Shown here: one piece after another, positions 1-64,000 of the stretch | Position numbering within the stretch: position 1 is the first letter of the stretch | Layout: the number at the start of each line of letters is the position of its first letter | IMG/VR virus record: IMGVR_UViG_3300020045_011785 | Coordinates: 7,973 to 71,972 of that record | From: a virus | Taxonomy: Duplodnaviria > Caudoviricetes | Length of the DNA: 64,000 nucleotides | Direction: 5' to 3' (one strand) | Notes under the pieces: generated by a model | The model's input: only the letters and a program-made list of their open reading frames with translations | Database searches by the model: none | What the model was told of the DNA's origin: nothing | Program-made: the position numbers and the translations under genes

Positions 1-1
1 T

Positions 2-463
2 AGTGTAGTAAGAGCTGAAAAGAAATTATCTCAAGCTAACCGCGATACTTTATACACAAATAAAGTTAACCCAATCGCTACTTTCCCTGGAACTGGAGTT
101 GTAGTTTACGGACAAAAAACATTACAAACTAAAGCAAGCGCTTTGGATCGTGTAAACGTTCGTCGTCTGTTGATTGCTCTTAAGTCTTACATCGGTCAAG
201 TTGCTAATAACTTGGTGTTTGAACAAAACACAATTGCAACTCGTACTAACTTCTTGAACCAAGTTAACCCATACTTAGAATCAGTACAACAACGTCAAGG
301 TTTGTATGCTTTCAAAGTAATCATGGATTCAAGTAACAATACACCTGATGTAATTGATAGAAACCAATTAGTTGGTCAGATCTATATCCAACCTACTAAG
401 ACTGCTGAATTCGTTTATTTGAACTTCAACATCTTACCTACAGGAGCAACTTTCCCAGCATAA
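2..463 (+). CDS. Tail sheath protein, C-terminal part (5' truncated by window edge)
   Basis: Frame is open from base 2 (SVVRAEKKLSQANRDTLYTNKVNPIATFPGTGVVVYGQKTLQ...DRVNVRRLL); typical sheath C-terminus; lies directly before the tube gene. Confidence 0.92.
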   Translation, partial: SVVRAEKKLSQANRDTLYTNKVNPIATFPGTGVVVYGQKTLQTKASALDRVNVRRLLIALKSYIGQVANNLVFEQNTIATRTNFLNQVNPYLESVQQRQGLYAFKVIMDSSNNTPDVIDRNQLVGQIYIQPTKTAEFVYLNFNILPTGATFPA

Positions 464-478
464 TTTTTTAAAAACGGA

Positions 479-487
479 ATATTTATA
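479..487 (+). promoter_or_regulatory. Putative late promoter motif ATATTTATA (tube gene); further copies at 1059, 2078, 4394, 25467, 30880, 31523, 33166, 38874, 51970, 53470, 54939, 56625, 63079
   Basis: Same 9-mer a short distance 5' of starts of structural and homing-endonuclease genes. Confidence 0.65.
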
Positions 488-509
488 ACAAAACAAATAA
501 ATAAATAAA

Positions 510-998
510 ATGGCAGTATTAGATCCAAACGAAATATTTTTCACAGCCTTTGAACCAAAACAGGCCAACCGATTCATCATGTATATTGATGGTATACCAG
601 CGTATGAGATCAAAGGTGTTGGTGCTGTTAACCTGACTCAAGGAGTAGTGAATTTGAACCATATAAACGTACAACGTAACGTAAAAGGTAAAACTACTTG
701 GGGTACTATTCAGTTTACATTATTTGATCCTATCACTCCTTCAGGTGCTCAGGCGGTAATGGAATGGGTACGTTTACACCACGAATCAGTAACTGGACGT
801 GACGGTTATAGCGATTTCTATAAGAAAGACTTAACATTCGACGTATTAGGACCTGTAGGTGATATCGTTTCAGAATGGATTATTAAAGGTGCCTTTATTA
901 CTGAATCTAATTTCGGTGATTACAACTGGGATACCGTTGATACTGCAGTAAACATCACAATGACAGTTCAACCTGATTACTGTATCTTGAATTTCTAA
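510..998 (+). CDS. Tail tube protein (T4 gp19-like)
   Basis: 162 aa, follows sheath; FEPKQANRF, WGTIQFTLFD, EWIIKGAF motifs. Confidence 0.88.
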   Translation: MAVLDPNEIFFTAFEPKQANRFIMYIDGIPAYEIKGVGAVNLTQGVVNLNHINVQRNVKGKTTWGTIQFTLFDPITPSGAQAVMEWVRLHHESVTGRDGYSDFYKKDLTFDVLGPVGDIVSEWIIKGAFITESNFGDYNWDTVDTAVNITMTVQPDYCILNF

Positions 999-1022
999 TT
1001 AAAAATAAAAATAAATCAAAGA

Positions 1023-1052
1023 AAGCTCGCATTTTTTGCGAGCTTCTTTTTT
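1023..1052 (+). terminator. Intrinsic terminator after tube gene
   Basis: AAGCTCGCA/TGCGAGCTT stem followed by a T-run. Confidence 0.8.
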
Positions 1053-1080
1053 CTAGTAATATTTATAACAAAATAAGTTT

Positions 1081-1803
1081 ATGAGCGAATTTAAGTTTCC
1101 GACAGAAGTTGTAGAATTACCATCAAAAGGTTTAATCTATCCTCAAGATCACATTTTAAGAAGCGGTAAGGTTGAAATGAAATACATGACCGCAAAAGAA
1201 GAAGACATTTTATCAAACCAAAACTTTATAGAAAAAGGTATTGTGTTGGATAAATTATTAGAGTCTCTAACTTTAGGGAAATTTAATATTAAAGACTTAC
1301 ACGCTGGAGATAAAAATGCTATTTTCGTAGCGGCTCGTATTTTAGGTTATGGTAAAGATTATGAATTTGTTTATAAAGGCAAAAAATATAATGTTGATTT
1401 GTCTCAAATAGAAAATAAAAACTTTGATAATTCTATTGTAGACGAAAAAGGATACGGTACTTTTACTCTTCCACAAACAGAAAACGTAATTAAATTTAAA
1501 TTCTTAAACGAAACTGATAATAGTAAAGTAGAGGAAGAAATAAAAGGATTTGAAAAAATCAATAAAGATAATTCTCGATCTATTACTACAAAATTGATCT
1601 ATACTATAGTATCAATTAATGGAGATTCAGATAAAACAAATATTAGAGGATTTGTAGAAAACCAATTATTGGCTTCTGACTCTAGGGCTTTAAGAAAATA
1701 CATTAATGATATTTCTCCAGATGTAAATTTAACATTTACTACGGAAAGTGGAGAGGAGGCTGCTTTACCTATCGGGTTAACCTTTTTTTGGCCTGACATC
1801 TGA
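1081..1803 (+). CDS. Tail assembly chaperone / baseplate hub assembly protein (T4 gp26-like)
   Basis: LPSKG...MTAKEEDIL motif; lies between tube and tape measure; ends TFFWPDI. Confidence 0.75.
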   Translation: MSEFKFPTEVVELPSKGLIYPQDHILRSGKVEMKYMTAKEEDILSNQNFIEKGIVLDKLLESLTLGKFNIKDLHAGDKNAIFVAARILGYGKDYEFVYKGKKYNVDLSQIENKNFDNSIVDEKGYGTFTLPQTENVIKFKFLNETDNSKVEEEIKGFEKINKDNSRSITTKLIYTIVSINGDSDKTNIRGFVENQLLASDSRALRKYINDISPDVNLTFTTESGEEAALPIGLTFFWPDI

Positions 1804-2068
1804 TATAATTCCTAAGTACAGGGTTAATTTATTTAACCAAATCCACGAAATTGTTTTTCATGGTAAAGGAGGGTATGATTTCCCTACTATTTATAATATG
1901 CCTATTTGGTTACGTAACTTTACTTTTAATAAATTAAAAGCATGGTACGATGATCAACAACCTAAAAATGGGGATGATAGCTGGACTCAAGGTACAGCAA
2001 AAGAAGAAGCATCTAAAAATAAAAAAGTACAAGTACCTACATATATTACAAAGGCATCTAAAAAATGA
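1781..2068 (+). CDS. Chaperone extension frame (gp51/gpT-like), not in ORF track; reached by frameshift or by internal ATG at 1898
   Basis: 95 open codons after TAA 1778-1780 (PFFGLTSDIIPKYRVNLFNQIHEIVFHGKGGYDFPTIYNMPIWLRNF...KK); only ATG is at 1898. Confidence 0.7.
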   Translation, partial: PFFGLTSDIIPKYRVNLFNQIHEIVFHGKGGYDFPTIYNMPIWLRNFTFNKLKAWYDDQQPKNGDDSWTQGTAKEEASKNKKVQVPTYITKASKK

Positions 2069-2076
2069 TGCCTTTT
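2050..2076 (+). terminator. Hairpin over the stop of the chaperone extension frame
   Basis: AAAGGCATC/GATGCCTTT stem enclosing TGA 2066-2068. Confidence 0.6.
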
Positions 2077-2099
2077 AATATTTATAACAAAATATAATA

Positions 2100-4388
2100 A
2101 TGGCGGATCCTAAAGATATAAAAAATTCAACAAATGAGGCTAAAAATCTAAATTCTACTTTAGAAAGTGCTAAAGAAACATTTGACGAATTAATATTTTC
2201 CGCTCGTGATTTTAGTAATGAGGTAGCTAAATCTGCCAAAGATGTATTTCAAAACTCTGTTCAAGCTTCCGAACAAGCCAAATCATTTAAAACATTAGCT
2301 AGTCTAAGTCGAGATTTTGCTTCCCAAATTGCTGACATATCAGACGGAACAAAATCAATTTCTGATTTAAATAAACTTTTAGTTAAACAAGAAGAAGCTA
2401 AAAAGAAATTTAATATTGAATATCGCCAGGCTTTATCTCAATCTGGAATATCTCAAGAAAAAATCCGATCTATCATTGAGGATCAAGTATCAATATATGA
2501 TGCTTTAAATGATGAATTAGATAACCTTACAGAAGATCAGTTAATTCTTCTTAATTATTACGAAGAACAAACCCAAACATTAATAGACCAAGAAAAAGTT
2601 TTAGGACAAATTGAGGGTAGAGCTAATAATGTAGAAGATGCTTTTGGTGGCGTAGGTAAAGTAGCTGAAGGAGTTGAATCCGCACTTAAAAAAGTAGGAG
2701 CTTCTAAACTTACAGAACGTTTAGGTATATCAGATGCTATAACAAAATCAAGACAGTTTGCCGCTAATCTTACTAAAGGTCAAGAAGGCCCAATTAGTAT
2801 GGGAGCCAAAATAGGCAACCAGTTTAAAGTTTTAGGAAACTTAGCAGGTAATATTGGTGGTAATCTTATTAAGAGCTTAGGTCCTGTTCCTTTAATATTA
2901 GGAGGTATAGTAAAATTAGCTCAATTCTTTGTAGAATCTATGTTTGCTGCTTCTGTTCAAGTAGCAGAATTTCAGCGAGATATGGGTCTTACAGCCGAAG
3001 ATGCTGAGGAATTAAGACAAAGAACATACGATGTTTCACAAAACGCTTCATTACTAGCTGATACTCAAGGTAAAATATTAATTCTTCAAAAACAAATAGT
3101 TGCTGCTCAAAAAGAAGCAAACGCTGCTTTAGGAACTCAAATTGATTTTACTCAAGAATTAGGGAAAGCTGGTCAAGAAATTTTAGTTCAAACCTCTATA
3201 TTAAAAGATAACTTTGGATTAAGCGCAGATTCAATAGGTGAAGTAACTAAAGAATCTCTTAGAACAGGTAAAAGTGTTGAAAATATTACTAAGAAAACTT
3301 TTGGAACAATAGCTGCTGTTGGTTTAGAAAAGAAAGTTTTACTAGATGTTAATAAAATACTAGAAGAAGCTAGTGATATTCAAGGTAATCTTAGATTATC
3401 ATTTAAAGGTAGTACTACAGAATTAGCTAAAGGTGTAGCTCAAGCTAAATTAATGGGTCTTACTTTAAAACAAAATGAAAGTATTGCTCGTAACTTGTTA
3501 AATTTTGAAGATTCCATAGCAGCAGAAATGGAAGCTGAGCTTTTAACAGGTATGGATATTAATCTAGAAAAAGCAAGACAAGCTGCATTAAATGGAGATT
3601 TAGTAGCCGTAGGTCAAGAAATCAATAACCAAGGAATTACCTATAATAAACTTCAGGGAATGAATTTAATCCAAAGAGATGCTATTGCAAAATCTTTAGG
3701 ATTAACTACCGATGAATTAGCTGATACCTTAAAGAAACAAGAAGAATACAACGCTCTTCAAGCTAGAGCTCTTTCAACAGGGGTAAGAATAAATGATATA
3801 GAAAAAAAGAGTTTAAGAGAAATTTTTGAAGAAAATAAAAAAATAGGAAGAAGCGAAGAAGATGTTATTAAAGCTTTAGGTCAAGAATTATATCAAAGAA
3901 AACAAGCAGAAGATGCTCAAACAAGATTTAATAAAGCTTTAGATCAAGCAAAAGAATCCTTTGCTCGATTAGCAGAATCAGGAACAATAGATAAATTTGC
4001 TGATTTTTTAACTAAATTTATAAACAGTGTTAATTCAAAAGGTTTAGCTAGTACTTTATTTTTTGGATTAGATGAACCCGAACCACCAAAACCTGCATCA
4101 ACAGTTAGTAAAACAAATCAAAAACAGATTGATGAGGATAGAGTAATTACCTCCTCTATGGGTGGACTAGATGACTTTATTATGCGTCCAGGCCAACCAC
4201 CCCAAAAGTTTAATAAAGGAGATCTTTTAATTGGTGGTACTAATTTAATGGGTAAAGAAGGAAATAACAGCGAAGTAATTTCTTTACTTAAAGAATTGAT
4301 AACAACTGTTAAACAAGGTGGTAATGTATACTTGGATGGTAATAAAGTAGGTACAGCACTAGCTGTTGCCTCTCATAAAACTCAATAA
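2100..4388 (+). CDS. Tape measure protein
   Basis: 762 aa, helical, Ala/Glu/Lys-rich; follows the chaperone. Confidence 0.85.
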   Translation: MADPKDIKNSTNEAKNLNSTLESAKETFDELIFSARDFSNEVAKSAKDVFQNSVQASEQAKSFKTLASLSRDFASQIADISDGTKSISDLNKLLVKQEEAKKKFNIEYRQALSQSGISQEKIRSIIEDQVSIYDALNDELDNLTEDQLILLNYYEEQTQTLIDQEKVLGQIEGRANNVEDAFGGVGKVAEGVESALKKVGASKLTERLGISDAITKSRQFAANLTKGQEGPISMGAKIGNQFKVLGNLAGNIGGNLIKSLGPVPLILGGIVKLAQFFVESMFAASVQVAEFQRDMGLTAEDAEELRQRTYDVSQNASLLADTQGKILILQKQIVAAQKEANAALGTQIDFTQELGKAGQEILVQTSILKDNFGLSADSIGEVTKESLRTGKSVENITKKTFGTIAAVGLEKKVLLDVNKILEEASDIQGNLRLSFKGSTTELAKGVAQAKLMGLTLKQNESIARNLLNFEDSIAAEMEAELLTGMDINLEKARQAALNGDLVAVGQEINNQGITYNKLQGMNLIQRDAIAKSLGLTTDELADTLKKQEEYNALQARALSTGVRINDIEKKSLREIFEENKKIGRSEEDVIKALGQELYQRKQAEDAQTRFNKALDQAKESFARLAESGTIDKFADFLTKFINSVNSKGLASTLFFGLDEPEPPKPASTVSKTNQKQIDEDRVITSSMGGLDDFIMRPGQPPQKFNKGDLLIGGTNLMGKEGNNSEVISLLKELITTVKQGGNVYLDGNKVGTALAVASHKTQ

Positions 4389-4415
4389 TTTTAATATTTA
4401 TAATAAAATACAACT

Positions 4416-4751
4416 ATGGGACTTTTAGATAAATTAACAACAGGTGGATCAAATCTATCAGCTTATGATGGTACCCAACCCCCAAAATATGATCAAAAAA
4501 CTAATTACCCAACAGATTTAGCTGTTTCTCAATTAGACTTAGATGGCAAAACTCCTAAATCTTATAATCAACAATCTAATTATTTAACTGATTTGGCTGT
4601 TTCTCAATTGGATTTAGATGGTAAACAACCTTTAGCTTACGATCAAAGATCAAACTATGCTACTGATTTAGCTGTTTCACAATTAGATTTAAATGGTTTA
4701 GCACCTAAAGTAAACGGAAAATTACCTTATTTAGATAACTTACCCAAATAA
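4416..4751 (+). CDS. Small tail-module protein with three 25-aa repeats
   Basis: YDQ..NY.TDLAVSQLDL.G x3; late-type motif upstream. Confidence 0.7.
   Translation: MGLLDKLTTGGSNLSAYDGTQPPKYDQKTNYPTDLAVSQLDLDGKTPKSYNQQSNYLTDLAVSQLDLDGKQPLAYDQRSNYATDLAVSQLDLNGLAPKVNGKLPYLDNLPK
4488..4712 (+). repeat. Three tandem in-frame 75-bp repeats
   Basis: Units start at 4488, 4563 and 4638; shared core gatttagctgtttctcaattagacttagatgg. Confidence 0.9.
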
Positions 4752-6505
4752 TGGGCTTAATAAACCTAAAAACTGACCTTAAGTCCCTAAGATATGGGAA
4801 CGACAGGATTGGAGGTGCTAATAGTGGACAACCATATATTACCACAGACATTCCTGATAGGATAGGTCCTTACATAGGTACAACTGATTTTCTTTTAAGA
4901 GGTGGAGTTAATGCTGCAACAGATTCTTTAGAGGATATCAAACGTTTGGGTAAAATGTTTGCTGATACTAAATCACCAAACGGATTACTTTTTATAGCAA
5001 AACAACAGTTGTTGTCCCGTACAGCTGTTCGTACTCAAACAAGTGGTGTTTTAAATGAAGGTGGTTATTCACCATTAAATACATTGGCTGAAGCCGGTCT
5101 AGTAGCGTTTGGTGGTCATTTAAACAAACAAGGCATTAACCCGTTTGCTGAAACAGGAGCTTATTCTAATAACATTAATTTATATGGTGTTAAAGTAAAA
5201 CCATCCCAACCAGTAGAGGAAAATAGATTAACAGAATTACTAAAAGGTTCATATCAAGGAAGATCTATTAACTATGATGGTGATAAAGTAGTTCTTAATA
5301 ATGGAATAAACGTAATGACTTATACTGGTGGTCCTGGCTCTAATTTAGGAGTAGGAAACACAGGTATAAGATATTCTCAAATTTCTCAAACCCCTTTAAC
5401 ATTATCTCCAAGAGCAACAAGTTTTACCACATCACAAAATTCAGTAGGTCAAAACGATTTTGCTTATAGTTCGGAATTGTTAGCAACCCAACCAAAAGCC
5501 ATTGAAGAATTTGGTATTGGTTCACCTAAAGCTCAAGATTTTAGAGCAATATTAAGAAGAAATTTAGAAGGAATAAATAAAGATCGTGCTTTAGAAAGTG
5601 GAGCTACTCCTTATGCCCCTGATTATAGCAGAGCAAATATAGAAAATAGAGTAAATCTAGGAAACCCAGGACAACGTTCAGGTAAAAGTTACGCTGTTTA
5701 TTCAGATGGAGTTACTACACCTGATGGAACACCTTATTATGGTTCAGTGAATACACCATTAGGTTCTTATGCTACTGGTTTGGATAAAATTACATCTATT
5801 CCTGTATACAGAAGTGAAAATGTAATTCAAGATCCATCAGTAAATGATTTAGTTAAATTTAGGATTGCTGTTATAGACAATAATGCTCCTAACTTTAAAA
5901 CATTTATGCACTTTAGAGCATTTTTAGGTCCTATGTCTGACTCATATAGTGCTAACTGGAATTCTTTCCAATACTTAGGTAGAGGTGAAAACTTTTATAC
6001 CTACAGTGGGTTTACTAGACAAATTTCATTATCTTGGACTGTTGCCGCTCAATCAAAAGAAGAGCTAATTCCAATGTATAAAAAACTAAACTACTTAGCA
6101 TCATCCTTAGCACCGGATTACAGTCCTAATGGATTTATGAGAGGTAATTTAGTTCAATTAACTATAGGAGGTTATTTATATGAACAACCTGGATTTATTA
6201 CTAGTTTAACCTATGATATTCAAGAGGATACACCTTGGGAAATTGGAATAGGTGCAATTGGTGGTCAAGACGGTTCAGTTAAAGAAATGCCTCATATTAT
6301 TCGAGTAACAGGATTTAATTTTGTACCAATCCAACAATTTATACCTAGACTTCAAAAGAATGACTTTAGTACAAACGGTGTTAATACTCAAGGAATAGGT
6401 ACTGGAATGACAATAACTGAGGGTCCTGAACGTTTTATCGCTTTGGCTAATGGAACTGATCCCTCTCAAACAAACTATAACAGTATATCTAACCCCACAG
6501 CTTAA
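4751..6505 (+). CDS. Baseplate / tail-tube initiator-like protein
   Basis: C-terminal tube-fold-like segment (FRAFLGPMSDSYSANW...YLGRGE...RQISLSWTV); lies before LysM gene as in contractile systems. Confidence 0.6.
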   Translation: MGLINLKTDLKSLRYGNDRIGGANSGQPYITTDIPDRIGPYIGTTDFLLRGGVNAATDSLEDIKRLGKMFADTKSPNGLLFIAKQQLLSRTAVRTQTSGVLNEGGYSPLNTLAEAGLVAFGGHLNKQGINPFAETGAYSNNINLYGVKVKPSQPVEENRLTELLKGSYQGRSINYDGDKVVLNNGINVMTYTGGPGSNLGVGNTGIRYSQISQTPLTLSPRATSFTTSQNSVGQNDFAYSSELLATQPKAIEEFGIGSPKAQDFRAILRRNLEGINKDRALESGATPYAPDYSRANIENRVNLGNPGQRSGKSYAVYSDGVTTPDGTPYYGSVNTPLGSYATGLDKITSIPVYRSENVIQDPSVNDLVKFRIAVIDNNAPNFKTFMHFRAFLGPMSDSYSANWNSFQYLGRGENFYTYSGFTRQISLSWTVAAQSKEELIPMYKKLNYLASSLAPDYSPNGFMRGNLVQLTIGGYLYEQPGFITSLTYDIQEDTPWEIGIGAIGGQDGSVKEMPHIIRVTGFNFVPIQQFIPRLQKNDFSTNGVNTQGIGTGMTITEGPERFIALANGTDPSQTNYNSISNPTA

Positions 6506-6828
6506 TGAATAGATATCAAAACATACAAAAAGAAAAAATTGATGGTAAGGAGGTATACGTAACTTCTCGTTATCCTGAGGTACCTTTATCTCCAAACGAT
6601 ATTTACGTTTACACTACCCAAGGTGATCGATTTGATGTTTTAGCTCAACAATATTACGGTGATAGTTCTTTATGGTGGGTTATTTCTATAGCAAATACAG
6701 GTAATGCAGGGGCCGGAACATTAGTAAGTTTACCACAAAATAGTTTAGTAATACCTGAGGGAATTCAGATTCGTATTCCTTCAAACTATTCAAACGTTGT
6801 AAGAAATTTTGCTTTAATTAACACATAA
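6505..6828 (+). CDS. LysM-domain baseplate wedge protein
   Basis: TQGDRFDVLAQQYYGDSSLWWVISIAN...IPEGIQIRIP. Confidence 0.85.
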   Translation: MNRYQNIQKEKIDGKEVYVTSRYPEVPLSPNDIYVYTTQGDRFDVLAQQYYGDSSLWWVISIANTGNAGAGTLVSLPQNSLVIPEGIQIRIPSNYSNVVRNFALINT

Positions 6829-6829
6829 T

Positions 6830-9800
6830 ATGGGAAATATAGTAGGAGAAGGTTTTGCTGAATTTGTAAGAGAACAAGTTGTACAAAGACAAAAAATATA
6901 CGGTTCTTTAAATAGAACTAATGAACAATTATCCTATTTAGAAGCAAGAACAGGTTGGGTTAAGTTAATATCATCCGTTAATGTAGAAAAAAACTTAAGA
7001 AATTTAGGATATACAGGAACCCAATTAGCCGAACAATTTGTTTTATTCAACGGAACAACTAATGAATCACCTACAAAAGGAGCATTAGAAACTTATCAAA
7101 GATATGGTATTTGGAATGGTGAAGGATTAAACAACCTTCAACAAAACTCAGTAAACCAACCTTACAACTATTATGCTTATGGTATGGGAGGTACAGAATT
7201 TGGTTCTCGTCCTATGCCTGGTATAATATCAGCAACTATTAAAACTGAAACTAGAGGTTCTATTAAAACAGCAAATATAAACGTTAGAGCAAATAACAGA
7301 TATCAGTTTGATGTTATTGATACTTTATATATGCGTTTAGGTTTTACTATGTTATTGGAATGGGGTAATAGCTCTTATTTTAATAATAAAGGAAATTATG
7401 TAAGCGATAACCCACATAGTTTAGCTGATGCTTTTTTAACCTTAAAGTATAAAACTACCGGACCAAATGGTAGAGAAGTAATTCAAGATGTAAATTACGA
7501 TAACCTATTAAATATTATTCAATCTAAAAGAGAGGCATCAGACGGTAACTATGATGCTGTTTTAGGTAAAGTAGTTAATTTTAGTTGGACTTTTACTAAA
7601 GAAGGAGCATATGACATTAACATTAAAATAATCAGTTTAGGTGATGTAATTGAATCCTTAAAAACAAACATATTACTTCCAGGATCATCAACAAGTAATA
7701 ATGTTAATGACATACAAGATAAAAGTGCCGCACCAACACCTGATATGGTGATAAAAGAATTTGCTAATTCTAATGAAATAGCTAAAGACTTTTTTAAGGC
7801 ACAACAATCATTAGTTAAAGCAAATGTACTATCAAATGGTACTGCTTTTATAGGGGGACAAGCTAACGACAGTACACAATCTGTTGATTATTTTGCTCAA
7901 CACTATAATGGAACTAAAGATGTTCAATATTATGTTAGATTTGGTCGTTTATTAGAATTAATTCAACAAAAAATTATTTTAAGTGTAAATGATCCAAAAA
8001 TTAAATTACTTAAAATAGATAATGATGTAAAATCAAATATCATTTACATAGCACCTCGACAAGTAAGTAATGATCCTCGAATAACTGTTTTTAATAAACA
8101 ATTTAAAGTTGAAAGCGGAAATATTTACTATTTTGCTGGTAATTGTGAACTTTTTATTATTCAAAAAGGCAAGAATTACTATGGTCAAATAATGAACGCT
8201 TACTTTAACATGGTTTGGGTTCTAGAAAAAATGGAATCTTTAAAAGATGGTAGAGGTAAAACATCGTTGTATGATCTTTTAAGTGCTTTATGTCAGGGAT
8301 GGAATGAATCAACAGGTTACTTTAACCAGTTAGAACCTACTATTGACACAGAAACCAATACAGTTAAAATAACAGACCAATTAATACTTCCTGATAAAGA
8401 CGCATTTTTATCAGAACAAATACGTCCAATAACAACCGCAGAGTTTGATATTTACGGTTACTATTATAATGACAGATCAGGTTCTTATGGAACAGGAGCA
8501 TCTCATGCTGGGTTTATTAGAGATTTTAGTTTTAATACAACTATACCTCCAAACCTAGCTACTATGATAACTGTAGGATCTACAAATAACGGTTATGTGA
8601 TTGGTGAAGATGCAACTGCTTTAAGTAGAATGAATGCTGGGTTAAAGGATAGATTAAAATATGATTTAAAACACGAGGACACTATCCAACAAGAACCAAC
8701 TACATCCTCATTACAAACCGATTATTATACTGCTTTAGATTCATTCAACAGATTTGCTTATGGATTATCATCATATAATCTTAAAAATTATCCTAAATGG
8801 GATGTAGCCGCTATTGAGTCTTTTAAATCTCAACAAGCACAATTTTTAGAATACGATCAAGCAAAACAAACTATAGCAGCAAGAAAAACCAATCCAGATG
8901 CTGCTTCACCAAATTCAGGGTTTTTACCATTTGACTTGTCTTTAACTATGGATGGATTGTCGGGAATGAAAGTTTATCAAAAGTTTACTATTGATGCTTC
9001 ATTTTTACCCTCAAATTATCCTGCATCTTTAGAGTTTATTATTAAAGGTATTTCAAACACTATTCAAAACAACCAATGGACTACTACAATAGATTCTATG
9101 GCTGTTCCTAAAAATCCTTATGGTGCTGAAGCAACTGAAGGAACCCTTTCTGCCGCTTCTAGAGCATCTTCTAGAGGAACACAATTATCTTCACTTGATA
9201 GTAAAAAACCTTTAGTTGAAAAAATTATAGCAATAGCTAAAGAATATGGTATAACAGATAAAAACAGAATGACCGCTATCTTAGCTGTTCCGTACGCTGA
9301 AACCAGATTAACTAATATCACAGAATCTTTTAGTTACACCCCAGACAGATTTAGAGAAATTTTTGGTAAACGTGTAAGAAATAGAAAATTAATTAAAAAT
9401 TGGACTAATGCTGAATTGGCTCCCTATTTGTCTTCTCCCGAAAAAACAGCTAATTTTATTTATGGGCCTGAAGGAGGTAACAATGGTGAGGGATACAAGT
9501 ATAGAGGTAGAGGATTTACACAAATTACTTTTAAAAACAACTACAACGCATTCCAAAAATTATTTCCAAAATATAAAATAAATAAAAACATAGTAACTAA
9601 TCCAGACTCTATAACAACAGATGAGGATTTATCTATTAGATTATTGGTTATAGGTAAGATTGAAGGAAGCTTTGGAAAAAAATTATCTCCAAACACCGAT
9701 TATATCAATACTCCTTCAAATATTTTACTAACACAAAACGGAGGAAGCTCAAAACGTTTAGTTCCATTATCCGAATATGATGCCGGAAGACAATGGGTAA

Positions 9801-9850
9801 ATAGTACTCAATGGGTTCAAGATTTGTTTAATAAGTATAATCTGTCATAA
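6830..9850 (+). CDS. Baseplate hub protein with C-terminal GH19 (chitinase/lysozyme-like) domain
   Basis: 1006 aa; hub-like N-terminal part; C-terminal AETR...ESFSY and YKYRGRGFTQIT...NY. Confidence 0.75.
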   Translation: MGNIVGEGFAEFVREQVVQRQKIYGSLNRTNEQLSYLEARTGWVKLISSVNVEKNLRNLGYTGTQLAEQFVLFNGTTNESPTKGALETYQRYGIWNGEGLNNLQQNSVNQPYNYYAYGMGGTEFGSRPMPGIISATIKTETRGSIKTANINVRANNRYQFDVIDTLYMRLGFTMLLEWGNSSYFNNKGNYVSDNPHSLADAFLTLKYKTTGPNGREVIQDVNYDNLLNIIQSKREASDGNYDAVLGKVVNFSWTFTKEGAYDINIKIISLGDVIESLKTNILLPGSSTSNNVNDIQDKSAAPTPDMVIKEFANSNEIAKDFFKAQQSLVKANVLSNGTAFIGGQANDSTQSVDYFAQHYNGTKDVQYYVRFGRLLELIQQKIILSVNDPKIKLLKIDNDVKSNIIYIAPRQVSNDPRITVFNKQFKVESGNIYYFAGNCELFIIQKGKNYYGQIMNAYFNMVWVLEKMESLKDGRGKTSLYDLLSALCQGWNESTGYFNQLEPTIDTETNTVKITDQLILPDKDAFLSEQIRPITTAEFDIYGYYYNDRSGSYGTGASHAGFIRDFSFNTTIPPNLATMITVGSTNNGYVIGEDATALSRMNAGLKDRLKYDLKHEDTIQQEPTTSSLQTDYYTALDSFNRFAYGLSSYNLKNYPKWDVAAIESFKSQQAQFLEYDQAKQTIAARKTNPDAASPNSGFLPFDLSLTMDGLSGMKVYQKFTIDASFLPSNYPASLEFIIKGISNTIQNNQWTTTIDSMAVPKNPYGAEATEGTLSAASRASSRGTQLSSLDSKKPLVEKIIAIAKEYGITDKNRMTAILAVPYAETRLTNITESFSYTPDRFREIFGKRVRNRKLIKNWTNAELAPYLSSPEKTANFIYGPEGGNNGEGYKYRGRGFTQITFKNNYNAFQKLFPKYKINKNIVTNPDSITTDEDLSIRLLVIGKIEGSFGKKLSPNTDYINTPSNILLTQNGGSSKRLVPLSEYDAGRQWVNSTQWVQDLFNKYNLS

Positions 9851-10620
9851 TGTATTATCCAACATCTCAAATAACACCTAATTTATTCACCAATGGTGGT
9901 GAGTTTACTATTATTACTGATAAAAGTGATTACGCTGGATATTATTTTAAAACATCTAAAGGCAAATACTTTACGGGACGAAACCAAGACGATAGACCTA
10001 ATATAGAATTAATTCCCTCTATTCTCCAATCCGCAGAAAAAGCAGAATTATCTATCGAACAACAATCTACCCCGGTAGACACTACCATTAATTACCCAAC
10101 AGAATTTAATGTTGAACTATATAATAATCTAAAAAAAGTCAACACAAATGATTCTGTTTTAACTCCAACATATAATCCAGTATTACCTACACAACAAAAT
10201 TACCAAGCTGGAGAATTTAGAAGATACTTTTGTAAAAAAACAAATGAGTATCAATACATTGAAATAAATCAAGATACATTTACTAAATTAGCAGCTAAAG
10301 ATCCTCAAATACTATGGCAGTTGTATCAACCATTTTTTATTGACTGGCAATTAACAGGAGATAAACAAAAAGTAGCTCAAATAAACAGAAATTCAACAGA
10401 ACTAGTTGTATTTAGAAATAAGTTTTTTGGGTTAAATGAATATTTAAAATTTGATTACACAAAATATTACAATCAACTTGGAAATTCAACCTCGGGTTCG
10501 TATATTAATGGAGTAAATCAAGGTTATGTTTTGGATAATAGAGACAGAAGAAGCGATAGAGTATTTGACTCACAAAACGATAGCGGAAGCATTCGTAGAG
10601 ATAATTCCCTACCACGATAA
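9850..10620 (+). CDS. Hypothetical tail-module protein
   Basis: 256 aa; abuts the hub gene; 3' end overlaps the next gene by 95 nt. Confidence 0.65.
   Translation: MYYPTSQITPNLFTNGGEFTIITDKSDYAGYYFKTSKGKYFTGRNQDDRPNIELIPSILQSAEKAELSIEQQSTPVDTTINYPTEFNVELYNNLKKVNTNDSVLTPTYNPVLPTQQNYQAGEFRRYFCKKTNEYQYIEINQDTFTKLAAKDPQILWQLYQPFFIDWQLTGDKQKVAQINRNSTELVVFRNKFFGLNEYLKFDYTKYYNQLGNSTSGSYINGVNQGYVLDNRDRRSDRVFDSQNDSGSIRRDNSLPR
10477..10508 (+). promoter_or_regulatory. Bacteroidota-type promoter for PolA-like gene, inside upstream CDS
   Basis: CTTG-N20-TATATTAA. Confidence 0.6.
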
Positions 10621-11815
10621 CGTACACCCTGCTTTAAATGACGTGTCTTTAGTGTATATAAGACCGTTTAACGACACAAAAGGTTATATGTTATGCGTTG
10701 ACCATAGTGAGACTTCCTCGCTTAATAAGACAACTATAGACGCGTTACTACAAAAAATAGGTAAAGTGTGGGTGCGCGATAAGAAATCCGCATTGTATTA
10801 TTTTCCTATTAAAAGCTTGTGCGACCTATCCATCCTAAATCCTACGTATATACAATCGGAAACACAAGCACATAATTACTTTTATTCTCACCATACGGAT
10901 TATCCAAAGGTTAATAAGCTTGTGCCAATAAGCAAGCACTATCAAAAATGCGAACATATTTATAATCAAGTTCGTAGTGTAATACCAAAGGAATTACCAC
11001 CATATTTTGATTTTTACAACAATAAGGTAGTACTAGCATTTTTTGGGATAGAAAAAAACGGATTAAAAATAGATAAATATGAATTTGATAAACACTATGA
11101 ACTCAACAATGAATTTTATTCTATCAAAGACGGTAGGATTTACACAAGCTACAATTTGGCTACAACAACACGTAGACCAAGTAACTCTTTTAATGGGGTT
11201 AATTTCGCAGCAATAAACAAAGAAAATGGCGCAAGGAGGAGTTACATATCGAGTCATGGGTACGTTGAGTTCGATATTAGCGCATACCATCCTACTATTG
11301 TTGGTCGTTTACTTGCCTATGATTTTGGCGTTCCGGATGTCCATCAAGCATTCGCAGACCTCTACCAAACGAGCTATAAAGAGGCAAAAGAAATCACGTT
11401 TAAGCAATTATACGGAGGCGTATTTAAAGAGTATGAGCACCTTGAATTTTTTCAACAAGTAAAAGAATTTGTAGACAATAACTGGAAAGAGTTCAATAAC
11501 TCCGGCCAAGTTATCGTACCGATTTCAGGTTATTGCTTTGAAAAAGACAAACTGGAGAATATGAATCCACAGAAACTGTTTAACTATATGTTACAGAACG
11601 TGGAGTCCGCAATGAATGTTCATATATTGATGGACATACATAAGCTATTACGAGGGCGGGAAACAAAAATTGTATTATATACGTACGATTCGTTTTTGTT
11701 TGAGCTAGGTGAGGGCGAGGAAAATATAGAAAATGAGATAAAACAAATATTTGATAAATACAGGTTACAGACAAAAACAAGTTATGGAAAAACATACGAT
11801 TTTACAGAGGAATGA
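10526..11815 (+). CDS. Compact family A DNA polymerase-like protein
   Basis: TTTRRPS, motif A EFDISAYHP, motif B AKEITFKQLYGG, motif C YTYDSF; only 429 aa. Confidence 0.75.
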   Translation: MFWIIETEEAIEYLTHKTIAEAFVEIIPYHDNVHPALNDVSLVYIRPFNDTKGYMLCVDHSETSSLNKTTIDALLQKIGKVWVRDKKSALYYFPIKSLCDLSILNPTYIQSETQAHNYFYSHHTDYPKVNKLVPISKHYQKCEHIYNQVRSVIPKELPPYFDFYNNKVVLAFFGIEKNGLKIDKYEFDKHYELNNEFYSIKDGRIYTSYNLATTTRRPSNSFNGVNFAAINKENGARRSYISSHGYVEFDISAYHPTIVGRLLAYDFGVPDVHQAFADLYQTSYKEAKEITFKQLYGGVFKEYEHLEFFQQVKEFVDNNWKEFNNSGQVIVPISGYCFEKDKLENMNPQKLFNYMLQNVESAMNVHILMDIHKLLRGRETKIVLYTYDSFLFELGEGEENIENEIKQIFDKYRLQTKTSYGKTYDFTEE

Positions 11816-11819
11816 CTAT

Positions 11820-12248
11820 ATGTATGACGGATACGATTTTGATTCGACAAACATAAGAGACGTGAACAATAAGTTATTTTGCACATTTACAGGACTAGAG
11901 AATTTAGACACACTAATTAGTGACTTGACTAAAGCCTATACAATTATGTATAATAAAATGTTTGTACTTTATGTTAAAAGTACAGACGAGTACGTTGTTA
12001 CATACAACGTAGAGCAGGGCAATGTTGAGGGTATTCCAATGAATACGATCCTAGTACATAGAAAAAAAGAAACCAACACATTATATACAATTAATGCGTT
12101 GAATGATTTGATAAAAAAATTGAACGGTGGAGTGGTTGACCCATCTTACCGTGTAAATTGGCAACACTATAAAAATTGTATTTTGTTAACCAACCATAAC
12201 GAGTTGAAACAATTGAATACAAAAGTTTATAAGATTGTTGAACTTTAA
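11820..12248 (+). CDS. Hypothetical protein in replication module
   Basis: In-frame ATG at 11820 just after the PolA-like stop; the track start at 11751 overlaps the upstream gene. Confidence 0.7.
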   Translation: MYDGYDFDSTNIRDVNNKLFCTFTGLENLDTLISDLTKAYTIMYNKMFVLYVKSTDEYVVTYNVEQGNVEGIPMNTILVHRKKETNTLYTINALNDLIKKLNGGVVDPSYRVNWQHYKNCILLTNHNELKQLNTKVYKIVEL

Positions 12249-12280
12249 CTTGGTTATATAATACCTCGTTCTTACATTTC
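12249..12280 (+). promoter_or_regulatory. Bacteroidota-type promoter for SSB
   Basis: CTTG-N20-TACATTTC. Confidence 0.55.
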
Positions 12281-12306
12281 CGACATTAAACTAATAAATA
12301 AAAATC

Positions 12307-13152
12307 ATGAATATTAATGCTATCAAACAACGACTAAACGCACTACAGTCGACGAACACACCAGGCAAGAAAGAAAAAATCGATTACTCAAAAGTTTACT
12401 GGAAACCAAAACAAGAAGGTAAGTACCAAATTCGTATTGTACCTTCTAAATTGAATCCACAAAACCCATTCCAAGAGGTTTTTGTACACTATGGATTTTC
12501 TAAATTTCCAATCTACGCCTTGACTAACTGGGGTGAAAAAGACCCAATTGTAGAATTTGCTAAACAATTACGTACTACCAATGACCGTGAAAACTGGGTA
12601 TTGGCTAAGAAATTGGATCCTAAAATGAGAATTTTTGCTCCTGTTATTGTACGTGGTGAGGAAGAAAAAGGTGTACGCCTTTGGGAATTTGGTAAAGAAA
12701 TCTACATGCAGCTTTTAGGTATTGCTGAGGATGAAGATTATGGCGATTACACAGACATTAACGAAGGTAGAGACTTTACAGTTGAAGCTATCAAAGGTGA
12801 TATCGGTGGACGTCAAGGATTGAAAACATCTATCAGAATTAAACCTAAAACTACTCCTTTGAGTACAGATGCCTCTCAAATTGAAACTTTCATTACAGAA
12901 CAACCTGTATTGTTGGAAATTCAACGTAAAAACACTTACGAGTCAATTAAAGAAACATTGCAGTCTTGGTTGTCACCTGAGGAACCAGAAGAAGGTGCTA
13001 TCATTGATGATGAGGATGAAGTAGAAGCAGAATTGGAAGCAGCTCCTGTTAAAAATTATGCCTTGAAAACTCCTGCAACAACTAAAACAAGTAAAGCAGA
13101 AAAATTTGATGCTTTGTTTGACGACGAGGACGACAACGATCTACCTTTCTAA
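12307..13152 (+). CDS. Single-stranded DNA-binding protein (T4 gp32-like)
   Basis: YWKP...IRIVP, DITEGRDF-like segment, acidic tail ending DDEDDNDLPF. Confidence 0.85.
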   Translation: MNINAIKQRLNALQSTNTPGKKEKIDYSKVYWKPKQEGKYQIRIVPSKLNPQNPFQEVFVHYGFSKFPIYALTNWGEKDPIVEFAKQLRTTNDRENWVLAKKLDPKMRIFAPVIVRGEEEKGVRLWEFGKEIYMQLLGIAEDEDYGDYTDINEGRDFTVEAIKGDIGGRQGLKTSIRIKPKTTPLSTDASQIETFITEQPVLLEIQRKNTYESIKETLQSWLSPEEPEEGAIIDDEDEVEAELEAAPVKNYALKTPATTKTSKAEKFDALFDDEDDNDLPF

Positions 13153-13165
13153 TTAAATTAAATTT

Positions 13166-14251
13166 ATGGCAAAAACTAAGAAAAGCGAATCGCTAACGGC
13201 TGCTGTCTCCGCAGAAATTAAGTCTAATTTCAATTTAGATAAATTTAAGGAGAAAAAATTACTTAATGGTAACGTTAAGTTTAAAGAACAGAAGTGGATT
13301 CCCCTTAGTCCTGCATTTCAAGAAGTAACAAGTGTGCCTGGTATTCCTACCGGGCACATTGTTCTACTTCGTGGACATAGTGATACAGGTAAAACAACAG
13401 CATTGATTGAGGCAGCAGTTGCTGCTCAAAAAGCAGGTGTACTACCCGTGTTTATTATTACTGAGATGAAATGGAATTGGGAACACGCAGTTCAAATGGG
13501 AATGCAAGTAAACACCCAAGTAGATGAAGAAACAGGTGAGGTTGGAAATTACAGTGGATTTTTCCTTTATGTAGATAGGGAAACTTTACACACAATCGAA
13601 GATGTAGCAGCATTTATTTTGGATTTGCTTGATGAACAGAAAAAAGGTAATTTACCTTATGATTTACTGTTCTTGTGGGATTCAATTGGTTCAGTACCTT
13701 GTGAATTGTCAGTTAAATCAAACAAAAACAACAACGAATGGAATGCTGGTGCAATGAGTACACAATTTGGTAACAACGTAAACCAAAAAATTACATTGTC
13801 ACGTAAAGAATCTTCACGTTACACTAATACATTAGTATGTGTAAACAAGGTTTGGACAGCAAAAGCAGAAGTACCTATGGGACAACCTAAGTTGATGAAC
13901 AAAGGTGGTTTTGCTATGTGGTTTGATGCAACATTTGTAATTACTTTTGGTAACGTTTCAAATGCTGGTACTAGTAAAATCAAAGCTATTAAAGATGGTA
14001 AACAAGTTGAATTCGCTAAGCGTACTAACATTCAAATTGATAAAAACCACATTAATGGTGTTACAACTCGAGGTAAAATTATTATGACTCCACACGGATT
14101 CATTAATGATACCGATAAAGAAATCAAAGCATACAAAGATGATCACGCTTCAGAATGGAGTAAGATTTTGGGTGGTATGGATTTTGATATCTACGAGGAA
14201 GAAGATGTGTTGGAAAGCTCAATGAATATTTTTGAACAAGAACCTGATTAA
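13166..14251 (+). CDS. RecA/UvsX-like recombinase
   Basis: Walker A GHSDTGKT, Walker B LFLWDSIGS; follows SSB. Confidence 0.85.
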   Translation: MAKTKKSESLTAAVSAEIKSNFNLDKFKEKKLLNGNVKFKEQKWIPLSPAFQEVTSVPGIPTGHIVLLRGHSDTGKTTALIEAAVAAQKAGVLPVFIITEMKWNWEHAVQMGMQVNTQVDEETGEVGNYSGFFLYVDRETLHTIEDVAAFILDLLDEQKKGNLPYDLLFLWDSIGSVPCELSVKSNKNNNEWNAGAMSTQFGNNVNQKITLSRKESSRYTNTLVCVNKVWTAKAEVPMGQPKLMNKGGFAMWFDATFVITFGNVSNAGTSKIKAIKDGKQVEFAKRTNIQIDKNHINGVTTRGKIIMTPHGFINDTDKEIKAYKDDHASEWSKILGGMDFDIYEEEDVLESSMNIFEQEPD

Positions 14252-14283
14252 TTAGGAGACGTCAAGAAGATTTATTATATTCC
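14252..14283 (+). promoter_or_regulatory. Promoter variant for 5' exonuclease
   Basis: TTAG-N20-TATATTCC. Confidence 0.5.
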
Positions 14284-14289
14284 ACTCAT

Positions 14290-15327
14290 ATGAACAAGAA
14301 CGAACTATTAAACCTCCTAAACCAAATGGATCAGCAAGAAGAAGGTTCTGCCAATCCACACGAGCGAGTACTGCTAATCGATGGATTAAATTTGTTTTTT
14401 AGGAACTTTGCAATGATGAACTTTGTAAATGAACAAGGTGTTCACATTGGGGGTTTAGGAGGTTTTATTCGTTCTCTTAATTCATTAATTAATCAAATTA
14501 AACCAACTTCTGTTTATGTAGTATTTGATGGAACAGGTTCATCAGTAAACAGAAAAAATTTATTACCCGAATACAAATCAGGCCGTAACTTGGTTCGTAT
14601 TACAAACTGGGATGCTTTTGATTCTCTAGAGGATGAACATGATTCTAAGATTGATCAAATTGTAAGATTAATTCATTATCTAAAATGTTTGCCTGTTAAA
14701 ACATTAAGTTTAGATAAGGTAGAGGCCGATGATATTATTGCTTATTTAAGTGATATATTGCCTAAAAAACACAATTCTCAGGTTTTCATAGTATCTAATG
14801 ATAAGGATTTTGTTCAATTAGTAGACGAGAAAGTTATACTTTTCCGTCCTGGAGAAAAAGAATATTACACTAAAAAATTAGTAAAAGAGAAATTTGGTGT
14901 ACTAGCTGAAAATTTTATTCTGTACAAAACATTATTAGGTGACCAATCAGATAAAGTAGCTGGTGTAAAAGGATTAGGTGAAAAGGGATTGCTTAAAAAG
15001 TTTCCCGAATTAGCAGAACGTGTACTTACATTTCAAGATATTATTGAAATAAGTGCTCAAAAACATAAAGAACATGTCGTGTATTCAAGAGTGGTATTCG
15101 ATATGGAACGATTAGAAAATAACTATCGTATTATGGACTTAGGAAATCCTTTGGTTGATGATGCTGAAAAGGAATACCTAGAGGATGTTGTAGAAGAATC
15201 TACTCCAGCTTTGAACACACAAGCTTTTTTATTACTTTACCACGAGGATGGAATAGGTCATATGATCAAAAATCCCGAATTTACAATTAATGACACGTAC
15301 AAAGTATTAAACAGTTTTACAAAATAA
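14290..15327 (+). CDS. 5'-3' exonuclease (PolI N-terminal / T4 RNase H / FEN family)
   Basis: LLIDGLN, VFDG, YKSGR, EADD, VSNDKDF, GDQSDKVAGVKGLG. Confidence 0.92.
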   Translation: MNKNELLNLLNQMDQQEEGSANPHERVLLIDGLNLFFRNFAMMNFVNEQGVHIGGLGGFIRSLNSLINQIKPTSVYVVFDGTGSSVNRKNLLPEYKSGRNLVRITNWDAFDSLEDEHDSKIDQIVRLIHYLKCLPVKTLSLDKVEADDIIAYLSDILPKKHNSQVFIVSNDKDFVQLVDEKVILFRPGEKEYYTKKLVKEKFGVLAENFILYKTLLGDQSDKVAGVKGLGEKGLLKKFPELAERVLTFQDIIEISAQKHKEHVVYSRVVFDMERLENNYRIMDLGNPLVDDAEKEYLEDVVEESTPALNTQAFLLLYHEDGIGHMIKNPEFTINDTYKVLNSFTK

Positions 15328-15332
15328 GTTAT

Positions 15333-16697
15333 ATGACACTCAACAATTTAAACGCCTATGGCGTCGGTTTTCAAATTAAAGTATTATCCTCTTTATTGAC
15401 ACACAAAGAATTTTTATTGAACATTCAAGATGTGTTAAGTGAAGAATACTTTGATAACCAAGCACACAAGTGGGTTATCAAAGAAATTTTAAAGTATTAT
15501 CAAAAATACCACACTTGTCCTACTATGGATGTTCTTAAAGTAGAACTTAAAAAGATTGACAATGAGGTATTACAAGTATCAATTAAAGAACAATTACGTG
15601 AGGCCTACAAATCATCAGACGAGGATCTTAAGTACGTAGAGGAAGAATTTTCTAACTTCTGTAAAAACCAACAGCTTAAAAAAGCGTTGTTAACGAGCGT
15701 AGACTTCCTAAACGCGGGGGACTATGATTCCATCAGGACAATCGTTGATAACGCACTTAAAGCGGGTCAAGACAAAAATATTGGCCACGAGTATAACAAA
15801 GATACTGAATCACGTTACAGAGAAAATCACCGAGTAGTAGTACCTACACCATTTGAACCTTTTAATGAATTGTTACAAGGTGGCTTAGGTGATGGTGACT
15901 TTGGATTGATTTTTGGTAGTCCAGGTGGTGGTAAATCTTGGTCACTAGTTGCTTTAGGTGGTTATGCTGTTAAACTAGGTTATAATGTACTACACTATAC
16001 ACTTGAATTAGGAGCTGACTATGTAGGTAGACGTTATGATGCTTTCTTTACAGGAATACCTGTAGGTGATATCATGAAACACAAAACTAAAGTTGAAGAA
16101 GTTATTACTCAGTTAGAAGGTCAACTTATTATTAAAGAATTCCCCACAGGAAAAGCAACGATTTCCACAATTGAATCGCATGTTAAAAAATGTATTGACC
16201 TAGACTTTAAACCAGATTTGGTTATTATTGACTATGTGGATCTTCTTCGTTCAAAGAGAAGGAATGGTGAGCGTAAGGACGAGATAGATGATATTTATAT
16301 TAGTACTAAGGGACTTGCTAGAGAATTAAAACTACCTATTTGGTCAGTATCTCAAGTAAATCGTGCTGGTGCAAAAGATGATATTATTGAAGGTGATAAA
16401 GCTGCCGGTTCCTATGATAAAATGATGGTTACCGATGTTGCTATATCCTTATCAAGGAAACGTCAAGACAAAGTAAATGGGACAGGAAGATTTCATATTA
16501 TGAAAAATCGATACGGAATGGACGGCATGACCTATTCTGTCAAAGTAGATACGTCAACAGGACACTTTGATGTATCAGCCCATATTGAAGAAGACGATGA
16601 TCAAGTAGTATCACAGCAACAAAGCAGCAGATTTGGTAATATCGATTCTGTAGATAAAGCCCTTATTAAGCAAAAATTTTTCGAACTAACCAACTAA
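15333..16697 (+). CDS. Replicative SF4 helicase (DnaB/gp41-like)
   Basis: GSPGGGKS, YTLEL, IIDYVDLL, SQVNR, KNRYG. Confidence 0.92.
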   Translation: MTLNNLNAYGVGFQIKVLSSLLTHKEFLLNIQDVLSEEYFDNQAHKWVIKEILKYYQKYHTCPTMDVLKVELKKIDNEVLQVSIKEQLREAYKSSDEDLKYVEEEFSNFCKNQQLKKALLTSVDFLNAGDYDSIRTIVDNALKAGQDKNIGHEYNKDTESRYRENHRVVVPTPFEPFNELLQGGLGDGDFGLIFGSPGGGKSWSLVALGGYAVKLGYNVLHYTLELGADYVGRRYDAFFTGIPVGDIMKHKTKVEEVITQLEGQLIIKEFPTGKATISTIESHVKKCIDLDFKPDLVIIDYVDLLRSKRRNGERKDEIDDIYISTKGLARELKLPIWSVSQVNRAGAKDDIIEGDKAAGSYDKMMVTDVAISLSRKRQDKVNGTGRFHIMKNRYGMDGMTYSVKVDTSTGHFDVSAHIEEDDDQVVSQQQSSRFGNIDSVDKALIKQKFFELTN

Positions 16698-16713
16698 ATT
16701 ATTAAAAAAACAA

Positions 16714-18570
16714 ATGTTAACCACAGAATCACAAATTTTGTCTGAAATTACTACCCACCTCAAATACGCGAAATTCGTACCTGAAAAAAACAGGAGAGAA
16801 ACGTGGGACGAGCTAGTAACTCGAAACAAGGAAATGCACTTAAAGAAGTTTCCTCAATTGGCTGAAGAAATTGAAGCCGCTTACAAGTATGTTTATGACA
16901 AAAAGGTACTACCATCAATGCGTTCAATGCAGTTTGCTGGTAAACCTATTGAAATAAACAATGCTCGTATTTTTAACTGTTCTTACTTACCAATCGATGA
17001 TTTCAGAGCATTTTCAGAAATTATGTTCTTGTTATTGTCAGGTTGCGGAGTAGGATATTCTGTTCAAACACATCACGTTGAACAACTACCCGAAATTAGA
17101 AAACCTTTGAAACAAAAGCGTTATCTAGTAGGTGATTCTATTGAAGGATGGGCTGATGCCGTTCGTATGTTGACTAAAGCATATTTTGGACAAACATCAA
17201 CCGCTCCTCTATTTGACTTTAGAGACATCAGAGCTAAAGGTGCCTCATTGATTACTGTTGGTGGTAAAGCACCAGGTCCTGAACCATTGAAAATTGCTTT
17301 GATTCATATGCAAGCGATTTTGGATCGTAAAAACGATGGTGAAAAATTAACAACTTTGGAATGTCACGACATTATTTGTCACTTGGCTGATGCTGTATTG
17401 TCCGGAGGTATTCGTAGAGCTGCTTTGATTGCTTTGTTTAATCTTCACGATGAGGATATGTTGACTTGTAAATTTGGTCCTTGGTGGGAAAATAACCCAC
17501 AACGTGGTCGTGCCAACAACTCAGCAGTATTGCTTCGTAACATGATTGATAAAGAAACATTTATGAACTTGTGGGGCAAAATTGAGGCATCTAATAGTGG
17601 TGAACCTGGTTTCTTGTTTACAAACGATAAAGATGCTGGAACAAATCCTTGCGCTGAAATTAACTTGAAAGCTAATCAATTCTGTAACTTGTGTGAAATC
17701 AACGCTTCAGATATTGAAACGCAAGAGGAATATAATGCAAGAGCTAAAGCAGCAGCATTTATTGGTACATTACAAGCTTCATATACTGATTTCCATTACT
17801 TGAGAGATGTTTGGAGAAAAACAACTGAAAAAGAAGCATTGTTAGGTATTGGAATGACAGGTATTGCTTCAGGTGCTGTATTTAAATTGAACATGAAAGA
17901 AGCAGCTAAAGTAGCAGTTGATGAAAATGAACGTGTTGCTAAAGTATTAGGTATTAATAAAGCGGCTCGTGTCACTACAGTTAAACCTTCAGGTACTACA
18001 TCTTTGGTATTAGGTACTAGTTCAGGTATCCATGCTTGGCACGATGATTTCTATTTACGTAGAATTCGTTTAGGTAAAAATGAAGCATTGTATACTTACT
18101 TGAGTATTAATCATCCTGAAATGTTGGAAGATGATTTCTTCAAACCAACATTACAATCAATTGTTTCTGTTCCTCAACGTGCTCCAGAAGGTGCCATTAC
18201 ACGTAAAGAATCAGCTATGGATATGTTAGAGCGTATTAAAACTATTAACAAAAACTGGATCAAACCAGGTCATAGAAAAGGTGCTAATATGCATAACGTA
18301 TCAGCTACTGTTACTATTAAGCATGATGAATGGCCTGTAGTTGGAGAATGGCTTTATGAAAATAAAGACTACTTTACCGCATTGTCATTCCTACCGGAAG
18401 ACTTGGGAAGTTATAAACAACCTCCTTTCGAGACAATCACTAAAGAGGAATTTGAAGCTGCTGTTTCTTCACTTCATGCCGTAGATTTATCTAAAGTTGT
18501 TGAATTTGCTGATAATACAGCATTGATGGACCAGCAAGCATGCAGTGGAGGGGCCTGCGAAATAGTGTAA
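16714..18570 (+). CDS. nrdJ: Class II (B12-dependent) ribonucleotide reductase
   Basis: FNCS, GTNPCAEI, CNL, TVKPSGT, C-terminal CSGGAC; no beta-subunit gene adjacent. Confidence 0.88.
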   Translation: MLTTESQILSEITTHLKYAKFVPEKNRRETWDELVTRNKEMHLKKFPQLAEEIEAAYKYVYDKKVLPSMRSMQFAGKPIEINNARIFNCSYLPIDDFRAFSEIMFLLLSGCGVGYSVQTHHVEQLPEIRKPLKQKRYLVGDSIEGWADAVRMLTKAYFGQTSTAPLFDFRDIRAKGASLITVGGKAPGPEPLKIALIHMQAILDRKNDGEKLTTLECHDIICHLADAVLSGGIRRAALIALFNLHDEDMLTCKFGPWWENNPQRGRANNSAVLLRNMIDKETFMNLWGKIEASNSGEPGFLFTNDKDAGTNPCAEINLKANQFCNLCEINASDIETQEEYNARAKAAAFIGTLQASYTDFHYLRDVWRKTTEKEALLGIGMTGIASGAVFKLNMKEAAKVAVDENERVAKVLGINKAARVTTVKPSGTTSLVLGTSSGIHAWHDDFYLRRIRLGKNEALYTYLSINHPEMLEDDFFKPTLQSIVSVPQRAPEGAITRKESAMDMLERIKTINKNWIKPGHRKGANMHNVSATVTIKHDEWPVVGEWLYENKDYFTALSFLPEDLGSYKQPPFETITKEEFEAAVSSLHAVDLSKVVEFADNTALMDQQACSGGACEIV

Positions 18571-18582
18571 ATATTTATCGTT

Positions 18583-18762
18583 ATGGGAATTATACAAAAA
18601 CTAAGAAACTTGATTTTTGGTGAAAATAAAGAAGTTGAAGCTCCAGTTCCTGTAGAAGTAAAACATACAGTTAAAGAATTGGTAGCAGTTCAAGAAGCTC
18701 CTGCTCCAAAACCAAAACGCAAGTATTACAAAAAGAAAAAAAGCACAGGTGAGAGCAAATAA
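18583..18762 (+). CDS. Small hypothetical protein with basic C-terminus (59 aa, not in track)
   Basis: MGIIQKLRNLIFG...PKPKRKYYKKKKSTGESK; GTT-ATG start. Confidence 0.6.
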   Translation: MGIIQKLRNLIFGENKEVEAPVPVEVKHTVKELVAVQEAPAPKPKRKYYKKKKSTGESK

Positions 18763-18771
18763 GCTCTCACC
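18748..18771 (+). terminator. Perfect 9-bp hairpin with stop codon in the loop
   Basis: GGTGAGAGC-AAATAA-GCTCTCACC; weak U-tract. Confidence 0.5.
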
Positions 18772-18789
18772 AGCTTAATTTTTAAAATT

Positions 18790-19923
18790 ATGTTTGAAAA
18801 AATTAAAGCAAGGGTATTTCCTTTAATCATTGCATTTTCAGCCTTATCTGTAAGTGCTTCAGCAGCGGTTTATAGTGTTACTGGTCTTAGCATGTTATTT
18901 GCTGGGGCCAGTACCGCTGTAATGATTATGGCCGCCTCTTTAGAGGTATCAAAATTAGTAATTGCCTCTTTATTATACCAATATTGGGATAAACTAAATA
19001 AAATACTAAGAACGTATCTAACAATAGCCGCTACTGTATTAATCCTAATCACATCAGCAGGTATTTATGGTTACTTATCTTCAGCTTATCAGAAAACAGC
19101 AGACCAAACTTCTATTGTAGATTCTAAAATAGCGTCTTTAGAAACAAAAAAGAAACTTTATGAAAATACTAGAAACGGTATTTTACAAGAAAAACAATCC
19201 CTATCAGAATTAAAAGGTACTTTATCTAAAGGTACTACAACCCAATTTACAGACCGTAAAGGTAATTTAGTAGTAAAATCTAATAATGCCTCTATTAAAC
19301 AGATAGAAAACGCATCTAAATCAGATGAAAAATTATCTGCTAAATTAGATATAGTAAATGACTCTATATTTGCTTTAGAAACCAAAATGTTAGAAATTAA
19401 AACTACGGCTGTAGGAGAAAGTGAATTAGGTCCCTTAAAATATTTGAGCCAACTTACAGGAGTTGCTATGGACAGGATCATTAACTGGTACATATTAGTT
19501 ATTATATTTGTATTTGATCCATTAGCTATTGCTTTAGTAGTGGCCGCTAACTTTGCTTTTGCCCAACTTACTAGACGCGTAGAAACACCACTAGAGGAAA
19601 AAGTAGAGGACATGAGAAAAGTAGTTGATGCTTATGATGATTTAGAAGATGAGATAAAACAGTACGAAATCTATAGAGAACAAGATGAATCAACAGAAGA
19701 TATTGAAGATAAAGAAGATGATTGGATAATTGAGGATGAAGAAAAAAATATCAATGAAGAATTTATTAAATCATTAGATAAAATAAATGAAATTAATGAT
19801 GGTAAAGAAGATTTCTTTTGGAAAAAAGCTAGAATAGATGAAGAAATTGATCGAATTAAAGCTTATGAACAATCCTTAAAACAAAAGAAACGAGATGAAG
19901 ACGAAAATATAATAATTTATTAA
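18790..19923 (+). CDS. Membrane protein with periplasmic/coiled-coil insert and acidic tail
   Basis: Three hydrophobic N-terminal segments, coiled coil, fourth TM (ILVIIFVFDPLAIALVVAA). Confidence 0.7.
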   Translation: MFEKIKARVFPLIIAFSALSVSASAAVYSVTGLSMLFAGASTAVMIMAASLEVSKLVIASLLYQYWDKLNKILRTYLTIAATVLILITSAGIYGYLSSAYQKTADQTSIVDSKIASLETKKKLYENTRNGILQEKQSLSELKGTLSKGTTTQFTDRKGNLVVKSNNASIKQIENASKSDEKLSAKLDIVNDSIFALETKMLEIKTTAVGESELGPLKYLSQLTGVAMDRIINWYILVIIFVFDPLAIALVVAANFAFAQLTRRVETPLEEKVEDMRKVVDAYDDLEDEIKQYEIYREQDESTEDIEDKEDDWIIEDEEKNINEEFIKSLDKINEINDGKEDFFWKKARIDEEIDRIKAYEQSLKQKKRDEDENIIIY

Positions 19924-19946
19924 TTTAGAATCATTCTAAATGAAAG

Positions 19947-19974
19947 AAAGGGTTGGCTTTGTCAATCCTTTTTT
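19947..19974 (+). terminator. Terminator hairpin overlapping a promoter
   Basis: AAAGGGTTGGC-TTT-GTCAATCCTTT followed by TTT. Confidence 0.65.
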
Positions 19975-19983
19975 GTATATTCA
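19952..19983 (+). promoter_or_regulatory. Bacteroidota-type promoter
   Basis: GTTG-N20-TATATTCA. Confidence 0.6.
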
Positions 19984-20002
19984 TGTCATAATGATAAAGG
20001 TT

Positions 20003-20236
20003 ATGATGACAATTGAAGAAATTTACCAAGCAGAACAAGAATTAGCTCGTTTTAATGCCCTTATGTCTTACAAAGAAGTTCTTACTCAAGAGGAGTATGA
20101 ATTTTGTAAAGCATGGGATGCCGAAGAAGCTAAAAATTTAGCTCATATTGCTTGGAATAATACTTACTTGAATTTAAATTTATATTCCGAAGTTGATAAA
20201 GAAGAATCTGATTTAAGAAAGGAACAAGGTATATGA
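20003..20236 (+). CDS. Hypothetical protein
   Basis: GTT-ATG at 20003 downstream of promoter 19952-19983; the track start at 19940 runs through the promoter. Confidence 0.6.
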   Translation: MMTIEEIYQAEQELARFNALMSYKEVLTQEEYEFCKAWDAEEAKNLAHIAWNNTYLNLNLYSEVDKEESDLRKEQGI

Positions 20237-20745
20237 GCATGATTCAAGATTGTTTAAAGTGGAAAGCCACTCATGATCCAACACCCCCAAAACCTAACAA
20301 AACTTACAACAAGTTTTTTTGGTGGAGGCGTTATCAAGAACATAAAACGTTGTCTAAGATGGCCTCTATTTGGGACAAAGCCAAAAACGGTGATTATGAT
20401 GTTACCCCGTATTACAAACAACGAGAGTACGAGTTTTGGTTTGAAGAACAGGAAATTGCCAAATACAAATCCAATTATACTGGTTCCTATGAAAATATTG
20501 ATTGGCAAGAACGTCAAATCACAAAATTATATTGGGAGCGTCGCAAACGTTTGCTGAATGATGCAGAACGTGATGAATTGAATCGTTGGACCACGTTTGT
20601 TAAAGATGTCAAAATAAATTTTGGTGGTACTGAAGAACAAATTAAAGAAATGTTTGAATCGTTTGAAGGTACTATACCTGAGTTTTTAGAGGCATATAAA
20701 GAGTCAAGAAACCTTCCAAAAATTCAACCTGTTCCTAAATTTTAA
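20233..20745 (+). CDS. Hypothetical protein
   Basis: 170 aa, ATGA-coupled to the upstream gene. Confidence 0.65.
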   Translation: MSMIQDCLKWKATHDPTPPKPNKTYNKFFWWRRYQEHKTLSKMASIWDKAKNGDYDVTPYYKQREYEFWFEEQEIAKYKSNYTGSYENIDWQERQITKLYWERRKRLLNDAERDELNRWTTFVKDVKINFGGTEEQIKEMFESFEGTIPEFLEAYKESRNLPKIQPVPKF

Positions 20746-20777
20746 TTTGGGAAATTCAATATTTATTATTATATTCC
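20746..20777 (+). promoter_or_regulatory. Bacteroidota-type promoter for dpdA-like/que operon
   Basis: TTTG-N20-TATATTCC. Confidence 0.65.
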
Positions 20778-20781
20778 GGTT

Positions 20782-21558
20782 ATGAAATTATCTCACGAAG
20801 TTCCTATTTGTTTATTGGAAGATAGTCTAGATTTTAATGATTATCAGTATTGTTTGCCTCACTTGTTAGATAAAGACGAGGATTACAAAAATTTCTTTTA
20901 TAGAGTTAAAAAAGACGGTGTTTATACTATTATGGATAACTCTTTACATGAATTAGGAGTAGCATATGGTGAAGATCGTTTATTATACTGGATTGATGAA
21001 CTAAGACCAAATGAATTCATAATTCCAGATGTTTGGCAAGATACAAATGCATCTATTGTTAATGCTAGAAAATGGGCTCAAATTAGTTTACCTAAAGGTG
21101 TTACTAAAGTAGCAGTAGTTCAAGCTCAAAACTTTTTAGATGCTATTCTTTGTTATCAAACATATAAAGATTTAGGTTATAAAAAGATTGCGTTTTCTTA
21201 TGGAGCTGAGTATTATTTAGATCATTCTAACCATCCAAATAAAAATCTTGCTAAAGCTTTAGGTAGAATCGAGGTAGTAGGTAGAATGTATAGTATAGGT
21301 ATAATTCAACCAAACGATAGAGTACATCTATTAGGATGCCAGGTACCACAAGAATTTAGTTGGTACAAAGATGCTGGTTTTATTGAAACAATTGATACTT
21401 CGAATCCTATTATGGCTACAATTGATGGTATTCAGTATGGTCGTAATGGTTTAACAGAAAAACCAAAAGCAAATATGAATGATCACTTTTACACAACAGA
21501 TATAGATTATAATTTGTTGGATTGGAATTTAAGAATGTTTAGAAAATTATTAAAATAA
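20782..21558 (+). CDS. dpdA: TGT-fold protein, putative DpdA-like deazaguanine transglycosylase
   Basis: Ordered TGT-like motifs MDNS, IPD, VVQ, HLLG, IDTS; heads the que cluster. Confidence 0.6.
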   Translation: MKLSHEVPICLLEDSLDFNDYQYCLPHLLDKDEDYKNFFYRVKKDGVYTIMDNSLHELGVAYGEDRLLYWIDELRPNEFIIPDVWQDTNASIVNARKWAQISLPKGVTKVAVVQAQNFLDAILCYQTYKDLGYKKIAFSYGAEYYLDHSNHPNKNLAKALGRIEVVGRMYSIGIIQPNDRVHLLGCQVPQEFSWYKDAGFIETIDTSNPIMATIDGIQYGRNGLTEKPKANMNDHFYTTDIDYNLLDWNLRMFRKLLK

Positions 21559-21572
21559 AAAAATATAAAGTT

Positions 21573-21857
21573 ATGGAAAAATTTATGTCATTGTACGACT
21601 ACCTAGGCAGAGCCGCAGGTAGGGAATTAGGAAATCAAGTATTTAGAGCAGCTAGTGCCTCTAGAATCCCAGTTCAAATTAAAGAAGTATCTAATCCTGT
21701 TTATAAGGGAAAGATTATGATGTATCCTGAAAATTGGTTGATTGGTTATTTTAGTACTGGTCAAAGTAATTTTGGAGATCAAGCAGAGAATTTAACAGAT
21801 AAAGTGTTAAAAGCTTTGGAAGCAATAAACTTTGATGATAATAAGATTTACGGATAA
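21573..21857 (+). CDS. Hypothetical protein
   Basis: 94 aa, GTT-ATG start. Confidence 0.6.
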   Translation: MEKFMSLYDYLGRAAGRELGNQVFRAASASRIPVQIKEVSNPVYKGKIMMYPENWLIGYFSTGQSNFGDQAENLTDKVLKALEAINFDDNKIYG

Positions 21858-21858
21858 T

Positions 21859-21996
21859 ATGAAACCAGTAGACATCAATCCAGCTTACGAGGCTGAAATT
21901 AAAAAGCAATTAGACGCTATTTGGGAAAATAGATTCCGTTTAAGCGTGAATAATGTAGAGCTTTTACGTAGATTAGCAAACAAAACAAAATTATAA
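21859..21996 (+). CDS. Small hypothetical protein (45 aa, not in track)
   Basis: MKPVDINPAYEAEIKKQLDAIWENRF...; fills the gap between neighbouring ORFs exactly. Confidence 0.5.
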   Translation: MKPVDINPAYEAEIKKQLDAIWENRFRLSVNNVELLRRLANKTKL

Positions 21997-21997
21997 T

Positions 21998-22357
21998 ATG
22001 GAACCACTTAAATATACAGGAACATCAAGCACAGCTACTGGTACCCCACTAGGTTTGATATGCACAGGAACAGGAGGAACACCTTATATTCCAACAACAT
22101 CAGGTACAGTATCTTTTAGCACACCAATCAATTTTACACAATCAACAACAAAACAAATTATGCAAAATAAAGTAGCAGTTTTCAAAGTCACAAGAGACGA
22201 ATTTGAAACAATCACAAAAACCGAGTTCATTAAAGAACTTTGGGTAGAAACTAAGAACGGACAATCAGTAGACTTTCAAGTAGCTAGAGATAAAGATTTA
22301 GCTGATTACGAAATGTCTGATTTATCTATTAGAACCATTTATTCAATATCATTCTAA
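21998..22357 (+). CDS. Hypothetical protein with Thr/Gly-rich N-terminus
   Basis: 119 aa, coupled to queC. Confidence 0.6.
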   Translation: MEPLKYTGTSSTATGTPLGLICTGTGGTPYIPTTSGTVSFSTPINFTQSTTKQIMQNKVAVFKVTRDEFETITKTEFIKELWVETKNGQSVDFQVARDKDLADYEMSDLSIRTIYSISF

Positions 22358-23238
22358 TGACAAAACAAGCAGTATTATCGTTAAGTGGTGGAATGGATAG
22401 TTCCACCCTACTGCTTCATCTACTTGCCAATGGCTATGAAGTAACATGTTTGTCTTTTGATTATGGACAAAAACACAATGTAGAATTACAACGTGCTAAA
22501 GAATTAGTAAAGTATTTGAATGCTCACTCTCGTTATGAGGATGAACAGTACTATGCTAAAATAAAGCATCAAACAATCACTCTAAAAGGACTTGACAAAT
22601 TACTTAATTCAGCACTTGTAAAGGGTGGTAATGATGTTCCTGAAGGACACTATGCTGAAGACAACATGAAGGCAACAGTTGTTCCTAATCGTAATAAAAT
22701 CTTTAGTTCAATCATACAAGCTGCCGCTTTATCAATTGCAGAACAAACAGGTAAAAATTGTGCTATTGCTATGGGAATCCATGCAGGTGATCACTCAATT
22801 TATCCAGATTGTAGACAAGAATTCAGAGATGCTGATTTTGAGGCCTTTAAATTAGGTAACTGGGGTTCTGAAAAAGTATACCTTTATACTCCTTATCTGT
22901 TAGGTGATAAATTTGATATTTTGAAAGATGGAGAAAGGTGTTGTACTTACCTTCATTTGAATTTTGATAAGGTGTATGCTAAAACAAATACATCTTACAA
23001 ACCAATTCAACACACAGTTTATTATAATGAAGGTGAAAATACAGTTGAATCAGAAGAATGGTTTAGTGATTACAAATCAGCCTCATCTGTTGAACGAGTA
23101 GAAGCATTTATTAAACTAGGTCGTAAAGATGCTGTTCAATACGCTGATGAATATGGTCCTGTAACTTGGGAATACGTAAAAGAGTACGTATCTTCCGTGT
23201 TAGAAAATTATGAGGACTCCAAAACGACCAACATCTAA
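22357..23238 (+). CDS. queC: QueC-like ATP-dependent enzyme (7-cyano-7-deazaguanine synthase family), Zn-site cysteines absent
   Basis: SGGMDSST, FDYGQKH, VPNRN, GIHAGDH..YPDCR. Confidence 0.88.
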   Translation: MTKQAVLSLSGGMDSSTLLLHLLANGYEVTCLSFDYGQKHNVELQRAKELVKYLNAHSRYEDEQYYAKIKHQTITLKGLDKLLNSALVKGGNDVPEGHYAEDNMKATVVPNRNKIFSSIIQAAALSIAEQTGKNCAIAMGIHAGDHSIYPDCRQEFRDADFEAFKLGNWGSEKVYLYTPYLLGDKFDILKDGERCCTYLHLNFDKVYAKTNTSYKPIQHTVYYNEGENTVESEEWFSDYKSASSVERVEAFIKLGRKDAVQYADEYGPVTWEYVKEYVSSVLENYEDSKTTNI

Positions 23239-23416
23239 CAAACCAATGTATGTTGTTATCAACAGGGAGGGGGAAGTATTTACAGGACTGATTGGAGGCT
23301 ACACCCAGTGGTCTTATGATTGGAAATCAGCTAAACCCCTCCAGGTTGAAAACACAACTCGACTCCTAGAAGAAAATATAGGAGCAGAATTAATTAAAGA
23401 AGAAGAAATTATATGA
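23210..23416 (+). CDS. Hypothetical protein
   Basis: 68 aa within operon. Confidence 0.5.
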   Translation: MRTPKRPTSNKPMYVVINREGEVFTGLIGGYTQWSYDWKSAKPLQVENTTRLLEENIGAELIKEEEII

Positions 23417-23568
23417 ACCACCCAGACCCAAAACTACATCAATCAGTCAGCTTTTTAAAATCAGCTGTTAGAATCTCCGGCTACGTTGCTCTATTCTGGA
23501 GTATTAGCCTTGGAGCAATCATCTTAATTATTAGTGAACTTATCGGAATTATAGAAGAATTAGTATGA
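23413..23568 (+). CDS. Small membrane protein (51 aa, not in track)
   Basis: ATGA-coupled at both ends; hydrophobic GYVALFWSISLGAIILIISELIGII. Confidence 0.6.
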   Translation: MNHPDPKLHQSVSFLKSAVRISGYVALFWSISLGAIILIISELIGIIEELV

Positions 23569-23810
23569 GACAAATATTTTATTTTACAGCCCCTTGGTGC
23601 CAACCATGTCAGACCTTAGGTCCTATTATGGATAAGGTATCAAACCAACTTCCAGTTGAAAAAATTAATATTGACTATGAAATGGATAGAGCTCGTGGTG
23701 CAAACGTTATGAGTGTTCCTACTGTAATACTCGTGGAAAACGGACAAGAGGTTCGTAGATTCACAGGTGTAAGATCATATGAACAAGTAATACAATTTAT
23801 CAATGGGTAA
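23565..23810 (+). CDS. Thioredoxin
   Basis: FTAPWCQPCQ, SVPT. Confidence 0.88.
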   Translation: MRQIFYFTAPWCQPCQTLGPIMDKVSNQLPVEKINIDYEMDRARGANVMSVPTVILVENGQEVRRFTGVRSYEQVIQFING

Positions 23811-24279
23811 GTATCAATCAACAAAACTATTCGACAACTATTCAGTTGCTATCAGACAGTGGAAAGCACAGCATTCACATTGTCAATTGTTACACGGCTA
23901 TGCTTTGAAATTCAAAGTATGGTTTGAATCAGTAGAACCACTAGAGGAAAACCAGTTAGATGAAATGAACTGGATTCAAGATTACGGTGGGTTTAAATCT
24001 AAACCAATTGGAAATGGTTTAAAAGATTGGATGGATTATATGTGGGACCATACTTTATTGATTGAAAAAGATGATCCATATTTGGACTTGTTTGAATCAA
24101 TGAATCCTACAGTATGCCATTTGAGAGTAATGGATAAAATTGGAGCAGAAAGTGCTGCTAAAATGGTTTATGATAAATTCAATGAGGAATTGTCTAAACA
24201 AGGTGGTGGTCGAGTTAAAGTAACCAAAGTAGAGTGTTGGGAAGCAAATAAAAATTCATCAATTTATACAGAAAATTAA
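23803..24279 (+). CDS. queD: 6-carboxytetrahydropterin synthase
   Basis: HCQLLHGY, WDH, AE, VECWE (T-fold). Confidence 0.85.
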   Translation: MGKYQSTKLFDNYSVAIRQWKAQHSHCQLLHGYALKFKVWFESVEPLEENQLDEMNWIQDYGGFKSKPIGNGLKDWMDYMWDHTLLIEKDDPYLDLFESMNPTVCHLRVMDKIGAESAAKMVYDKFNEELSKQGGGRVKVTKVECWEANKNSSIYTEN

Positions 24280-24280
24280 T

Positions 24281-25066
24281 ATGGAAGATAAAAAACCAGG
24301 TCGTATTCTCGACTATAACAAAAGATTACCTGTACTTGAAGTTTATACTTGTATTCAAAGTGAAGGTTCAAGACAAGGTCGCCCAACAGTAGCTATTAGA
24401 ACAACAGGTTGTACACACCGTTGTTGGTTTGGTGCTGGTGGATGGTGTGATTCTTGGTATACAAGTATCCACCCTGAAAAAGGTATTTACACATTTAATG
24501 ACATTATTAAGATTTATGATGAAAATCCTGAAATCACAGAAATGATGTTAACAGGAGGTTCACCAACTATGCAACCTGATTTGTGTAATGAGTTAACTCA
24601 CTTTGCTCATGAACGTGGTATATGTATAACCATTGAGACAGAAGGTAGCCACTTTATTGAAACTGATTATCCGTTTGGGTTGGTATCTTTATCTCCAAAG
24701 TTTAGCAATTCTATTCCTAAGCTTGACGTTACCACTCCAATGGGCAAGCTCGTGGATCAAAAAATGATCGACAAACACAATAGTTTACGTTTGAATCATG
24801 ATGCCATCAGTAAAACATTAGCTTACCATTCAGATTACCACTACAAACCAGTTTATGATGGTACTGAAGAAACAATGGCTGAAATTGAGGAATTTAGAGT
24901 AAAACATAATATTCCAAAGAATAAAACATGGTTGATGCCTGCTGGTGATACTAGAGAGGAATTGATTAAACAATATCCTATTTCACTAGAAAAAGCATTT
25001 GAAATGGGTTATAACTGGACTGGTAGAGACCACATTATTGCTTACGATACTAAGAGAGCTGTTTAA
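24281..25066 (+). CDS. queE: 7-carboxy-7-deazaguanine synthase (radical SAM)
   Basis: IQSEG, CTHRCWFGAGGWCDS, LTGGSP, IETEG, SPK. Confidence 0.88.
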   Translation: MEDKKPGRILDYNKRLPVLEVYTCIQSEGSRQGRPTVAIRTTGCTHRCWFGAGGWCDSWYTSIHPEKGIYTFNDIIKIYDENPEITEMMLTGGSPTMQPDLCNELTHFAHERGICITIETEGSHFIETDYPFGLVSLSPKFSNSIPKLDVTTPMGKLVDQKMIDKHNSLRLNHDAISKTLAYHSDYHYKPVYDGTEETMAEIEEFRVKHNIPKNKTWLMPAGDTREELIKQYPISLEKAFEMGYNWTGRDHIIAYDTKRAV

Positions 25067-25467
25067 TGGATTTATTATCTACACATCCTGTTAAAAAATC
25101 AGATTTAGGTTTCCACGGTAATCTATTCGGCGGCAAATTGCTTAGCTGGTTAGATGCCGCGGTTGCTGCCTATGCAATGGAAAAATGTAGAAGTCAAAAC
25201 ATGATTACTATTGCTATGGATCAGTGTGTGTTTAAAAAACCAGCTAAAGAAAAACAACTTGTTAAAATTTACGCTCAGTTAGTTAAAATAGGAAATACAT
25301 CAGCTACCTTTAATGTTGAGGCAAGAGCATATAACGTATTTAGAGGTGATGAAGCGATTCTGTTAGCTACAAGTATGACCTTTGTAAGAGTAGATGAAGA
25401 AGGAAGCCCAATCCCAATTTCAGAACAAGTTAAAAGAGTATTTAATACTCCACCCTCAAAATTATAA
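25066..25467 (+). CDS. Hotdog-fold acyl-CoA thioesterase (YciA-like)
   Basis: GNLFGGKLLSWLDAA, IGNTS, TFVRVD. Confidence 0.82.
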   Translation: MDLLSTHPVKKSDLGFHGNLFGGKLLSWLDAAVAAYAMEKCRSQNMITIAMDQCVFKKPAKEKQLVKIYAQLVKIGNTSATFNVEARAYNVFRGDEAILLATSMTFVRVDEEGSPIPISEQVKRVFNTPPSKL

Positions 25468-25479
25468 TATTTATAATAT

Positions 25480-25731
25480 ATGAAACCACAAATAACATTT
25501 TTTTATACTAACGAGTGTGGTAAGTGTGCTGATTTAAAACCTATTATTAATGAGTTTTCCCAACACTTAAACATTCAAATGGTAAATACATATGAAGATG
25601 ATTTGATTACTGAAGCTAATGGAGTACAATGGGTACCTACTTTGGTAATTGAAGATCAAAACGGTAAACACAAATTTGAAGGACCAAAAGAAATTAAAAA
25701 AGTTTTGTATGAAATTGTATCTCCATCATAA
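25480..25731 (+). CDS. Thioredoxin-like protein
   Basis: ECGKC (CxxC), WVPTL. Confidence 0.75.
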   Translation: MKPQITFFYTNECGKCADLKPIINEFSQHLNIQMVNTYEDDLITEANGVQWVPTLVIEDQNGKHKFEGPKEIKKVLYEIVSPS

Positions 25732-26224
25732 AGACATTGAAAATCGTATTCATGAGTTAGCTCATGAGGTAAACGATGCCCATTACTTAGACGATAACAA
25801 ATTTGTTATGGTAGGAATCCTTAATGGAGGGTTTATGGTGTTTACTGAGTTTGTAAAACACTTAACAATTCCTGTTGAATGTGATTTTGTTAGAGTAAAA
25901 TCATACACAGGTAAAAAACAGGGTAAAATTGAAATTACTAAGGACATTGAGTGTGATATTAAAAACAAACACGTTTTCCTAATTGATGATTTTGCTGATT
26001 CAGGAAAAACAATTCAACACCTGATTGCTGAATTAGATCTTAAAGGGGCTAAAACAATTTCAGTAGTTACTTTATTCAAACGTAAATCTCAACCAAGTTT
26101 AATTCTTCCAGTAGACGGAATCCACTACAATGGTTTTGATGTAGAAGAGGAATGGTTAGTAGGTTATGGATTAGATGATGAAAATGGCTATTACAGAAAC
26201 TTATCAAATGTTTATTCCATTTGA
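25709..26224 (+). CDS. hpt: Hypoxanthine-guanine phosphoribosyltransferase family, copy 1
   Basis: GILNGG, KSY, LIDDFADSGKT, WLVGYGLD; likely ATG at 25709. Confidence 0.85.
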   Translation: MKLYLHHKDIENRIHELAHEVNDAHYLDDNKFVMVGILNGGFMVFTEFVKHLTIPVECDFVRVKSYTGKKQGKIEITKDIECDIKNKHVFLIDDFADSGKTIQHLIAELDLKGAKTISVVTLFKRKSQPSLILPVDGIHYNGFDVEEEWLVGYGLDDENGYYRNLSNVYSI

Positions 26225-26256
26225 TTTGTTTATTTAAAAAATTATTATTATATTAC
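26225..26256 (+). promoter_or_regulatory. Bacteroidota-type promoter for folE
   Basis: TTTG-N20-TATATTAC. Confidence 0.6.
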
Positions 26257-26266
26257 AATATAAGTT

Positions 26267-26959
26267 ATGGAAAATAAAAAAACATTTACACTCGATCTAG
26301 AGTGTGTAAAACAAGGTTATGCTAACGGTGTAGCACCTAACTTCCCACTTACTGATGAACAAAAATGGGACATGGTAGAAAATGCAACCGAAGCATATGG
26401 TAAATTCCTAGATGCCCTAGGATGTGATTGGAGAAATGACCCTAATAGTTCAGATACTCCTCGTCGTGTAGCTAAAGCTTATGTATTTGATTTGTGGAAA
26501 GGCAGATATGAACCAATGAGTGATATTACCTCATTTCCAAGTGATGGTTATGATGGTATTGTTATTGAACGTAACATTCCACTTACTTCAATGTGTTCTC
26601 ATCACCACCAAACAATCGGAGGTGTAGTTCATATTGGTTACATTGTAGGTGAAAATGGTTCTGTAATTGGTTTGTCTAAATTGAATCGTATTGTTGAGCA
26701 TTTTGGACGTAGAGGTGCTATTCAAGAACAACTTACATCAGCAATTCACCAAGCAGTAGATAAAATCTGTGAAAATAACAAAGGTGTAATTGTAACTGTA
26801 GTTGCAACTCACAATTGTGTAAGCTGTAGAGGTATTAAACACCAAGGTGCCTCAATGGTTACTACAAAAGCATCAGGAGTGTTCTTGAACAACGAAAATC
26901 AAGCACGTAAAGAATTCTTCGACAGCTTGAAAATCAATAACGGAGGCCACCAGATCTAA
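26267..26959 (+). CDS. folE: GTP cyclohydrolase I
   Basis: DTPRRVAK, SMCSHH, GLSKLNR, IQEQL, HNCVSCRG. Confidence 0.95.
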   Translation: MENKKTFTLDLECVKQGYANGVAPNFPLTDEQKWDMVENATEAYGKFLDALGCDWRNDPNSSDTPRRVAKAYVFDLWKGRYEPMSDITSFPSDGYDGIVIERNIPLTSMCSHHHQTIGGVVHIGYIVGENGSVIGLSKLNRIVEHFGRRGAIQEQLTSAIHQAVDKICENNKGVIVTVVATHNCVSCRGIKHQGASMVTTKASGVFLNNENQARKEFFDSLKINNGGHQI

Positions 26960-26961
26960 TT

Positions 26962-27114
26962 ATGGAAAAAAGAACATACACCGTTACTGTTAAAGAACGA
27001 AACAGTATTTCAACCACAAAAACTCATGTTCAAGCCGAGAGTGAACAAGATGCAAGACGTATTGTAGAATCTCGTGGTGCTAAAGTAATTCAAATCCAAT
27101 ACGGAAAAATATAA
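26962..27114 (+). CDS. Small hypothetical protein (50 aa, not in track)
   Basis: MEKRTYTVTVKE...VQAESEQDARRIV; TAATG-coupled to next ORF. Confidence 0.5.
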   Translation: MEKRTYTVTVKERNSISTTKTHVQAESEQDARRIVESRGAKVIQIQYGKI

Positions 27115-27284
27115 TGAAGCTAGGTGGTATTGTTGAACTGTTGATTAAGATAATTACTTTTGGACAAGGCCACCGAATTGCTTTATTCATAGCCAAAAGA
27201 ATGGGTTATGATGATTGTGGATGTAAAGCAAGAAAAGACAAGTTAGACTTGTTTTGGGACAAAATATTAAATAAATTAAAGTAA
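27114..27284 (+). CDS. Small hypothetical protein with CGC motif (56 aa, not in track)
   Basis: MKLGGIVELLIKIITFG...GYDDCGCKARKDKLD; TAATG-coupled at both ends. Confidence 0.55.
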   Translation: MKLGGIVELLIKIITFGQGHRIALFIAKRMGYDDCGCKARKDKLDLFWDKILNKLK

Positions 27285-27790
27285 TGTTATTAAATTCAAA
27301 TCAAATCGCAAATCACGTTATTGAATCAGATTTCTCTAAACGTGCACAAATTGGCATTGACCTGTCAGTATGTAAAATTGAGCGTATTGATGTGGGTTCT
27401 GTTGTCTATACAGACAAAACTCATATTGATGCCGCAGGTTACCATGAGCTTCCAACTCAACTTATAGACGGTAGAGAATGTTGGAGACTAGAAAAAGGTG
27501 TATATTCTGTTACCTTTAACGAGGGAATTAAAGTACCAGCTGATGCTGCCGCTAAAATTACTCACCGCTCATCTTTGTATCGTACAGGAACTATTATCGA
27601 ATCACCTTGGTGGGATCCAGGATTCTATTGTGACCAAATGAACACAACAATGATTGTAACAAGTGTTATTGTTATTGAAAAAAATGCTCGTATTGGACAA
27701 ATTGCATTCTGGCAAGTAGGTGAGGTAGGAGAGCAGTATGGTGGTGAAGGAAGTCAATGGCAAGGTTTAAACACAGCCTATAAAAAATAA
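27284..27790 (+). CDS. Trimeric dUTPase / dCTP deaminase superfamily, copy 1
   Basis: GIDL, HRSSLYRTG, WDPGF, RIGQIAF; deaminase catalytic Glu not evident. Confidence 0.8.
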   Translation: MLLNSNQIANHVIESDFSKRAQIGIDLSVCKIERIDVGSVVYTDKTHIDAAGYHELPTQLIDGRECWRLEKGVYSVTFNEGIKVPADAAAKITHRSSLYRTGTIIESPWWDPGFYCDQMNTTMIVTSVIVIEKNARIGQIAFWQVGEVGEQYGGEGSQWQGLNTAYKK

Positions 27791-27811
27791 TTTTTTATTC
27801 ATTTTTAAATT

Positions 27812-27838
27812 AAGAGCTTGGGAAACCAGGCTCTTTTT
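27812..27838 (+). terminator. Terminator hairpin (GAAA loop) overlapping the polB promoter
   Basis: AAGAGCTTGG-GAAA-CCAGGCTCTT-TTT. Confidence 0.75.
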
Positions 27839-27848
27839 ATTATATTCA
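27817..27848 (+). promoter_or_regulatory. Bacteroidota-type promoter for polB
   Basis: CTTG-N20-TATATTCA. Confidence 0.65.
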
Positions 27849-27852
27849 CATC

Positions 27853-30456
27853 ATGTATCAATCCATCTATTACGATAGAAACACTTACGAATATCATTTA
27901 CGAGATGATATAAAAGGTTGGAAAACATTTAAATATCAACCCACTCTATACCAACTTGATCCAGATGGTGAATTTGAAACCTTAGATGGACAGAGTGTAT
28001 CTCCTGTAAAAAAGATGGATGATTGGAAAGATCCTAAATATTTTGAAAAGGATGTTGATAAAGATACTCGTGTATTAGTAGATTTTTATTATGAATCAGA
28101 TGAAACACCTTCATACCATAATTTAGTTTATTTGGATATTGAGTGTGAAATTGCAGGAGCACTTACACCTGAAAACATTAAGGATCCTAAAGGTAAAATT
28201 ACATCAGTTGCTTTATATGATAACAATAGTAAAAAATATTATTGTTTGATTTTAGATGAACAGCAACTAATGAGTGAAGCCAAATCAAAGAGTAAAGAGG
28301 TTATCCCTTATAAAACGGAAAAAGAATTACTTAATGGTTTTCTTGATTTGTGGATTAATTTAGACCCTACTATCATATCAGGATGGAATAGTGAGTTTTT
28401 TGATATACCTTACCTGTATTATCGTATTAATAAAGTGATGGGAAATGATATGGGTAATTATTTGTCTCCAATTCAAAAAGTAAAAATTGATGTAACGTAT
28501 GAGGCAAATGGGGCTGTTGAAAACGTAAACATTGCAGGTGTTAACCATCTTGATTACATGAACTTGTTTAAAAAGTTTATTACTAAACAAGAGCCAAGTT
28601 ACGCGTTAGGTAATATTGGAGAAAAATATGTTAAGTTAGGTAAGATTGAATACAACGGTTCACTTGATAGATTATTTGTTGAGGATGTAGATAAGTTTAT
28701 TGAGTATAACATTCGAGACGTTGAAATTATTGTTGAACTAGAGAAAGCACTTAAGTTTATTGAATTAACAGTTACAATTGCTCACTTATGTCATACAACT
28801 TATGAATCAATTTATTACTCTACAGTACTAAATGATGGAGCTATTTTAACTTACCTAAAACGTAAAGGTATAGTTTCACCTAATAAACCTACTACCTACA
28901 ATCCAGCTCTAAAAACATTACAAGAGGAATATGCTGGAGGTTATTTAAAAGATCCTGTACCTGGTTTGTATGAGTGGGTTATTGATTTGGATTTTACCTC
29001 ACTGTATCCCTCTATTATCCGTTCACTCAATATGGGGATTGAAACATTAGTAGGGCGAGTTGTTAACAGAGATAAATTTGATAATCAATGGTCACTTAAG
29101 GAACTTAAATCAATGGATCCTAATAAAGTGGTTACTATTGAAAAAGTTAAACGGGATCGTAGATTATCTGAAGCACAGATTTCTGTAGGTGAATTGATAA
29201 AAATTATTGAACAAAATGATTTTATCATTTCAGCACCTGGAGTAATATTCCGTAAAGATAAATTAAGTGTTGTATGTGAAATCTTATCTGACTGGTTTGC
29301 TAAACGTCAAGAGTATAAAAAGCTCATGAAAAAAGCATACAAAGTAGATAACGACCCTGTTATGGGAGAGTTTTATAATAAGCGTCAACACGCGTATAAG
29401 ATTAAATTGAATGATGTTTACGGGGTATTTGCTATCAATGGTTGGAGATACACTGATGGACATAAATTTATTAGTAAAGCAATTACTTTAACAGGTCAAC
29501 GCTTGTTACAAGAAAGTATTGCTAATATGAATAATTACCTAAATAATGAATTAGGCAATGAAACACCAGTAGATTATATTGTTACAAGTGATACCGATTC
29601 ACTATTCATTCAGTGTAAGGATTTATTAAAAGCAAGACATCCTGATATTAATTTTAGTAACCAAGAGGATGTAATTAAAAAGATATTAGTAATTGCTACT
29701 GAATTACAAGCAATGGCAAATAAGTTTATTGGTGATTTTGCTAAAGATGCTTTTAATTTAGGAGAAAACACACAACATTATTTTGAGCTAAAGCAAGAGG
29801 TTGTACTTGATAGAGGTTATTTTGCAGGTAAGAGAAGATACGCCCAACATATTGTTAACAAAGAAGGTGTTCCTGTAGACGAATTGGATATGAAGGGTCT
29901 AGATTTGATGAAATCAAATTTCCCTCCATTGTTTAAAAAGTTTGGTGAACACATTATTAATGAAATTATGTTTGGTAAATCTAAAACAGATATTGATAAA
30001 CAAATATTAGATTTTAGAAACGAAATAAGAACAATTGGTTGGAAAAATATTCTTAAACCTACAGGTCTAAAGAAAATGGGAGAATACCTAGCAGGACCTC
30101 CAGGTGCAGGTGAAATATTTTCTAAATTGGCTTTAAAATGTCCTATTAATACTAAAGCAGCTATTTATACAAATGATATTTTACGGTTTAAGAAATTAGA
30201 TAAAAAATACCCAACATTCCAGATTGGAGATAAAATTTATTTAGTATACTTGAAAGATAATCCATACAGAATAGATGCTATTGCTTTAAATGGTTACAAT
30301 GATGCTCCTGAATTATTAGAGTTTGCTGAAAAATATATAGACAGAGACGGTTTGTTTGATAGTGTAATGAAGAATAAATTAGAAAGTTTGTATAGTGATC
30401 TTAACTGGGGTGCAGTAGTTCTTAATCCAAATATTAATAAATTCTTTAAGTTTTAA
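27853..30456 (+). CDS. Family B DNA polymerase
   Basis: ExoI LDIECE, ExoII GWNSEFFDIPY, DLDFTSLYPS, KIKLNDVYG, TSDTDS, KRRY. Confidence 0.96.
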   Translation: MYQSIYYDRNTYEYHLRDDIKGWKTFKYQPTLYQLDPDGEFETLDGQSVSPVKKMDDWKDPKYFEKDVDKDTRVLVDFYYESDETPSYHNLVYLDIECEIAGALTPENIKDPKGKITSVALYDNNSKKYYCLILDEQQLMSEAKSKSKEVIPYKTEKELLNGFLDLWINLDPTIISGWNSEFFDIPYLYYRINKVMGNDMGNYLSPIQKVKIDVTYEANGAVENVNIAGVNHLDYMNLFKKFITKQEPSYALGNIGEKYVKLGKIEYNGSLDRLFVEDVDKFIEYNIRDVEIIVELEKALKFIELTVTIAHLCHTTYESIYYSTVLNDGAILTYLKRKGIVSPNKPTTYNPALKTLQEEYAGGYLKDPVPGLYEWVIDLDFTSLYPSIIRSLNMGIETLVGRVVNRDKFDNQWSLKELKSMDPNKVVTIEKVKRDRRLSEAQISVGELIKIIEQNDFIISAPGVIFRKDKLSVVCEILSDWFAKRQEYKKLMKKAYKVDNDPVMGEFYNKRQHAYKIKLNDVYGVFAINGWRYTDGHKFISKAITLTGQRLLQESIANMNNYLNNELGNETPVDYIVTSDTDSLFIQCKDLLKARHPDINFSNQEDVIKKILVIATELQAMANKFIGDFAKDAFNLGENTQHYFELKQEVVLDRGYFAGKRRYAQHIVNKEGVPVDELDMKGLDLMKSNFPPLFKKFGEHIINEIMFGKSKTDIDKQILDFRNEIRTIGWKNILKPTGLKKMGEYLAGPPGAGEIFSKLALKCPINTKAAIYTNDILRFKKLDKKYPTFQIGDKIYLVYLKDNPYRIDAIALNGYNDAPELLEFAEKYIDRDGLFDSVMKNKLESLYSDLNWGAVVLNPNINKFFKF

Positions 30457-30464
30457 AGAAGTCA

Positions 30465-30496
30465 TTTGGAAATCTAAAGTTTCCTTAGTATATTTA
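30465..30496 (+). promoter_or_regulatory. Bacteroidota-type promoter
   Basis: TTTG-N20-TATATTTA. Confidence 0.6.
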
Positions 30497-30512
30497 TGAT
30501 ATATTAAATAAT

Positions 30513-30842
30513 ATGAAAAAAGCAGATAATTTCGATCCTAGTAAGTGGTTAGTAGAAAACAAACTTACTACTCAATCTCGTTTAAATGAAAATCAATATT
30601 TTATTAGAACTAAATATACTGTCAATAAGAATTGGTTTAATGATCCTTTAGAAGTGTTAAAAACTACTTTATACGGTTTAAAAGTAGCAAATACTATTGA
30701 TTCAAGTGAGGTAAAAGATATAGAGTATGAAGGAGATGATTTTGTTGCTTATGTTAATTTTCACACTAATCTAGATAAACCATCTTTTATAGAAAAACTA
30801 GAAGGGAGTTCTACAACTTCTGAACATTGGGAAATTTTGTAA
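30513..30842 (+). CDS. Hypothetical protein
   Basis: 109 aa with its own promoter motifs upstream. Confidence 0.6.
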   Translation: MKKADNFDPSKWLVENKLTTQSRLNENQYFIRTKYTVNKNWFNDPLEVLKTTLYGLKVANTIDSSEVKDIEYEGDDFVAYVNFHTNLDKPSFIEKLEGSSTTSEHWEIL

Positions 30843-30850
30843 AATAATAA

Positions 30851-30869
30851 GAGCCCTGTAAAAGGGCTC
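30851..30869 (+). terminator. Short hairpin before GIY-YIG gene
   Basis: GAGCCCT/AGGGCTC; no U-tract. Confidence 0.4.
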
Positions 30870-30911
30870 AAATTCTGTAATATTTATAATCGACCAAAAT
30901 TATAAATTACA

Positions 30912-31496
30912 GTGATACATATTACATACATTTATTTAGTAACTAATTGTTACAACGATCCTAATAAAGTCTATATAGGAAAAACCAAAAATTCTAGAAA
31001 ATCAGGCCATAAAAGAAAATTTGGTTATCAAATAGAATATTCAGAAATAGATGAAATAAATTCTTTAGATAGAAAAAATTGGAAACCTATAGAAACATAC
31101 TGGATTAATCAGTTTAAAGCTTGGGGGTTTGATGTTTTAAATGAAAATGAAGGTGGGGGTGGTCCTATTACTCATTCTGAGGAAGTTAAGCAAAAAATGA
31201 AACGTTCTATTGTTTATAAAACTTTAGATAAAGCTAAAGAATTAAGACAACAAGGTTACTCATATCAATATATAGCTGATGTGATAGGAGATAGGTGGGA
31301 TAATGTAAGAAATGCTTTAAAAGATATCCCAAAAACAAATTCCCAACCCTACAACAGACCTACATCAGACAAAATCCAATCTAAAAAAGAAGAAATAATA
31401 AGATTAAGGCAACAAGGATTTACATATCAAAAAATAGCTAAAAGTGTTAATCTTAATTTAGAAGCTGTTTGGAGAGTTGTAAATAATAATAAATAA
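30912..31496 (+). CDS. GIY-YIG homing endonuclease with two C-terminal HTH repeats
   Basis: YIYLVTNC...VYIGKT, E.YWI.QFK, NEGGGG; LRQQGYSYQYIA and LRQQGFTYQKIA. Confidence 0.75.
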   Translation: MIHITYIYLVTNCYNDPNKVYIGKTKNSRKSGHKRKFGYQIEYSEIDEINSLDRKNWKPIETYWINQFKAWGFDVLNENEGGGGPITHSEEVKQKMKRSIVYKTLDKAKELRQQGYSYQYIADVIGDRWDNVRNALKDIPKTNSQPYNRPTSDKIQSKKEEIIRLRQQGFTYQKIAKSVNLNLEAVWRVVNNNK

Positions 31497-31497
31497 A

Positions 31498-31531
31498 TTT
31501 GGTTATCCAAATAGTTTTTACTATATTTATA
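31498..31531 (+). promoter_or_regulatory. Composite promoter for clamp gene (host-type plus late-type motif)
   Basis: TTTG-N20-TATATTTA overlapping ATATTTATA 31523-31531. Confidence 0.6.
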
Positions 31532-31542
31532 ATAAACAAGTT

Positions 31543-32283
31543 ATGATTAATAAATTAGATTTAGTTTCGATTATTTCAAAATATTACCTTAATGGCAAAA
31601 ATGATGCTGTTAAATGGGATATTAAAGACAACAAATTAACGATCAAGTTTAAAGCCCCTGATAAATCAATGATTGGGGTTGTTACTTGTGATGATTTTGA
31701 TTTAGAGGATTCATCAATTGGTATTAGTAATACTACTCAACTACTTAAGTTGTTAGCTATTACAAATGGTCCATTAAGTTTAGAATATGTTAAACAACAT
31801 AAACTAATTACAAAACTTATTGTAGCTGATAACCAATTCACACTTAATTATGCTTTAGCAGACACAATGATCATACCTCCATCAGGTGAGTATGTTGGTG
31901 ATGAGGCATACAACATTGAAGCCACGTTAGATAACGAAAGTATAAATTCTATAGTACGAGCAAAATCTGCTTTGGCAGACACAGACACAGTTGTATTTAA
32001 ACCATTTACTAACGCTGATGGTGATTTACAATTGGAAATGGTATTTGGTGGTAATATTGAATATTCAAACAAAGTATCATTCTACATCCCAGATATTGAA
32101 ACTAATGATCTACCAAATGATTTCAAAGTTAATTATGATTCCAACATGATTAAAGAAATTATGTATTGTAATAAAGACGTAGCACATTGTACTATGGGAA
32201 TTAATTTAGATGGAATTATGAAATTATCTTTTGATAACGGAAGTATTAAAAGTGAATATTATGTAATTTCTAAAGATTATTAA
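31543..32283 (+). CDS. Sliding clamp (gp45/PCNA-like)
   Basis: 246 aa, beta-rich; lies between PolB and the clamp loader genes. Confidence 0.7.
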   Translation: MINKLDLVSIISKYYLNGKNDAVKWDIKDNKLTIKFKAPDKSMIGVVTCDDFDLEDSSIGISNTTQLLKLLAITNGPLSLEYVKQHKLITKLIVADNQFTLNYALADTMIIPPSGEYVGDEAYNIEATLDNESINSIVRAKSALADTDTVVFKPFTNADGDLQLEMVFGGNIEYSNKVSFYIPDIETNDLPNDFKVNYDSNMIKEIMYCNKDVAHCTMGINLDGIMKLSFDNGSIKSEYYVISKDY

Positions 32284-32284
32284 T

Positions 32285-32500
32285 ATGAATATCCCACTAA
32301 TTGCTATTAAAGACGAATTATATCACATTATTAGATTAATCCCTGAACATACAGGAATTGATACAAATTTATTTAAAGGATACACTAATACAACAAATGT
32401 TTTTAGAAAAGATGGAATGTTTTGGTTTGTCCGTTTAATAGAAGAAGCTCAAGTTATTGAAGAAGAACAACCAATTATTGAAGAAAATTTGGAATCTTAA
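32285..32500 (+). CDS. Hypothetical protein
   Basis: 71 aa. Confidence 0.55.
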   Translation: MNIPLIAIKDELYHIIRLIPEHTGIDTNLFKGYTNTTNVFRKDGMFWFVRLIEEAQVIEEEQPIIEENLES

Positions 32501-32519
32501 AGAAAAATTCGTATATTAC
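32488..32519 (+). promoter_or_regulatory. Bacteroidota-type promoter for groES operon
   Basis: TTTG-N20-TATATTAC. Confidence 0.65.
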
Positions 32520-32536
32520 CGGAAATAAAGACTGTT

Positions 32537-32857
32537 ATGACAAAAGAAAAAGAAGAGTTATCCAACAACACATTCATTAGAGATGAAAAAATCGAACCTT
32601 ATTTTATTGGTAAGGATTCACATTGCTACACAGTTTATGAAACTATTACCCCTGACACTCGTTATACAGAAGGTAATGTAGCTGGAAAAGATTACACCAA
32701 AGCATTAGGACATTACAGTAATTTTGGAAGCTGTTTAAAAGCAATTGCTCGTAATAAAACAAACGACAAACAAAATTATAGTTCTATTATGGAGTATCTT
32801 GAAACATACAAACAAATTGAAACAACAATCAACTCATTAATTAACACAGGAATATGA
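32537..32857 (+). CDS. Hypothetical protein
   Basis: 106 aa after promoter 32488; coupled to groES. Confidence 0.6.
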   Translation: MTKEKEELSNNTFIRDEKIEPYFIGKDSHCYTVYETITPDTRYTEGNVAGKDYTKALGHYSNFGSCLKAIARNKTNDKQNYSSIMEYLETYKQIETTINSLINTGI

Positions 32858-33147
32858 AATTAGAAGCATTATACAACGCAGTTATCGTTAAACCGGTAGA
32901 GGCAGAGGAAACCTCATACGGTGGAATCATTGTTCCCGATTTGGGGAATGAAAAGAACAAACTTGGAGAAGTAGTAGCAGTCGGTAAAGGTTATTATTCA
33001 GTAACCGGAGTTTGGATTGATACTATTCTTACAGTTGGAGATGTAGTAGTACTACCTACTATGGGATTTAGTAAATTGGAACATGAAGGTGATGAGTACT
33101 GGATTGGGCCTGAGAATCAAATTCTTGGAAAGGTAGTTGAAGGTTAA
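32854..33147 (+). CDS. groES: Co-chaperonin GroES
   Basis: YNAVIVKP, GGIIVPD, GEVVAVGKG, VGDVV. Confidence 0.92.
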   Translation: MKLEALYNAVIVKPVEAEETSYGGIIVPDLGNEKNKLGEVVAVGKGYYSVTGVWIDTILTVGDVVVLPTMGFSKLEHEGDEYWIGPENQILGKVVEG

Positions 33148-33186
33148 AGAAAATCAAATCTTAGCATATTTATAATAAAATGTGCT

Positions 33187-33795
33187 ATGAAAAAGTATTA
33201 TATATATACCTTAAGTAAAAATAAAACAATTTTCTATATTGGAAAAACTCTTAATTTAGATAAAAGATTGTCTAATCATAAAATAAAATATGGAAATGAT
33301 ATATTATTAGAAGTTTTAGATGAAACTACTAATTGGAAATCATCAGAAATATTTTGGATAGAACAATTTAGACAATGGGGTTTTTATTTAAAAAACAAAA
33401 ATAAAGGAGGTGGAGGACGAGATTACCAAACTGAAGAAATAAAAACAAAAATTGGTAAAAATCAACCCAAAACAAAAATCCGGAACTCTGAAACTAATAT
33501 AAAAATTGGTTTATCTAATAAAGGATTAAAGAAAAAACCTTGTAGTGATGAAAGAAAAGCTAAAATAAGTAAATCAAACAAAGGTAAACAATTTAACTTA
33601 GGAAAAAAATATAATACAATAACCTTTAAAAAAGTAATACAATATGATTTGCAAAATAATTTCATCAAAGAGTGGAATTCAGTAAAAGAAATATTATATT
33701 ATTTAGGAAAAAAACAAAACAATATGAGTATCTATAGATGTTTGCAAGGTCAATTAGATACAGCATATAAATTTAAATGGAAATACAAACAATAA
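33187..33795 (+). CDS. GIY-YIG homing endonuclease with NUMOD3/NUMOD1-like tail, between groES and groEL
   Basis: YYIY...FYIGKT, EIFWIEQF, NKGGGG, VIQYDLQNNFIKEWNS, YKFKWKY. Confidence 0.78.
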   Translation: MKKYYIYTLSKNKTIFYIGKTLNLDKRLSNHKIKYGNDILLEVLDETTNWKSSEIFWIEQFRQWGFYLKNKNKGGGGRDYQTEEIKTKIGKNQPKTKIRNSETNIKIGLSNKGLKKKPCSDERKAKISKSNKGKQFNLGKKYNTITFKKVIQYDLQNNFIKEWNSVKEILYYLGKKQNNMSIYRCLQGQLDTAYKFKWKYKQ

Positions 33796-33813
33796 AAAAA
33801 GAAAAACAATTAA

Positions 33814-35427
<1,614 letters not shown>

Positions 35428-35437
35428 ATTCATAGGT

Positions 35438-35626
35438 ATGCAAGACGCAGTATCATTAATCGGAAAACTTATTAATATTGATGGTCAATTACTTACCGTC
35501 AAAGCATTATATTTTGTTCCTGGTACTGATAGGATTTATGTAGGTATGGCCACAGCAGGTCATACTTACATAAATTATCCTATTGAAAAATTAATTCCTT
35601 ATTTTCAAGACCAAGTAAAGTTATGA
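35438..35626 (+). CDS. Hypothetical protein
   Basis: 62 aa within operon. Confidence 0.5.
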   Translation: MQDAVSLIGKLINIDGQLLTVKALYFVPGTDRIYVGMATAGHTYINYPIEKLIPYFQDQVKL

Positions 35627-35889
35627 GCAAAATAGAAATACAAGAAAAATTAATCGAGGTAGCAATCCGTCAATCCCCAGGTGATAATTGGAAAGTACAT
35701 GGTACTGAAAAAATTCAACATTCATTAACAGATGCTTTAGAAGCATGGTATCAAAAAGCTACTATTAAGCCACAAGCTTTTAGATTAGATTTAATCTCAG
35801 GTAGACTTTATGCTATTGTTAGTAATGAAGTAGAAGTTCAAGAACCAGAACCTAAAAAATATTCAATATACGGAGACTATGAGTTCTAA
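35623..35889 (+). CDS. Hypothetical protein
   Basis: 88 aa, ATGA-coupled. Confidence 0.55.
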   Translation: MSKIEIQEKLIEVAIRQSPGDNWKVHGTEKIQHSLTDALEAWYQKATIKPQAFRLDLISGRLYAIVSNEVEVQEPEPKKYSIYGDYEF

Positions 35890-36817
35890 GAGAGAGCATA
35901 CTTTATGGGTTGAAAAATACCGTAGCCAAACACTTGAGGATTATGTTGGTAATGAAAACATCAAACAAACGATTGATCATTATCTAAAACAAAATGATAT
36001 TCAAAACTTCCTGTTTTACGGAACAGCAGGAACTGGTAAAACTACATTAGCAAAACTTATTGTTAATAATCTTGATTGTGAATACTTGTACATCAATGCT
36101 AGTGATGAAAATGGAATTGATACAATTAGGGAAAAAGTTAAGAGTTTTGCATCTGTTGCCTCATTTAAACCATTTAAAGTAATTATCCTGGATGAAGCAG
36201 ATTATATTACAATCCAGGGTCAAGCAGCGCTTCGTAATATCATTGAAACATTTTCAAGGTCAACTCGTTTTATTTTAACTTGTAACTATATTGAACGTGT
36301 GATTGATCCTCTACAGTCTCGTTGTCAAGTACTAAAAATCGTACCTCCATCCAAAAACGAGGTTGCTTATCATATTATGAATATCCTTAAACAGGAGGAA
36401 GTTGATTGTAGTACTGATGATTTGAAATTAGTTATTAATCAACACTATCCTGATATCCGTAAAATGCTTAACACACTACAAATGAGTGTTAACGGCAATG
36501 AAATCGTTGTAGATAAGAGTATATTAGTGTCTAATAGCTACAAAAACAAGGTGCTCGCGGAACTATGTAAACCAACAGCTAAATCGTTTAATAACATTAG
36601 ACAAATAATTGCTGACTCAAATGTAAATGATTTTGAAGACATGTTTAGATACTTGTATGACAATGTAGAAAAGTATGCTCCATTAAGTGTAGGTGAGGTA
36701 GTAATTTATATTGAAGAGTACCAATATCATTCCAACTTCAGGATCGATAAAGAAATCAACACTATGGCTTTGATTTCTAGAATCTTGTCATTAATTTCAA
36801 GTAAAAGAGTTATATGA
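35879..36817 (+). CDS. Clamp loader AAA+ subunit (gp44/RFC small subunit)
   Basis: WVEKYRS, GTAGTGKT, INASD, ILDEAD, LQSRC. Confidence 0.93.
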   Translation: MSSKREHTLWVEKYRSQTLEDYVGNENIKQTIDHYLKQNDIQNFLFYGTAGTGKTTLAKLIVNNLDCEYLYINASDENGIDTIREKVKSFASVASFKPFKVIILDEADYITIQGQAALRNIIETFSRSTRFILTCNYIERVIDPLQSRCQVLKIVPPSKNEVAYHIMNILKQEEVDCSTDDLKLVINQHYPDIRKMLNTLQMSVNGNEIVVDKSILVSNSYKNKVLAELCKPTAKSFNNIRQIIADSNVNDFEDMFRYLYDNVEKYAPLSVGEVVIYIEEYQYHSNFRIDKEINTMALISRILSLISSKRVI

Positions 36818-37017
36818 AGAAATTTGTCCTATTTTTCATAATGTGGGTAGCTAGTAATTTATCTATTCCGTTTTGGGCAGTAGGACATATTCATCTAACT
36901 ATGAATGTATATGATGATATTAAAGAAATAATAGCATCTTTCGGTATGAACATATTAGTTGCTACCGGATTTTATTTAGACTGGAAAAAACATAAAAAAG
37001 AAAACAATGAACAATAA
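36814..37017 (+). CDS. Small two-TM membrane protein
   Basis: Two hydrophobic segments, basic C-terminus. Confidence 0.55.
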   Translation: MKKFVLFFIMWVASNLSIPFWAVGHIHLTMNVYDDIKEIIASFGMNILVATGFYLDWKKHKKENNEQ

Positions 37018-37252
37018 ACCACAAATGAATGTCAACATCGACATTAAAAACACTAAAGCTATCACATCACCAGAAGGCAATCATGTATTTGCTGAAGGAG
37101 TTATTTTACGTAAAGTATCTCGTTTTGTAACAGGCACATCAGAGGACGGAGTTATTCCTGTACCATGTTTTTATGATGTAGTAACTGGAAAAGTATTAGT
37201 AGAATTGCTTCCTAAAGAATTGAGAGCAGAATTCGAAGATGACAATATTTGA
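37007..37252 (+). CDS. Hypothetical protein
   Basis: 81 aa within operon. Confidence 0.6.
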   Translation: MNNKPQMNVNIDIKNTKAITSPEGNHVFAEGVILRKVSRFVTGTSEDGVIPVPCFYDVVTGKVLVELLPKELRAEFEDDNI

Positions 37253-37658
37253 TTGGCTTAAGGAGATAACAACAACGAAATCAGCCTGGTCATCTTTTAC
37301 GGAAGACCAGCAAAACTCGTTTAATTCTTACATGGTTCACCGTTTTGTTAGTATGTATGAGGGGTATACAGAGGTTGCGAATTATGGCCAAAGGATACCA
37401 TATCCCGAAAAAGAAAAAACCTATAAATACTACTGCCATATGTTACCTAAAAAGAATGTCTTCCTCAAGTACGTGAAAAGTTCACGTAAAAAATCAAATG
37501 AACAATTGTTACAACACATTGCTAACCATTTTACAGTATCACTAGGTGAGGCAGAAGAATACATTGAGTTATTAAAAAAAGCCGGAGTAGAACAAATCCT
37601 TGAAAAATCAGGGGTTGACGAAAAGGAAATAAAAAAGTTATTAAAAGAAGTTAAATGA
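37239..37658 (+). CDS. Clamp loader small subunit (gp62-like)
   Basis: TIFDWLKEIT, FNSYMVHRFVS, HFTVSLGEAEEYI; near the gp44-like gene. Confidence 0.65.
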   Translation: MTIFDWLKEITTTKSAWSSFTEDQQNSFNSYMVHRFVSMYEGYTEVANYGQRIPYPEKEKTYKYYCHMLPKKNVFLKYVKSSRKKSNEQLLQHIANHFTVSLGEAEEYIELLKKAGVEQILEKSGVDEKEIKKLLKEVK

Positions 37659-37906
37659 CAAAAAACAGCGATTTAGGAATTAGGGGAGAACATCCCCAAA
37701 CAAGAACAGTTATTAAAACAGATTCAGTAGTAGATTCTATTGTTGATAGTTTTATTTCAAGAGCAGCTCAAGGTAAAGAAAAATATGGACATACCCTTGA
37801 TAGACAAGATTTATCAGTACTAGACTGGATTAATCATGCTCAACAAGAACTTCAAGATGGTATTTTGTATCTTGAAAAATTGAAACAGACCCTAGGTGGT
37901 AAGTAG
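37655..37906 (+). CDS. Small helical protein, possible MazG-like nucleotide pyrophosphatase
   Basis: GKEKYG...HAQQELQDGILY resembles all-alpha NTP-PPase E-x-x-D metal motif. Confidence 0.35.
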   Translation: MTKNSDLGIRGEHPQTRTVIKTDSVVDSIVDSFISRAAQGKEKYGHTLDRQDLSVLDWINHAQQELQDGILYLEKLKQTLGGK

Positions 37907-37908
37907 TT

Positions 37909-38862
37909 TTGGGACGAAAGAAAAAAATACCTGCTATTGTAAAGCAGATCAAAAAGCAACCAGTTAATGAGGTTAACTATGCGACTCAAAAATCGATCTC
38001 GTATAGTCAACTCTCTATGTATACTAACTGTCCACGCAAATGGTCTTTACAGTATAAAGACGGTTTCTACACGTCTGAGTCATCGATTCATATGACGTTT
38101 GGGACAGCGTTGCATGAAACTTTACAGCATTATATAACAACTATATACGAGGAAAGTGGTGCTGCCGCTGATCGAATTGATTTAGATACCTATTTTGAAG
38201 AACGTTTTAGAGAAACATACTTAAAAGATTATACCTCAAATAAAAAGGTTCACTTTAGTGATCCTGTTCAAATGAGAGAATTTTTTGAAGATGGACTTGA
38301 AATCATTAAAGCTGTAAAGAAAAATAGAGCAGGTATTTTTGGGAAAAGGGGATGGCATTTAATTGGGTGTGAGGTTCCTATTGTTTTAACTCCACTACCT
38401 CAATTTAATAATGTTTTATATAAAGGTTATTTGGATGTTGTTTTGTATAACGAAACTTATAACGAATTTAAAATCCTAGATATTAAAACATCTACTAAAG
38501 GTTGGAGTGATTATGAGAAAAAAGACGAAACAAAACAATTCCAATTAATACTTTATAAGTATTTCTTCGCTAAACAATTTGGAGTTGATATTGAAAAAAT
38601 TGATATACAATTCTTTATTGTTAAACGTAAAATATGGAAAGACTCCCCATTTCCTATCTCCCGAATACAAGAATTTACTCCAGCATCTGGTAAAGTAAAA
38701 GTAAATAAAGCAGTAAATGCTGTAACAAGTTTTATAGAAGGTGTATTTAACACAGACGGTTCTTACAAAGACGTAACTCATGAACCAAATCCTTCGCTTA
38801 ATGGTTGTAAGTATTGTCCGTTTAAAGACAATAAAGAATTATGTGATAAAGGTATATCTTGA
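37909..38862 (+). CDS. Cas4/AddB-like PD-(D/E)XK exonuclease
   Basis: N-terminal CPRKW, GTALH, DIKTS, QLILY, C-terminal CKYCPF...C; TTG start. Confidence 0.8.
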   Translation: MGRKKKIPAIVKQIKKQPVNEVNYATQKSISYSQLSMYTNCPRKWSLQYKDGFYTSESSIHMTFGTALHETLQHYITTIYEESGAAADRIDLDTYFEERFRETYLKDYTSNKKVHFSDPVQMREFFEDGLEIIKAVKKNRAGIFGKRGWHLIGCEVPIVLTPLPQFNNVLYKGYLDVVLYNETYNEFKILDIKTSTKGWSDYEKKDETKQFQLILYKYFFAKQFGVDIEKIDIQFFIVKRKIWKDSPFPISRIQEFTPASGKVKVNKAVNAVTSFIEGVFNTDGSYKDVTHEPNPSLNGCKYCPFKDNKELCDKGIS

Positions 38863-38903
38863 AGAATCTTGATATATTTATAATATATATATTAGTAGAT
38901 ACT

Positions 38904-39347
38904 ATGGATAACATTCAAAATCAAGGAATTAAAATTTATGTTTATGCTTTAATTGATGAAAATGATCAAATAAAATATGTTGGTAAATCTAATACTCCAA
39001 AATCAAGATTAGCTAACCATAAATGTAATCTAAATAATCCTAAACTAAAAATGAAAATTTTAGATTATTTCTATGATATTGAACAATATTGGGTTAATAA
39101 ATTAATACAAGAAGGACATGATTTAATTAATAAAGAATTTTTTATTCATAATGAAGAATGGGAAAAAGGAGATATAATAGATACAAATGGTAAATTCTCT
39201 TTTAAAATATATGATAAAGAATTAAATATTACTTATAATAGTATGTATGAATTAAGTAAAATTATAAACTTAGACATCCAACAACTTCAAACCCGAATTA
39301 ACAAACCAGAAAAATACAAAGAGTTTGCCAAATATCAGATATTATAA
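38904..39347 (+). CDS. Divergent GIY-YIG endonuclease
   Basis: IYVYALID...KYVGKS..PKSRLANH, EQYWV; ATG at 38904. Confidence 0.6.
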   Translation: MDNIQNQGIKIYVYALIDENDQIKYVGKSNTPKSRLANHKCNLNNPKLKMKILDYFYDIEQYWVNKLIQEGHDLINKEFFIHNEEWEKGDIIDTNGKFSFKIYDKELNITYNSMYELSKIINLDIQQLQTRINKPEKYKEFAKYQIL

Positions 39348-39366
39348 TTACAATAAAATAAAAGCT

Positions 39367-39561
39367 ATGACAAATAAAAAGGATATGACATTAACCTCTG
39401 TGAAAGTACAGAGTGAGTTATTCGAGGATTTCAAGATTGCCTGTGTTAAGTACAAATTTTCTTTACAAAAACTTGCCGACCGCACTATTCATTTGTATCT
39501 TACAGATGAAGATTTTCGTAAAAAAGTTCATTCACACAACAACCTAGAAATTAAAAATTAA
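39367..39561 (+). CDS. Small protein, possible ribbon-helix-helix DNA binder
   Basis: LTSVKV strand then helices (SELFEDFKIACVK, SLQKLADRTIHLYL). Confidence 0.45.
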   Translation: MTNKKDMTLTSVKVQSELFEDFKIACVKYKFSLQKLADRTIHLYLTDEDFRKKVHSHNNLEIKN

Positions 39562-39568
39562 AAAACAC

Positions 39569-41005
39569 ATGAATTCAAGTTTTGCTTACTTACCTCCTGA
39601 TAAGAGGAAGAAAATTATGCTTATTTGTGATGATATTAGAGTTCACTCTGGTGTAGCAACAGTAGGTAGAGAAATTGTAATCCATACAGCCCAACATTTT
39701 AATTGGGTAAACATCGGAGGAGCTATTAAACATCCTGATAACGGAAAACGTTTTGATTTATCACAATCAACAAACGAGACTACAGGATTAACAGATACAT
39801 CTGTTACTTTATATCCTGTTGATGAGTATGGTAATCCTGATATTTTGAGACAACTTATCAAAATCGAGAAACCAGATGCAATTATGTTGATTACTGATCC
39901 TCGTTATTTTGTTTGGTTGTTTATGATGGAAAACGAAATCCGTAGAACAATCCCTATTACTTACTTAAACATTTGGGATGATTACCCAGCACCTTTATAT
40001 AACAAACCATTCTATGAGGCATGTGATTTGTTGATGGGTATTTCAAAACAAACAGTAAATATCAATAAATTGGTTTTAGGTGATGTTGCTAACAATAGAA
40101 TTCTTAAATATATTCCTCATGGATTGAATCACGAAATATTTAAACCTTTAGATAAAAATGATTCTGCTTTAAAGGAATTTAAAAAACAATTATTCAAAGG
40201 TAAAGAATATGATTTTGCTTTGTTGTTTAACTCAAGAAACATCAGACGTAAACAAATTCCAGATACACTTTTAGCTTACAGAATTTTTATTGATCAATTA
40301 CCTATTGAACAAGCTAAAAAATGTTGTTTAGTACTTCATACAGAACGAGTTAACGAACATGGTACTGATTTGGAAGCCGTAATTGAGTTGTTATTAAATG
40401 GTGAACAGTATAATGTTATCTTTACTGATGCTAGATTTGATAACGGACAAATGAACATGTTGTATAATAGTACTGATGCTCAAATTTTGTTAACATCTAA
40501 CGAAGGTTGGGGATTAAGTTTAACCGAAGCTATCTTAGCAGGTAGACCTATTATTGCAAACGTAACAGGTGGAATGCAAGACCAAATGAGATTTGAAGAC
40601 GAAAATGGAAATTGGTACACACCATCTCCAGAAATCCCTTCAAACCATAGAGGTACTTATAAAAAACATGGTAAGTGGGCTTTCCCAGTATACCCAACAT
40701 CTCGTTCAATTGTTGGTTCACCTCCAACCCCATATATCTTTGATGATAGATGTGAGGCAGAAGATGCAGCTAAACAGATTATGAATGTTTACAATTTGTC
40801 TCCTGAAGAACGTGCTGAATTAGGTTTAGCAGGTAGAGAATGGGCTATTAGTGATGAAGCCGGATTTACAGGTGATCATCAAGGTAAAAGAGTAATAGAG
40901 GCATTTGATCAACTATTTGAAACTTGGACACCAAGAGAGAAATATGAATTAATCAATACAAACGAAGTTAAAGATAGAGTTTTAAACCATAAATTGTTAT
41001 ATTAA
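39569..41005 (+). CDS. Glycosyltransferase, GT-B/GT4-like
   Basis: SGVATV, IPHG, FNSRNIRRK, SNEGWGLSLTEA. Confidence 0.85.
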   Translation: MNSSFAYLPPDKRKKIMLICDDIRVHSGVATVGREIVIHTAQHFNWVNIGGAIKHPDNGKRFDLSQSTNETTGLTDTSVTLYPVDEYGNPDILRQLIKIEKPDAIMLITDPRYFVWLFMMENEIRRTIPITYLNIWDDYPAPLYNKPFYEACDLLMGISKQTVNINKLVLGDVANNRILKYIPHGLNHEIFKPLDKNDSALKEFKKQLFKGKEYDFALLFNSRNIRRKQIPDTLLAYRIFIDQLPIEQAKKCCLVLHTERVNEHGTDLEAVIELLLNGEQYNVIFTDARFDNGQMNMLYNSTDAQILLTSNEGWGLSLTEAILAGRPIIANVTGGMQDQMRFEDENGNWYTPSPEIPSNHRGTYKKHGKWAFPVYPTSRSIVGSPPTPYIFDDRCEAEDAAKQIMNVYNLSPEERAELGLAGREWAISDEAGFTGDHQGKRVIEAFDQLFETWTPREKYELINTNEVKDRVLNHKLLY

Positions 41006-42312
41006 TGAAACCATTATTTATTATAAGTTGCCCTTTCGACACCTTTAGTGGCTACGGTGCTCGTTCAAGAGATTTAGTTAAAGCCATTATTGAAACTGAT
41101 AAGTACGAGGTAAAACTCTTATCACAAAGATGGGGTATCACACCTTTTGGATTTTGTGATGCTAATCCTGAGTGGTCATTTTTGATGGATCATGCTTTAA
41201 CTTCACCACAATTACCTAAACAACCAGAAATTTGGATGCAGATTACCGTACCAAATGAATTTCAACCTATTGGAAAATTTAATATTGGTTGCACAGCAGG
41301 TATTGAAAGTACTGTTTGTCCTGGAGATTGGATTGAAGGTATTAATAGAATGAATTTAACTTTTGTATCATCAAACCATTCTAAAAAAGTATTTGAAGAA
41401 TCTAAGTTTGAAAAACGAAACAAACAAACCAATGCTCTAGAAGGTGAAGTAACTCTAGAAAAACCAGTTGAAGTATTGTTTGAAGGTGCTGATACAGACA
41501 TTTATAAAGTAATTGAATCACACCAAATTAAAAATATCAACCTAGATTCTATTAAAGAAAAATTTGCTTACTTGTTTGTAGGTCACTGGATGGAAGGTGA
41601 TTTGGGTGAGGATAGAAAAAATGTAGGTTTACTAGTTAAAGCGTTTTTTGAAACATTTAAAAATAAAGTTAACAAACCCGCATTAATTCTAAAAACAGCT
41701 CAAGTAGGTTCATCTTACTATGATAGAGAAGAACTCTTAAAGAAAATTAAGAAAATTAGAAAATCAGTAGGTTCAGATAACGTACCAAATGTTTATTTGT
41801 TATGTGGTGATTTTAGTGATTCAGAAATGAATGAACTTTATAACCACCCAAAAGTAAAAGCTATGATTAGCTTAACTAAAGGTGAAGGTTATGGACGCCC
41901 ATTGTTAGAATTTACTTTGACTAAAAAGCCTTTGATTACAACAGGATGGAGTGGACAGATGGATTTCTTGAATCCTGAGTTTACCAACTTAGTAGGAGGT
42001 CAATTAACTCCAGTACATCCAAGTACTAAAAATCAATTTTTACTTGCCGATTCAAGATGGTTCTCTCCAGATCATGGTCAAGTAGGTTTTTATTTAAAAG
42101 ATGTATTTGAAAACTATAAAAACTATACTGATAAAGCTAAACGTCAAGCATTTAAATCTAAAAACGAATTTAGTTGGGATAAAATGGCTGATAAAGTAGA
42201 TGAATTGCTTACACAATATGTTCCTGAGTTTCCTCAAGAGGTAGAACTTAAACTACCAGCAATGAAAAAAATTGAAATACCAAAACTTAAAAAATTAAAT
42301 ACAAATGGATAA
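41005..42312 (+). CDS. Glycosyltransferase, GT-B/GT4-like
   Basis: SGYG, FVGHW...RKN, KGEGYGRPLLEF. Confidence 0.82.
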   Translation: MKPLFIISCPFDTFSGYGARSRDLVKAIIETDKYEVKLLSQRWGITPFGFCDANPEWSFLMDHALTSPQLPKQPEIWMQITVPNEFQPIGKFNIGCTAGIESTVCPGDWIEGINRMNLTFVSSNHSKKVFEESKFEKRNKQTNALEGEVTLEKPVEVLFEGADTDIYKVIESHQIKNINLDSIKEKFAYLFVGHWMEGDLGEDRKNVGLLVKAFFETFKNKVNKPALILKTAQVGSSYYDREELLKKIKKIRKSVGSDNVPNVYLLCGDFSDSEMNELYNHPKVKAMISLTKGEGYGRPLLEFTLTKKPLITTGWSGQMDFLNPEFTNLVGGQLTPVHPSTKNQFLLADSRWFSPDHGQVGFYLKDVFENYKNYTDKAKRQAFKSKNEFSWDKMADKVDELLTQYVPEFPQEVELKLPAMKKIEIPKLKKLNTNG

Positions 42313-42760
42313 TCTAATTAATTGTACTCGATGTGGTTCTGATGCTTGTTATGTAGATGAAGTAAACCAGGACATTAAAACATATTTTTGTTATGGGTGT
42401 GGTTTCCAAACCAACTCCATAATGAAAGAAGGTGAAGAATTTTATGAGCAACAAATAGCCATACTTCCAGAACTTTATAAGGATTTATTTTATAAAGATG
42501 AAGATGGTAAGTTTTGGATGCCTTCAACAGTAAATATTCCTACTCAAGGAATGGTATTTGCAAATGGAGCTAGTGCTTTTAATTGGAATTGGGCCGCTGT
42601 AAAAGCAGTAAAGGTAAGTGAAGAAGAAAAAACCAAATACCCAATGCCAGGTAAAGAAGGACAATTCTATGAGTGGAGAATGGATATGTCTACTCTTCAA
42701 GAATTCCCTGAGCGTGAGTATATGGAAGCCCTTTCGTACATTGGAGTACTACCAGAATGA
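42305..42760 (+). CDS. Zinc-ribbon hypothetical protein
   Basis: CTRCGSDAC and CYGCG. Confidence 0.6.
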   Translation: MDNLINCTRCGSDACYVDEVNQDIKTYFCYGCGFQTNSIMKEGEEFYEQQIAILPELYKDLFYKDEDGKFWMPSTVNIPTQGMVFANGASAFNWNWAAVKAVKVSEEEKTKYPMPGKEGQFYEWRMDMSTLQEFPEREYMEALSYIGVLPE

Positions 42761-43365
42761 TTAGTATAGCAATAACGGTTTGTAACGAACATAAGGAGTT
42801 AGAGACTCTACTTGATTATCTTCAAGAACGAGCTCTATCTCCTGAGTACGAAATTATTATCCAAATTGATAAGGATAATCATACCGATGATGTTATTGGG
42901 GTAATTGTAAATAGAGGTATTAAACACCACTTTTTCCCCTTAAATAAAGATTTTGCTGCTTATAAAAACGAACTAATTAAACACTGTTCTGGAGAATATA
43001 TCTTCCAGGTCGATGCTGATGAAATACCTAGTGTTGATTTACTCAACATGCTACCAGGTATTTTAGAGAGCAATCCTGATGTGGATGTATACTTAGTTCC
43101 TCGGATTAATACCGTAAGTGGTCTCACCGAGGAACATATCCAGAAATGGAAATGGAAAGTTGAAGGCGACAGAATCAATTTCCCTGATTATCAGTGGAGA
43201 ATATACAAAAATATTCCTACAATAAAATGGATAAATAAAGTACATGAAAGGTTGGATGGGTTCAAAACTTATAGTACATTACCCCCACTAGATGACTTTT
43301 GTTTACTTCATCCAAAAACAATTGAACGACAAGAAAAACAAAACAATTTTTACAACACGTTATGA
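42757..43365 (+). CDS. Glycosyltransferase family 2
   Basis: ITVCNE, FAAYKN, FQVDADE, VHERL. Confidence 0.85.
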   Translation: MISIAITVCNEHKELETLLDYLQERALSPEYEIIIQIDKDNHTDDVIGVIVNRGIKHHFFPLNKDFAAYKNELIKHCSGEYIFQVDADEIPSVDLLNMLPGILESNPDVDVYLVPRINTVSGLTEEHIQKWKWKVEGDRINFPDYQWRIYKNIPTIKWINKVHERLDGFKTYSTLPPLDDFCLLHPKTIERQEKQNNFYNTL

Positions 43366-43805
43366 TATATTGGTTTACAGGACAACCCGGACACGGTAAA
43401 ACAGTTTTAGCAGCTGCTTTTAAAGAGTATTTAAATAATGATTGTTTCCATATTGATGGAGATGATATTCGAGAAATTTTTGATAATAAAGATTACTCGG
43501 AGGCTGGTCGTAGAAAAAATATTGAGTTAGCTCAACATTTAGCTCATTTTCTACACAGAAAAGGACAAAACGTTGTTGTGTCTTTGGTTTCACCTTATAA
43601 AGATCAAAGAGATGCTTTTAAAGGTAAACTAGGAAAAGGTATTTTAGAATATTATGTTCACACAACAAATATTAGAGGTAGAGAAGATTTTCATGTTAGC
43701 AACTATGAAGCACCTACAGAAGATTTTTGTGATATAAACACAACAGATATTGCTCCTTTAGATAGCCTAAAACAAATCATCAGCTATGCCGAAAAGCAAG
43801 GATAA
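43362..43805 (+). CDS. cysC: Adenylylsulfate (APS) kinase, short form
   Basis: WFTGQPGHGKT, IDGDDIR, DYSEAGRRKNI, VSPY, YEAP. Confidence 0.8.
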   Translation: MIYWFTGQPGHGKTVLAAAFKEYLNNDCFHIDGDDIREIFDNKDYSEAGRRKNIELAQHLAHFLHRKGQNVVVSLVSPYKDQRDAFKGKLGKGILEYYVHTTNIRGREDFHVSNYEAPTEDFCDINTTDIAPLDSLKQIISYAEKQG

Positions 43806-44139
43806 AAAGAATACTATATTTTGTGATATTGATGGTACTATTTTTAAGTACCGTAAGTTTGAAACTTATAAAACATCAGAAGCAGAACCTATTCAATCCA
43901 CAGTAGATTATTTAAAACAACAGTACGAATTAGGACACATGATTGTTTTAACAACCGCAAGACCAGATAACCTTCTTGGACACACATTGTGGGAATTGAA
44001 TTCTAATTCTGTACCTTACCATAAAGTAATAATGGGAATTGAAAGAGGACCTAGATATCTAATAAATGATATGGATCCTGAAGCAGAAGGTAAAAGAGCA
44101 ATAGCAGTAAATTTAATAAGAGATCAAGGATTTAATTAA
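43786..44139 (+). CDS. HAD-family phosphatase-like protein
   Basis: CDIDGT, LTTAR, LIND. Confidence 0.7.
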   Translation: MPKSKDKKNTIFCDIDGTIFKYRKFETYKTSEAEPIQSTVDYLKQQYELGHMIVLTTARPDNLLGHTLWELNSNSVPYHKVIMGIERGPRYLINDMDPEAEGKRAIAVNLIRDQGFN

Positions 44140-44140
44140 T

Positions 44141-44536
44141 ATGGAAAACTGGAGTAAAAAATTACACGTAGAATCATCATTACCTGCTAAACCAGGTCAA
44201 CACGCTATGTTTGTAGGTAGATGGCAACCACTACATACAGGACACCAAGAACTATTTAAACGAGCAATGGATGAAGGTAAGAATGTCTTGATTTGTATTA
44301 GAGACATTCAACCCGATGAAAAAAATCCATTCACAGCTCAACAAGTATTAGAAAACATTACTGAGTTTTATCAAAATGAACCTCGAGTAAAAGTAATGGT
44401 TATTCCTGATATTTGTTCAATTGAATTTGGACGTGGTGTTGGTTATGATATTATTGAACATGTTCCCCCTACAGCTATTGGAGAAATTTCGGCTACTAAA
44501 ATTAGAGAACAATTAAGAAATGAAGGTAAGTTATAA
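44141..44536 (+). CDS. HxGH nucleotidyltransferase (cytidylyltransferase-like)
   Basis: GRWQPLHTGH, ISATKIR. Confidence 0.8.
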   Translation: MENWSKKLHVESSLPAKPGQHAMFVGRWQPLHTGHQELFKRAMDEGKNVLICIRDIQPDEKNPFTAQQVLENITEFYQNEPRVKVMVIPDICSIEFGRGVGYDIIEHVPPTAIGEISATKIREQLRNEGKL

Positions 44537-44756
44537 AAGACACTTAGCCAAAACTATTACTTGGCGAATTGTAGGAACAATTGATACTATCCTATTAAGT
44601 TGGTTAATTACAGGTAATTTAACTGTTGGTTTAACTATTGGTGGTATAGAAGTTATGTCAAAAATGATTTTATACTTTGTTCATGAACGAGTATGGTATA
44701 AGTGGATTAAATTTGGATTAAAGAAAGAAAATGAAACTGAAAGTAGCTCACTTTAA
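44520..44756 (+). CDS. DUF2061-like small membrane protein
   Basis: KTITWR, K.ILYFVHERVW. Confidence 0.75.
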   Translation: MKVSYKRHLAKTITWRIVGTIDTILLSWLITGNLTVGLTIGGIEVMSKMILYFVHERVWYKWIKFGLKKENETESSSL

Positions 44757-45543
44757 TGAACAAGTCTTTAAAGATAAACTTCAACATTTATCTCATTTAG
44801 ACTTTTCACTGTTTATTGAAACCGCTCCTCAATCACAAGATGAGTTGTCTGATATAAACATCATCTCATTTCAGGAACCAAATGAATACTTTGGACTACA
44901 TGATTGGGTTATTAAAAATCAACATCTATTCTCAGTTATCCTAACCCAAAGTGATAAAGTATTAAATAATTGTGAGGATGCGCTTTATCAACCTTTTGGA
45001 CATACTTGGTTAAAACCAGACCAATATGAAAAGGAACATGATAAAGAATTTAAATTAGCCCATTTACAAGGTAAATTACTTAAAACACACGGTCATTCTT
45101 TAAGACATGAGGTAACAGCCAGACAAAACGAATTCAGTATTCTTACTAAGTTTTACGAAACATATGGGGACAGAAATAACATTGATGATGCTCGTTTAGG
45201 TAAAGAATTTATATTTGGAGACTCACAATTTGGAGTAGTAATTGAAAATACATCTCATAGAGGTTATTTCACTGAAAAAATATTAGATTGTTTTTTACTT
45301 AAAACAATTCCAATTTATTGGGGTTGTTCGAATATAGGGGATTATTTTGATATAGACGGTATTATAACGTTTAATAACGTAGATGATTTGATATACAAAA
45401 CAAACCAATTAAATGAAAATTATTACGAAAATAGAAAAGAAATAATTGAAAAAAATTGGAAATTGGCTTTAGAGTACGTAGATTACGAGCAAAACATAGC
45501 TAACACAATTACAAACATTTTTAAACACAATAAATTAATATGA
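44731..45543 (+). CDS. GT10 (fucosyltransferase)-like glycosyltransferase
   Basis: VIENT...YFTEKILDCF..KTIPIYWG. Confidence 0.7.
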   Translation: MKLKVAHFNEQVFKDKLQHLSHLDFSLFIETAPQSQDELSDINIISFQEPNEYFGLHDWVIKNQHLFSVILTQSDKVLNNCEDALYQPFGHTWLKPDQYEKEHDKEFKLAHLQGKLLKTHGHSLRHEVTARQNEFSILTKFYETYGDRNNIDDARLGKEFIFGDSQFGVVIENTSHRGYFTEKILDCFLLKTIPIYWGCSNIGDYFDIDGIITFNNVDDLIYKTNQLNENYYENRKEIIEKNWKLALEYVDYEQNIANTITNIFKHNKLI

Positions 45544-46682
45544 GAAAAATATGGTACGCCCCTTATAAGTTTGAATCTTATGGGGAAGAAGAAATTAAAG
45601 CCGTAGAAGAATCACTACGTTCTGGATGGTTAGGTGGACAAGGTCCTAAATCAGTTGAATTTGAAGAAAAAATTGCTAAACGTTTTGGTAAAAAGTTTGG
45701 TGTATTTGTAAATTCAGGTTCATCAGCATGTTTGTTAGCTATTGCTGCTTTGGATTTACCTAAAGGATGTAGTATTATTACTCCTGCTTGTACGTTTTCA
45801 ACTACCTTAGCACCTATTATTCAATTGGGTTATAAACCTAAATTTGTAGATGTAGGACTAAATGATTATGTAGCTGATATTGATCAAGTAGTAGCAGCAA
45901 TCACTCCTGATGTAAAAGCAATTATGTTACCTAATTTGATTGGTAATAAACCTAATTGGACTAAACTAAAGCAAGAAATTAAATTGTTAGGCAGAACAGA
46001 TATCATCTTAATTGAAGATTCAGCTGATACGATTACTGAAACATTGGAAACAGATGTAGCAACAACTAGTTTTTATGCCTCACACGTTATCACAGCAGGT
46101 GGTGTTGGTGGTATGGTAATGTTTAACGATAAAAAACACGTCACTAAGTGTCTACAATACAGAGACTGGGGTAGGTTGGGTGATGATTCGGAAATTATGG
46201 ATGATCGCTTTAATCACAGCGTAGACGGTATTCCTTATGATCATAAGTTTTTGTATTCTGTATTAGGATACCACATGAAAGCTTGTGAAATGAATGCTGC
46301 TTTTGGATTGGTTCAATTACATCGTTTTGAAAAATTCTCTCAAATTAGAAGAGAAAATATTGAACGTTACATTGAAAACCTTCAAGGTGTAGGTGATTTG
46401 ATCCTCCCAGATGATTCTATTCAACCAAACTGGTTAGCAATTCCTTTACAAACTGAAAAGCGTTTTGAGTTGCTTAACTTCCTAGAAGATAACAACATTC
46501 AAACACGAGTAACATTTGCTGGAAACGTAACACGTCACCCTGTTTATAGAGAATATTTGCAAGATTTTGAAAATGCAGATATTATTATGAAAAATGGTTT
46601 CTTGTTAGGTGCACACCACGGAATGACTGTTGAGGATGTAGATTACGTTTGCGATAAAATTAAAGAATTTTTTAATAAATAA
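45540..46682 (+). CDS. DegT/DnrJ/RfbH-family PLP enzyme (sugar 3-dehydrase/aminotransferase)
   Basis: VNSGSSA, IEDSAD, SFYASHVIT.GG.GG, YRDWGR; His at the active-site position as in RfbH/ColD dehydrases. Confidence 0.85.
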   Translation: MRKIWYAPYKFESYGEEEIKAVEESLRSGWLGGQGPKSVEFEEKIAKRFGKKFGVFVNSGSSACLLAIAALDLPKGCSIITPACTFSTTLAPIIQLGYKPKFVDVGLNDYVADIDQVVAAITPDVKAIMLPNLIGNKPNWTKLKQEIKLLGRTDIILIEDSADTITETLETDVATTSFYASHVITAGGVGGMVMFNDKKHVTKCLQYRDWGRLGDDSEIMDDRFNHSVDGIPYDHKFLYSVLGYHMKACEMNAAFGLVQLHRFEKFSQIRRENIERYIENLQGVGDLILPDDSIQPNWLAIPLQTEKRFELLNFLEDNNIQTRVTFAGNVTRHPVYREYLQDFENADIIMKNGFLLGAHHGMTVEDVDYVCDKIKEFFNK

Positions 46683-46685
46683 ACT

Positions 46686-48473
46686 ATGATTAAAGTAAGT
46701 GATGTTGTTGCTGAGTTTTTAAAGCATAAACAAATAGATACTGTATTTGGTATCATTGGTTCAGCTAATTCTCATATTTTTGATTCAATTCAAAATCTAG
46801 GATACACAAAAATTATTTGTACACATCACGAACAAGCTGCAATTATGGCAATGGCTGCTTATTACCGAGCATCGGGTAAATTATCAGCAGCCATTGTAAC
46901 TGCAGGTGCAGGAGCAAGTAACGCTATTACAGGTGTTATAAGTAACTGGGCAGATTCAATTCCCGGATTTATCCTTTCAGGACAAGAACCAAGTACATAC
47001 CTTGATATTCATAAAAATTTAAGAATGTATGGTACTCAAGGATTCAGTGCTTATGAAATGGTTAAAAATGTTACTAAATACAGTAACGTATTAACTAATC
47101 CAAATACAATTCAAACCGAGTTAGAAACACTATATAATATTAGTGTATCTGGAAGACCAGGTCCAACATGGTTAGACATTCCTCTAGACTCACAAGCAAA
47201 AAAGGTTAAATTTAAAGGATTTAGTAATTATTCTAATAAGTCTTTAAGAACAACAGATGCTTACAACTATGCTGATGATATTATTAAGTTAATAAATCAA
47301 TCAAAACGTCCCCTTGTATTAGGTGGAATGGGTATTAAGTTAAGTAGTGCTAAAGATAAATTTAAAAAGTTTATTAACGCAACTCAATTACCTGCTACAC
47401 TAAGTTGGTCTGGAATTGACTTATTACCTACTAATCACAGTTGTAATTATGGAAGATTTGGTTTGTATGGTCAACGAGCAGCTAATTTTATAGCTCAAAA
47501 TGCTGATTTGATTATAGTTTTAGGAAGCAGATTAGCTTTACCCCAAGTAGGATACGATTTTAGTCAGTTTGCTAGAGGAGCTAAAATTGTAGTTGTTGAT
47601 ATTGATGAATTAGAATTAAATAAATACGAAAGAACCATTAAATACAATCACAATGTAAGTATTGTTTTAGACAAATTATTAGAAAATGTTACTAAAATTA
47701 ATCCTGATATTAGTGAATGGAAAACTAAATGTGATTACTATCGTAGTGAATATCCAATAATCAATGATGATTATAAAGATGACAAATATGTTAATTCATA
47801 TAGTTTTGTAAACAAACTTACCCAACAATTATCAGATGACGAAATTATAGTTACTGATATGGGTACAGGTCTATTAAGTGGTCATCAAGCAGGTCATTTA
47901 AAAGAAAACCAAACCATGTTTACAAGTCAAGGTTTAGGTGAAATGGGTGTTGGTTTACCTTATGCTATTGGAGCAGCGTTTGCCGAACCAAATAAACAAA
48001 TCACTTGTTTGAATTGTGATGGAGGTATAATGATGAACCTTCAAGAATTACAAACCATAGTACAACATAACCTTCCAGTTAAAATATTCATTTTTAATAA
48101 TGATGGGTATTTAATGATTAAACATACTCAAAAATTATTCTTTAATGGACGTTATAACTCCGTAGATTCTAGTACAGGAATTCAACTACCAGAATTTGAA
48201 CGAATTGCTTATGGTTTTAAAATTCCTTATGTTAGAATAGATAAAATTGAGGACTTAGATGGAATAGACTTGAATTATAACTCTCCTGTTATTATTGAGG
48301 TGTTTATGGATCCTGAACAAAACTTTATACCTAAAGTAAAAGGTGTAATATTAGAAGATGAATCAATTTTTGCCCCACCACTAGAGGAAATGTCTCCATT
48401 GTTGCCTTTTGAAACTATTCAAAAAGAAATGATAGTAGATATTAGTGAAAAATCCAAACGAATTAAAAGATGA
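46686..48473 (+). CDS. TPP-dependent enzyme (acetolactate synthase/YerE-like)
   Basis: HHEQAA, SGRPGPTWLDIP, CDGGIMMNLQEL...FNN. Confidence 0.88.
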   Translation: MIKVSDVVAEFLKHKQIDTVFGIIGSANSHIFDSIQNLGYTKIICTHHEQAAIMAMAAYYRASGKLSAAIVTAGAGASNAITGVISNWADSIPGFILSGQEPSTYLDIHKNLRMYGTQGFSAYEMVKNVTKYSNVLTNPNTIQTELETLYNISVSGRPGPTWLDIPLDSQAKKVKFKGFSNYSNKSLRTTDAYNYADDIIKLINQSKRPLVLGGMGIKLSSAKDKFKKFINATQLPATLSWSGIDLLPTNHSCNYGRFGLYGQRAANFIAQNADLIIVLGSRLALPQVGYDFSQFARGAKIVVVDIDELELNKYERTIKYNHNVSIVLDKLLENVTKINPDISEWKTKCDYYRSEYPIINDDYKDDKYVNSYSFVNKLTQQLSDDEIIVTDMGTGLLSGHQAGHLKENQTMFTSQGLGEMGVGLPYAIGAAFAEPNKQITCLNCDGGIMMNLQELQTIVQHNLPVKIFIFNNDGYLMIKHTQKLFFNGRYNSVDSSTGIQLPEFERIAYGFKIPYVRIDKIEDLDGIDLNYNSPVIIEVFMDPEQNFIPKVKGVILEDESIFAPPLEEMSPLLPFETIQKEMIVDISEKSKRIKR

Positions 48474-49240
48474 AAGTATTAATTACAGGAGCAAATGGTT
48501 ATATAGGAAAATCTTTAACTAATGCTCTAAAAAATGAATATGAAGTAACTACTTTAACCAGACAAAACGCTGATTTAACTGATGCTGAACAAGTTAAAGA
48601 ATACTTTAAAGATAAATATTTTGATGTAGTTATCCATTGTGCTATTGAAGGTGGCTACAGACTAGAAAAAGATGGACCTGAGGTTATAGATAATAATCTA
48701 AAAATGTACTATAATCTTTTAGATAATAAAACACACTTTAATAAGTTATTTCATTTTGGTTCAGGAGCAGAAAAACAAGATACATTTTATGGTTTAAGTA
48801 AAAAAGTAATTAACGAGTCAATCCAGAATAAAGATAATTTCTATAATATAAGAATATTTGCTGTATTTGATGAAAATGAAAATGACGCTAGATTTGTTAA
48901 AACAAATATTCGTAAGTATATTGACAAAGAAGATATAGAAATTTTTATAAATAAGTATATGGATTTCTTTTATATGGAAGACTTTATTACCTTAATAAAA
49001 TATTGTATAATGCAGGATAAATTACCTAAAACTATTGAATGTTGTTATAATTATAAAACTACTTTATACAATGTAGCCGAAGTTATTAATAGTTTAGAAA
49101 ACCATAAAGTATCAATAAAAATACACAATTGGAAGTTTGGGGAACCATTTAATGGAGAGTTTGTAGATTTAGGATTAGAATTTATTGGTTTGGAACAAGG
49201 TATTAAAAACGTTTATAATAAATTAAAAAATGAATATTAA
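48470..49240 (+). CDS. NAD-dependent epimerase/reductase (extended SDR)
   Basis: ITGANGYIG, YGLSK. Confidence 0.85.
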   Translation: MKVLITGANGYIGKSLTNALKNEYEVTTLTRQNADLTDAEQVKEYFKDKYFDVVIHCAIEGGYRLEKDGPEVIDNNLKMYYNLLDNKTHFNKLFHFGSGAEKQDTFYGLSKKVINESIQNKDNFYNIRIFAVFDENENDARFVKTNIRKYIDKEDIEIFINKYMDFFYMEDFITLIKYCIMQDKLPKTIECCYNYKTTLYNVAEVINSLENHKVSIKIHNWKFGEPFNGEFVDLGLEFIGLEQGIKNVYNKLKNEY

Positions 49241-50183
49241 GCTTTTACTTCATATAATGCCTTGGGACATTGATTATGCTTTGCTAACCTTTACTCAATT
49301 AAAAAAATCAAAATACCATTTGCCAAAAGATGTAAATGTAACTATAGATGTTGAATTAAACCTAACAAGTTATTTATATAATTGGGAAGAAAGTAAATTA
49401 CCTAAAGATTATTTTATTGATAAATTTGAAACCTTACTTTTATTACTAAAAGACTATAAAGTAAATAAATTTATATACGATGGAAATGAATTATATGGAC
49501 ACTTAGACCATCAAAGAAAAATTATATCTCCAGAAGTAGATTACTACATGATAGCTTGTCCTGATACTTATTTTAGTGAATATGCTTTAGCTTACTTAAT
49601 TGAATCTGTAAAGCAAATTAACAATAAGTACTTTGTAGTTACTCCTCAAGTATCTAAAGTAGGTGATCCTGATTGGGATAAAATTACAAATCCTAGATAT
49701 GTAAATATTCCATACACTGATTATCTAAAAACAGATGTTTATGATCTTAGATATGAAAATAAAACATCAGACGAGGAAGTAAATTTAAAACTTTTAGGTA
49801 AAAGTAAGTTTGCTGGGTGGTTTGATCTTTATAGTAAAGCATTTTATGAAGAATTATGTCCTGTCCAAGATGATTGGCAAGGATATGGTCCTTGGGATCA
49901 CTACTCAATGATGATAGCTGATTTTGTTAAACATCATGGCGTGGATTTTCAACAATATCTTTTACAAGGAGAAACAATTTGGATGTACCCTTCAGGACCA
50001 TTACTAGAAAACGGAGCAAACGGGTTTACACAATATTATAGAGATAGACTAAAAACAAACGATATTCCAAATCAAAGAAAAACATTTGAATCTAAATTTC
50101 AAGAATATATAAATAAAGGTATTGAACAATTAAAATTAAAAAACATTATTCCCGAATCAGTTTACGCAATATTTCAATCATGA
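49230..50183 (+). CDS. Hypothetical protein in glycan island (possible GT-A)
   Basis: 317 aa, coupled; CPD, FAGWFDL, GYGPWD. Confidence 0.55.
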   Translation: MNIKLLLHIMPWDIDYALLTFTQLKKSKYHLPKDVNVTIDVELNLTSYLYNWEESKLPKDYFIDKFETLLLLLKDYKVNKFIYDGNELYGHLDHQRKIISPEVDYYMIACPDTYFSEYALAYLIESVKQINNKYFVVTPQVSKVGDPDWDKITNPRYVNIPYTDYLKTDVYDLRYENKTSDEEVNLKLLGKSKFAGWFDLYSKAFYEELCPVQDDWQGYGPWDHYSMMIADFVKHHGVDFQQYLLQGETIWMYPSGPLLENGANGFTQYYRDRLKTNDIPNQRKTFESKFQEYINKGIEQLKLKNIIPESVYAIFQS

Positions 50184-51106
50184 TATCACTAATCATACCA
50201 ACCAACAAGACAAACTCAGAATATACCTCTAACATTGTAAAAAATATTAGAGAAATTTATCCTGATGAAAATCAAGTAGAAATTGTAGTATCAGAGGATG
50301 ATACTGTAACTATGGGTGTTAACTATAATAACGCTGTAGCTAAAGCAAAAGGTGAAAAAATCATTTTACTACATAATGACATGGTTATTAAACCAGGTTT
50401 TGTAGAACAAATGGATAAAGACATTGTTAAAGGCAGAATTACAGCTTATACTAGAGTAGAACCACCTACATTCCCTAATGAATTCCCAGGTAAAAAAGTA
50501 GTTGACTGTGGAACAGATTTAGCTTCTTTTAATTATCAAAAATTTTTAGACATTAAAATTGAACATAATTTAATAGAACCAGTTGGTCCATTTGGTGGTG
50601 CTCAAATGTTTTTTGGATGTATGAAAGAAGATTATTTGGGTATTGATGGTTATACTTTTAAACTATTTTGTGAGGATGATGACTTACACCTAAGACATAA
50701 GTTAGCAGGTTACGAACAAAAAGTAAGTTCAGCTCATGTTTACCATTTTGTTAGTAAAACATCTCGTGTAGGTGATTATCAGGTAATTGAAGTAGAATCA
50801 AATAGAAAATTTGTTAAAAAATGGGGCTGTAGAAAATCCCACCACAATGTAGTTTATAATAAAAAACTTATTATTAATGTTTCACTAGATAAAGACACAG
50901 AGGAAGTTTTAAAATGTTGGTTTAATGAAGGAGAAGACATTATTGTTGAAGTAAATAATAATTTTACAGAAGATGATTATAATTATATCCAACAACTAAA
51001 TGATATTATAAAAGAAACAAATGATACTGGAGTTTTTGAATTAGGAAATTTAAAAATAACAGTTAATTCTTTAGAAGAACAACAAAACAAATACATTAGA
51101 CTATGA
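50180..51106 (+). CDS. Glycosyltransferase family 2
   Basis: LIIPT, NNAVAKAKGEKIILLHNDM, FCEDDDL, VYHFVS. Confidence 0.85.
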   Translation: MISLIIPTNKTNSEYTSNIVKNIREIYPDENQVEIVVSEDDTVTMGVNYNNAVAKAKGEKIILLHNDMVIKPGFVEQMDKDIVKGRITAYTRVEPPTFPNEFPGKKVVDCGTDLASFNYQKFLDIKIEHNLIEPVGPFGGAQMFFGCMKEDYLGIDGYTFKLFCEDDDLHLRHKLAGYEQKVSSAHVYHFVSKTSRVGDYQVIEVESNRKFVKKWGCRKSHHNVVYNKKLIINVSLDKDTEEVLKCWFNEGEDIIVEVNNNFTEDDYNYIQQLNDIIKETNDTGVFELGNLKITVNSLEEQQNKYIRL

Positions 51107-51261
51107 TATTCAAGTTTTATAATAGAAACGATAGGAACCAAGAAACAATTGGTCGTGTAGTTACAACCTCAAGGTTACAAGCAGCTAAATTGTTTGCCGA
51201 GCGTAAACAATTACCCCTAAAAGAATTTTTAAAGATATTCGGTGTAACAACTATTTTATGA
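51103..51261 (+). CDS. Small hypothetical protein (52 aa, not in track)
   Basis: ATGA-coupled at both ends; MIFKFYNRNDRNQETIGRV. Confidence 0.55.
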   Translation: MIFKFYNRNDRNQETIGRVVTTSRLQAAKLFAERKQLPLKEFLKIFGVTTIL

Positions 51262-51635
51262 AAAACTTTGGTAAAAATTTAAAAGTTCAACCTAAGAAAA
51301 AAGGTGTGAGCGAGAAAGATTTGTTTATTGATATCATAAACGTTTTTGATGAATGTAATCAGCGTACTGAGGATTTAGAAGAAACGTATATGATGGGCAT
51401 TTCTAATTATGATGAGGCCTTCTACATAATGATTGAGAACTTGCTTTATATACACTATGGTGAGTGGAAAACCGATATTATATTGTGGTGGGTGTATGAT
51501 AGATTTGGACCAGAAGGCGAAATAATGCCTATTGAATTAAACAATCACGATGATAATACTAAAGATGAAGTTATAGTAGAAACAGCAGAACAACTTTGGA
51601 ACTTTTTAAAAAGAATTGATAAATTAGAAAAATAA
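51258..51635 (+). CDS. Hypothetical protein
   Basis: 125 aa. Confidence 0.6.
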   Translation: MKNFGKNLKVQPKKKGVSEKDLFIDIINVFDECNQRTEDLEETYMMGISNYDEAFYIMIENLLYIHYGEWKTDIILWWVYDRFGPEGEIMPIELNNHDDNTKDEVIVETAEQLWNFLKRIDKLEK

Positions 51636-51636
51636 T

Positions 51637-51942
51637 ATGGTTATAAGACATTGTACAGGGTGTGGAGAGCAAATCCATCCCAAACGTTTAGAAATTATGC
51701 CTAACACAACTCGTTGTGTTGCTTGCTCAACAGTACAGAAAAAAGGAGCAGTAACAATTATGAAGGGTGAAGGCGATCACACTTGGGTAGAAACAATTCA
51801 TTTGGAACATGATGAATATAAAAAATATATGGAAGCTGAAAACAAACTCCGTAAAAATGGAGCAGCATTATTTGAAACTCCAGAAACCCCTACAGATATT
51901 CCTTTTGGATTCAGTGAAACTAAATTAGAACCAGATGCCTAA
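51637..51942 (+). CDS. DksA/TraR-type C4 zinc-finger protein
   Basis: CTGCGEQIHPKRLEIMPNTTRCVAC. Confidence 0.75.
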   Translation: MVIRHCTGCGEQIHPKRLEIMPNTTRCVACSTVQKKGAVTIMKGEGDHTWVETIHLEHDEYKKYMEAENKLRKNGAALFETPETPTDIPFGFSETKLEPDA

Positions 51943-51999
51943 AGTCTTGTGACTTTTAAAAATCTCTTAATATTTATAATGGACATAAAAACCATTAAA

Positions 52000-52821
52000 A
52001 TGAATATTAATACAAAAATTTATCTAGTGACTAATTGTTATGGTAATCCTAACTGGGTTTATATAGGTAAAACAATAAATTCTAGAAAAAATACCCATAA
52101 AAAAACTTATGGGGATCAAATAGAATATACATACATAGATGAAGTAAACAGTTTATTTCATAATGATTGGGAATCCTTAGAAACATATTGGATGGAACAA
52201 TTTAAAGCTTGGGGGTTCGAAATAATGAATATTAGGAAAAAAGGGGGAAGTGGTCCTTCTTTTCAAACATCTGAGGTAAAACTTAATATTGGAAAAGGTA
52301 ATCTTGGAAAGAAAAAACCAGGAGTTAGTAAGGCTTTAAAGGGAGGAAAAAGTTGGCACAAACCTGACACAGGAGATAAAATAAGTAAATCTAAACAAGG
52401 TATGAAATTAACGGAAGAATGGAAGCACAAAATTAGTGAAAGTACTAAAGGTAATACAAATCGTTTAGGTGATAAACAATCTTCTGAAACTAAGGATAAA
52501 ATTAGTAAAGCTTTAAAGGGTAAAAAACGAACTGAAGAAACAATCCAAAAAATGAAAAAACCTAGACCAGATTCTTCTAACTTTGGAAAACATAGAAAAG
52601 GAGTAAAGGCAAGTGAAGAAACTTTAAAAAAACAAAAACAAGCAAAACATCATCTTTTAAAGCCTGTTATCCAATATAATAAACAAGGTAATATTATTGG
52701 GGAATTTGATGGAGTAAGAGAAGCCTCAAGACAAACAGGATGTTATGACTCTGCAATAACTTTATGTTGTCAAGGAAAATTAAAAACAACAAAAGGATTT
52801 ATTTTTAAATATAAAAACTAA
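52000..52821 (+). CDS. GIY-YIG homing endonuclease with NUMOD3 repeats and NUMOD1-like domain
   Basis: KIYLVTNC...VYIGKT; repeated KISxSxxG; PVIQYNKQG...GFIFKY; start at 51979 or 52000. Confidence 0.8.
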   Translation: MNINTKIYLVTNCYGNPNWVYIGKTINSRKNTHKKTYGDQIEYTYIDEVNSLFHNDWESLETYWMEQFKAWGFEIMNIRKKGGSGPSFQTSEVKLNIGKGNLGKKKPGVSKALKGGKSWHKPDTGDKISKSKQGMKLTEEWKHKISESTKGNTNRLGDKQSSETKDKISKALKGKKRTEETIQKMKKPRPDSSNFGKHRKGVKASEETLKKQKQAKHHLLKPVIQYNKQGNIIGEFDGVREASRQTGCYDSAITLCCQGKLKTTKGFIFKYKN

Positions 52822-52825
52822 AACA

Positions 52826-53470
52826 ATGCCAAAAGCCAAACCGTTAACACATGAGATGATAAGAGCCGCTATGGCTAAAACTAAATCTAATAAAGCAAGT
52901 GCTAGATACCTTAATGTTTCATATATTCATTATAAACGTTGGGCTAAAACATATGAAGCTACAGAACCAGGTTATCCAAATTTATTCGAACAACATAAAA
53001 ACCAATCAGGTAAAGGTATACCTAAGTTTTTAAGTAATGGTAATCCAAGAAAAGATTTTGCACTACTAGATTTAATTGAAGGTAGAATTGACCCATCATC
53101 TTTTAATCCAGCTAAAATTAAGTACCGCTTAATTCAAGAGGGTTATTTACAAGAGGAATGTACCTCGTGTGGTTTTCATGAACGTAGAGTACTGGATTAT
53201 AAAATGCCCTTAATTATGAATTTCAAAGATGGTAACAAACAACATTACCGACTTGAAAACATACAATTATTATGTTACAATTGTTATTATCTTCAAATTG
53301 GGGATTTATTTACAGGTAAACAACTTGAGGGTATGGAAGATCACGTATCTAAAAATGAATCACAAGTTGATTGGGAGGTAGATGATTATACTGCTCAACG
53401 ACTTAAAGAATTAGGTTTATATGATTCAAAGCCCGTTGATGATGGTAGTGAATATATTTCTCGCTTTTAA
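52826..53470 (+). CDS. HTH + degenerate HNH zinc-finger protein
   Basis: N-terminal SNKASARYLNVSYIHYKRWAK; CTSC...MNFKDGN...NIQLLCYNC. Confidence 0.65.
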   Translation: MPKAKPLTHEMIRAAMAKTKSNKASARYLNVSYIHYKRWAKTYEATEPGYPNLFEQHKNQSGKGIPKFLSNGNPRKDFALLDLIEGRIDPSSFNPAKIKYRLIQEGYLQEECTSCGFHERRVLDYKMPLIMNFKDGNKQHYRLENIQLLCYNCYYLQIGDLFTGKQLEGMEDHVSKNESQVDWEVDDYTAQRLKELGLYDSKPVDDGSEYISRF

Positions 53471-53481
53471 TATTTATAATC

Positions 53482-53667
53482 ATGGTTAAAAAAATACCAT
53501 TGCTAAAAAAAGGTAAGCATAAAAAACACGATGCTATTGTAAACGATTTTGAAGCACAAAAAAACAAACACCTTGAAAAATTAGCAACAAAGAGCTTGGC
53601 TGAGCAAGAAAAACTTAGTAAATTGAAGGAAAAGAACATTAAAACAGATTTTTTTAAATTATTTTAA
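53482..53667 (+). CDS. Small basic hypothetical protein
   Basis: 61 aa, late-type motif upstream. Confidence 0.55.
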   Translation: MVKKIPLLKKGKHKKHDAIVNDFEAQKNKHLEKLATKSLAEQEKLSKLKEKNIKTDFFKLF

Positions 53668-53668
53668 C

Positions 53669-54001
53669 ATGGTAGCAGAAATCACAGTCAACAACACAGA
53701 AGAGTTCCAAGAACTAGTAGACAATAAAGACTTTAGAATAGCTAAAGCTATTGTAGAAGGTATTTTAGACAATGTAAAGTCAAAGAAAAAATACATTCAC
53801 GTTTTATCTATTACTTGCCTTGAGGAAGGAGAAATATATGATATTACTGTTGAACGTAAACACTTTATTGAAACATTAGAGGAAAATTTACCTTATTACA
53901 TTAGGGAAGAACAGTACGAGGGATGTCAACGTATTGTAAATACCATTAATGAGCTTAAAAATCCTGTTGTTAAACAAAGAGGAAGACCAAAGAAATCTTA
54001 A
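53669..54001 (+). CDS. Hypothetical protein
   Basis: 110 aa; C-terminal EQYEGCQRI helix and RGRPKK. Confidence 0.6.
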   Translation: MVAEITVNNTEEFQELVDNKDFRIAKAIVEGILDNVKSKKKYIHVLSITCLEEGEIYDITVERKHFIETLEENLPYYIREEQYEGCQRIVNTINELKNPVVKQRGRPKKS

Positions 54002-54006
54002 TTTAA

Positions 54007-54038
54007 CTTGGCAAGTCAAAATCTTGTCATTATATTTA
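54007..54038 (+). promoter_or_regulatory. Bacteroidota-type promoter for TM + SLT pair
   Basis: CTTG-N20-TATATTTA. Confidence 0.6.
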
Positions 54039-54055
54039 CAACAAAAATAAATGTT

Positions 54056-54373
54056 ATGAAAAATTTAATCACAGAAGAGTTCAAAGAAAAGTTCAAAACA
54101 GCATTTGCTCGTTTTATGAATGTCACCATTGTAGCATCAACTTTGATTGCTGGTTTTGGTTTGGGTTACTACTTTCAGGAATTGAAAATGAAACCACAAG
54201 CAGTAAACGAAACTATCTTGAATAAAGAAGTTCGAATTGCTGTTGACTCAGAAAACAAACTAATAATTATGGACCGCAAAACAGGTCAATATATTATTTA
54301 TAGTGATTCTGTAGGTAGTGCCATCTTTAAAATGTATGCAGCTAAAATTGCATCACCTGTATTAACTAAATAA
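54056..54373 (+). CDS. Single-TM membrane protein
   Basis: GTT-ATG at 54056 after promoter 54007; TM VTIVASTLIAGFGLGYYF. Confidence 0.65.
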   Translation: MKNLITEEFKEKFKTAFARFMNVTIVASTLIAGFGLGYYFQELKMKPQAVNETILNKEVRIAVDSENKLIIMDRKTGQYIIYSDSVGSAIFKMYAAKIASPVLTK

Positions 54374-54909
54374 TGAAAACTATGTTTGCTAAATTGAGAA
54401 ATTGGTATTTTATTATCATCTTAGGAATTATTACTTTAATGTATTTTAATATTAATAGGAAAATTGATGAGTTTGAAGACCGTTTAGATTTAGCAACAGG
54501 AACCATCTCACTCCAGATGTACGAGTCAATTGAACACTGGAGTGATAGTTTCAATATTCCAAAACACATTGCTTATAACGTAGCTTATCTTGAAACACGT
54601 TATAGAGGACCATTTGATTTTGATTACAATCCATATCAAACATCATTTGCTGGTGCTGTTGGTCCAATGCAAATTATTACTAGATGGGCTAGACCATATG
54701 TTAGAAAGCGTTTGAGTGAAAAAGAATTAAAAACTAACATTGATTTAAACGTTAAAATTAGTATGCAAATGCTTCGTAAATGGCATTCAATTCATAGAGA
54801 CTGGACATTGGCTTGTGGTGCTTATAATTCAGGCAGTCCAATTAGAAATGAGTATGCTGTTTATGCAACTACTAATAAAGATTACAAGAGTAAATGGGAG
54901 AGACTTTAA
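54373..54909 (+). CDS. N-terminally anchored lytic transglycosylase (SLT/GH23)
   Basis: TM WYFIIILGIITLMYF; LET (catalytic Glu), GAVGPMQI, AYNSG. Confidence 0.82.
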   Translation: MKTMFAKLRNWYFIIILGIITLMYFNINRKIDEFEDRLDLATGTISLQMYESIEHWSDSFNIPKHIAYNVAYLETRYRGPFDFDYNPYQTSFAGAVGPMQIITRWARPYVRKRLSEKELKTNIDLNVKISMQMLRKWHSIHRDWTLACGAYNSGSPIRNEYAVYATTNKDYKSKWERL

Positions 54910-54955
54910 ATCCTTGTTCAATCTTTATTCTTCTTTTAATATTTATAATAAATAA

Positions 54956-55105
54956 ATGGGACGTTTAAAAAAATATCTAACTGAAGAAGAAAAGTTAGTT
55001 GTTAAAAAACAACGTGCTTATGATTATTATTGGAAGAATAAAGAAAAACAAGATGAAAGAGCAAAACAACGATATTGGACTAACAAAAATATATCTCGTG
55101 ACTAA
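54956..55105 (+). CDS. Small charged helical ORF overlapping the next endonuclease (49 aa, not in track)
   Basis: MGRLKKYLTEEEK...AYDYYWKNKEKQDERAKQRYW; starts 9 nt after the late-type motif. Confidence 0.55.
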   Translation: MGRLKKYLTEEEKLVVKKQRAYDYYWKNKEKQDERAKQRYWTNKNISRD

Positions 55106-55634
55106 TTGTTATAATAATCCTAATTGGGTTTACATAGGTAAAACAAAAAATTCTAGAGAACAACCCCACAAATTAAAATATGGGAATCAAATAGAATATA
55201 CTTACATTGATGAGGTAAATTCTTTAGATAGAAAAGATTGGAAACTTTTAGAATCATATTGGATTAGCCAGTTTAAAGCATGGGGATTTGAAGTTTTAAA
55301 TAAAAACGAAGGAGGAGGTGGACTATCTTTCCTTTCAGATGAAACTAAAATTAGATTAAGTCAAAAAAGAAAAGGAAAAAAAAGAGATGAAAAAACTAAA
55401 ATTAAAATTTCTAACACTATGAAAGGAAAAAATGTATGGAGTAAAGGAAAACCAAATATTTCTTTACATAAAGCCATTAACCAATATGATTTAGAAGGTA
55501 ATTTTATAAAAGAATGGTCCACAACTCAAGAAGCAGCTTGTTTTTATAATATTCAAAAAGGCCATATATGTAATGCTTTAAAAGGTAGGTCTAAAAGTAG
55601 TAATGGTTTTATTTGGAAGTATAAAAATAATTAA
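55053..55634 (+). CDS. GIY-YIG homing endonuclease with NUMOD3/NUMOD1-like tail
   Basis: KIYLVTNCYNNPNWVYIGKT, NEGGGG, INQYDLEGNFIKEW, GFIWKY; ATG at 55053. Confidence 0.8.
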   Translation: MKEQNNDIGLTKIYLVTNCYNNPNWVYIGKTKNSREQPHKLKYGNQIEYTYIDEVNSLDRKDWKLLESYWISQFKAWGFEVLNKNEGGGGLSFLSDETKIRLSQKRKGKKRDEKTKIKISNTMKGKNVWSKGKPNISLHKAINQYDLEGNFIKEWSTTQEAACFYNIQKGHICNALKGRSKSSNGFIWKYKNN

Positions 55635-55666
55635 TTATATTTAAAAGTCATGTATGTATTACCATC

Positions 55667-55822
55667 ATGGCAGCAGCAAAATCTAAAAAAACATCAATAA
55701 GCGCTTCATCGCTTTACAAAGAAAAACCTAAAAAATCTCGCAAAGGTATTCATGCAAAGACTAAAATGTCTAAAAATAAGGGCTCTAAAAACTATGTTAA
55801 AGTATCAGTAGGTCAAGGTTAA
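55667..55822 (+). CDS. Small highly basic protein (51 aa, not in track)
   Basis: MAAAKSKKTSISASSLYKEKPKKSRKGIHAKTKMSKNKGSKNYVKVSVGQG. Confidence 0.6.
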   Translation: MAAAKSKKTSISASSLYKEKPKKSRKGIHAKTKMSKNKGSKNYVKVSVGQG

Positions 55823-55823
55823 A

Positions 55824-55931
55824 ATGTCAAACACATCCCGTTACACTAGAAGTAGAAAACAAGCAAAAAAATTCAATAAACGAATTCAAGAAAATAACAA
55901 AGTTTTAAATAAAGCAAAAAGTAATGAGTAA
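55824..55931 (+). CDS. Small basic peptide (35 aa, not in track)
   Basis: MSNTSRYTRSRKQAKKFNKRIQENNKVLNKAKSNE; fills gap between ORFs. Confidence 0.4.
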   Translation: MSNTSRYTRSRKQAKKFNKRIQENNKVLNKAKSNE

Positions 55932-56463
55932 AACAAGTAACAATCAAAAGTTAGCAGTTCTGAAAATTTGGTTAGAAGAACTTAAGCGCAAAGGAAAAAT
56001 CGCTTATTTAGCAAACCCAAATACAATATTCTCAATTTACAACCATTATGATTCTTACCCAGAACATTTGGGTACAGCATTAACTTCTCACTTTAATTCA
56101 GACAGTGATGCAGAAGATATAGTAATGAATGGTGGTGATATTAGATCCATTGATGATGATGGAACAGTAGACCGTTTTGATAAAGGTGGAGCTAAGCAAA
56201 TTAAAGGCGAAGAACCAGAAGATTTATTTAACTACTTATATGACCATTCAGATGGTTCTGGAGCAGATTATGTTTATGTTTGGTTAGAAGATAAATGGAT
56301 CACTCTTCCTATGAACAAAGGTAGAGAATATTTTGTAGGTACTCTACTTGATTCAATCAGAAAATCAGAACCAGCTATGGAAGCTAAAGACGAAATGAGT
56401 GAAGAAGAATTAAACGAAATATTCGTTCGCCAAATGAAATATAAAGCAGGTATTATTAAATAA
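55924..56463 (+). CDS. Hypothetical protein
   Basis: SIYNHYDSYPEHLG, DYVYVW; ends RQMKYKAGIIK. Confidence 0.65.
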   Translation: MSKTSNNQKLAVLKIWLEELKRKGKIAYLANPNTIFSIYNHYDSYPEHLGTALTSHFNSDSDAEDIVMNGGDIRSIDDDGTVDRFDKGGAKQIKGEEPEDLFNYLYDHSDGSGADYVYVWLEDKWITLPMNKGREYFVGTLLDSIRKSEPAMEAKDEMSEEELNEIFVRQMKYKAGIIK

Positions 56464-56484
56464 CTTAGAATAATTCTAAATGAA

Positions 56485-56513
56485 AAAGGGATTTGGCTTT
56501 GTCGGATCCCTTT
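56485..56513 (+). terminator. Terminator-like hairpin overlapping a promoter
   Basis: AAAGGGATTTGGC-TTT-GTCGGATCCCTTT. Confidence 0.6.
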
Positions 56514-56523
56514 CGTATATTAA
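56492..56523 (+). promoter_or_regulatory. Bacteroidota-type promoter
   Basis: TTTG-N20-TATATTAA. Confidence 0.65.
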
Positions 56524-56527
56524 CGAC

Positions 56528-56668
56528 ATGATGAAAGAGCAAGACAAATTTAATGGTTTATCAAAAGGTCAAGTGAAACAAATCATTAGACGTAATATGA
56601 TTACCAAGAAAAAAGAAAGTGTACATATTTATAAGCGTAAACCAAGAACGCAAAAATATGAAGAATAA
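56528..56668 (+). CDS. Small basic hypothetical protein
   Basis: ATG just downstream of promoter 56492-56523. Confidence 0.45.
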   Translation: MMKEQDKFNGLSKGQVKQIIRRNMITKKKESVHIYKRKPRTQKYEE

Positions 56669-57269
56669 AAAAGAATATGATAAACTTTATTATCAACAAA
56701 ACAAAGAACGTCTTAAAAAAGAAGCATTAGAACGATATAATAATAATACTGAGTATTATAAACAAAAATTTAAGGAATCTTATTTGACTGAAACTCAAGA
56801 ACAACGAGACAAACGTAAACAAAAAACTGTTGAATGGATTGACACTAATAAAGAATTAGTTAATAAAAAGAATTTAGAATATTATTATAAAAATAAAGAA
56901 ACTTTATTACCTAATATTATAAAATATCATCATAATAAGTATAAAACCAATCCTCTTCACAAACTTAGAACTATATTGTCTGTTGCCATAAATCAACAAT
57001 TAAAAAGTATAAATAGTATTAAAAATAAACGATCATTAGAAATAGTAGGATTAGAAAGTTGGGAACTATTAAAAGAACACATTGAACATCAATGGATTGA
57101 AGGTATGGATTGGACCAATTATGGAAATAAAAAAGAATCATGGAGTATTGACCACATAATTCCTATCAGCACAGCCCAAACAGAAGAAGAGGTTTATAAA
57201 TTAAATCATTATACTAATCTAAGACCGATGTGGCATATTGATAATATTAAAAAAGGAAATAAAATTTAA
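56658..57269 (+). CDS. HNH homing endonuclease with helical YYxxNKE repeats
   Basis: WSIDHIIP...LNHYTNLRPMWHIDNIKKGN; ATG at 56658. Confidence 0.8.
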   Translation: MKNKKEYDKLYYQQNKERLKKEALERYNNNTEYYKQKFKESYLTETQEQRDKRKQKTVEWIDTNKELVNKKNLEYYYKNKETLLPNIIKYHHNKYKTNPLHKLRTILSVAINQQLKSINSIKNKRSLEIVGLESWELLKEHIEHQWIEGMDWTNYGNKKESWSIDHIIPISTAQTEEEVYKLNHYTNLRPMWHIDNIKKGNKI

Positions 57270-57276
57270 AAAAAGA

Positions 57277-57308
57277 TTTGGCTCCCCAAAATAAAGTTCG
57301 TATATTCA
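57277..57308 (+). promoter_or_regulatory. Bacteroidota-type promoter
   Basis: TTTG-N20-TATATTCA. Confidence 0.65.
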
Positions 57309-57327
57309 CGGTATAGAAATAAAGGTT

Positions 57328-57486
57328 ATGAAAAAAAATAAATTCAAAGAAATCAGTGATAAGTTAAAACAATTACAAAAAGATAATCGTTTAACTAAAG
57401 ATGAAGTTGATGAGTTAAAAGGTCTTATTCGTTATTTTGGCGATGATGAATGGAGTAAGGGTGCTAAAAGTGGTTTTTTAAGATAA
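57328..57486 (+). CDS. Small hypothetical protein (52 aa, not in track)
   Basis: GTT-ATG after promoter 57277. Confidence 0.5.
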   Translation: MKKNKFKEISDKLKQLQKDNRLTKDEVDELKGLIRYFGDDEWSKGAKSGFLR

Positions 57487-57505
57487 TAATTAAAAAATAA
57501 AGGTT

Positions 57506-57685
57506 ATGGCAAATTTAGAAAATATTAAAAGAGCAATTGAGTTACAAAAAGAAGCAAATCACCAAATTGATATGTTAGGTGAAGCTGATGAAACAGTTGT
57601 GTTTGAAATGCTAGAATTAGTTGATGGTTTTAGTTTAGAAGATTGTGCAATGTTTATGGAATTGTGGGAGGAGGAAGGATTATGA
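57506..57685 (+). CDS. Small acidic hypothetical protein (59 aa, not in track)
   Basis: GTT-ATG start. Confidence 0.5.
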   Translation: MANLENIKRAIELQKEANHQIDMLGEADETVVFEMLELVDGFSLEDCAMFMELWEEEGL

Positions 57686-57755
57686 TAGTATTTTTGTTAA
57701 TATTAGTGTTGTTGTATTTAGAGTCAATCAATAATAAATTAAAAAAATAAAAGTT

Positions 57756-57983
57756 ATGAAAAAAACAAATGTAATTACCCCAATGTGGCAAAATTGCCAA
57801 TCAATTCTTAAATCTGGTGATTTAGAATTAGCCGATAATAAATTAATGGAATTAGTTTGGAAACTAGCCGACTACACAATGGAAGGTTTTAAAGATACCG
57901 ACCAAATTGAAGGTGTAAAGCTCGAAACATGGAAAGAGCGTGTATGGTTTGCTATTGAAAACGCTGGTTTGTTACCCGAATAA
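57756..57983 (+). CDS. Hypothetical protein
   Basis: 75 aa, GTT-ATG start. Confidence 0.55.
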   Translation: MKKTNVITPMWQNCQSILKSGDLELADNKLMELVWKLADYTMEGFKDTDQIEGVKLETWKERVWFAIENAGLLPE

Positions 57984-57987
57984 AATT

Positions 57988-58128
57988 ATGACAGCTGAAG
58001 AGAAAGATTTGGTTTATCAAAAACTTATGAGTATATTGATATTAATGGAAGAAATGGATAACAATATGGCTCTAATGGAATTAGAACATTTTATTGAATG
58101 GATTAAGGAAGTAGAAACAAATGGCTGA
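57988..58128 (+). CDS. Small hypothetical protein
   Basis: ATG at 57988 after the upstream stop. Confidence 0.45.
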   Translation: MTAEEKDLVYQKLMSILILMEEMDNNMALMELEHFIEWIKEVETNG

Positions 58129-58429
58129 AAAAAGAGGACAATTAGAAAAACTAAAATACAATTTTGACACCGCTAAAGCAGTTTATGTCAAAATGAATGA
58201 TAAAATGTATCGTATAACAGAACGTGACTTTAGATCATTCAACGGTGAAAGATATATTTTTGAAAAGGTAAATGGTGAATACCAACACGTACCTTATAAG
58301 GGTCCTATCTATTATCACAACACAAATAAAAAATGTAAAGAACCAATTGGTATAAACAAGGTTCAATATGCTCACGACAAACCTTGGGTTTCGGTTAGAC
58401 GCCCACATGAAAGGTACTTAGAGGATTGA
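58121..58429 (+). CDS. Hypothetical protein
   Basis: 102 aa. Confidence 0.55.
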   Translation: MAEKRGQLEKLKYNFDTAKAVYVKMNDKMYRITERDFRSFNGERYIFEKVNGEYQHVPYKGPIYYHNTNKKCKEPIGINKVQYAHDKPWVSVRRPHERYLED

Positions 58430-58629
58430 TATTTATGTCTATGACTAACGAAGAGCTAATTGAAGAATTGTACCACAAAGCTCATGCAAAGGGTTTCTTT
58501 CATGAGTTGCACGAAAAAGTAAATGAACTAACTCAAAAAAATAAATATAAATGTAAACACGATTTGGTTCGAACAGCTTATAATGAAATTAAAAATTTAA
58601 AGCTTGCTCAACCATCCACGCAAAATTAA
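58426..58629 (+). CDS. Hypothetical protein
   Basis: 67 aa; real start may be ATG at 58435 or 58441. Confidence 0.5.
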   Translation: MIFMSMTNEELIEELYHKAHAKGFFHELHEKVNELTQKNKYKCKHDLVRTAYNEIKNLKLAQPSTQN

Positions 58630-58655
58630 TCCGTATATACAAACCCAATACAAAT

Positions 58656-58838
58656 ATGAATAAATTATATAACTACGTATTTTGGTTCAACCACCACACC
58701 GACCTATGGCATGCTATCCCAAGAGATCAATATATTGACTTTTTTAGCGGTGAAAGAAAACCAACCAAAACCCTTAAATCCAAAGACATCAACACTTTGA
58801 TATTCATTATCAATAATCCAAAATCAATTGAAAAATAA
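58656..58838 (+). CDS. Hypothetical protein
   Basis: 60 aa; WFNHHTDLWHAIPR. Confidence 0.55.
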   Translation: MNKLYNYVFWFNHHTDLWHAIPRDQYIDFFSGERKPTKTLKSKDINTLIFIINNPKSIEK

Positions 58839-59505
58839 AATTAAATGGTTTTTAATGCTAGTAGTATTCTATGTTATAGGAATGCTAGCAAGTTATGTTT
58901 TGTGGTCCAAACCACCACAACCAAAAATAGTAGCGGCCAAGCCAACAACCGTACTTGCGGACACAATAGTAAGCGTTAGAGGTAAAAAAGCATTATTCAT
59001 AGGGGACTCTCACACGGCCAACCACAACTATGGATGGCAGATTCAAGTATGCCAAGCAACCGGTCTAATACAAAACAACATAGCTGTTGGAGGCAAGACC
59101 ACAAGTTGGATGCTACAACAAGCAAACATGTATGTGAACTCCAATTATGATTATTGTTTTATATACGGAGGAGCTAATGACATGTACAACAGCCATATAA
59201 GTGCTGGAATGGCATTTAATAACATTCAGTACATAGTAAACATATGTAACTATAAAGGTGTTAAACCGGTTGTATTAACTGGATTTGATTATTCAGTGTG
59301 TACTAGAACCGATAACCAAATGTATCCAGTTAAGGGTGCGGAACTACAAAGGATGTTACTAACTCAACTTCGGGGTGCAACAGTAGTGGATACAAGGGTA
59401 GTCTACAGGGGAGACTGTGGTGATGCATTGTGTCATATGAGCTATTCAGGGCATCAGAAAACAGCACAAGCTGTTATTAAAGCGTGTAAGTTTAAGAGAT
59501 TTTAA
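58828..59505 (+). CDS. Membrane-anchored SGNH/GDSL hydrolase
   Basis: N-terminal TM; IGDSHT, GGKTT, YGGAND, DALCH. Confidence 0.82.
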   Translation: MKNKIKWFLMLVVFYVIGMLASYVLWSKPPQPKIVAAKPTTVLADTIVSVRGKKALFIGDSHTANHNYGWQIQVCQATGLIQNNIAVGGKTTSWMLQQANMYVNSNYDYCFIYGGANDMYNSHISAGMAFNNIQYIVNICNYKGVKPVVLTGFDYSVCTRTDNQMYPVKGAELQRMLLTQLRGATVVDTRVVYRGDCGDALCHMSYSGHQKTAQAVIKACKFKRF

Positions 59506-59752
59506 TTATATTTGGGGTATGTGGTTGCAAAATAATTTTAAATTGGTTATGATTGGGGGGTTGGCTTTGATTGTAGGTTTGAGTTGTATGGAGGCGAGAA
59601 AAACCCATAAGCAAATTAAGAAAGGTGAAGCCCAATGGGTATTTTTGAAAAAGAATAAGAAAAAATGAAAATTAATCCTTGGAGTATTATTTTGATTTTG
59701 ACTTTTAGTATTATAGTATCGGTAACAAATAAAACAATAAAAAATAAAGAAT

Positions 59753-60610
59753 ATGAAAAAACTATTAATGACTCTAGTGCTTACTTTGATGACAGCACTA
59801 TCTTTATCCGCCAAATGTGATTGGAGCACACTTAAACTTCAACAATGGAATCAACGTAACTTGTATAAGTGGTACGTGAGTGGAAGCGTGTTGGATGACA
59901 CTTGTGTTGACTACATGTTTATGGTTTATGATTTCCAAACTAAGAAAACCGACACAGTAGAATCATTTAGAGGTATTTGTGAGGTTCAGTTTAATGTTAA
60001 AGGCAAATACAAAATGTACCTGAAGGTATGGAACAAGTGTGAAAAATGTGATACAGCCCTATATCGTGAGGTAAACATCATTTATTTCCCTAAATGTACT
60101 TACACTTATAATCTGAAGTCAACTGGTGGTAAGTGTTTGGATAGTATGGTTGGTGAAATGAGTTTGGGTCCTTGGACTAAAGGTGATACATGCTGGCAGT
60201 GGTATTCTTATATTTGGAATGGACCGTTGTTGGATTCATTGAGTGAGTTTGATTTTATACACATGAGTGACTATGATTTGTGGATGTATTATGATTTTAA
60301 CGATAGTGATATGGTACATTATGATGGTCCAACTAACTCGGCTCGTTTGATTAAGTATAAGTTCCCACATAAAGGTAATTATTTGGTTGCTACTCAATGG
60401 TACAATAAGTGTTTGGATCAAGATACGTTCTTCTTCACTCGTATTAGTTACAATTGTAATACATCAGGTGTTGAGACAATTGTTAAAGGTGAACCTAAGT
60501 TGATGGGTATGTACGATATGATGGGACGTCCTGTTCATAATGCTCGTGAAAATGAAATTACTATCTATTTGTATAGTGATGGATCAACTCGTAAAGTATT
60601 TAAAAAATAA
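59753..60610 (+). CDS. Secreted Cys-rich protein with PKD-like repeats and T9SS-like C-terminal sorting domain
   Basis: Signal peptide MKKLLMTLVLTLMTALSLSA; two G.Y...NKC..DT repeats; tail TSGVE...YDMMGR...YSDGSTRKVFKK. Confidence 0.65.
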   Translation: MKKLLMTLVLTLMTALSLSAKCDWSTLKLQQWNQRNLYKWYVSGSVLDDTCVDYMFMVYDFQTKKTDTVESFRGICEVQFNVKGKYKMYLKVWNKCEKCDTALYREVNIIYFPKCTYTYNLKSTGGKCLDSMVGEMSLGPWTKGDTCWQWYSYIWNGPLLDSLSEFDFIHMSDYDLWMYYDFNDSDMVHYDGPTNSARLIKYKFPHKGNYLVATQWYNKCLDQDTFFFTRISYNCNTSGVETIVKGEPKLMGMYDMMGRPVHNARENEITIYLYSDGSTRKVFKK

Positions 60611-60629
60611 TTTAAAAATATTTCATAAG

Positions 60630-60655
60630 AGGGTTGGCTTTTGCCAACCCTTTTT
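60630..60655 (+). terminator. Terminator hairpin overlapping a promoter
   Basis: AGGGTTGGC-TTTT-GCCAACCCT-TTTT. Confidence 0.75.
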
Positions 60656-60664
60656 GTATATTCA
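60633..60664 (+). promoter_or_regulatory. Bacteroidota-type promoter
   Basis: GTTG-N20-TATATTCA. Confidence 0.65.
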
Positions 60665-60677
60665 CGTATAATAAGTT

Positions 60678-61100
60678 ATGAAAAAAATAGAATACACTAA
60701 TCGTTACAATGATATTTTTACATTTAGTAAAACAGAAGATGGTAACATTTTGTTTGAAGGCGAATTGAAATGGATGCGTTGTGGTTGGCCTAATGTTTAT
60801 GATGATGCTTATGCGGCCTATTGTGCTGATACAGATACTGATGAGCGAATGACTTTAGGTGAATTTAAGAAAGCTGTTCATGAACATGACCCCGAAACAT
60901 TCAAAGCAACTCCATTATCTAAACAATATGCCAAGTTAGTTTATTCAGACCAAAGTAGAATTGATATGATTGACCCCAGCGGCGGTCCTTATATGCATTC
61001 AGGTCATGATATGGGAATGTTTGATAAATCATTTAAAGGAATGATTGTTAAGGAATTTAAATCAGTTCCAGAAGGATATTTAATTGTTATTGAAAAATAA
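60678..61100 (+). CDS. Hypothetical protein
   Basis: 140 aa after promoter 60633; DPSGGPY. Confidence 0.6.
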   Translation: MKKIEYTNRYNDIFTFSKTEDGNILFEGELKWMRCGWPNVYDDAYAAYCADTDTDERMTLGEFKKAVHEHDPETFKATPLSKQYAKLVYSDQSRIDMIDPSGGPYMHSGHDMGMFDKSFKGMIVKEFKSVPEGYLIVIEK

Positions 61101-61103
61101 GTT

Positions 61104-61322
61104 ATGAATAAAATAAGTAAAGAAACAGTATTACCTTTTTTGGCATCAATGTTTACAGGTCCTTATACAGAAGAAGTAAAGCAATCAATGGAATCATTTG
61201 ATTGGAGTGAATCTAATTATTATAATCCTTCTACTCCAAAAGGTCCAATGACTAAAAAGCAGGTAAAATCAAGAGCTAAAAATAAAGCAGCTAAACAAGC
61301 TAGAAAAAGAAATAAAAAATAA
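61104..61322 (+). CDS. Hypothetical protein with basic tail
   Basis: 72 aa, GTT-ATG start. Confidence 0.55.
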   Translation: MNKISKETVLPFLASMFTGPYTEEVKQSMESFDWSESNYYNPSTPKGPMTKKQVKSRAKNKAAKQARKRNKK

Positions 61323-61325
61323 GTT

Positions 61326-61682
61326 ATGGAAAATACGTTTATCTACAATTTAAGCGAGACCGAGTATTTGGTATTTAAATCACAACGTGATTACTTTGAG
61401 TTATTCAGTGGACATGAAGGTTCAGCAACAAACAGTAAACTAGCCACTTATAGAGGTGGTAAGTGGTTGTTTGAAGACTATAATCAAAAGAAGTTGTTTT
61501 GGTTTTTGTTTAATATCTATAAAAAAGATTTTGGTAAGGCGCTTAAACAATATATTCGCTCGTTGAACGAAAGACCTAAAACATATGTTGTTACGTGTGC
61601 TAAACGAAAAATTGATATTAAAATTACGAAAATGAAACGTAATATGTGGGATTGGTTTTATGGAACATTTTATGGCAAATAG
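61326..61682 (+). CDS. Hypothetical protein
   Basis: 118 aa, GTT-ATG start. Confidence 0.55.
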   Translation: MENTFIYNLSETEYLVFKSQRDYFELFSGHEGSATNSKLATYRGGKWLFEDYNQKKLFWFLFNIYKKDFGKALKQYIRSLNERPKTYVVTCAKRKIDIKITKMKRNMWDWFYGTFYGK

Positions 61683-62751
61683 ATTAGACGAACAATACCA
61701 ACGCTTGCTTCAAGATATTATTGAATATGGTGTTGATAAGCAAGACAGGACTACAACTGGAACTAAAAGTATATTCGGTTATACTATTCATCACAACATG
61801 ATGAATGGTTTTCCATTGCTAACTACTAAAAAAGTACCATTCAAAACAATGGCTACTGAATTGATGTGGTTTTTGATGGGAGATACTGATATTAGGTTTC
61901 TGTGGGAGAACAACTGCACAATCTGGGATGGTGATTGGTATAAGAAGTATAAAACTACTTGTTCCGAACCATATACATTAGAAGAGGTTAAACAGAAAGT
62001 AAAAGATGGTAATCATCACTTTCATGATTCAATGTTTGATATGGGTCCAATTTATGGTAAGCAATGGAGAAATTGGAACCACCCGACAAATGAATTTGAA
62101 GGATATGACGGTATAGACCAAATTCAAAACCTAATCAACGACCTTAAAACAAATCCAGACTCAAGACGATTAATGGTTAATGCTTGGAATGTAGGTGAAT
62201 TAGACCAAATGGTTCTTCCTCCTTGTCACCACAGTTGGCAAATGTATACAAGAGAGTTGAGTAGAGAAGAAAGAATAGAAAACTATAACTCTAAATTTGA
62301 AAATAAAATAGAAGTACCGTTTATAAAATTAAACTTGGGAGATGCAATAGAAAATACTATCGATATGGCTCTAAATCAAGTTAACATACCAACCAGAGCA
62401 ATCTCTTTAATGTGGAATCAACGTTCAGTAGATACATTCTTAGGTTTACCATTCAACATTGCTTCTTATGGTTTGTTATTAGAAATCATTGCTAAAGAAG
62501 TGAATATGGTTCCTGATGAATTGATTGGTAATTTAGGTGATGTTCATTTATATTTGAATCATATTGAGCAGGCTAAAGAACAGATTGAAAGAGAGCCCTT
62601 TGACTTACCTACATTAAAGCATCTGAAAGCAGATAGCTTCTACGAGTCACTATCGGAAGATCAATCACTATATTCGCATTTAGAGAATACTGATTTTGAG
62701 TTAGTTAATTACCAATCACATCCGGCAATCAAAGCACCGTTAAGCAACTAG
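61672..62751 (+). CDS. thyA: Thymidylate synthase
   Basis: DRTTTGT, FPLLTTKK, GPIYGKQWR, SRR, LPPCH, QRSVDTFLGLPFN. Confidence 0.95.
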   Translation: MANRLDEQYQRLLQDIIEYGVDKQDRTTTGTKSIFGYTIHHNMMNGFPLLTTKKVPFKTMATELMWFLMGDTDIRFLWENNCTIWDGDWYKKYKTTCSEPYTLEEVKQKVKDGNHHFHDSMFDMGPIYGKQWRNWNHPTNEFEGYDGIDQIQNLINDLKTNPDSRRLMVNAWNVGELDQMVLPPCHHSWQMYTRELSREERIENYNSKFENKIEVPFIKLNLGDAIENTIDMALNQVNIPTRAISLMWNQRSVDTFLGLPFNIASYGLLLEIIAKEVNMVPDELIGNLGDVHLYLNHIEQAKEQIEREPFDLPTLKHLKADSFYESLSEDQSLYSHLENTDFELVNYQSHPAIKAPLSN

Positions 62752-62753
62752 TT

Positions 62754-63053
62754 ATGACATACGAAAATTTTTTAAAAGTAATTTTAGGACTAAAAGAAGA
62801 AAGTGAGAGAATAGACAAACTATACAAAGCAGGTTTAGATCTAGTAAACTTCTCTGATCCTTACCATGTAATAATTCAGACATTACTACTAGAGGTGTAT
62901 GGAGAGGAAGCTTGCGATTGGATTTCTAGGTTCTGTTACGAGAATGATTTTGGCCAGAAGGGATACCAGGCATGGGATAAAGATAAGAACCCAATCTGTT
63001 ATAGTTTTGAATCACTATGGGAGTATGTAGAGAAGATAAGAACAGCTTCTTAA
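62754..63053 (+). CDS. Hypothetical protein
   Basis: 99 aa. Confidence 0.6.
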   Translation: MTYENFLKVILGLKEESERIDKLYKAGLDLVNFSDPYHVIIQTLLLEVYGEEACDWISRFCYENDFGQKGYQAWDKDKNPICYSFESLWEYVEKIRTAS

Positions 63054-63094
63054 GTTGCTTTCTGAGTTAAAAATTCTTATATTTATAACAGATT

Positions 63095-63604
63095 ATGGTT
63101 CTATTTACAGAAAAAGAAATTAAGACAAGAGTTAAAAGCCTTGCCCTTGAGGTAAGTTACAAAAACAATCCTGAGAGTTCAACAAGAGTTATGATTGGAG
63201 TTCTGAACGGAGCATTTATGTTCTTCACAGACCTGGTTCGTAACATGGAGGTTGATTGTGAAATCGACTTCATTCAGGCTAAATCCTACTTAGGTCAAGT
63301 TCAAGACCGAGTAGACATTCTGAAGGATATTAACATTGATATTAAAGGTAAAGACGTCTTTATAGTAGACGACATTTACGATTCGGGTAACACTATGAAA
63401 CGCTTGGTAGCCCATCTTCAAACTAAAGGAGCTAAGTCAATCACTCCAGTTACCTTATTTAAGAGAAGCTATTCTTACATGGAGGATCTTATCTACGGAT
63501 TTGAATTACATAACGAAGCTTGGTTGGTAGGTTACGGCCTTGATGCAACCAACGGAACCAAACGCAATCAACCTTTCATCACCGGACAAATAATCGAAGA
63601 ATAA
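63095..63604 (+). CDS. hpt: Hypoxanthine-guanine phosphoribosyltransferase family, copy 2
   Basis: GVLNGAF, KSY, IVDDIYDSGNT, WLVGYGLD. Confidence 0.85.
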   Translation: MVLFTEKEIKTRVKSLALEVSYKNNPESSTRVMIGVLNGAFMFFTDLVRNMEVDCEIDFIQAKSYLGQVQDRVDILKDINIDIKGKDVFIVDDIYDSGNTMKRLVAHLQTKGAKSITPVTLFKRSYSYMEDLIYGFELHNEAWLVGYGLDATNGTKRNQPFITGQIIEE

Positions 63605-63605
63605 T

Positions 63606-64000
63606 ATGTTACTAACAAGCAAAGAAATATTAGAGAGAGGGATTGTAATCCCTTCTCCGTACTCAAAACCAACTCAAGTAGGAATTGACCTTTCAGTATG
63701 TAAGGTTGAACGCATCTTAGGAGGTTCAGTAGTTTATAAGGATAAAACTATTTTAGATCCTTTGAACTTTATGGAAGTTGAGACTGTTAAGATTGACGGT
63801 AAGGAATGCTGGAGATTAGACAAAGGAAGTTACGCAATCACTTTCAACGAAGGATGTAAGATCCCTGCTGATGCAACCGGCTTTGTACTTCATAGATCTT
63901 CTCTATACAGGACAGGAACTTCGATTGTTTCTCCTGTTTGGGATTCAGAATACGAAACTGAGAAGATGGGTACGGTAATGATCGTTAGCGTATTCTTGAT
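63606..64000 (+). CDS. Trimeric dUTPase-like protein, copy 2 (3' truncated by window edge)
   Basis: MLLTSKEIL...QVGIDLSVCK...HRSSLYRTG...WDSEY; alignable to copy 1. Confidence 0.8.
   Translation, partial: MLLTSKEILERGIVIPSPYSKPTQVGIDLSVCKVERILGGSVVYKDKTILDPLNFMEVETVKIDGKECWRLDKGSYAITFNEGCKIPADATGFVLHRSSLYRTGTSIVSPVWDSEYETEKMGTVMIVSVFL

Follow-up and report, generated by a model that had tools for sequence, protein, structure and literature searches.

A T4 gp26/gp51-like tail assembly chaperone with a conserved extension in the +1 frame, probably reached by ribosomal frameshifting

The tail assembly chaperone gene of an environmental phage contig overlaps a conserved coding region in its +1 frame, and it is very probable that the two are joined by programmed recoding of some kind at positions 1783-1791. 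On comparative sequence grounds, the likely mechanism is a +1 slip of ribosomes carrying peptidyl-tRNA-Phe at UUU_U, which would give a long form of 328 aa besides the short form of 240 aa. The analysed stretch of 64,000 nucleotides, hereafter the window, comes from an IMG/VR phage contig of metagenome origin that measures 71,972 bases and is rated 44% complete. We consider the comparative evidence decisive: relatives retain the offset between the two frames as well as the site and the sequence of the extension, and hundreds of related phages share this layout. The features on which the argument is built are the following:

2-463, + strand: tail sheath gene, 3' part (PF17482, E 1.5e-12; phrog_10581, E 1.3e-45)
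510-998, + strand: tail tube gene (phrog_4542, E 5.8e-24; weak PF06841 match)
1057-1074, + strand: 18-nt motif found 5' of independent tail-module genes (identical or near-identical copies at 477, 1057, 2076 and 4392)
1081-1803, + strand: zero-frame chaperone gene, short form of 240 aa (TAC-N, gp26-like; from phrog_150 and fold)
1747-1764, + strand: candidate RNA hairpin with a 5-bp stem and the 8-nt loop AGAGGAGG, 19 nt 5' of the T run (RNAalifold consensus of 28 relatives)
1778-1780, + strand: TAA closing the +1 frame just 5' of the shift site (read from the sequence)
1783-1791, + strand: putative shift site TTT TTT TGG, two UUU_U tetranucleotides followed by a Trp codon (identical in 69 of 71 +1 relatives)
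1790-2068, + strand: +1-frame extension, 92 codons and stop, putatively the C-terminal domain of a long form with 328 aa (TAC-NC, gp51-like; from translation, homology and selection)
1794-1796, + strand: TGA stop of the -1 frame (read from the sequence)
2100-4388, + strand: tape measure gene, 762 aa (weak PF20155 match; homologue annotated as tape measure in immuto and HSE3)

The first 4.4 kb of the window are ordered as a tail module, with sheath, tube and chaperone genes, the extension up to 2068, and the tape measure gene. The same order is found in Flavobacterium phage immuto, in the cultured phage Mel-JY01 and in Bacillus phage HSE3. The chaperone gene itself thus follows the tube gene and immediately precedes that for the tape measure. 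The tube is 70-96% identical over the related IMG/VR loci and 60% identical in immuto. Copies of the 18-nt motif precede the tube, chaperone and tape measure genes and the gene following them, and ten matches to the motif were found, compared with 1.7 expected. A search for tRNA genes in the window found none.

The ORF at 1081-1803 can be assigned to the T4 gp26/gp51 family of tail assembly chaperones by its phrog_150 match, the fold matches of its product and its position between tube and tape measure genes. The zero-frame protein matched phrog_150 with an E-value of 1e-12; for T4 gp26 and gp51 the values were 6.7e-71 and 2.6e-84. T4 has two phrog_150 genes; immuto, Mel-JY01, HSE3 and Streptococcus phage GXN1, all with complete genomes, have one apiece. 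PF12322, which is present in both T4 gp26 and gp51, had no match to the window protein at E-values up to 1. The AlphaFold2 model of the zero-frame protein reached a pLDDT of 90.5. In BFVD, it matched the baseplate hub subunit of Bacillus phage SP-15 (E 4.5e-16, TM 0.75) and a "Baseplate hub assembly protein, bacteriophage T4-like" (E 9.3e-13, TM 0.64). When the model was compared with 48,161 representative PDB chains, the top three, all aligned to its residues 1-100, were 3fgx (Z 6.2), the YqbN structure 3klu (Z 5.5) and the HK97 chaperone 2ob9 (Z 5.4), and the next unrelated row followed at Z 3.2. The gene yqbN belongs to a Bacillus prophage and encodes a chaperone of the xkdN type. These Z values are middling, and the match of the modelled residues 1-100 to solved chaperones is support, not proof. 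Foldseek gave an E-value of 1.1 for 2ob9 and nothing in the PDB at 0.001 or better, and a PDB sequence search with a profile of the N-domain gave no relevant match.

The 3' end of the chaperone ORF reads ACC TTT TTT TGG CCT GAC ATC TGA, with the T7 run at 1783-1789. Because the TAA at 1778-1780 closes the +1 frame just before this run, entry into that frame is restricted to positions 1781-1803. From there, the +1 frame is open for 95 codons (1781-2065), ended by the TGA at 2066-2068, and the chance of such an open frame at the local GC content of 29.6% is about 1.4e-4. Its earliest ATG, GTG or TTG is the ATG at 1898, 36 codons past the GGC at 1790. The positions given in the original prediction, which had been made from the letters of the window, are all correct, among them the TGA of the -1 frame at 1794. 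The window offers no classic -1 shift on an X_XXY_YYZ heptamer: the base before the run is a C, the -1 frame stops at 1794-1796, and the open frame is +1. T runs of seven or more occur only four times on the + strand of the window, and TTTTTTTGG is present twice in it.

We propose that the short chaperone of 240 aa is translated from ORF 1081-1803, and that a minority of ribosomes would shift at UUU UUU UGG. At this site, the peptidyl-tRNA-Phe would move forward by one base, from UUU_U to U_UUU, while the Trp codon UGG is waiting in the A site; the slip could occur at either of the two UUU_U positions. Reading would then be picked up at GGC 1790 and end at the TGA 2066-2068. The product would have 328 aa, the length which translation of the joined frames gives and which the prediction had approximated for the fusion, and the 92 extra residues would fold into a conserved domain of helices followed by a basic tail. 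If lambda G/GT and T4 gp26/gp51 are a guide, both the short and the long form may coat the tape measure protein, with the added part of the long form perhaps recruiting another component of the tail.

A scan of IMG/VR recovered 80 loci with a zero-frame protein 57-68% identical to that of the window. Together with the window, immuto and Mel-JY01, and minus two loci without a usable extension or site, 81 loci were scored. At 71 of them, a homologous extension is present in the +1 frame and begins at the same site, and in an alignment of 20 diverse representatives the residues FFGL at the slip site are invariant or nearly so. The +1 frameshift originally predicted for the tail assembly chaperone is supported. 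The site is C TTT TTT TGG CCT, with the C before the run, in 69 of these 71 loci; one has T8, and immuto has TTT CTT TGG. The window is one of 13 loci at which the +1 frame becomes open just 8 nt before the TGG; in these 13, the first codon that could serve as a start is 34-109 nt downstream.

The extension is in the -1 frame at ten of the 81 loci. Each of these ten carries an in-frame T_TTT_TTC or T_TTT_TTT heptamer (U_UUU_UUY), and their Pro codon is CCG or CCC, not CCT, by which the TGA of the -1 frame is lost. Where the frame of the extension differs, so do the slip motif, the base preceding the run and the off-frame stop close by. Such a joint change of slip motif and frame offset would be difficult to account for unless both are read by slipping ribosomes. 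In the phylogeny, a tree from a quick maximum-likelihood search, the -1 clades are nested within the +1 radiation and adjoin the window.

More distant relatives have the same layout at other sites. In a marine clade, 15 loci of L093-L108 read GGY TTC TTT TGG CCT and have a homologous +1 extension, and in nine of these 15 just 20 nt lie between the opening of the +1 frame and the stop of the zero frame. Homologous +1 extensions are also found in the uncultured 484-kb phage LR756508, with a TTT CTA site, and in HSE3 and GXN1, both with TTC TTT CGT CCC. Common to most relatives is UUU followed by a pyrimidine, in the forms UUU_UGG, UUU_CUU, UUU_CUA and UUU_CGU, and the window has UUU_U twice. One subgroup of Firmicute phages is without UUU_Y, with TTA TTT AAT CCC at three loci and TTA TTC AAT CCC at a fourth; judging from these sequences, the shift may take place at CCC_A. 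In two loci, L103 and L109, which are sister to immuto in the tree, the extension domain is a separate, ATG-started ORF just past the stop, thus a covalent fusion is not always required.

The +1 layout at T4 or interrupted runs implies that a long homopolymer is unnecessary. In turn, a layout independent of the homopolymer argues against a sequencing artefact, and also against RNA polymerase slippage as the general mechanism. If the latter were at work, the polymerase would omit one U or add two on T7, and some mRNAs would encode the 328 aa in frame. We consider this an unlikely origin of the long form, yet one with its own points of support. Slippage is known to occur on runs of at least seven A or T (PMC5009743), and 69 of the 71 +1 loci have an unchanged T7, even though its first Phe codon is free of coding constraint in the +1 frame. 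The strictness of T7 in this clade, when T4 suffices elsewhere, suggests that the run itself may matter, and leaves room for slippage of RNA polymerase, which may contribute in the clade that keeps T7. Against transcriptional slippage speak the T4 sites (TTC TTT TGG, 15 loci), the T3CT3 site of immuto and TTC TTT CGT, all with the +1 layout, as well as the canonical ribosomal heptamer T_TTT_TTC of the -1 relatives. Furthermore, the conserved UGG and the UUU_Y context suit ribosomal slippage.

A -2 ribosomal frameshift on U7, similar to that of Mu, would reach the same frame and add one more Phe, and on U7 the tRNA-Phe would re-pair perfectly two bases back. The original prediction had named both +1 and -2. 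Their shared frame is borne out by the relatives, while +1 and -2 are not separable by sequence alone. We infer the forward direction from the sites of the relatives: at TTC TTT TGG or TTT CTT TGG, re-pairing would be poor after a -2 shift and good after a +1 shift, and UUU_Y is a documented +1 site. A -2 shift therefore seems decidedly improbable to us.

The extension is a genuine protein domain. Its 95-residue +1 translation was searched with HMMER against 1.84 billion cluster representatives, which gave 268 matching clusters, 99 of these at E 1e-10 or better. Among the 150 listed of the 268 matching clusters, nearly all are 37-134 aa long, their called starts are scattered, and there is no in-frame fusion, for which about 330 aa would be expected. 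Matches to the extension by tblastn begin at residue 2. The conserved core consists of a helix, a GGY turn and YNMPIWLR, and lies mostly upstream of the Met of ATG 1898; the C-terminal basic tail of the extension is conserved as well. In pairwise comparisons of the +1 frame, dN/dS came to 0.26 over the 36 codons that precede ATG 1898 and to 0.39 after it, both rough values, with synonymous sites near saturation. As judged from these substitutions, purifying selection acts on the 36 codons. The stretch 1790-1897, described in the prediction as protein-like and singled out there as the part whose lack of conservation would speak against it, is the best conserved part of the extension in the homologues.

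Folded alone, the extension was predicted with a pLDDT of 60 as three helices and a disordered tail. It had no match to the PHROGs, and no Pfam family was found in the short form, the extension or the fusion. The complex prediction of tail tube and extension had a score of 0.00 and allowed no verdict.

The conservation before ATG 1898 also bears on whether recoding is needed at all, because the extension could be an independent small gene, begun either at ATG 1898 (56 aa) or at a non-canonical start. The varied starts of the small ORFs given by gene callers, and the separate ATG-started ORF of the distant relatives L103 and L109, would be compatible with such a gene. It would, however, leave the best conserved part, with its dN/dS of 0.26, upstream of the ATG. 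Moreover, homology begins at the slip site, the called starts scatter, the slip motif covaries with the frame offset, and the 18-nt tail-gene motif was not found before ATG 1898, all of which make an independent gene very unlikely. An assembly or sequencing error that hides a true gene with T6 and a single in-frame ORF of 328 aa is extremely improbable: homopolymers are error-prone and the source is a metagenome contig, but 69 contigs from many different metagenome samples have the same T7, and so has cultured phage Mel-JY01, none of the 150 listed of 268 clusters is fused in frame, and the T4 and T3CT3 relatives keep the +1 offset at sites other than a homopolymer, so that the artefact of six or eight T considered by the prediction does not hold.

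Upstream of the run, the candidate hairpin at 1747-1764 is a possible stimulator of the +1 shift. Compensatory changes were found in all five of its pairs, with 90.7% of cells paired, and its covariation score was reached by none of 500 shuffles, nor did slid controls come close. Of 52 distinct upstream sequences from +1 loci, 45 have the motif GGAGG at 23-26 nt 5' of the run, vs none of the nine from -1 loci; codon use in these genes is otherwise 1370 GAA vs 295 GAG. From these alignments, the hairpin and its GGAGG are a lead for a stimulatory element, possibly of +1 shifting. The GGAGG resembles a Shine-Dalgarno sequence and is too far upstream for a contact of the prfB type. The classical +1 stimulator is absent, as the A-site codon is UGG and not a stop. 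RNAalifold found no conserved RNA structure downstream, and folding of the window's sequence by itself gave a hairpin around the T run (z -1.9) that is not conserved in the relatives. We tentatively suggest, with considerable doubt, that the clade may be a natural example of switching between +1 and -1 recoding at identical codons, perhaps with a GGAGG-loop hairpin as a new upstream stimulator. The covariation of the hairpin comes mainly from two subclades, and the GGAGG overlaps a conserved Gly-Glu-Glu.

Tail chaperones extended by frameshifting are textbook cases in lambda, P2 and Mu, the last of these with a -2 shift; forward slipping, as proposed here, is a rarer variant. The chaperone frameshifts of lambda G/GT and P2 E/E+E' are well described (Levin 1993; Xu, Hendrix and Duda 2004; reviewed in PMC5009743), and the window resembles them in several ways. 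The chaperone locus lies between the tube and tape measure genes, short and C-terminally extended forms would begin at a common start codon, the second frame lacks one, conservation extends to the slip site where the frames overlap, and the predicted N-terminal fold looks chaperone-like. Unlike lambda and P2, which shift by -1 at a heptamer, the window would shift by +1 at UUU_U. Its zero-frame protein, at about 240 aa, also differs from theirs, with an added domain following after the chaperone-like first 100 residues, and no sequence similarity of the window protein to lambda G or T was found.

With regard to the site, UUU_Ynn is a documented +1-prone tetranucleotide, represented by the minimal influenza cassette UCC_UUU_CGU (PMC5009743). 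The documented +1 site in the same review appears to be that of YopN-TyeA (PMC5009743). For Yersinia YopN-TyeA, UUU-UGG is the proposed site, and in Y. pseudotuberculosis the hybrid protein was still made after this site had been mutated (PMC3789692). The window has the same hexamer, UUU UGG, with the caveat that this precedent is unsettled. A second parallel is CUU_UGA of prfB, where the P-site tRNA re-pairs one base forward, as would be the case here, and the site of phage immuto is CUU_UGG. Unlike prfB, the window has neither an A-site stop nor a Shine-Dalgarno element 3 nt upstream.

Recoded long chaperone forms are also known from other myoviruses. A +1 chaperone frameshift was reported in the archaeal myovirus HSTV-2 (PMC5009743), and the Pakpunavirus chaperone shifts by -1 at GTTTTT (PMC12846349). 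HSTV-2, Mu and Pakpunavirus share with the window the poly-T slip sites, and in each instance the case is built on an open frame that is conserved over many genomes. They differ from it in protein family and site, and here both +1 and -1 versions occur in one clade, with the motif matching the frame.

In T4, gp26 and gp51 are regarded as the chaperone pair by Vladimirov, Gautam and Davidson (2022, Virology 566:9), as that work is represented in PMC10274946 and PMC12846349. According to PMC10274946, some T4-like phages have one short and one longer fused gene, with no frameshifting. In other sources, gp26 and gp51 were listed as hub assembly chaperones (Leiman 2010, PMC3004832), and T4 is still named as an exception among phages with frameshifting chaperones (review PMC5009743). 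The window shares with gp26/gp51 the phrog_150 affiliation, the predicted fold family, and a short form beside a putative C-terminally extended long form. Similar to its zero-frame product, gp26 ends a few residues past the conserved FF, and gp51 is about 45 residues longer than gp26 at the C-terminus. The difference lies in the genetic solution: T4 has two separate genes, with gp51 extended in frame, whereas the window has a single gene and would rely on recoding. The earlier suggestion that gp26 and gp51 are counterparts of G and GT is sound, yet not new, as it had already been published, going by the accounts of the 2022 study cited above.

Whether the extension is homologous to the C-terminus of gp51 was addressed with profiles. 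In hhalign, the profile of the fused proteins aligned with the gp51 profile colinearly over the junction (198-281 vs 161-240), with an E-value of 0.035 and a probability of 1.5%, and at the sequence level this homology is suggestive only. The alignment by hhalign of the extension profile alone with T4 gp51 and with the gp51 family profile was not significant, and the same was true for an HMM of the fused proteins searched against gp51 and gp26 sequences. The C-terminal part of gp51, phrog_634, had no match in six frames of the window's record and four relatives, and megablast of the region against isolate phages found no match.

The kind of event described here is well known and the link to T4 is published, which limits the novelty. 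What is new may be the +1 shift at UUU_UGG in a large environmental clade, the change between +1 and -1, and the upstream element. The locus connects the two-gene solution of T4 (gp26, gp51) with the usual solution of one gene and recoding. Moreover, the relatives provide a natural and well-sampled series for studying the direction of slippage, from +1 and -1 to a separate ORF and two genes. There is also a practical consequence for annotation. Gene callers split the extension into at least 268 clusters of small ORFs, and the +1 event would give the correct long form for many environmental myophages. Even in the isolate genomes of immuto, Mel-JY01 and HSE3, the extension is annotated as a separate hypothetical protein or is mostly missed.

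The features of the window discussed here are the following:

1747-1764: covarying hairpin with a 5-bp stem and a loop containing GGAGG, located 19 nt before the T run
477-494, 1057-1074, 2076-2093 and 4392-4409: AT-rich motif of 18 nt, either TAATATTTATAACAAAAT or a close variant of it
4416-4751: ORF of 111 aa after the tape measure gene

The GGAGG of the hairpin loop differs in frequency among the relatives according to the frame of the extension, the domain at 1790-2068 of the window that follows the chaperone. It occurs in 45 of the 52 distinct upstream sequences of relatives with the extension in the +1 frame, and in none of the nine from relatives with a -1 extension. GGAGG is this frequent in the +1 relatives despite the preference of these genes for GAA over GAG codons (1370 vs 295).

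In one relative (L036:2201-2294), a stop cuts the +1 extension after 28 codons, while it is intact in the near-identical contig L033; the early stop is possibly an assembly error or a defective copy. Another relative, with the extension in the +1 frame (L008:2173-2232), has a T8 run, AAT TTT TTT TGG, and therefore both a -1 heptamer and the +1 site are present. Despite the heptamer, its -1 frame ends immediately at a TGA.

In two further relatives (L103:1201-2300 and L109:1201-2250), which the tree places as sister to Flavobacterium phage immuto, an ORF apart from the chaperone gene encodes the extension domain. This ORF begins directly 3' of the chaperone stop, has an ATG of its own and adds a new leader some 25 residues long. 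Neither locus has a slip site.

Bacillus phage HSE3 (L084:3120-3410) and Streptococcus phage GXN1 (L085:3150-3500) share TTC TTT CGT CCC at the overlap. The core of this sequence is the shift site of influenza PA-X, UUU_CGU, which lies within the +1 cassette UCC_UUU_CGU (PMC5009743). In the database records of both phages, the extension is either given as a separate hypothetical protein or left out.

The in-frame TTT TTT TGG of the chaperone recurs in the window at 20314-20322, within the ORF 20233-20745, where a +1-frame ORF of 94 aa (20273-20557) overlaps it. This second copy may have arisen by chance, because the zero frame stays open for 140 codons more past it.

The 18-nt motif probably serves the tail module as a late promoter or leader element. 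It ends 6-15 nt ahead of the start codon in the tube, chaperone and tape measure genes and in the gene that follows them, and the window holds 10 matches where 1.7 are expected. The translation of the ORF at 4416-4751 contains a unit of about 27 residues repeated three times in tandem, each copy with a conserved TDLAVSQLDL-type motif at its end.

Follow-up and report, generated by a model that had tools for sequence, protein, structure and literature searches.

The 64,000-nucleotide window analysed here carries a purine phosphoribosyltransferase (PRTase) gene, copy 1, beside folE. The stretch at 25709-27790 is best explained as the downstream half of a 7-deazaguanine DNA-modification cluster of the DpdA3 type, set in a phage nucleotide-metabolism and replication module. 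The PRTase itself is best explained as an active 6-oxopurine phosphoribosyltransferase, predicted from its sequence, on a branch of the HGPRT family that contains only viral sequences. The recurrent position of its gene in relatives supports a functional tie to the que genes, and we lean modestly towards the reading that it would salvage guanine to GMP, and then to GTP for FolE, and would also clear the guanine expelled by DpdA3.

Gene layout of the deazaguanine cluster

A DpdA3 homologue is encoded in the window together with FolE, QueD, QueE and QueC, FolE being enzyme 1 of the deazaguanine pathway. All genes named by a first-pass annotation of this DNA were found where it had placed them or close by, all on the plus strand. 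The genes are as follows.

16714-18570, plus strand: NrdJ, class II (B12) ribonucleotide reductase (Pfam Ribonuc_red_lgC and RNR-II insertion domain)
18790-19923, plus strand: "unk377", conserved membrane/coiled-coil protein, preceding DpdA3 in 62 of 80 loci
20233-20745, plus strand: "unk170", conserved basic protein directly 5' of DpdA3, in 61 of 80 loci
20782-21558, plus strand: DpdA3-type DNA guanine transglycosylase homologue (33% identity to immuto_2-6A DpdA, E 2e-50)
22357-23238, plus strand: QueC variant, 293 aa (Pfam QueC 135 bits; TIGR00364 132 bits against a cut-off of 150)
23803-24279, plus strand: QueD, CPH4 synthase (Pfam PTPS 42.6 bits)
24281-25066, plus strand: QueE, CDG synthase, radical SAM (Pfam Radical_SAM, weak)
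25066-25467, plus strand: hotdog-fold (4HBT) thioesterase (Pfam 4HBT 61 bits; 61% identical to immuto26A_50)
25480-25731, plus strand: small thioredoxin (Pfam Thioredoxin 31.6 bits)
25709-26224, plus strand: PRTase copy 1, HPRT1 (Pfam Pribosyltran 78 bits; TIGR01203 HGPRTase 139.5 bits)
26267-26959, plus strand: FolE, GTP cyclohydrolase I (Pfam GTP_cyclohydroI 146 bits)
27284-27790, plus strand: DCD1, DCD/dUTPase-fold nucleotide pyrophosphatase (Pfam DCD 42.3 bits; PRK02253 77 bits)
27853-30456, plus strand: PolB, family B DNA polymerase (Pfam DNA_pol_B and exonuclease domain)
61660-62751, plus strand: ThyA, thymidylate synthase, 363 aa with an insertion (Pfam Thymidylat_synt 298 bits in two stretches; TIGR03284 299 bits)
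63095-63604, plus strand: PRTase copy 2, HPRT2 (Pfam Pribosyltran 77.6 bits; TIGR01203 126.1 bits)
63606-63998, plus strand: DCD2, DCD/dUTPase-fold copy 2, cut by the contig end (Pfam DCD 34.8 bits)

The DpdA3 homologue has 258 aa, far shorter than other DpdA/TGT proteins, and the Pfam TGT model gives no match to it. Its tblastn matches lie in CP220-group, immuto and MA9V-3 phages, and more than 540 relatives are present in IMG/VR. NrdJ is kept upstream of the cluster in close relatives. Unk377 gave no match in Pfam or PHROG; its sequence has hydrophobic helices in the N-terminal and central parts and an acidic tail. Neither a family match nor a P-loop was found for unk170. By sequence reading, the PP-loop of QueC is intact, the CxxCxxC zinc motif is missing and the C-terminus is extended. 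QueE is 57-95% identical to its counterparts in related loci, several of which also contain the 4HBT thioesterase, a conserved cluster member. The first-pass annotation had put the PRTase gene between queE and folE, which holds, but it is not a direct neighbour of queE, since the thioesterase and the thioredoxin intervene; its first 23 nt overlap the end of the thioredoxin gene. The folE gene shares 74.7% nucleotide identity with immuto folE. A dUTPase-like gene does follow folE and polB does come next, with two small ORFs separating folE from the DCD-like gene.

DCD1 has the DCD/dUTPase fold (the Pfam DCD cut-off is 27 bits), with 9W59, a "probable dUTPase", as best solved match (E 8e-12), and its 77 bits against the NCBIfam model PRK02253 (archaeal-type dUTPase) compare with a cut-off of 130. 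In the alignment to 2HXD and 1OGH, Thr stands where the M. jannaschii DCD-DUT has the catalytic Glu145, and this absence of the deaminase Glu marks DCD1 as a pyrophosphatase type rather than a deaminase. DCD2 is 58% identical to DCD1. Across loci, the same NTPase slot is occupied by a MazG-like protein (26 loci), a DCD-type protein (7 loci) or, in L107, a bacterial Dut (TIGR00576, 85.8 bits) with all other neighbours unchanged. No second dUTPase was found in four MazG-type genomes that are 96-100% complete. Given these exchanges and the lack of another dUTPase in the MazG-type genomes, the slot most simply represents the phage dUTPase, and DCD1 is most likely this ordinary pool-cleaning enzyme. 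It had been proposed that the dUTPase-like or a MazG-like protein trims competing dNTPs. A tblastn search of the window gave no MazG-like gene; all NTPases that we found are of the DCD type, and no HD-family match occurred among the scanned window ORFs, which leaves no candidate for a dGTP-destroying enzyme.

Two PRTase copies on a virus-only HGPRT branch

Both copies contain the PRPP-binding motif of the type I PRTase fold (VFLIDDFADSGKT in copy 1 and VFIVDDIYDSGNT in copy 2), and both score below the TIGR01203 equivalog cut-off of 150 bits (139.5 and 126.1 bits, respectively). Copy 1 aligns over its full length with cellular HGPRT structures (4QRI, 1HGX, 1G9S and 1BZY; E 1e-22 to 1e-27), of which the closest are 4QRI and 1HGX, both HGXPRTs; 4Z1O is absent among its 42 structure matches at E <= 1e-10. 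In human numbering, the loop II Ser-Tyr, D134, D137, D193 and R199 are invariant across 46 phage-clade and 73 other sequences, and the window copies share them, along with the PRPP motif, with cellular HGPRTs. Unlike the cellular enzymes, the window enzyme belongs to a virus-only clade (support 100/99), falls below the equivalog cut-off and lies beside FolE. Furthermore, three pocket changes, E133D, K165R and F186W, are nearly fixed in this clade and nearly absent from the other sequences: position 165 is Arg in 98% of the phage clade and Lys in 99% of the others, and position 186 is Trp in 91% and Phe in 93%, respectively. In HGPRT structures, Asp137 touches purine N7, Lys165 reaches the exocyclic O6, next to C7, and Phe186 is the residue that stacks on the purine. 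The three changes could reflect an altered base preference. Copy 1 is under purifying selection, with dN/dS of 0.05-0.19 against its orthologues.

Copy 2 is 47% identical to copy 1. The second PRTase and DCD-like pair that had been noticed at 63 kb is present (63.1-64.0 kb) and is preceded by ThyA, but the separate role in ordinary salvage suggested for it does not hold, because the copy 2 lineage fills the que slot in close relatives: in the tree, copy 2 falls together with the PRTases from the que slots of L013, L017, L021 and L022. In L197, the order ThyA, one further gene, HPRT and DCD recurs inside the que/replication module. Near-complete relatives have a single PRTase only. Copy 1 sits on a long stem of 0.54 changes per site, and a long stem with a coexisting paralogue is the pattern seen when one copy gains a new function.

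Slot conservation and the tie to the que genes

The linkage of hpt with the que genes, on which the first-pass annotation had built, is real and above chance in relatives. Among 80 IMG/VR loci anchored on DpdA3 (55-89% identity), 33 span queE to polB, and 31 of these have a 6-oxopurine PRTase in the slot, 21 of the HPRT type and 10 of the Gpt type; the gap between PRTase and FolE is below 100 nt in 30/35 DpdA3-anchored loci. A search anchored on the PRTase returned at least 399 viral contigs, and among the best 80 of them FolE adjoins the PRTase in 65 of the 74 loci with room downstream. The functional tie between the slot PRTase and the que genes is supported because the slot is conserved in hundreds of contigs, is filled by two unrelated families, and occurs with fusions to FolE. 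Genes in phage modules also cluster for expression, so that adjacency is weaker evidence here than in bacterial operons.

The second family is exemplified by the immuto PRTase, which is of the Gpt/XGPRT type (NF006613; PDB 4TRB, 4Z1O and 1A95), as is that of phiST, and shares only the PRPP motif with the window's TIGR01203 HGPRT-type enzyme. The native activity common to both families is guanine (6-oxopurine) phosphoribosylation. The published immuto system (PMC10516641) resembles the window in its DpdA3 homologue, in FolE, QueD, QueE and QueC placed with replication genes, and in the slot order QueE, PRTase, FolE and NTP pyrophosphatase. It differs in its MazG-like instead of DCD-type NTPase and in carrying QueF, DpdN, DpdL and Tmk, which the window does not have; the PolB polymerase and the QueC without zinc motif also set the window apart. 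An HPRT-type PRTase is found in immuto-like loci that have DpdN, Tmk and QueF, while the window's clade is devoid of QueF and DpdN; judged from gene content, the PRTase type is independent of the kind of deazaguanine made. PMC10516641, PMC6884629 and PMC10484667 nowhere use the term "phosphoribosyl", and the published model mentions no PRTase.

In 34 records of cultured phages, among them VpKK5, NP1, PaMx25, Quinobequin-P09 and Baskent_P4_1, FolE carries a Gpt-type domain as an N-terminal fusion. The small Gpt-type PRTases of VpKK5, the NP1/PaMx25 group, Baskent_P4_1, MaInes and the PA5oct group are placed with respect to FolE and the que genes as the window's PRTase is, and presumably play the same role. 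They differ from it in belonging to the other family, in their length of 115-142 aa, in lacking the flexible loop and in being often fused to FolE; they keep the RGG loop, the DDIxDxGxT PRPP motif and the WxVxPWE purine motif. We found no published description of such a small Gpt-type PRTase beside or fused to FolE.

A rival explanation without any special deazaguanine tie is generic purine salvage, in which the PRTase boosts GMP and IMP for phage DNA and RNA synthesis and stands next to folE through general clustering. The surroundings fit it: the cluster sits among NrdJ, thioredoxin, dUTPase, polymerase and, in relatives, ThyA genes, copy 2 adjoins ThyA and a dUTPase-type gene far from folE, the phiST PRTase adjoins a dNMP-kinase-like gene and an RNR away from the que genes, and in G012 the PRTase is 53 kb from folE. 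We nevertheless consider this explanation unlikely. PRTases are otherwise rare in cultured phages, where an HPRT-type query matched only bacterial-like hpt in phage-labelled records, yet Gpt-type matches in genuine phage genomes come nearly all from phages with deazaguanine genes, the remaining few being short unannotated records. The preference of the HPRT-type clade for a place beside FolE and the 34 covalent FolE fusions are likewise hard to explain without a specific link.

A proposed guanine loop and rival nucleotide-level routes

The role that we favour for the PRTase is a guanine loop. Copy 1 would convert guanine and PRPP to GMP, host kinases would raise GMP to GTP, and the adjoining FolE would turn GTP into the first pathway intermediate, from which QueD, QueE and QueC would produce the 7-deazaguanine base. 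DpdA3 would then exchange this base into DNA, freeing one guanine per swap, and the PRTase would close the loop by refilling the precursor pool one for one and removing the exchange product. We infer that such a loop would be most important in phages replacing a large share of G. Because two kinase steps separate GMP from GTP, the adjacency or fusion to FolE is not a simple link of consecutive steps. Hosts usually own Hpt or Gpt. No PRTase was found in CP220, MA9V-3 or G006 (96% complete), which makes the PRTase a helper and not a requirement.

The position of DpdA3 in this scheme invites another reading, which we regard as highly improbable, namely that it exchanges guanine on dGMP or dGTP, with the NTP pyrophosphatase supplying dGMP, kinases recharging it and the PRTase recycling guanine. 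The shortness of DpdA3, the NTP pyrophosphatase that is always close by and the 100% G substitution in all tested phages of the DpdA3 clade would suit this reading; DpdA3 activity has never been demonstrated, and attempts in E. coli failed. P-loop kinase-like genes adjoin DpdA3 in phiST (gp041), MA9V-3, CP220 (gp055 and gp057) and immuto (Tmk), but none was found beside DpdA3 or elsewhere in the window's own clade, and the NTPase slot is exchangeable with bacterial Dut. Furthermore, we know of no TGT-family enzyme that acts on mononucleotides. Alternatively, the P-loop proteins next to DpdA3 could act as ATPase partners in the manner of DpdB from bacteria (PMC10164549).

The first-pass annotation had proposed that guanine is replaced at the nucleotide level: the PRTase would phosphoribosylate CDG, ADG or preQ0, host kinases and NrdJ would carry the product to a dNTP, and PolB would polymerise it, either alongside DpdA3 or in its place. 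Several observations are in line with this route. NrdJ, thioredoxin and PolB share the module. The PRTase occurs most often in the DpdA3 clade, in which every tested phage has all of its G replaced, and, as noted above, DpdA3 activity itself has never been demonstrated. Cells infected with CP220 reportedly contain ADG nucleoside, and the idea of a modified-dGTP route was raised in 2019. In the phage HPRT clade, K165R at the O6/C7 edge and F186W at the stacking residue are nearly fixed, and it is conceivable, if doubtful, that the clade was retuned to a 7-substituted 7-deazaguanine whose ribonucleotide then reaches DNA through host kinases, NrdJ and PolB. If so, the complete G replacement of DpdA3 phages would be at least partly pre-replicative, and DpdA3 would merely repair the residue or act at the nucleotide level.

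A real precedent is TubE, which joins CDG to PRPP in vitro (PMC6112128). Like the window's enzyme, TubE (tubercidin pathway) and ToyH (toyocamycin pathway) are PRTases of the purine type whose gene clusters include homologues of FolE, QueD and QueE. Those clusters have no enzyme for insertion into nucleic acid, where the window has DpdA3, and their tailoring genes encode a GMP reductase, a decarboxylase and a phosphatase, families with no match among the scanned window ORFs. By its authors' description, on which our comparison with TubE and ToyH is based, TubE aligns with the Sulfolobus 4Z1O-type PRTase, nearest to the immuto Gpt type and not to the window's TIGR01203-type HGPRT. A TubE-like deazapurine activity of the phage HPRT clade, to which the three pocket changes leave room, is a prospect to which we give little credence.

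Other features of the enzymes and loci also speak against the nucleotide route as a whole, which we judge improbable. The N7-contacting Asp is invariant, although a 7-deazapurine offers it no nitrogen and a substituent on C7 would clash there. The same PRTase clades serve phages with different end products, and the new specificity would be needed independently in two unrelated families. The FolE fusion occurs in phage groups whose tested relatives show motif-specific modification: VpKK5 belongs to the subfamily Queuovirinae, in which the tested members 9g, CAjan and iggy are partially modified at specific motifs, a pattern that a polymerase route could not produce. The PRTase is dispensable, none being detected in CP220, which is fully substituted (100% dADG).

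Established pre-replicative systems offer a further comparison. T4 makes its hmC DNA with the dCTPase gp56 together with gp42 and gp1, and Z-genome phages use PurZ, MazZ and DatZ. Like both, the window has its polymerase gene adjoined by a nucleotide-metabolism module that includes an NTP pyrophosphatase and an RNR. Unlike them, it has no predicted dGTP-destroying enzyme, the NTPase slot probably behaving as a dUTPase, and no dedicated kinase, as no GMP or dNMP kinase is phage-encoded in the window's clade, and it encodes a post-replicative transglycosylase, DpdA3. With DpdA3 present, the HGPRT residues kept, and neither a dGTPase nor a kinase, the mechanism proposed for nucleotide-level replacement finds no support, and the proposal is weakened, though not refuted. 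DpdA3 is present in every fetched locus, and each examined relative that carries this PRTase proved to have a DpdA-family gene; the one lineage that at first seemed free of DpdA has a 420-aa TGT-like gene after polB.

A DpdA3 deazaguanine cluster with a linked purine phosphoribosyltransferase

The window covers 64 kb of a 72-kb IMG/VR phage contig with a CheckV completeness of ~44%; its G+C content is ~32%, and the + strand carries essentially all genes. Scans against Pfam, NCBIfam, and PHROG bore out the gene calls and coordinates of the first-pass annotation. The phosphoribosyltransferase (PRTase) gene, described as lying between queE and folE, does occupy that position but is not in direct contact with queE, as two genes intervene. 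No MazG-like protein, which had been suggested as a partner, was found within the window.

Gene order in the window
Start of the order: gp32-like, RecA-like, FEN, and DnaB genes
16714-18570: NrdJ
18790-19923: unk377, conserved unknown
20233-20745: unk170, conserved unknown
20782-21558: DpdA3 homologue (DNA guanine transglycosylase type)
22357-23238: QueC, followed by QueD and QueE
25066-25467: 4HBT thioesterase, followed by thioredoxin (Trx)
25709-26224: PRTase copy 1 (HGPRT type), followed by FolE and two tiny ORFs
27284-27790: DCD/dUTPase-fold gene (DCD1), followed by PolB, then GroEL and a clamp loader
61660-62751 (far end): ThyA, followed by a 99-aa ORF
63095-63604: PRTase copy 2, followed by a second DCD-fold gene interrupted by the contig end

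The DpdA3 homologue, which is not matched by the Pfam TGT model, shares 33% identity (E 2e-50) with the DpdA of Flavobacterium phage immuto_2-6A (immuto), a phage carrying fdPreQ1 at every G (Cui et al. 2023, PMC10516641). The window contains a deazaguanine cluster of the DpdA3 kind, joined by an accessory enzyme of HGPRT type.

More than 540 IMG/VR contigs were matched by a DpdA3 profile, and the window genes were mapped onto the best 80 of them. A recurrent module, unk377 - unk170 - DpdA3 - QueC - QueD - QueE - (4HBT) - (Trx) - PRTase - FolE - NTP pyrophosphatase - PolB, was identified in these loci down to 55% DpdA3 identity. The PRTase is present in 31 of the 33 loci that span the complete queE-to-polB stretch, and the gap between PRTase and FolE is below 100 nt in 30/35 pairs. 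A search anchored on the PRTase returned at least 399 contigs, and among the best 80 of these FolE adjoins the PRTase in 65 of the 74 loci with downstream room. Two unrelated PRTase families fill the slot, the HGPRT type as in the window (21 loci) and a small Gpt/XGPRT type as in immuto (10 loci), with only the PRPP motif in common between their sequences. Immuto-like loci with DpdN, Tmk, and QueF carry the HGPRT type at the position of immuto's Gpt.

Among cultured phages, the HGPRT-type query retrieved only bacterial-like hpt genes in phage-labelled records, and the Gpt type is almost confined to phages with deazaguanine genes. Its carriers include immuto and the phiST group; FolE and Gpt lie side by side in Brevundimonas phage MaInes, and gpt lies beside queE in the PA5oct group. 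In 34 records, including VpKK5, NP1, PaMx25, Quinobequin-P09, and Baskent_P4_1, FolE carries the Gpt type as a fused N-terminal domain. The linkage of the PRTase with FolE and the que genes is real, and the functional tie between them, anticipated by the first-pass annotation, is supported by the locus counts, the FolE adjacency, and the FolE fusions. As far as we found, this tie is apparently unpublished: the string "phosphoribosyl" is absent from the text of Hutinet 2019, Cui 2023, and Olsen 2023, and we found no paper naming DpdA together with "phosphoribosyltransferase". Across hundreds of contigs, the PRTase is nearly always the neighbor or fusion partner of FolE, which suggests that a helper step has been missed, one for which two unrelated enzyme families would have been recruited; unspecific salvage by the enzyme seems doubtful.

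The two PRTase copies of the window

Copy 1 aligns over its full length with the solved HG(X)PRTs 4QRI, 1HGX, 1G9S, and 1BZY, and scores 139.5 bits on TIGR01203, below the cut-off of 150. When 46 sequences of the phage clade were aligned with 73 others (residues in human HGPRT numbering), the loop II Ser-Tyr, D134, D137, D193, and R199 proved invariant in both sets. Three pocket positions (E133D, K165R, and F186W) are nearly fixed in the phage clade, with the opposite state nearly fixed elsewhere. The phage HGPRT-type sequences form a single clade (support 100/99), and the copy 1 gene is under purifying selection (dN/dS 0.05-0.19). Copy 1 belongs to an HGPRT branch confined to viruses, with slight remodelling of the purine pocket, and its invariant catalytic residues and purifying selection predict an intact, functional enzyme.

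The proposed division of labor, with deazapurine work for copy 1 and ordinary salvage for copy 2, does not fit the tree. In the tree, the que-slot copies of close relatives (L013, L017, L021, and L022) cluster with copy 2. Copy 1 belongs to a sublineage on a long stem, and only the nearest kin of the window have this sublineage in the que slot. At related locus L197, a QueD-QueE-4HBT ... PolA module encloses the order ThyA - x - HPRT - DCD that is seen at 61.7-64 kb of the window. Of 11 related records, 8 have a single PRTase gene, located in the que slot; among them are G004 (100% complete), G003 (97%), G005 (96%), and G001 (83%). The search gave no match in G006 (96% complete) or in two records of lower completeness. 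From the tree placement, the L197 order, and the single-PRTase relatives, the second pair of the window appears to be a fragment of another, related module and not a housekeeping set.

At L197 (8001-12989), the PRTase of copy 2 type (HPRT2) and the DCD-type gene are followed by a 514-aa protein without assignment and then by a family A polymerase, in place of the PolB of the window; polymerases of either family can thus accompany the deazaguanine module. ThyA of the window (363 aa) contains an internal insertion that splits its Pfam match into two stretches. In several relatives (L040, L046, L057, L066, and L085) ThyA lies directly upstream of DpdA3, and phage MA9V-3 has it between queE and folE.

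Proposed guanine-recycling and nucleotide-level readings

The published phage 7-deazaguanine model (FolE, QueD, QueE, QueC, then DpdA) contains no step for the guanine expelled from DNA and none to supply the large amount of GTP that complete G replacement consumes. From the observed gene content, conservation, and residue patterns, we infer the substrate and a loop, and cautiously favor a reading in which the PRTase salvages guanine, feeding FolE and clearing the guanine released by DpdA3. The PRTase would convert guanine and PRPP to GMP, host kinases would raise GMP to GTP, and FolE, QueD, QueE, and QueC would assemble the 7-deazaguanine base; DpdA3 would then swap this base into DNA, freeing guanine to re-enter the loop. 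The stoichiometry would be one-for-one, with the exchange product removed, and the benefit would be greatest at high substitution. If guanine is recycled in this way, the enzyme could contribute to the complete substitution achieved by DpdA3 phages. Attempts with DpdA3 in E. coli have failed so far (PMC10516641), and the PRTase would be an easy addition to a reconstruction of the pathway in that host.

The first-pass annotation had instead proposed an undescribed replacement system in which the PRTase acts on the deazaguanine base and the product is polymerized; if so, it would no longer hold that every modification of this kind is introduced after replication. TubE, the PRTase of tubercidin biosynthesis, provides a precedent by joining CDG to PRPP in vitro (PMC6112128), and a modified-dGTP route was suggested for Campylobacter phages in 2019, before the discovery of DpdA3, whose activity has never been demonstrated (PMC10516641). 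The K165R change also sits at the O6/C7 edge of the base. However, the Asp contacting N7 is strictly retained, and 7-deazapurines lack this nitrogen. Phages with different end products share the same PRTase clades, and the enzyme is dispensable, with none detected in G006 or in the fully substituted phage CP220 (PF00156 six-frame search, tblastn with either phage type, and Pfam scans around QueD). The nucleotide route would require a new specificity gained separately in two unrelated families that already have guanine phosphoribosylation in common. FolE fusions are found in phage groups whose tested relatives modify 16-32% of G in fixed motifs only, a pattern that a polymerase cannot produce. 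The route also lacks an encoded GMP/dNMP kinase: Tmk, DNMK, and Gmk are absent from five relatives, where weak Tmk matches fall in the clamp-loader gene. Finally, a DpdA-family gene was found in every examined relative carrying the HGPRT-type PRTase.

The dUTPase-like gene had been put forward as one candidate for the trimming of competing dNTPs. DCD1 has a DCD/dUTPase fold, with an archaeal-type dUTPase as its best family, a probable dUTPase (as annotated) as its best solved relative, and Thr at the deaminase Glu position of DCD-DUT enzymes. Most relatives have a MazG-like gene in the slot before polB, and the subclade of the window has the DCD type; at locus L107 the slot is taken by a Dut of bacterial type (TIGR00576, 85.8 bits, full model) without detectable similarity to DCD1, among otherwise the same neighbor genes. 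Four MazG-type genomes (96-100% complete) have no other dUTPase or DCD gene. Hydrolysis of dUTP is the known activity common to the DCD-type dUTPase, Dut, and MazG-like families. On the simplest reading, DCD1 is predicted to be the phage's ordinary dUTPase, which leaves no dGTP-destroying candidate. With DpdA present, the N7 Asp kept, and neither a kinase nor a dGTPase candidate, the undescribed nucleotide-level system is not supported, and phosphoribosylation of the deazaguanine base is unlikely; DpdA3 acting at the nucleotide level is more improbable still.

Genome G012 (173 kb, CheckV 100%) encodes FolE, QueD, QueE, and an HPRT-clade gene, with no QueC found, and gave no match to the DpdA3 profile (E <= 5), VpKK5 DpdA, DUF6610, or Pfam TGT. 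It was considered as a TubE-style set without DpdA, which is ruled out by a TGT-like gene after polB (420 aa, DSGGFQ motif). The six-frame first-look filter had missed this gene, so its blank results are unreliable, and Pfam TGT misses phage DpdAs, including the annotated VpKK5 DpdA. The protein is 93% identical to weakly detected ones of G014 and G015, and it represents a DpdA family different from DpdA3; the base of this lineage is probably CDG-derived. The sister lineage (L188 and L195 of G012, L193 of G014, L194 of G015, and L162) has the order NrdJ-FolE-QueD-QueE without QueC. A UvdE-like endonuclease and PhoH precede PolB, which is followed by a glycosyltransferase-like gene and the TGT-like protein (416-422 aa), which carries Cys-rich motifs besides DSGGFQ.

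Other genes of the cluster and its relatives

The position before polB shows a three-way non-orthologous displacement among bacterial Dut, archaeal DCD-type dUTPase, and MazG-like pyrophosphatase. Dut (L107, 13985-14437) and the DCD type (L106, 13983-14480) occur on contigs from the same sample with otherwise the same neighbor genes.

QueC of the window (293 aa) keeps its PP-loop (SGGMDS) intact, contains the motif YPDCR, lacks the CxxCxxC zinc motif, carries a C-terminal extension of ~80 aa, and scores under the TIGR00364 cut-off. Given this atypical QueC, the end product could be ADG, preQ0, or another base.

Upstream of DpdA3, the 377-aa membrane/coiled-coil protein unk377, with an acidic tail, occurs in 62/80 related loci, and the basic 170-aa unk170 in 61/80; neither has a family match. 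Both were considered as a kinase or HD partner beside DpdA3 in the clade of the window and rejected, unk377 for its membrane/coiled-coil character and unk170 for lacking a P-loop. Four cultured groups of DpdA3 phages have a small kinase-like P-loop gene (AAA_18, AAA_33, or AAA_28) next to DpdA3 or at most two genes away, and none was found in the clade of the window. The gene product may be a nucleotide kinase or an ATPase partner similar to DpdB; one CP220 copy is fused to an HD domain.

P-loop kinase-like genes near DpdA3
phiST (L190) 9049-9546: gp041
MA9V-3 (L008) 9513-9983
immuto (L001) 15007-15531
CP220 (L007) 10868-11899 and 12819-13361: gp055 and gp057

Two GIY-YIG homing-endonuclease-like genes (33187-33795 and 38859-39347) are inserted in the replication module of the window, one with NUMOD1/NUMOD3 motifs, and a run of GT4-, GT2-, and GT10-like glycosyltransferases with a DegT-type aminotransferase occupies 39569-46682. 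No published deazaguanine pathway contains a thioesterase step. The 4HBT hotdog-fold thioesterase between queE and the PRTase is also present in immuto (L001, 7927-8355) and recurs in many related clusters; the window protein is 61% identical to immuto26A_50, and the DpdA3 proteins of the same phage pair share only 33%.
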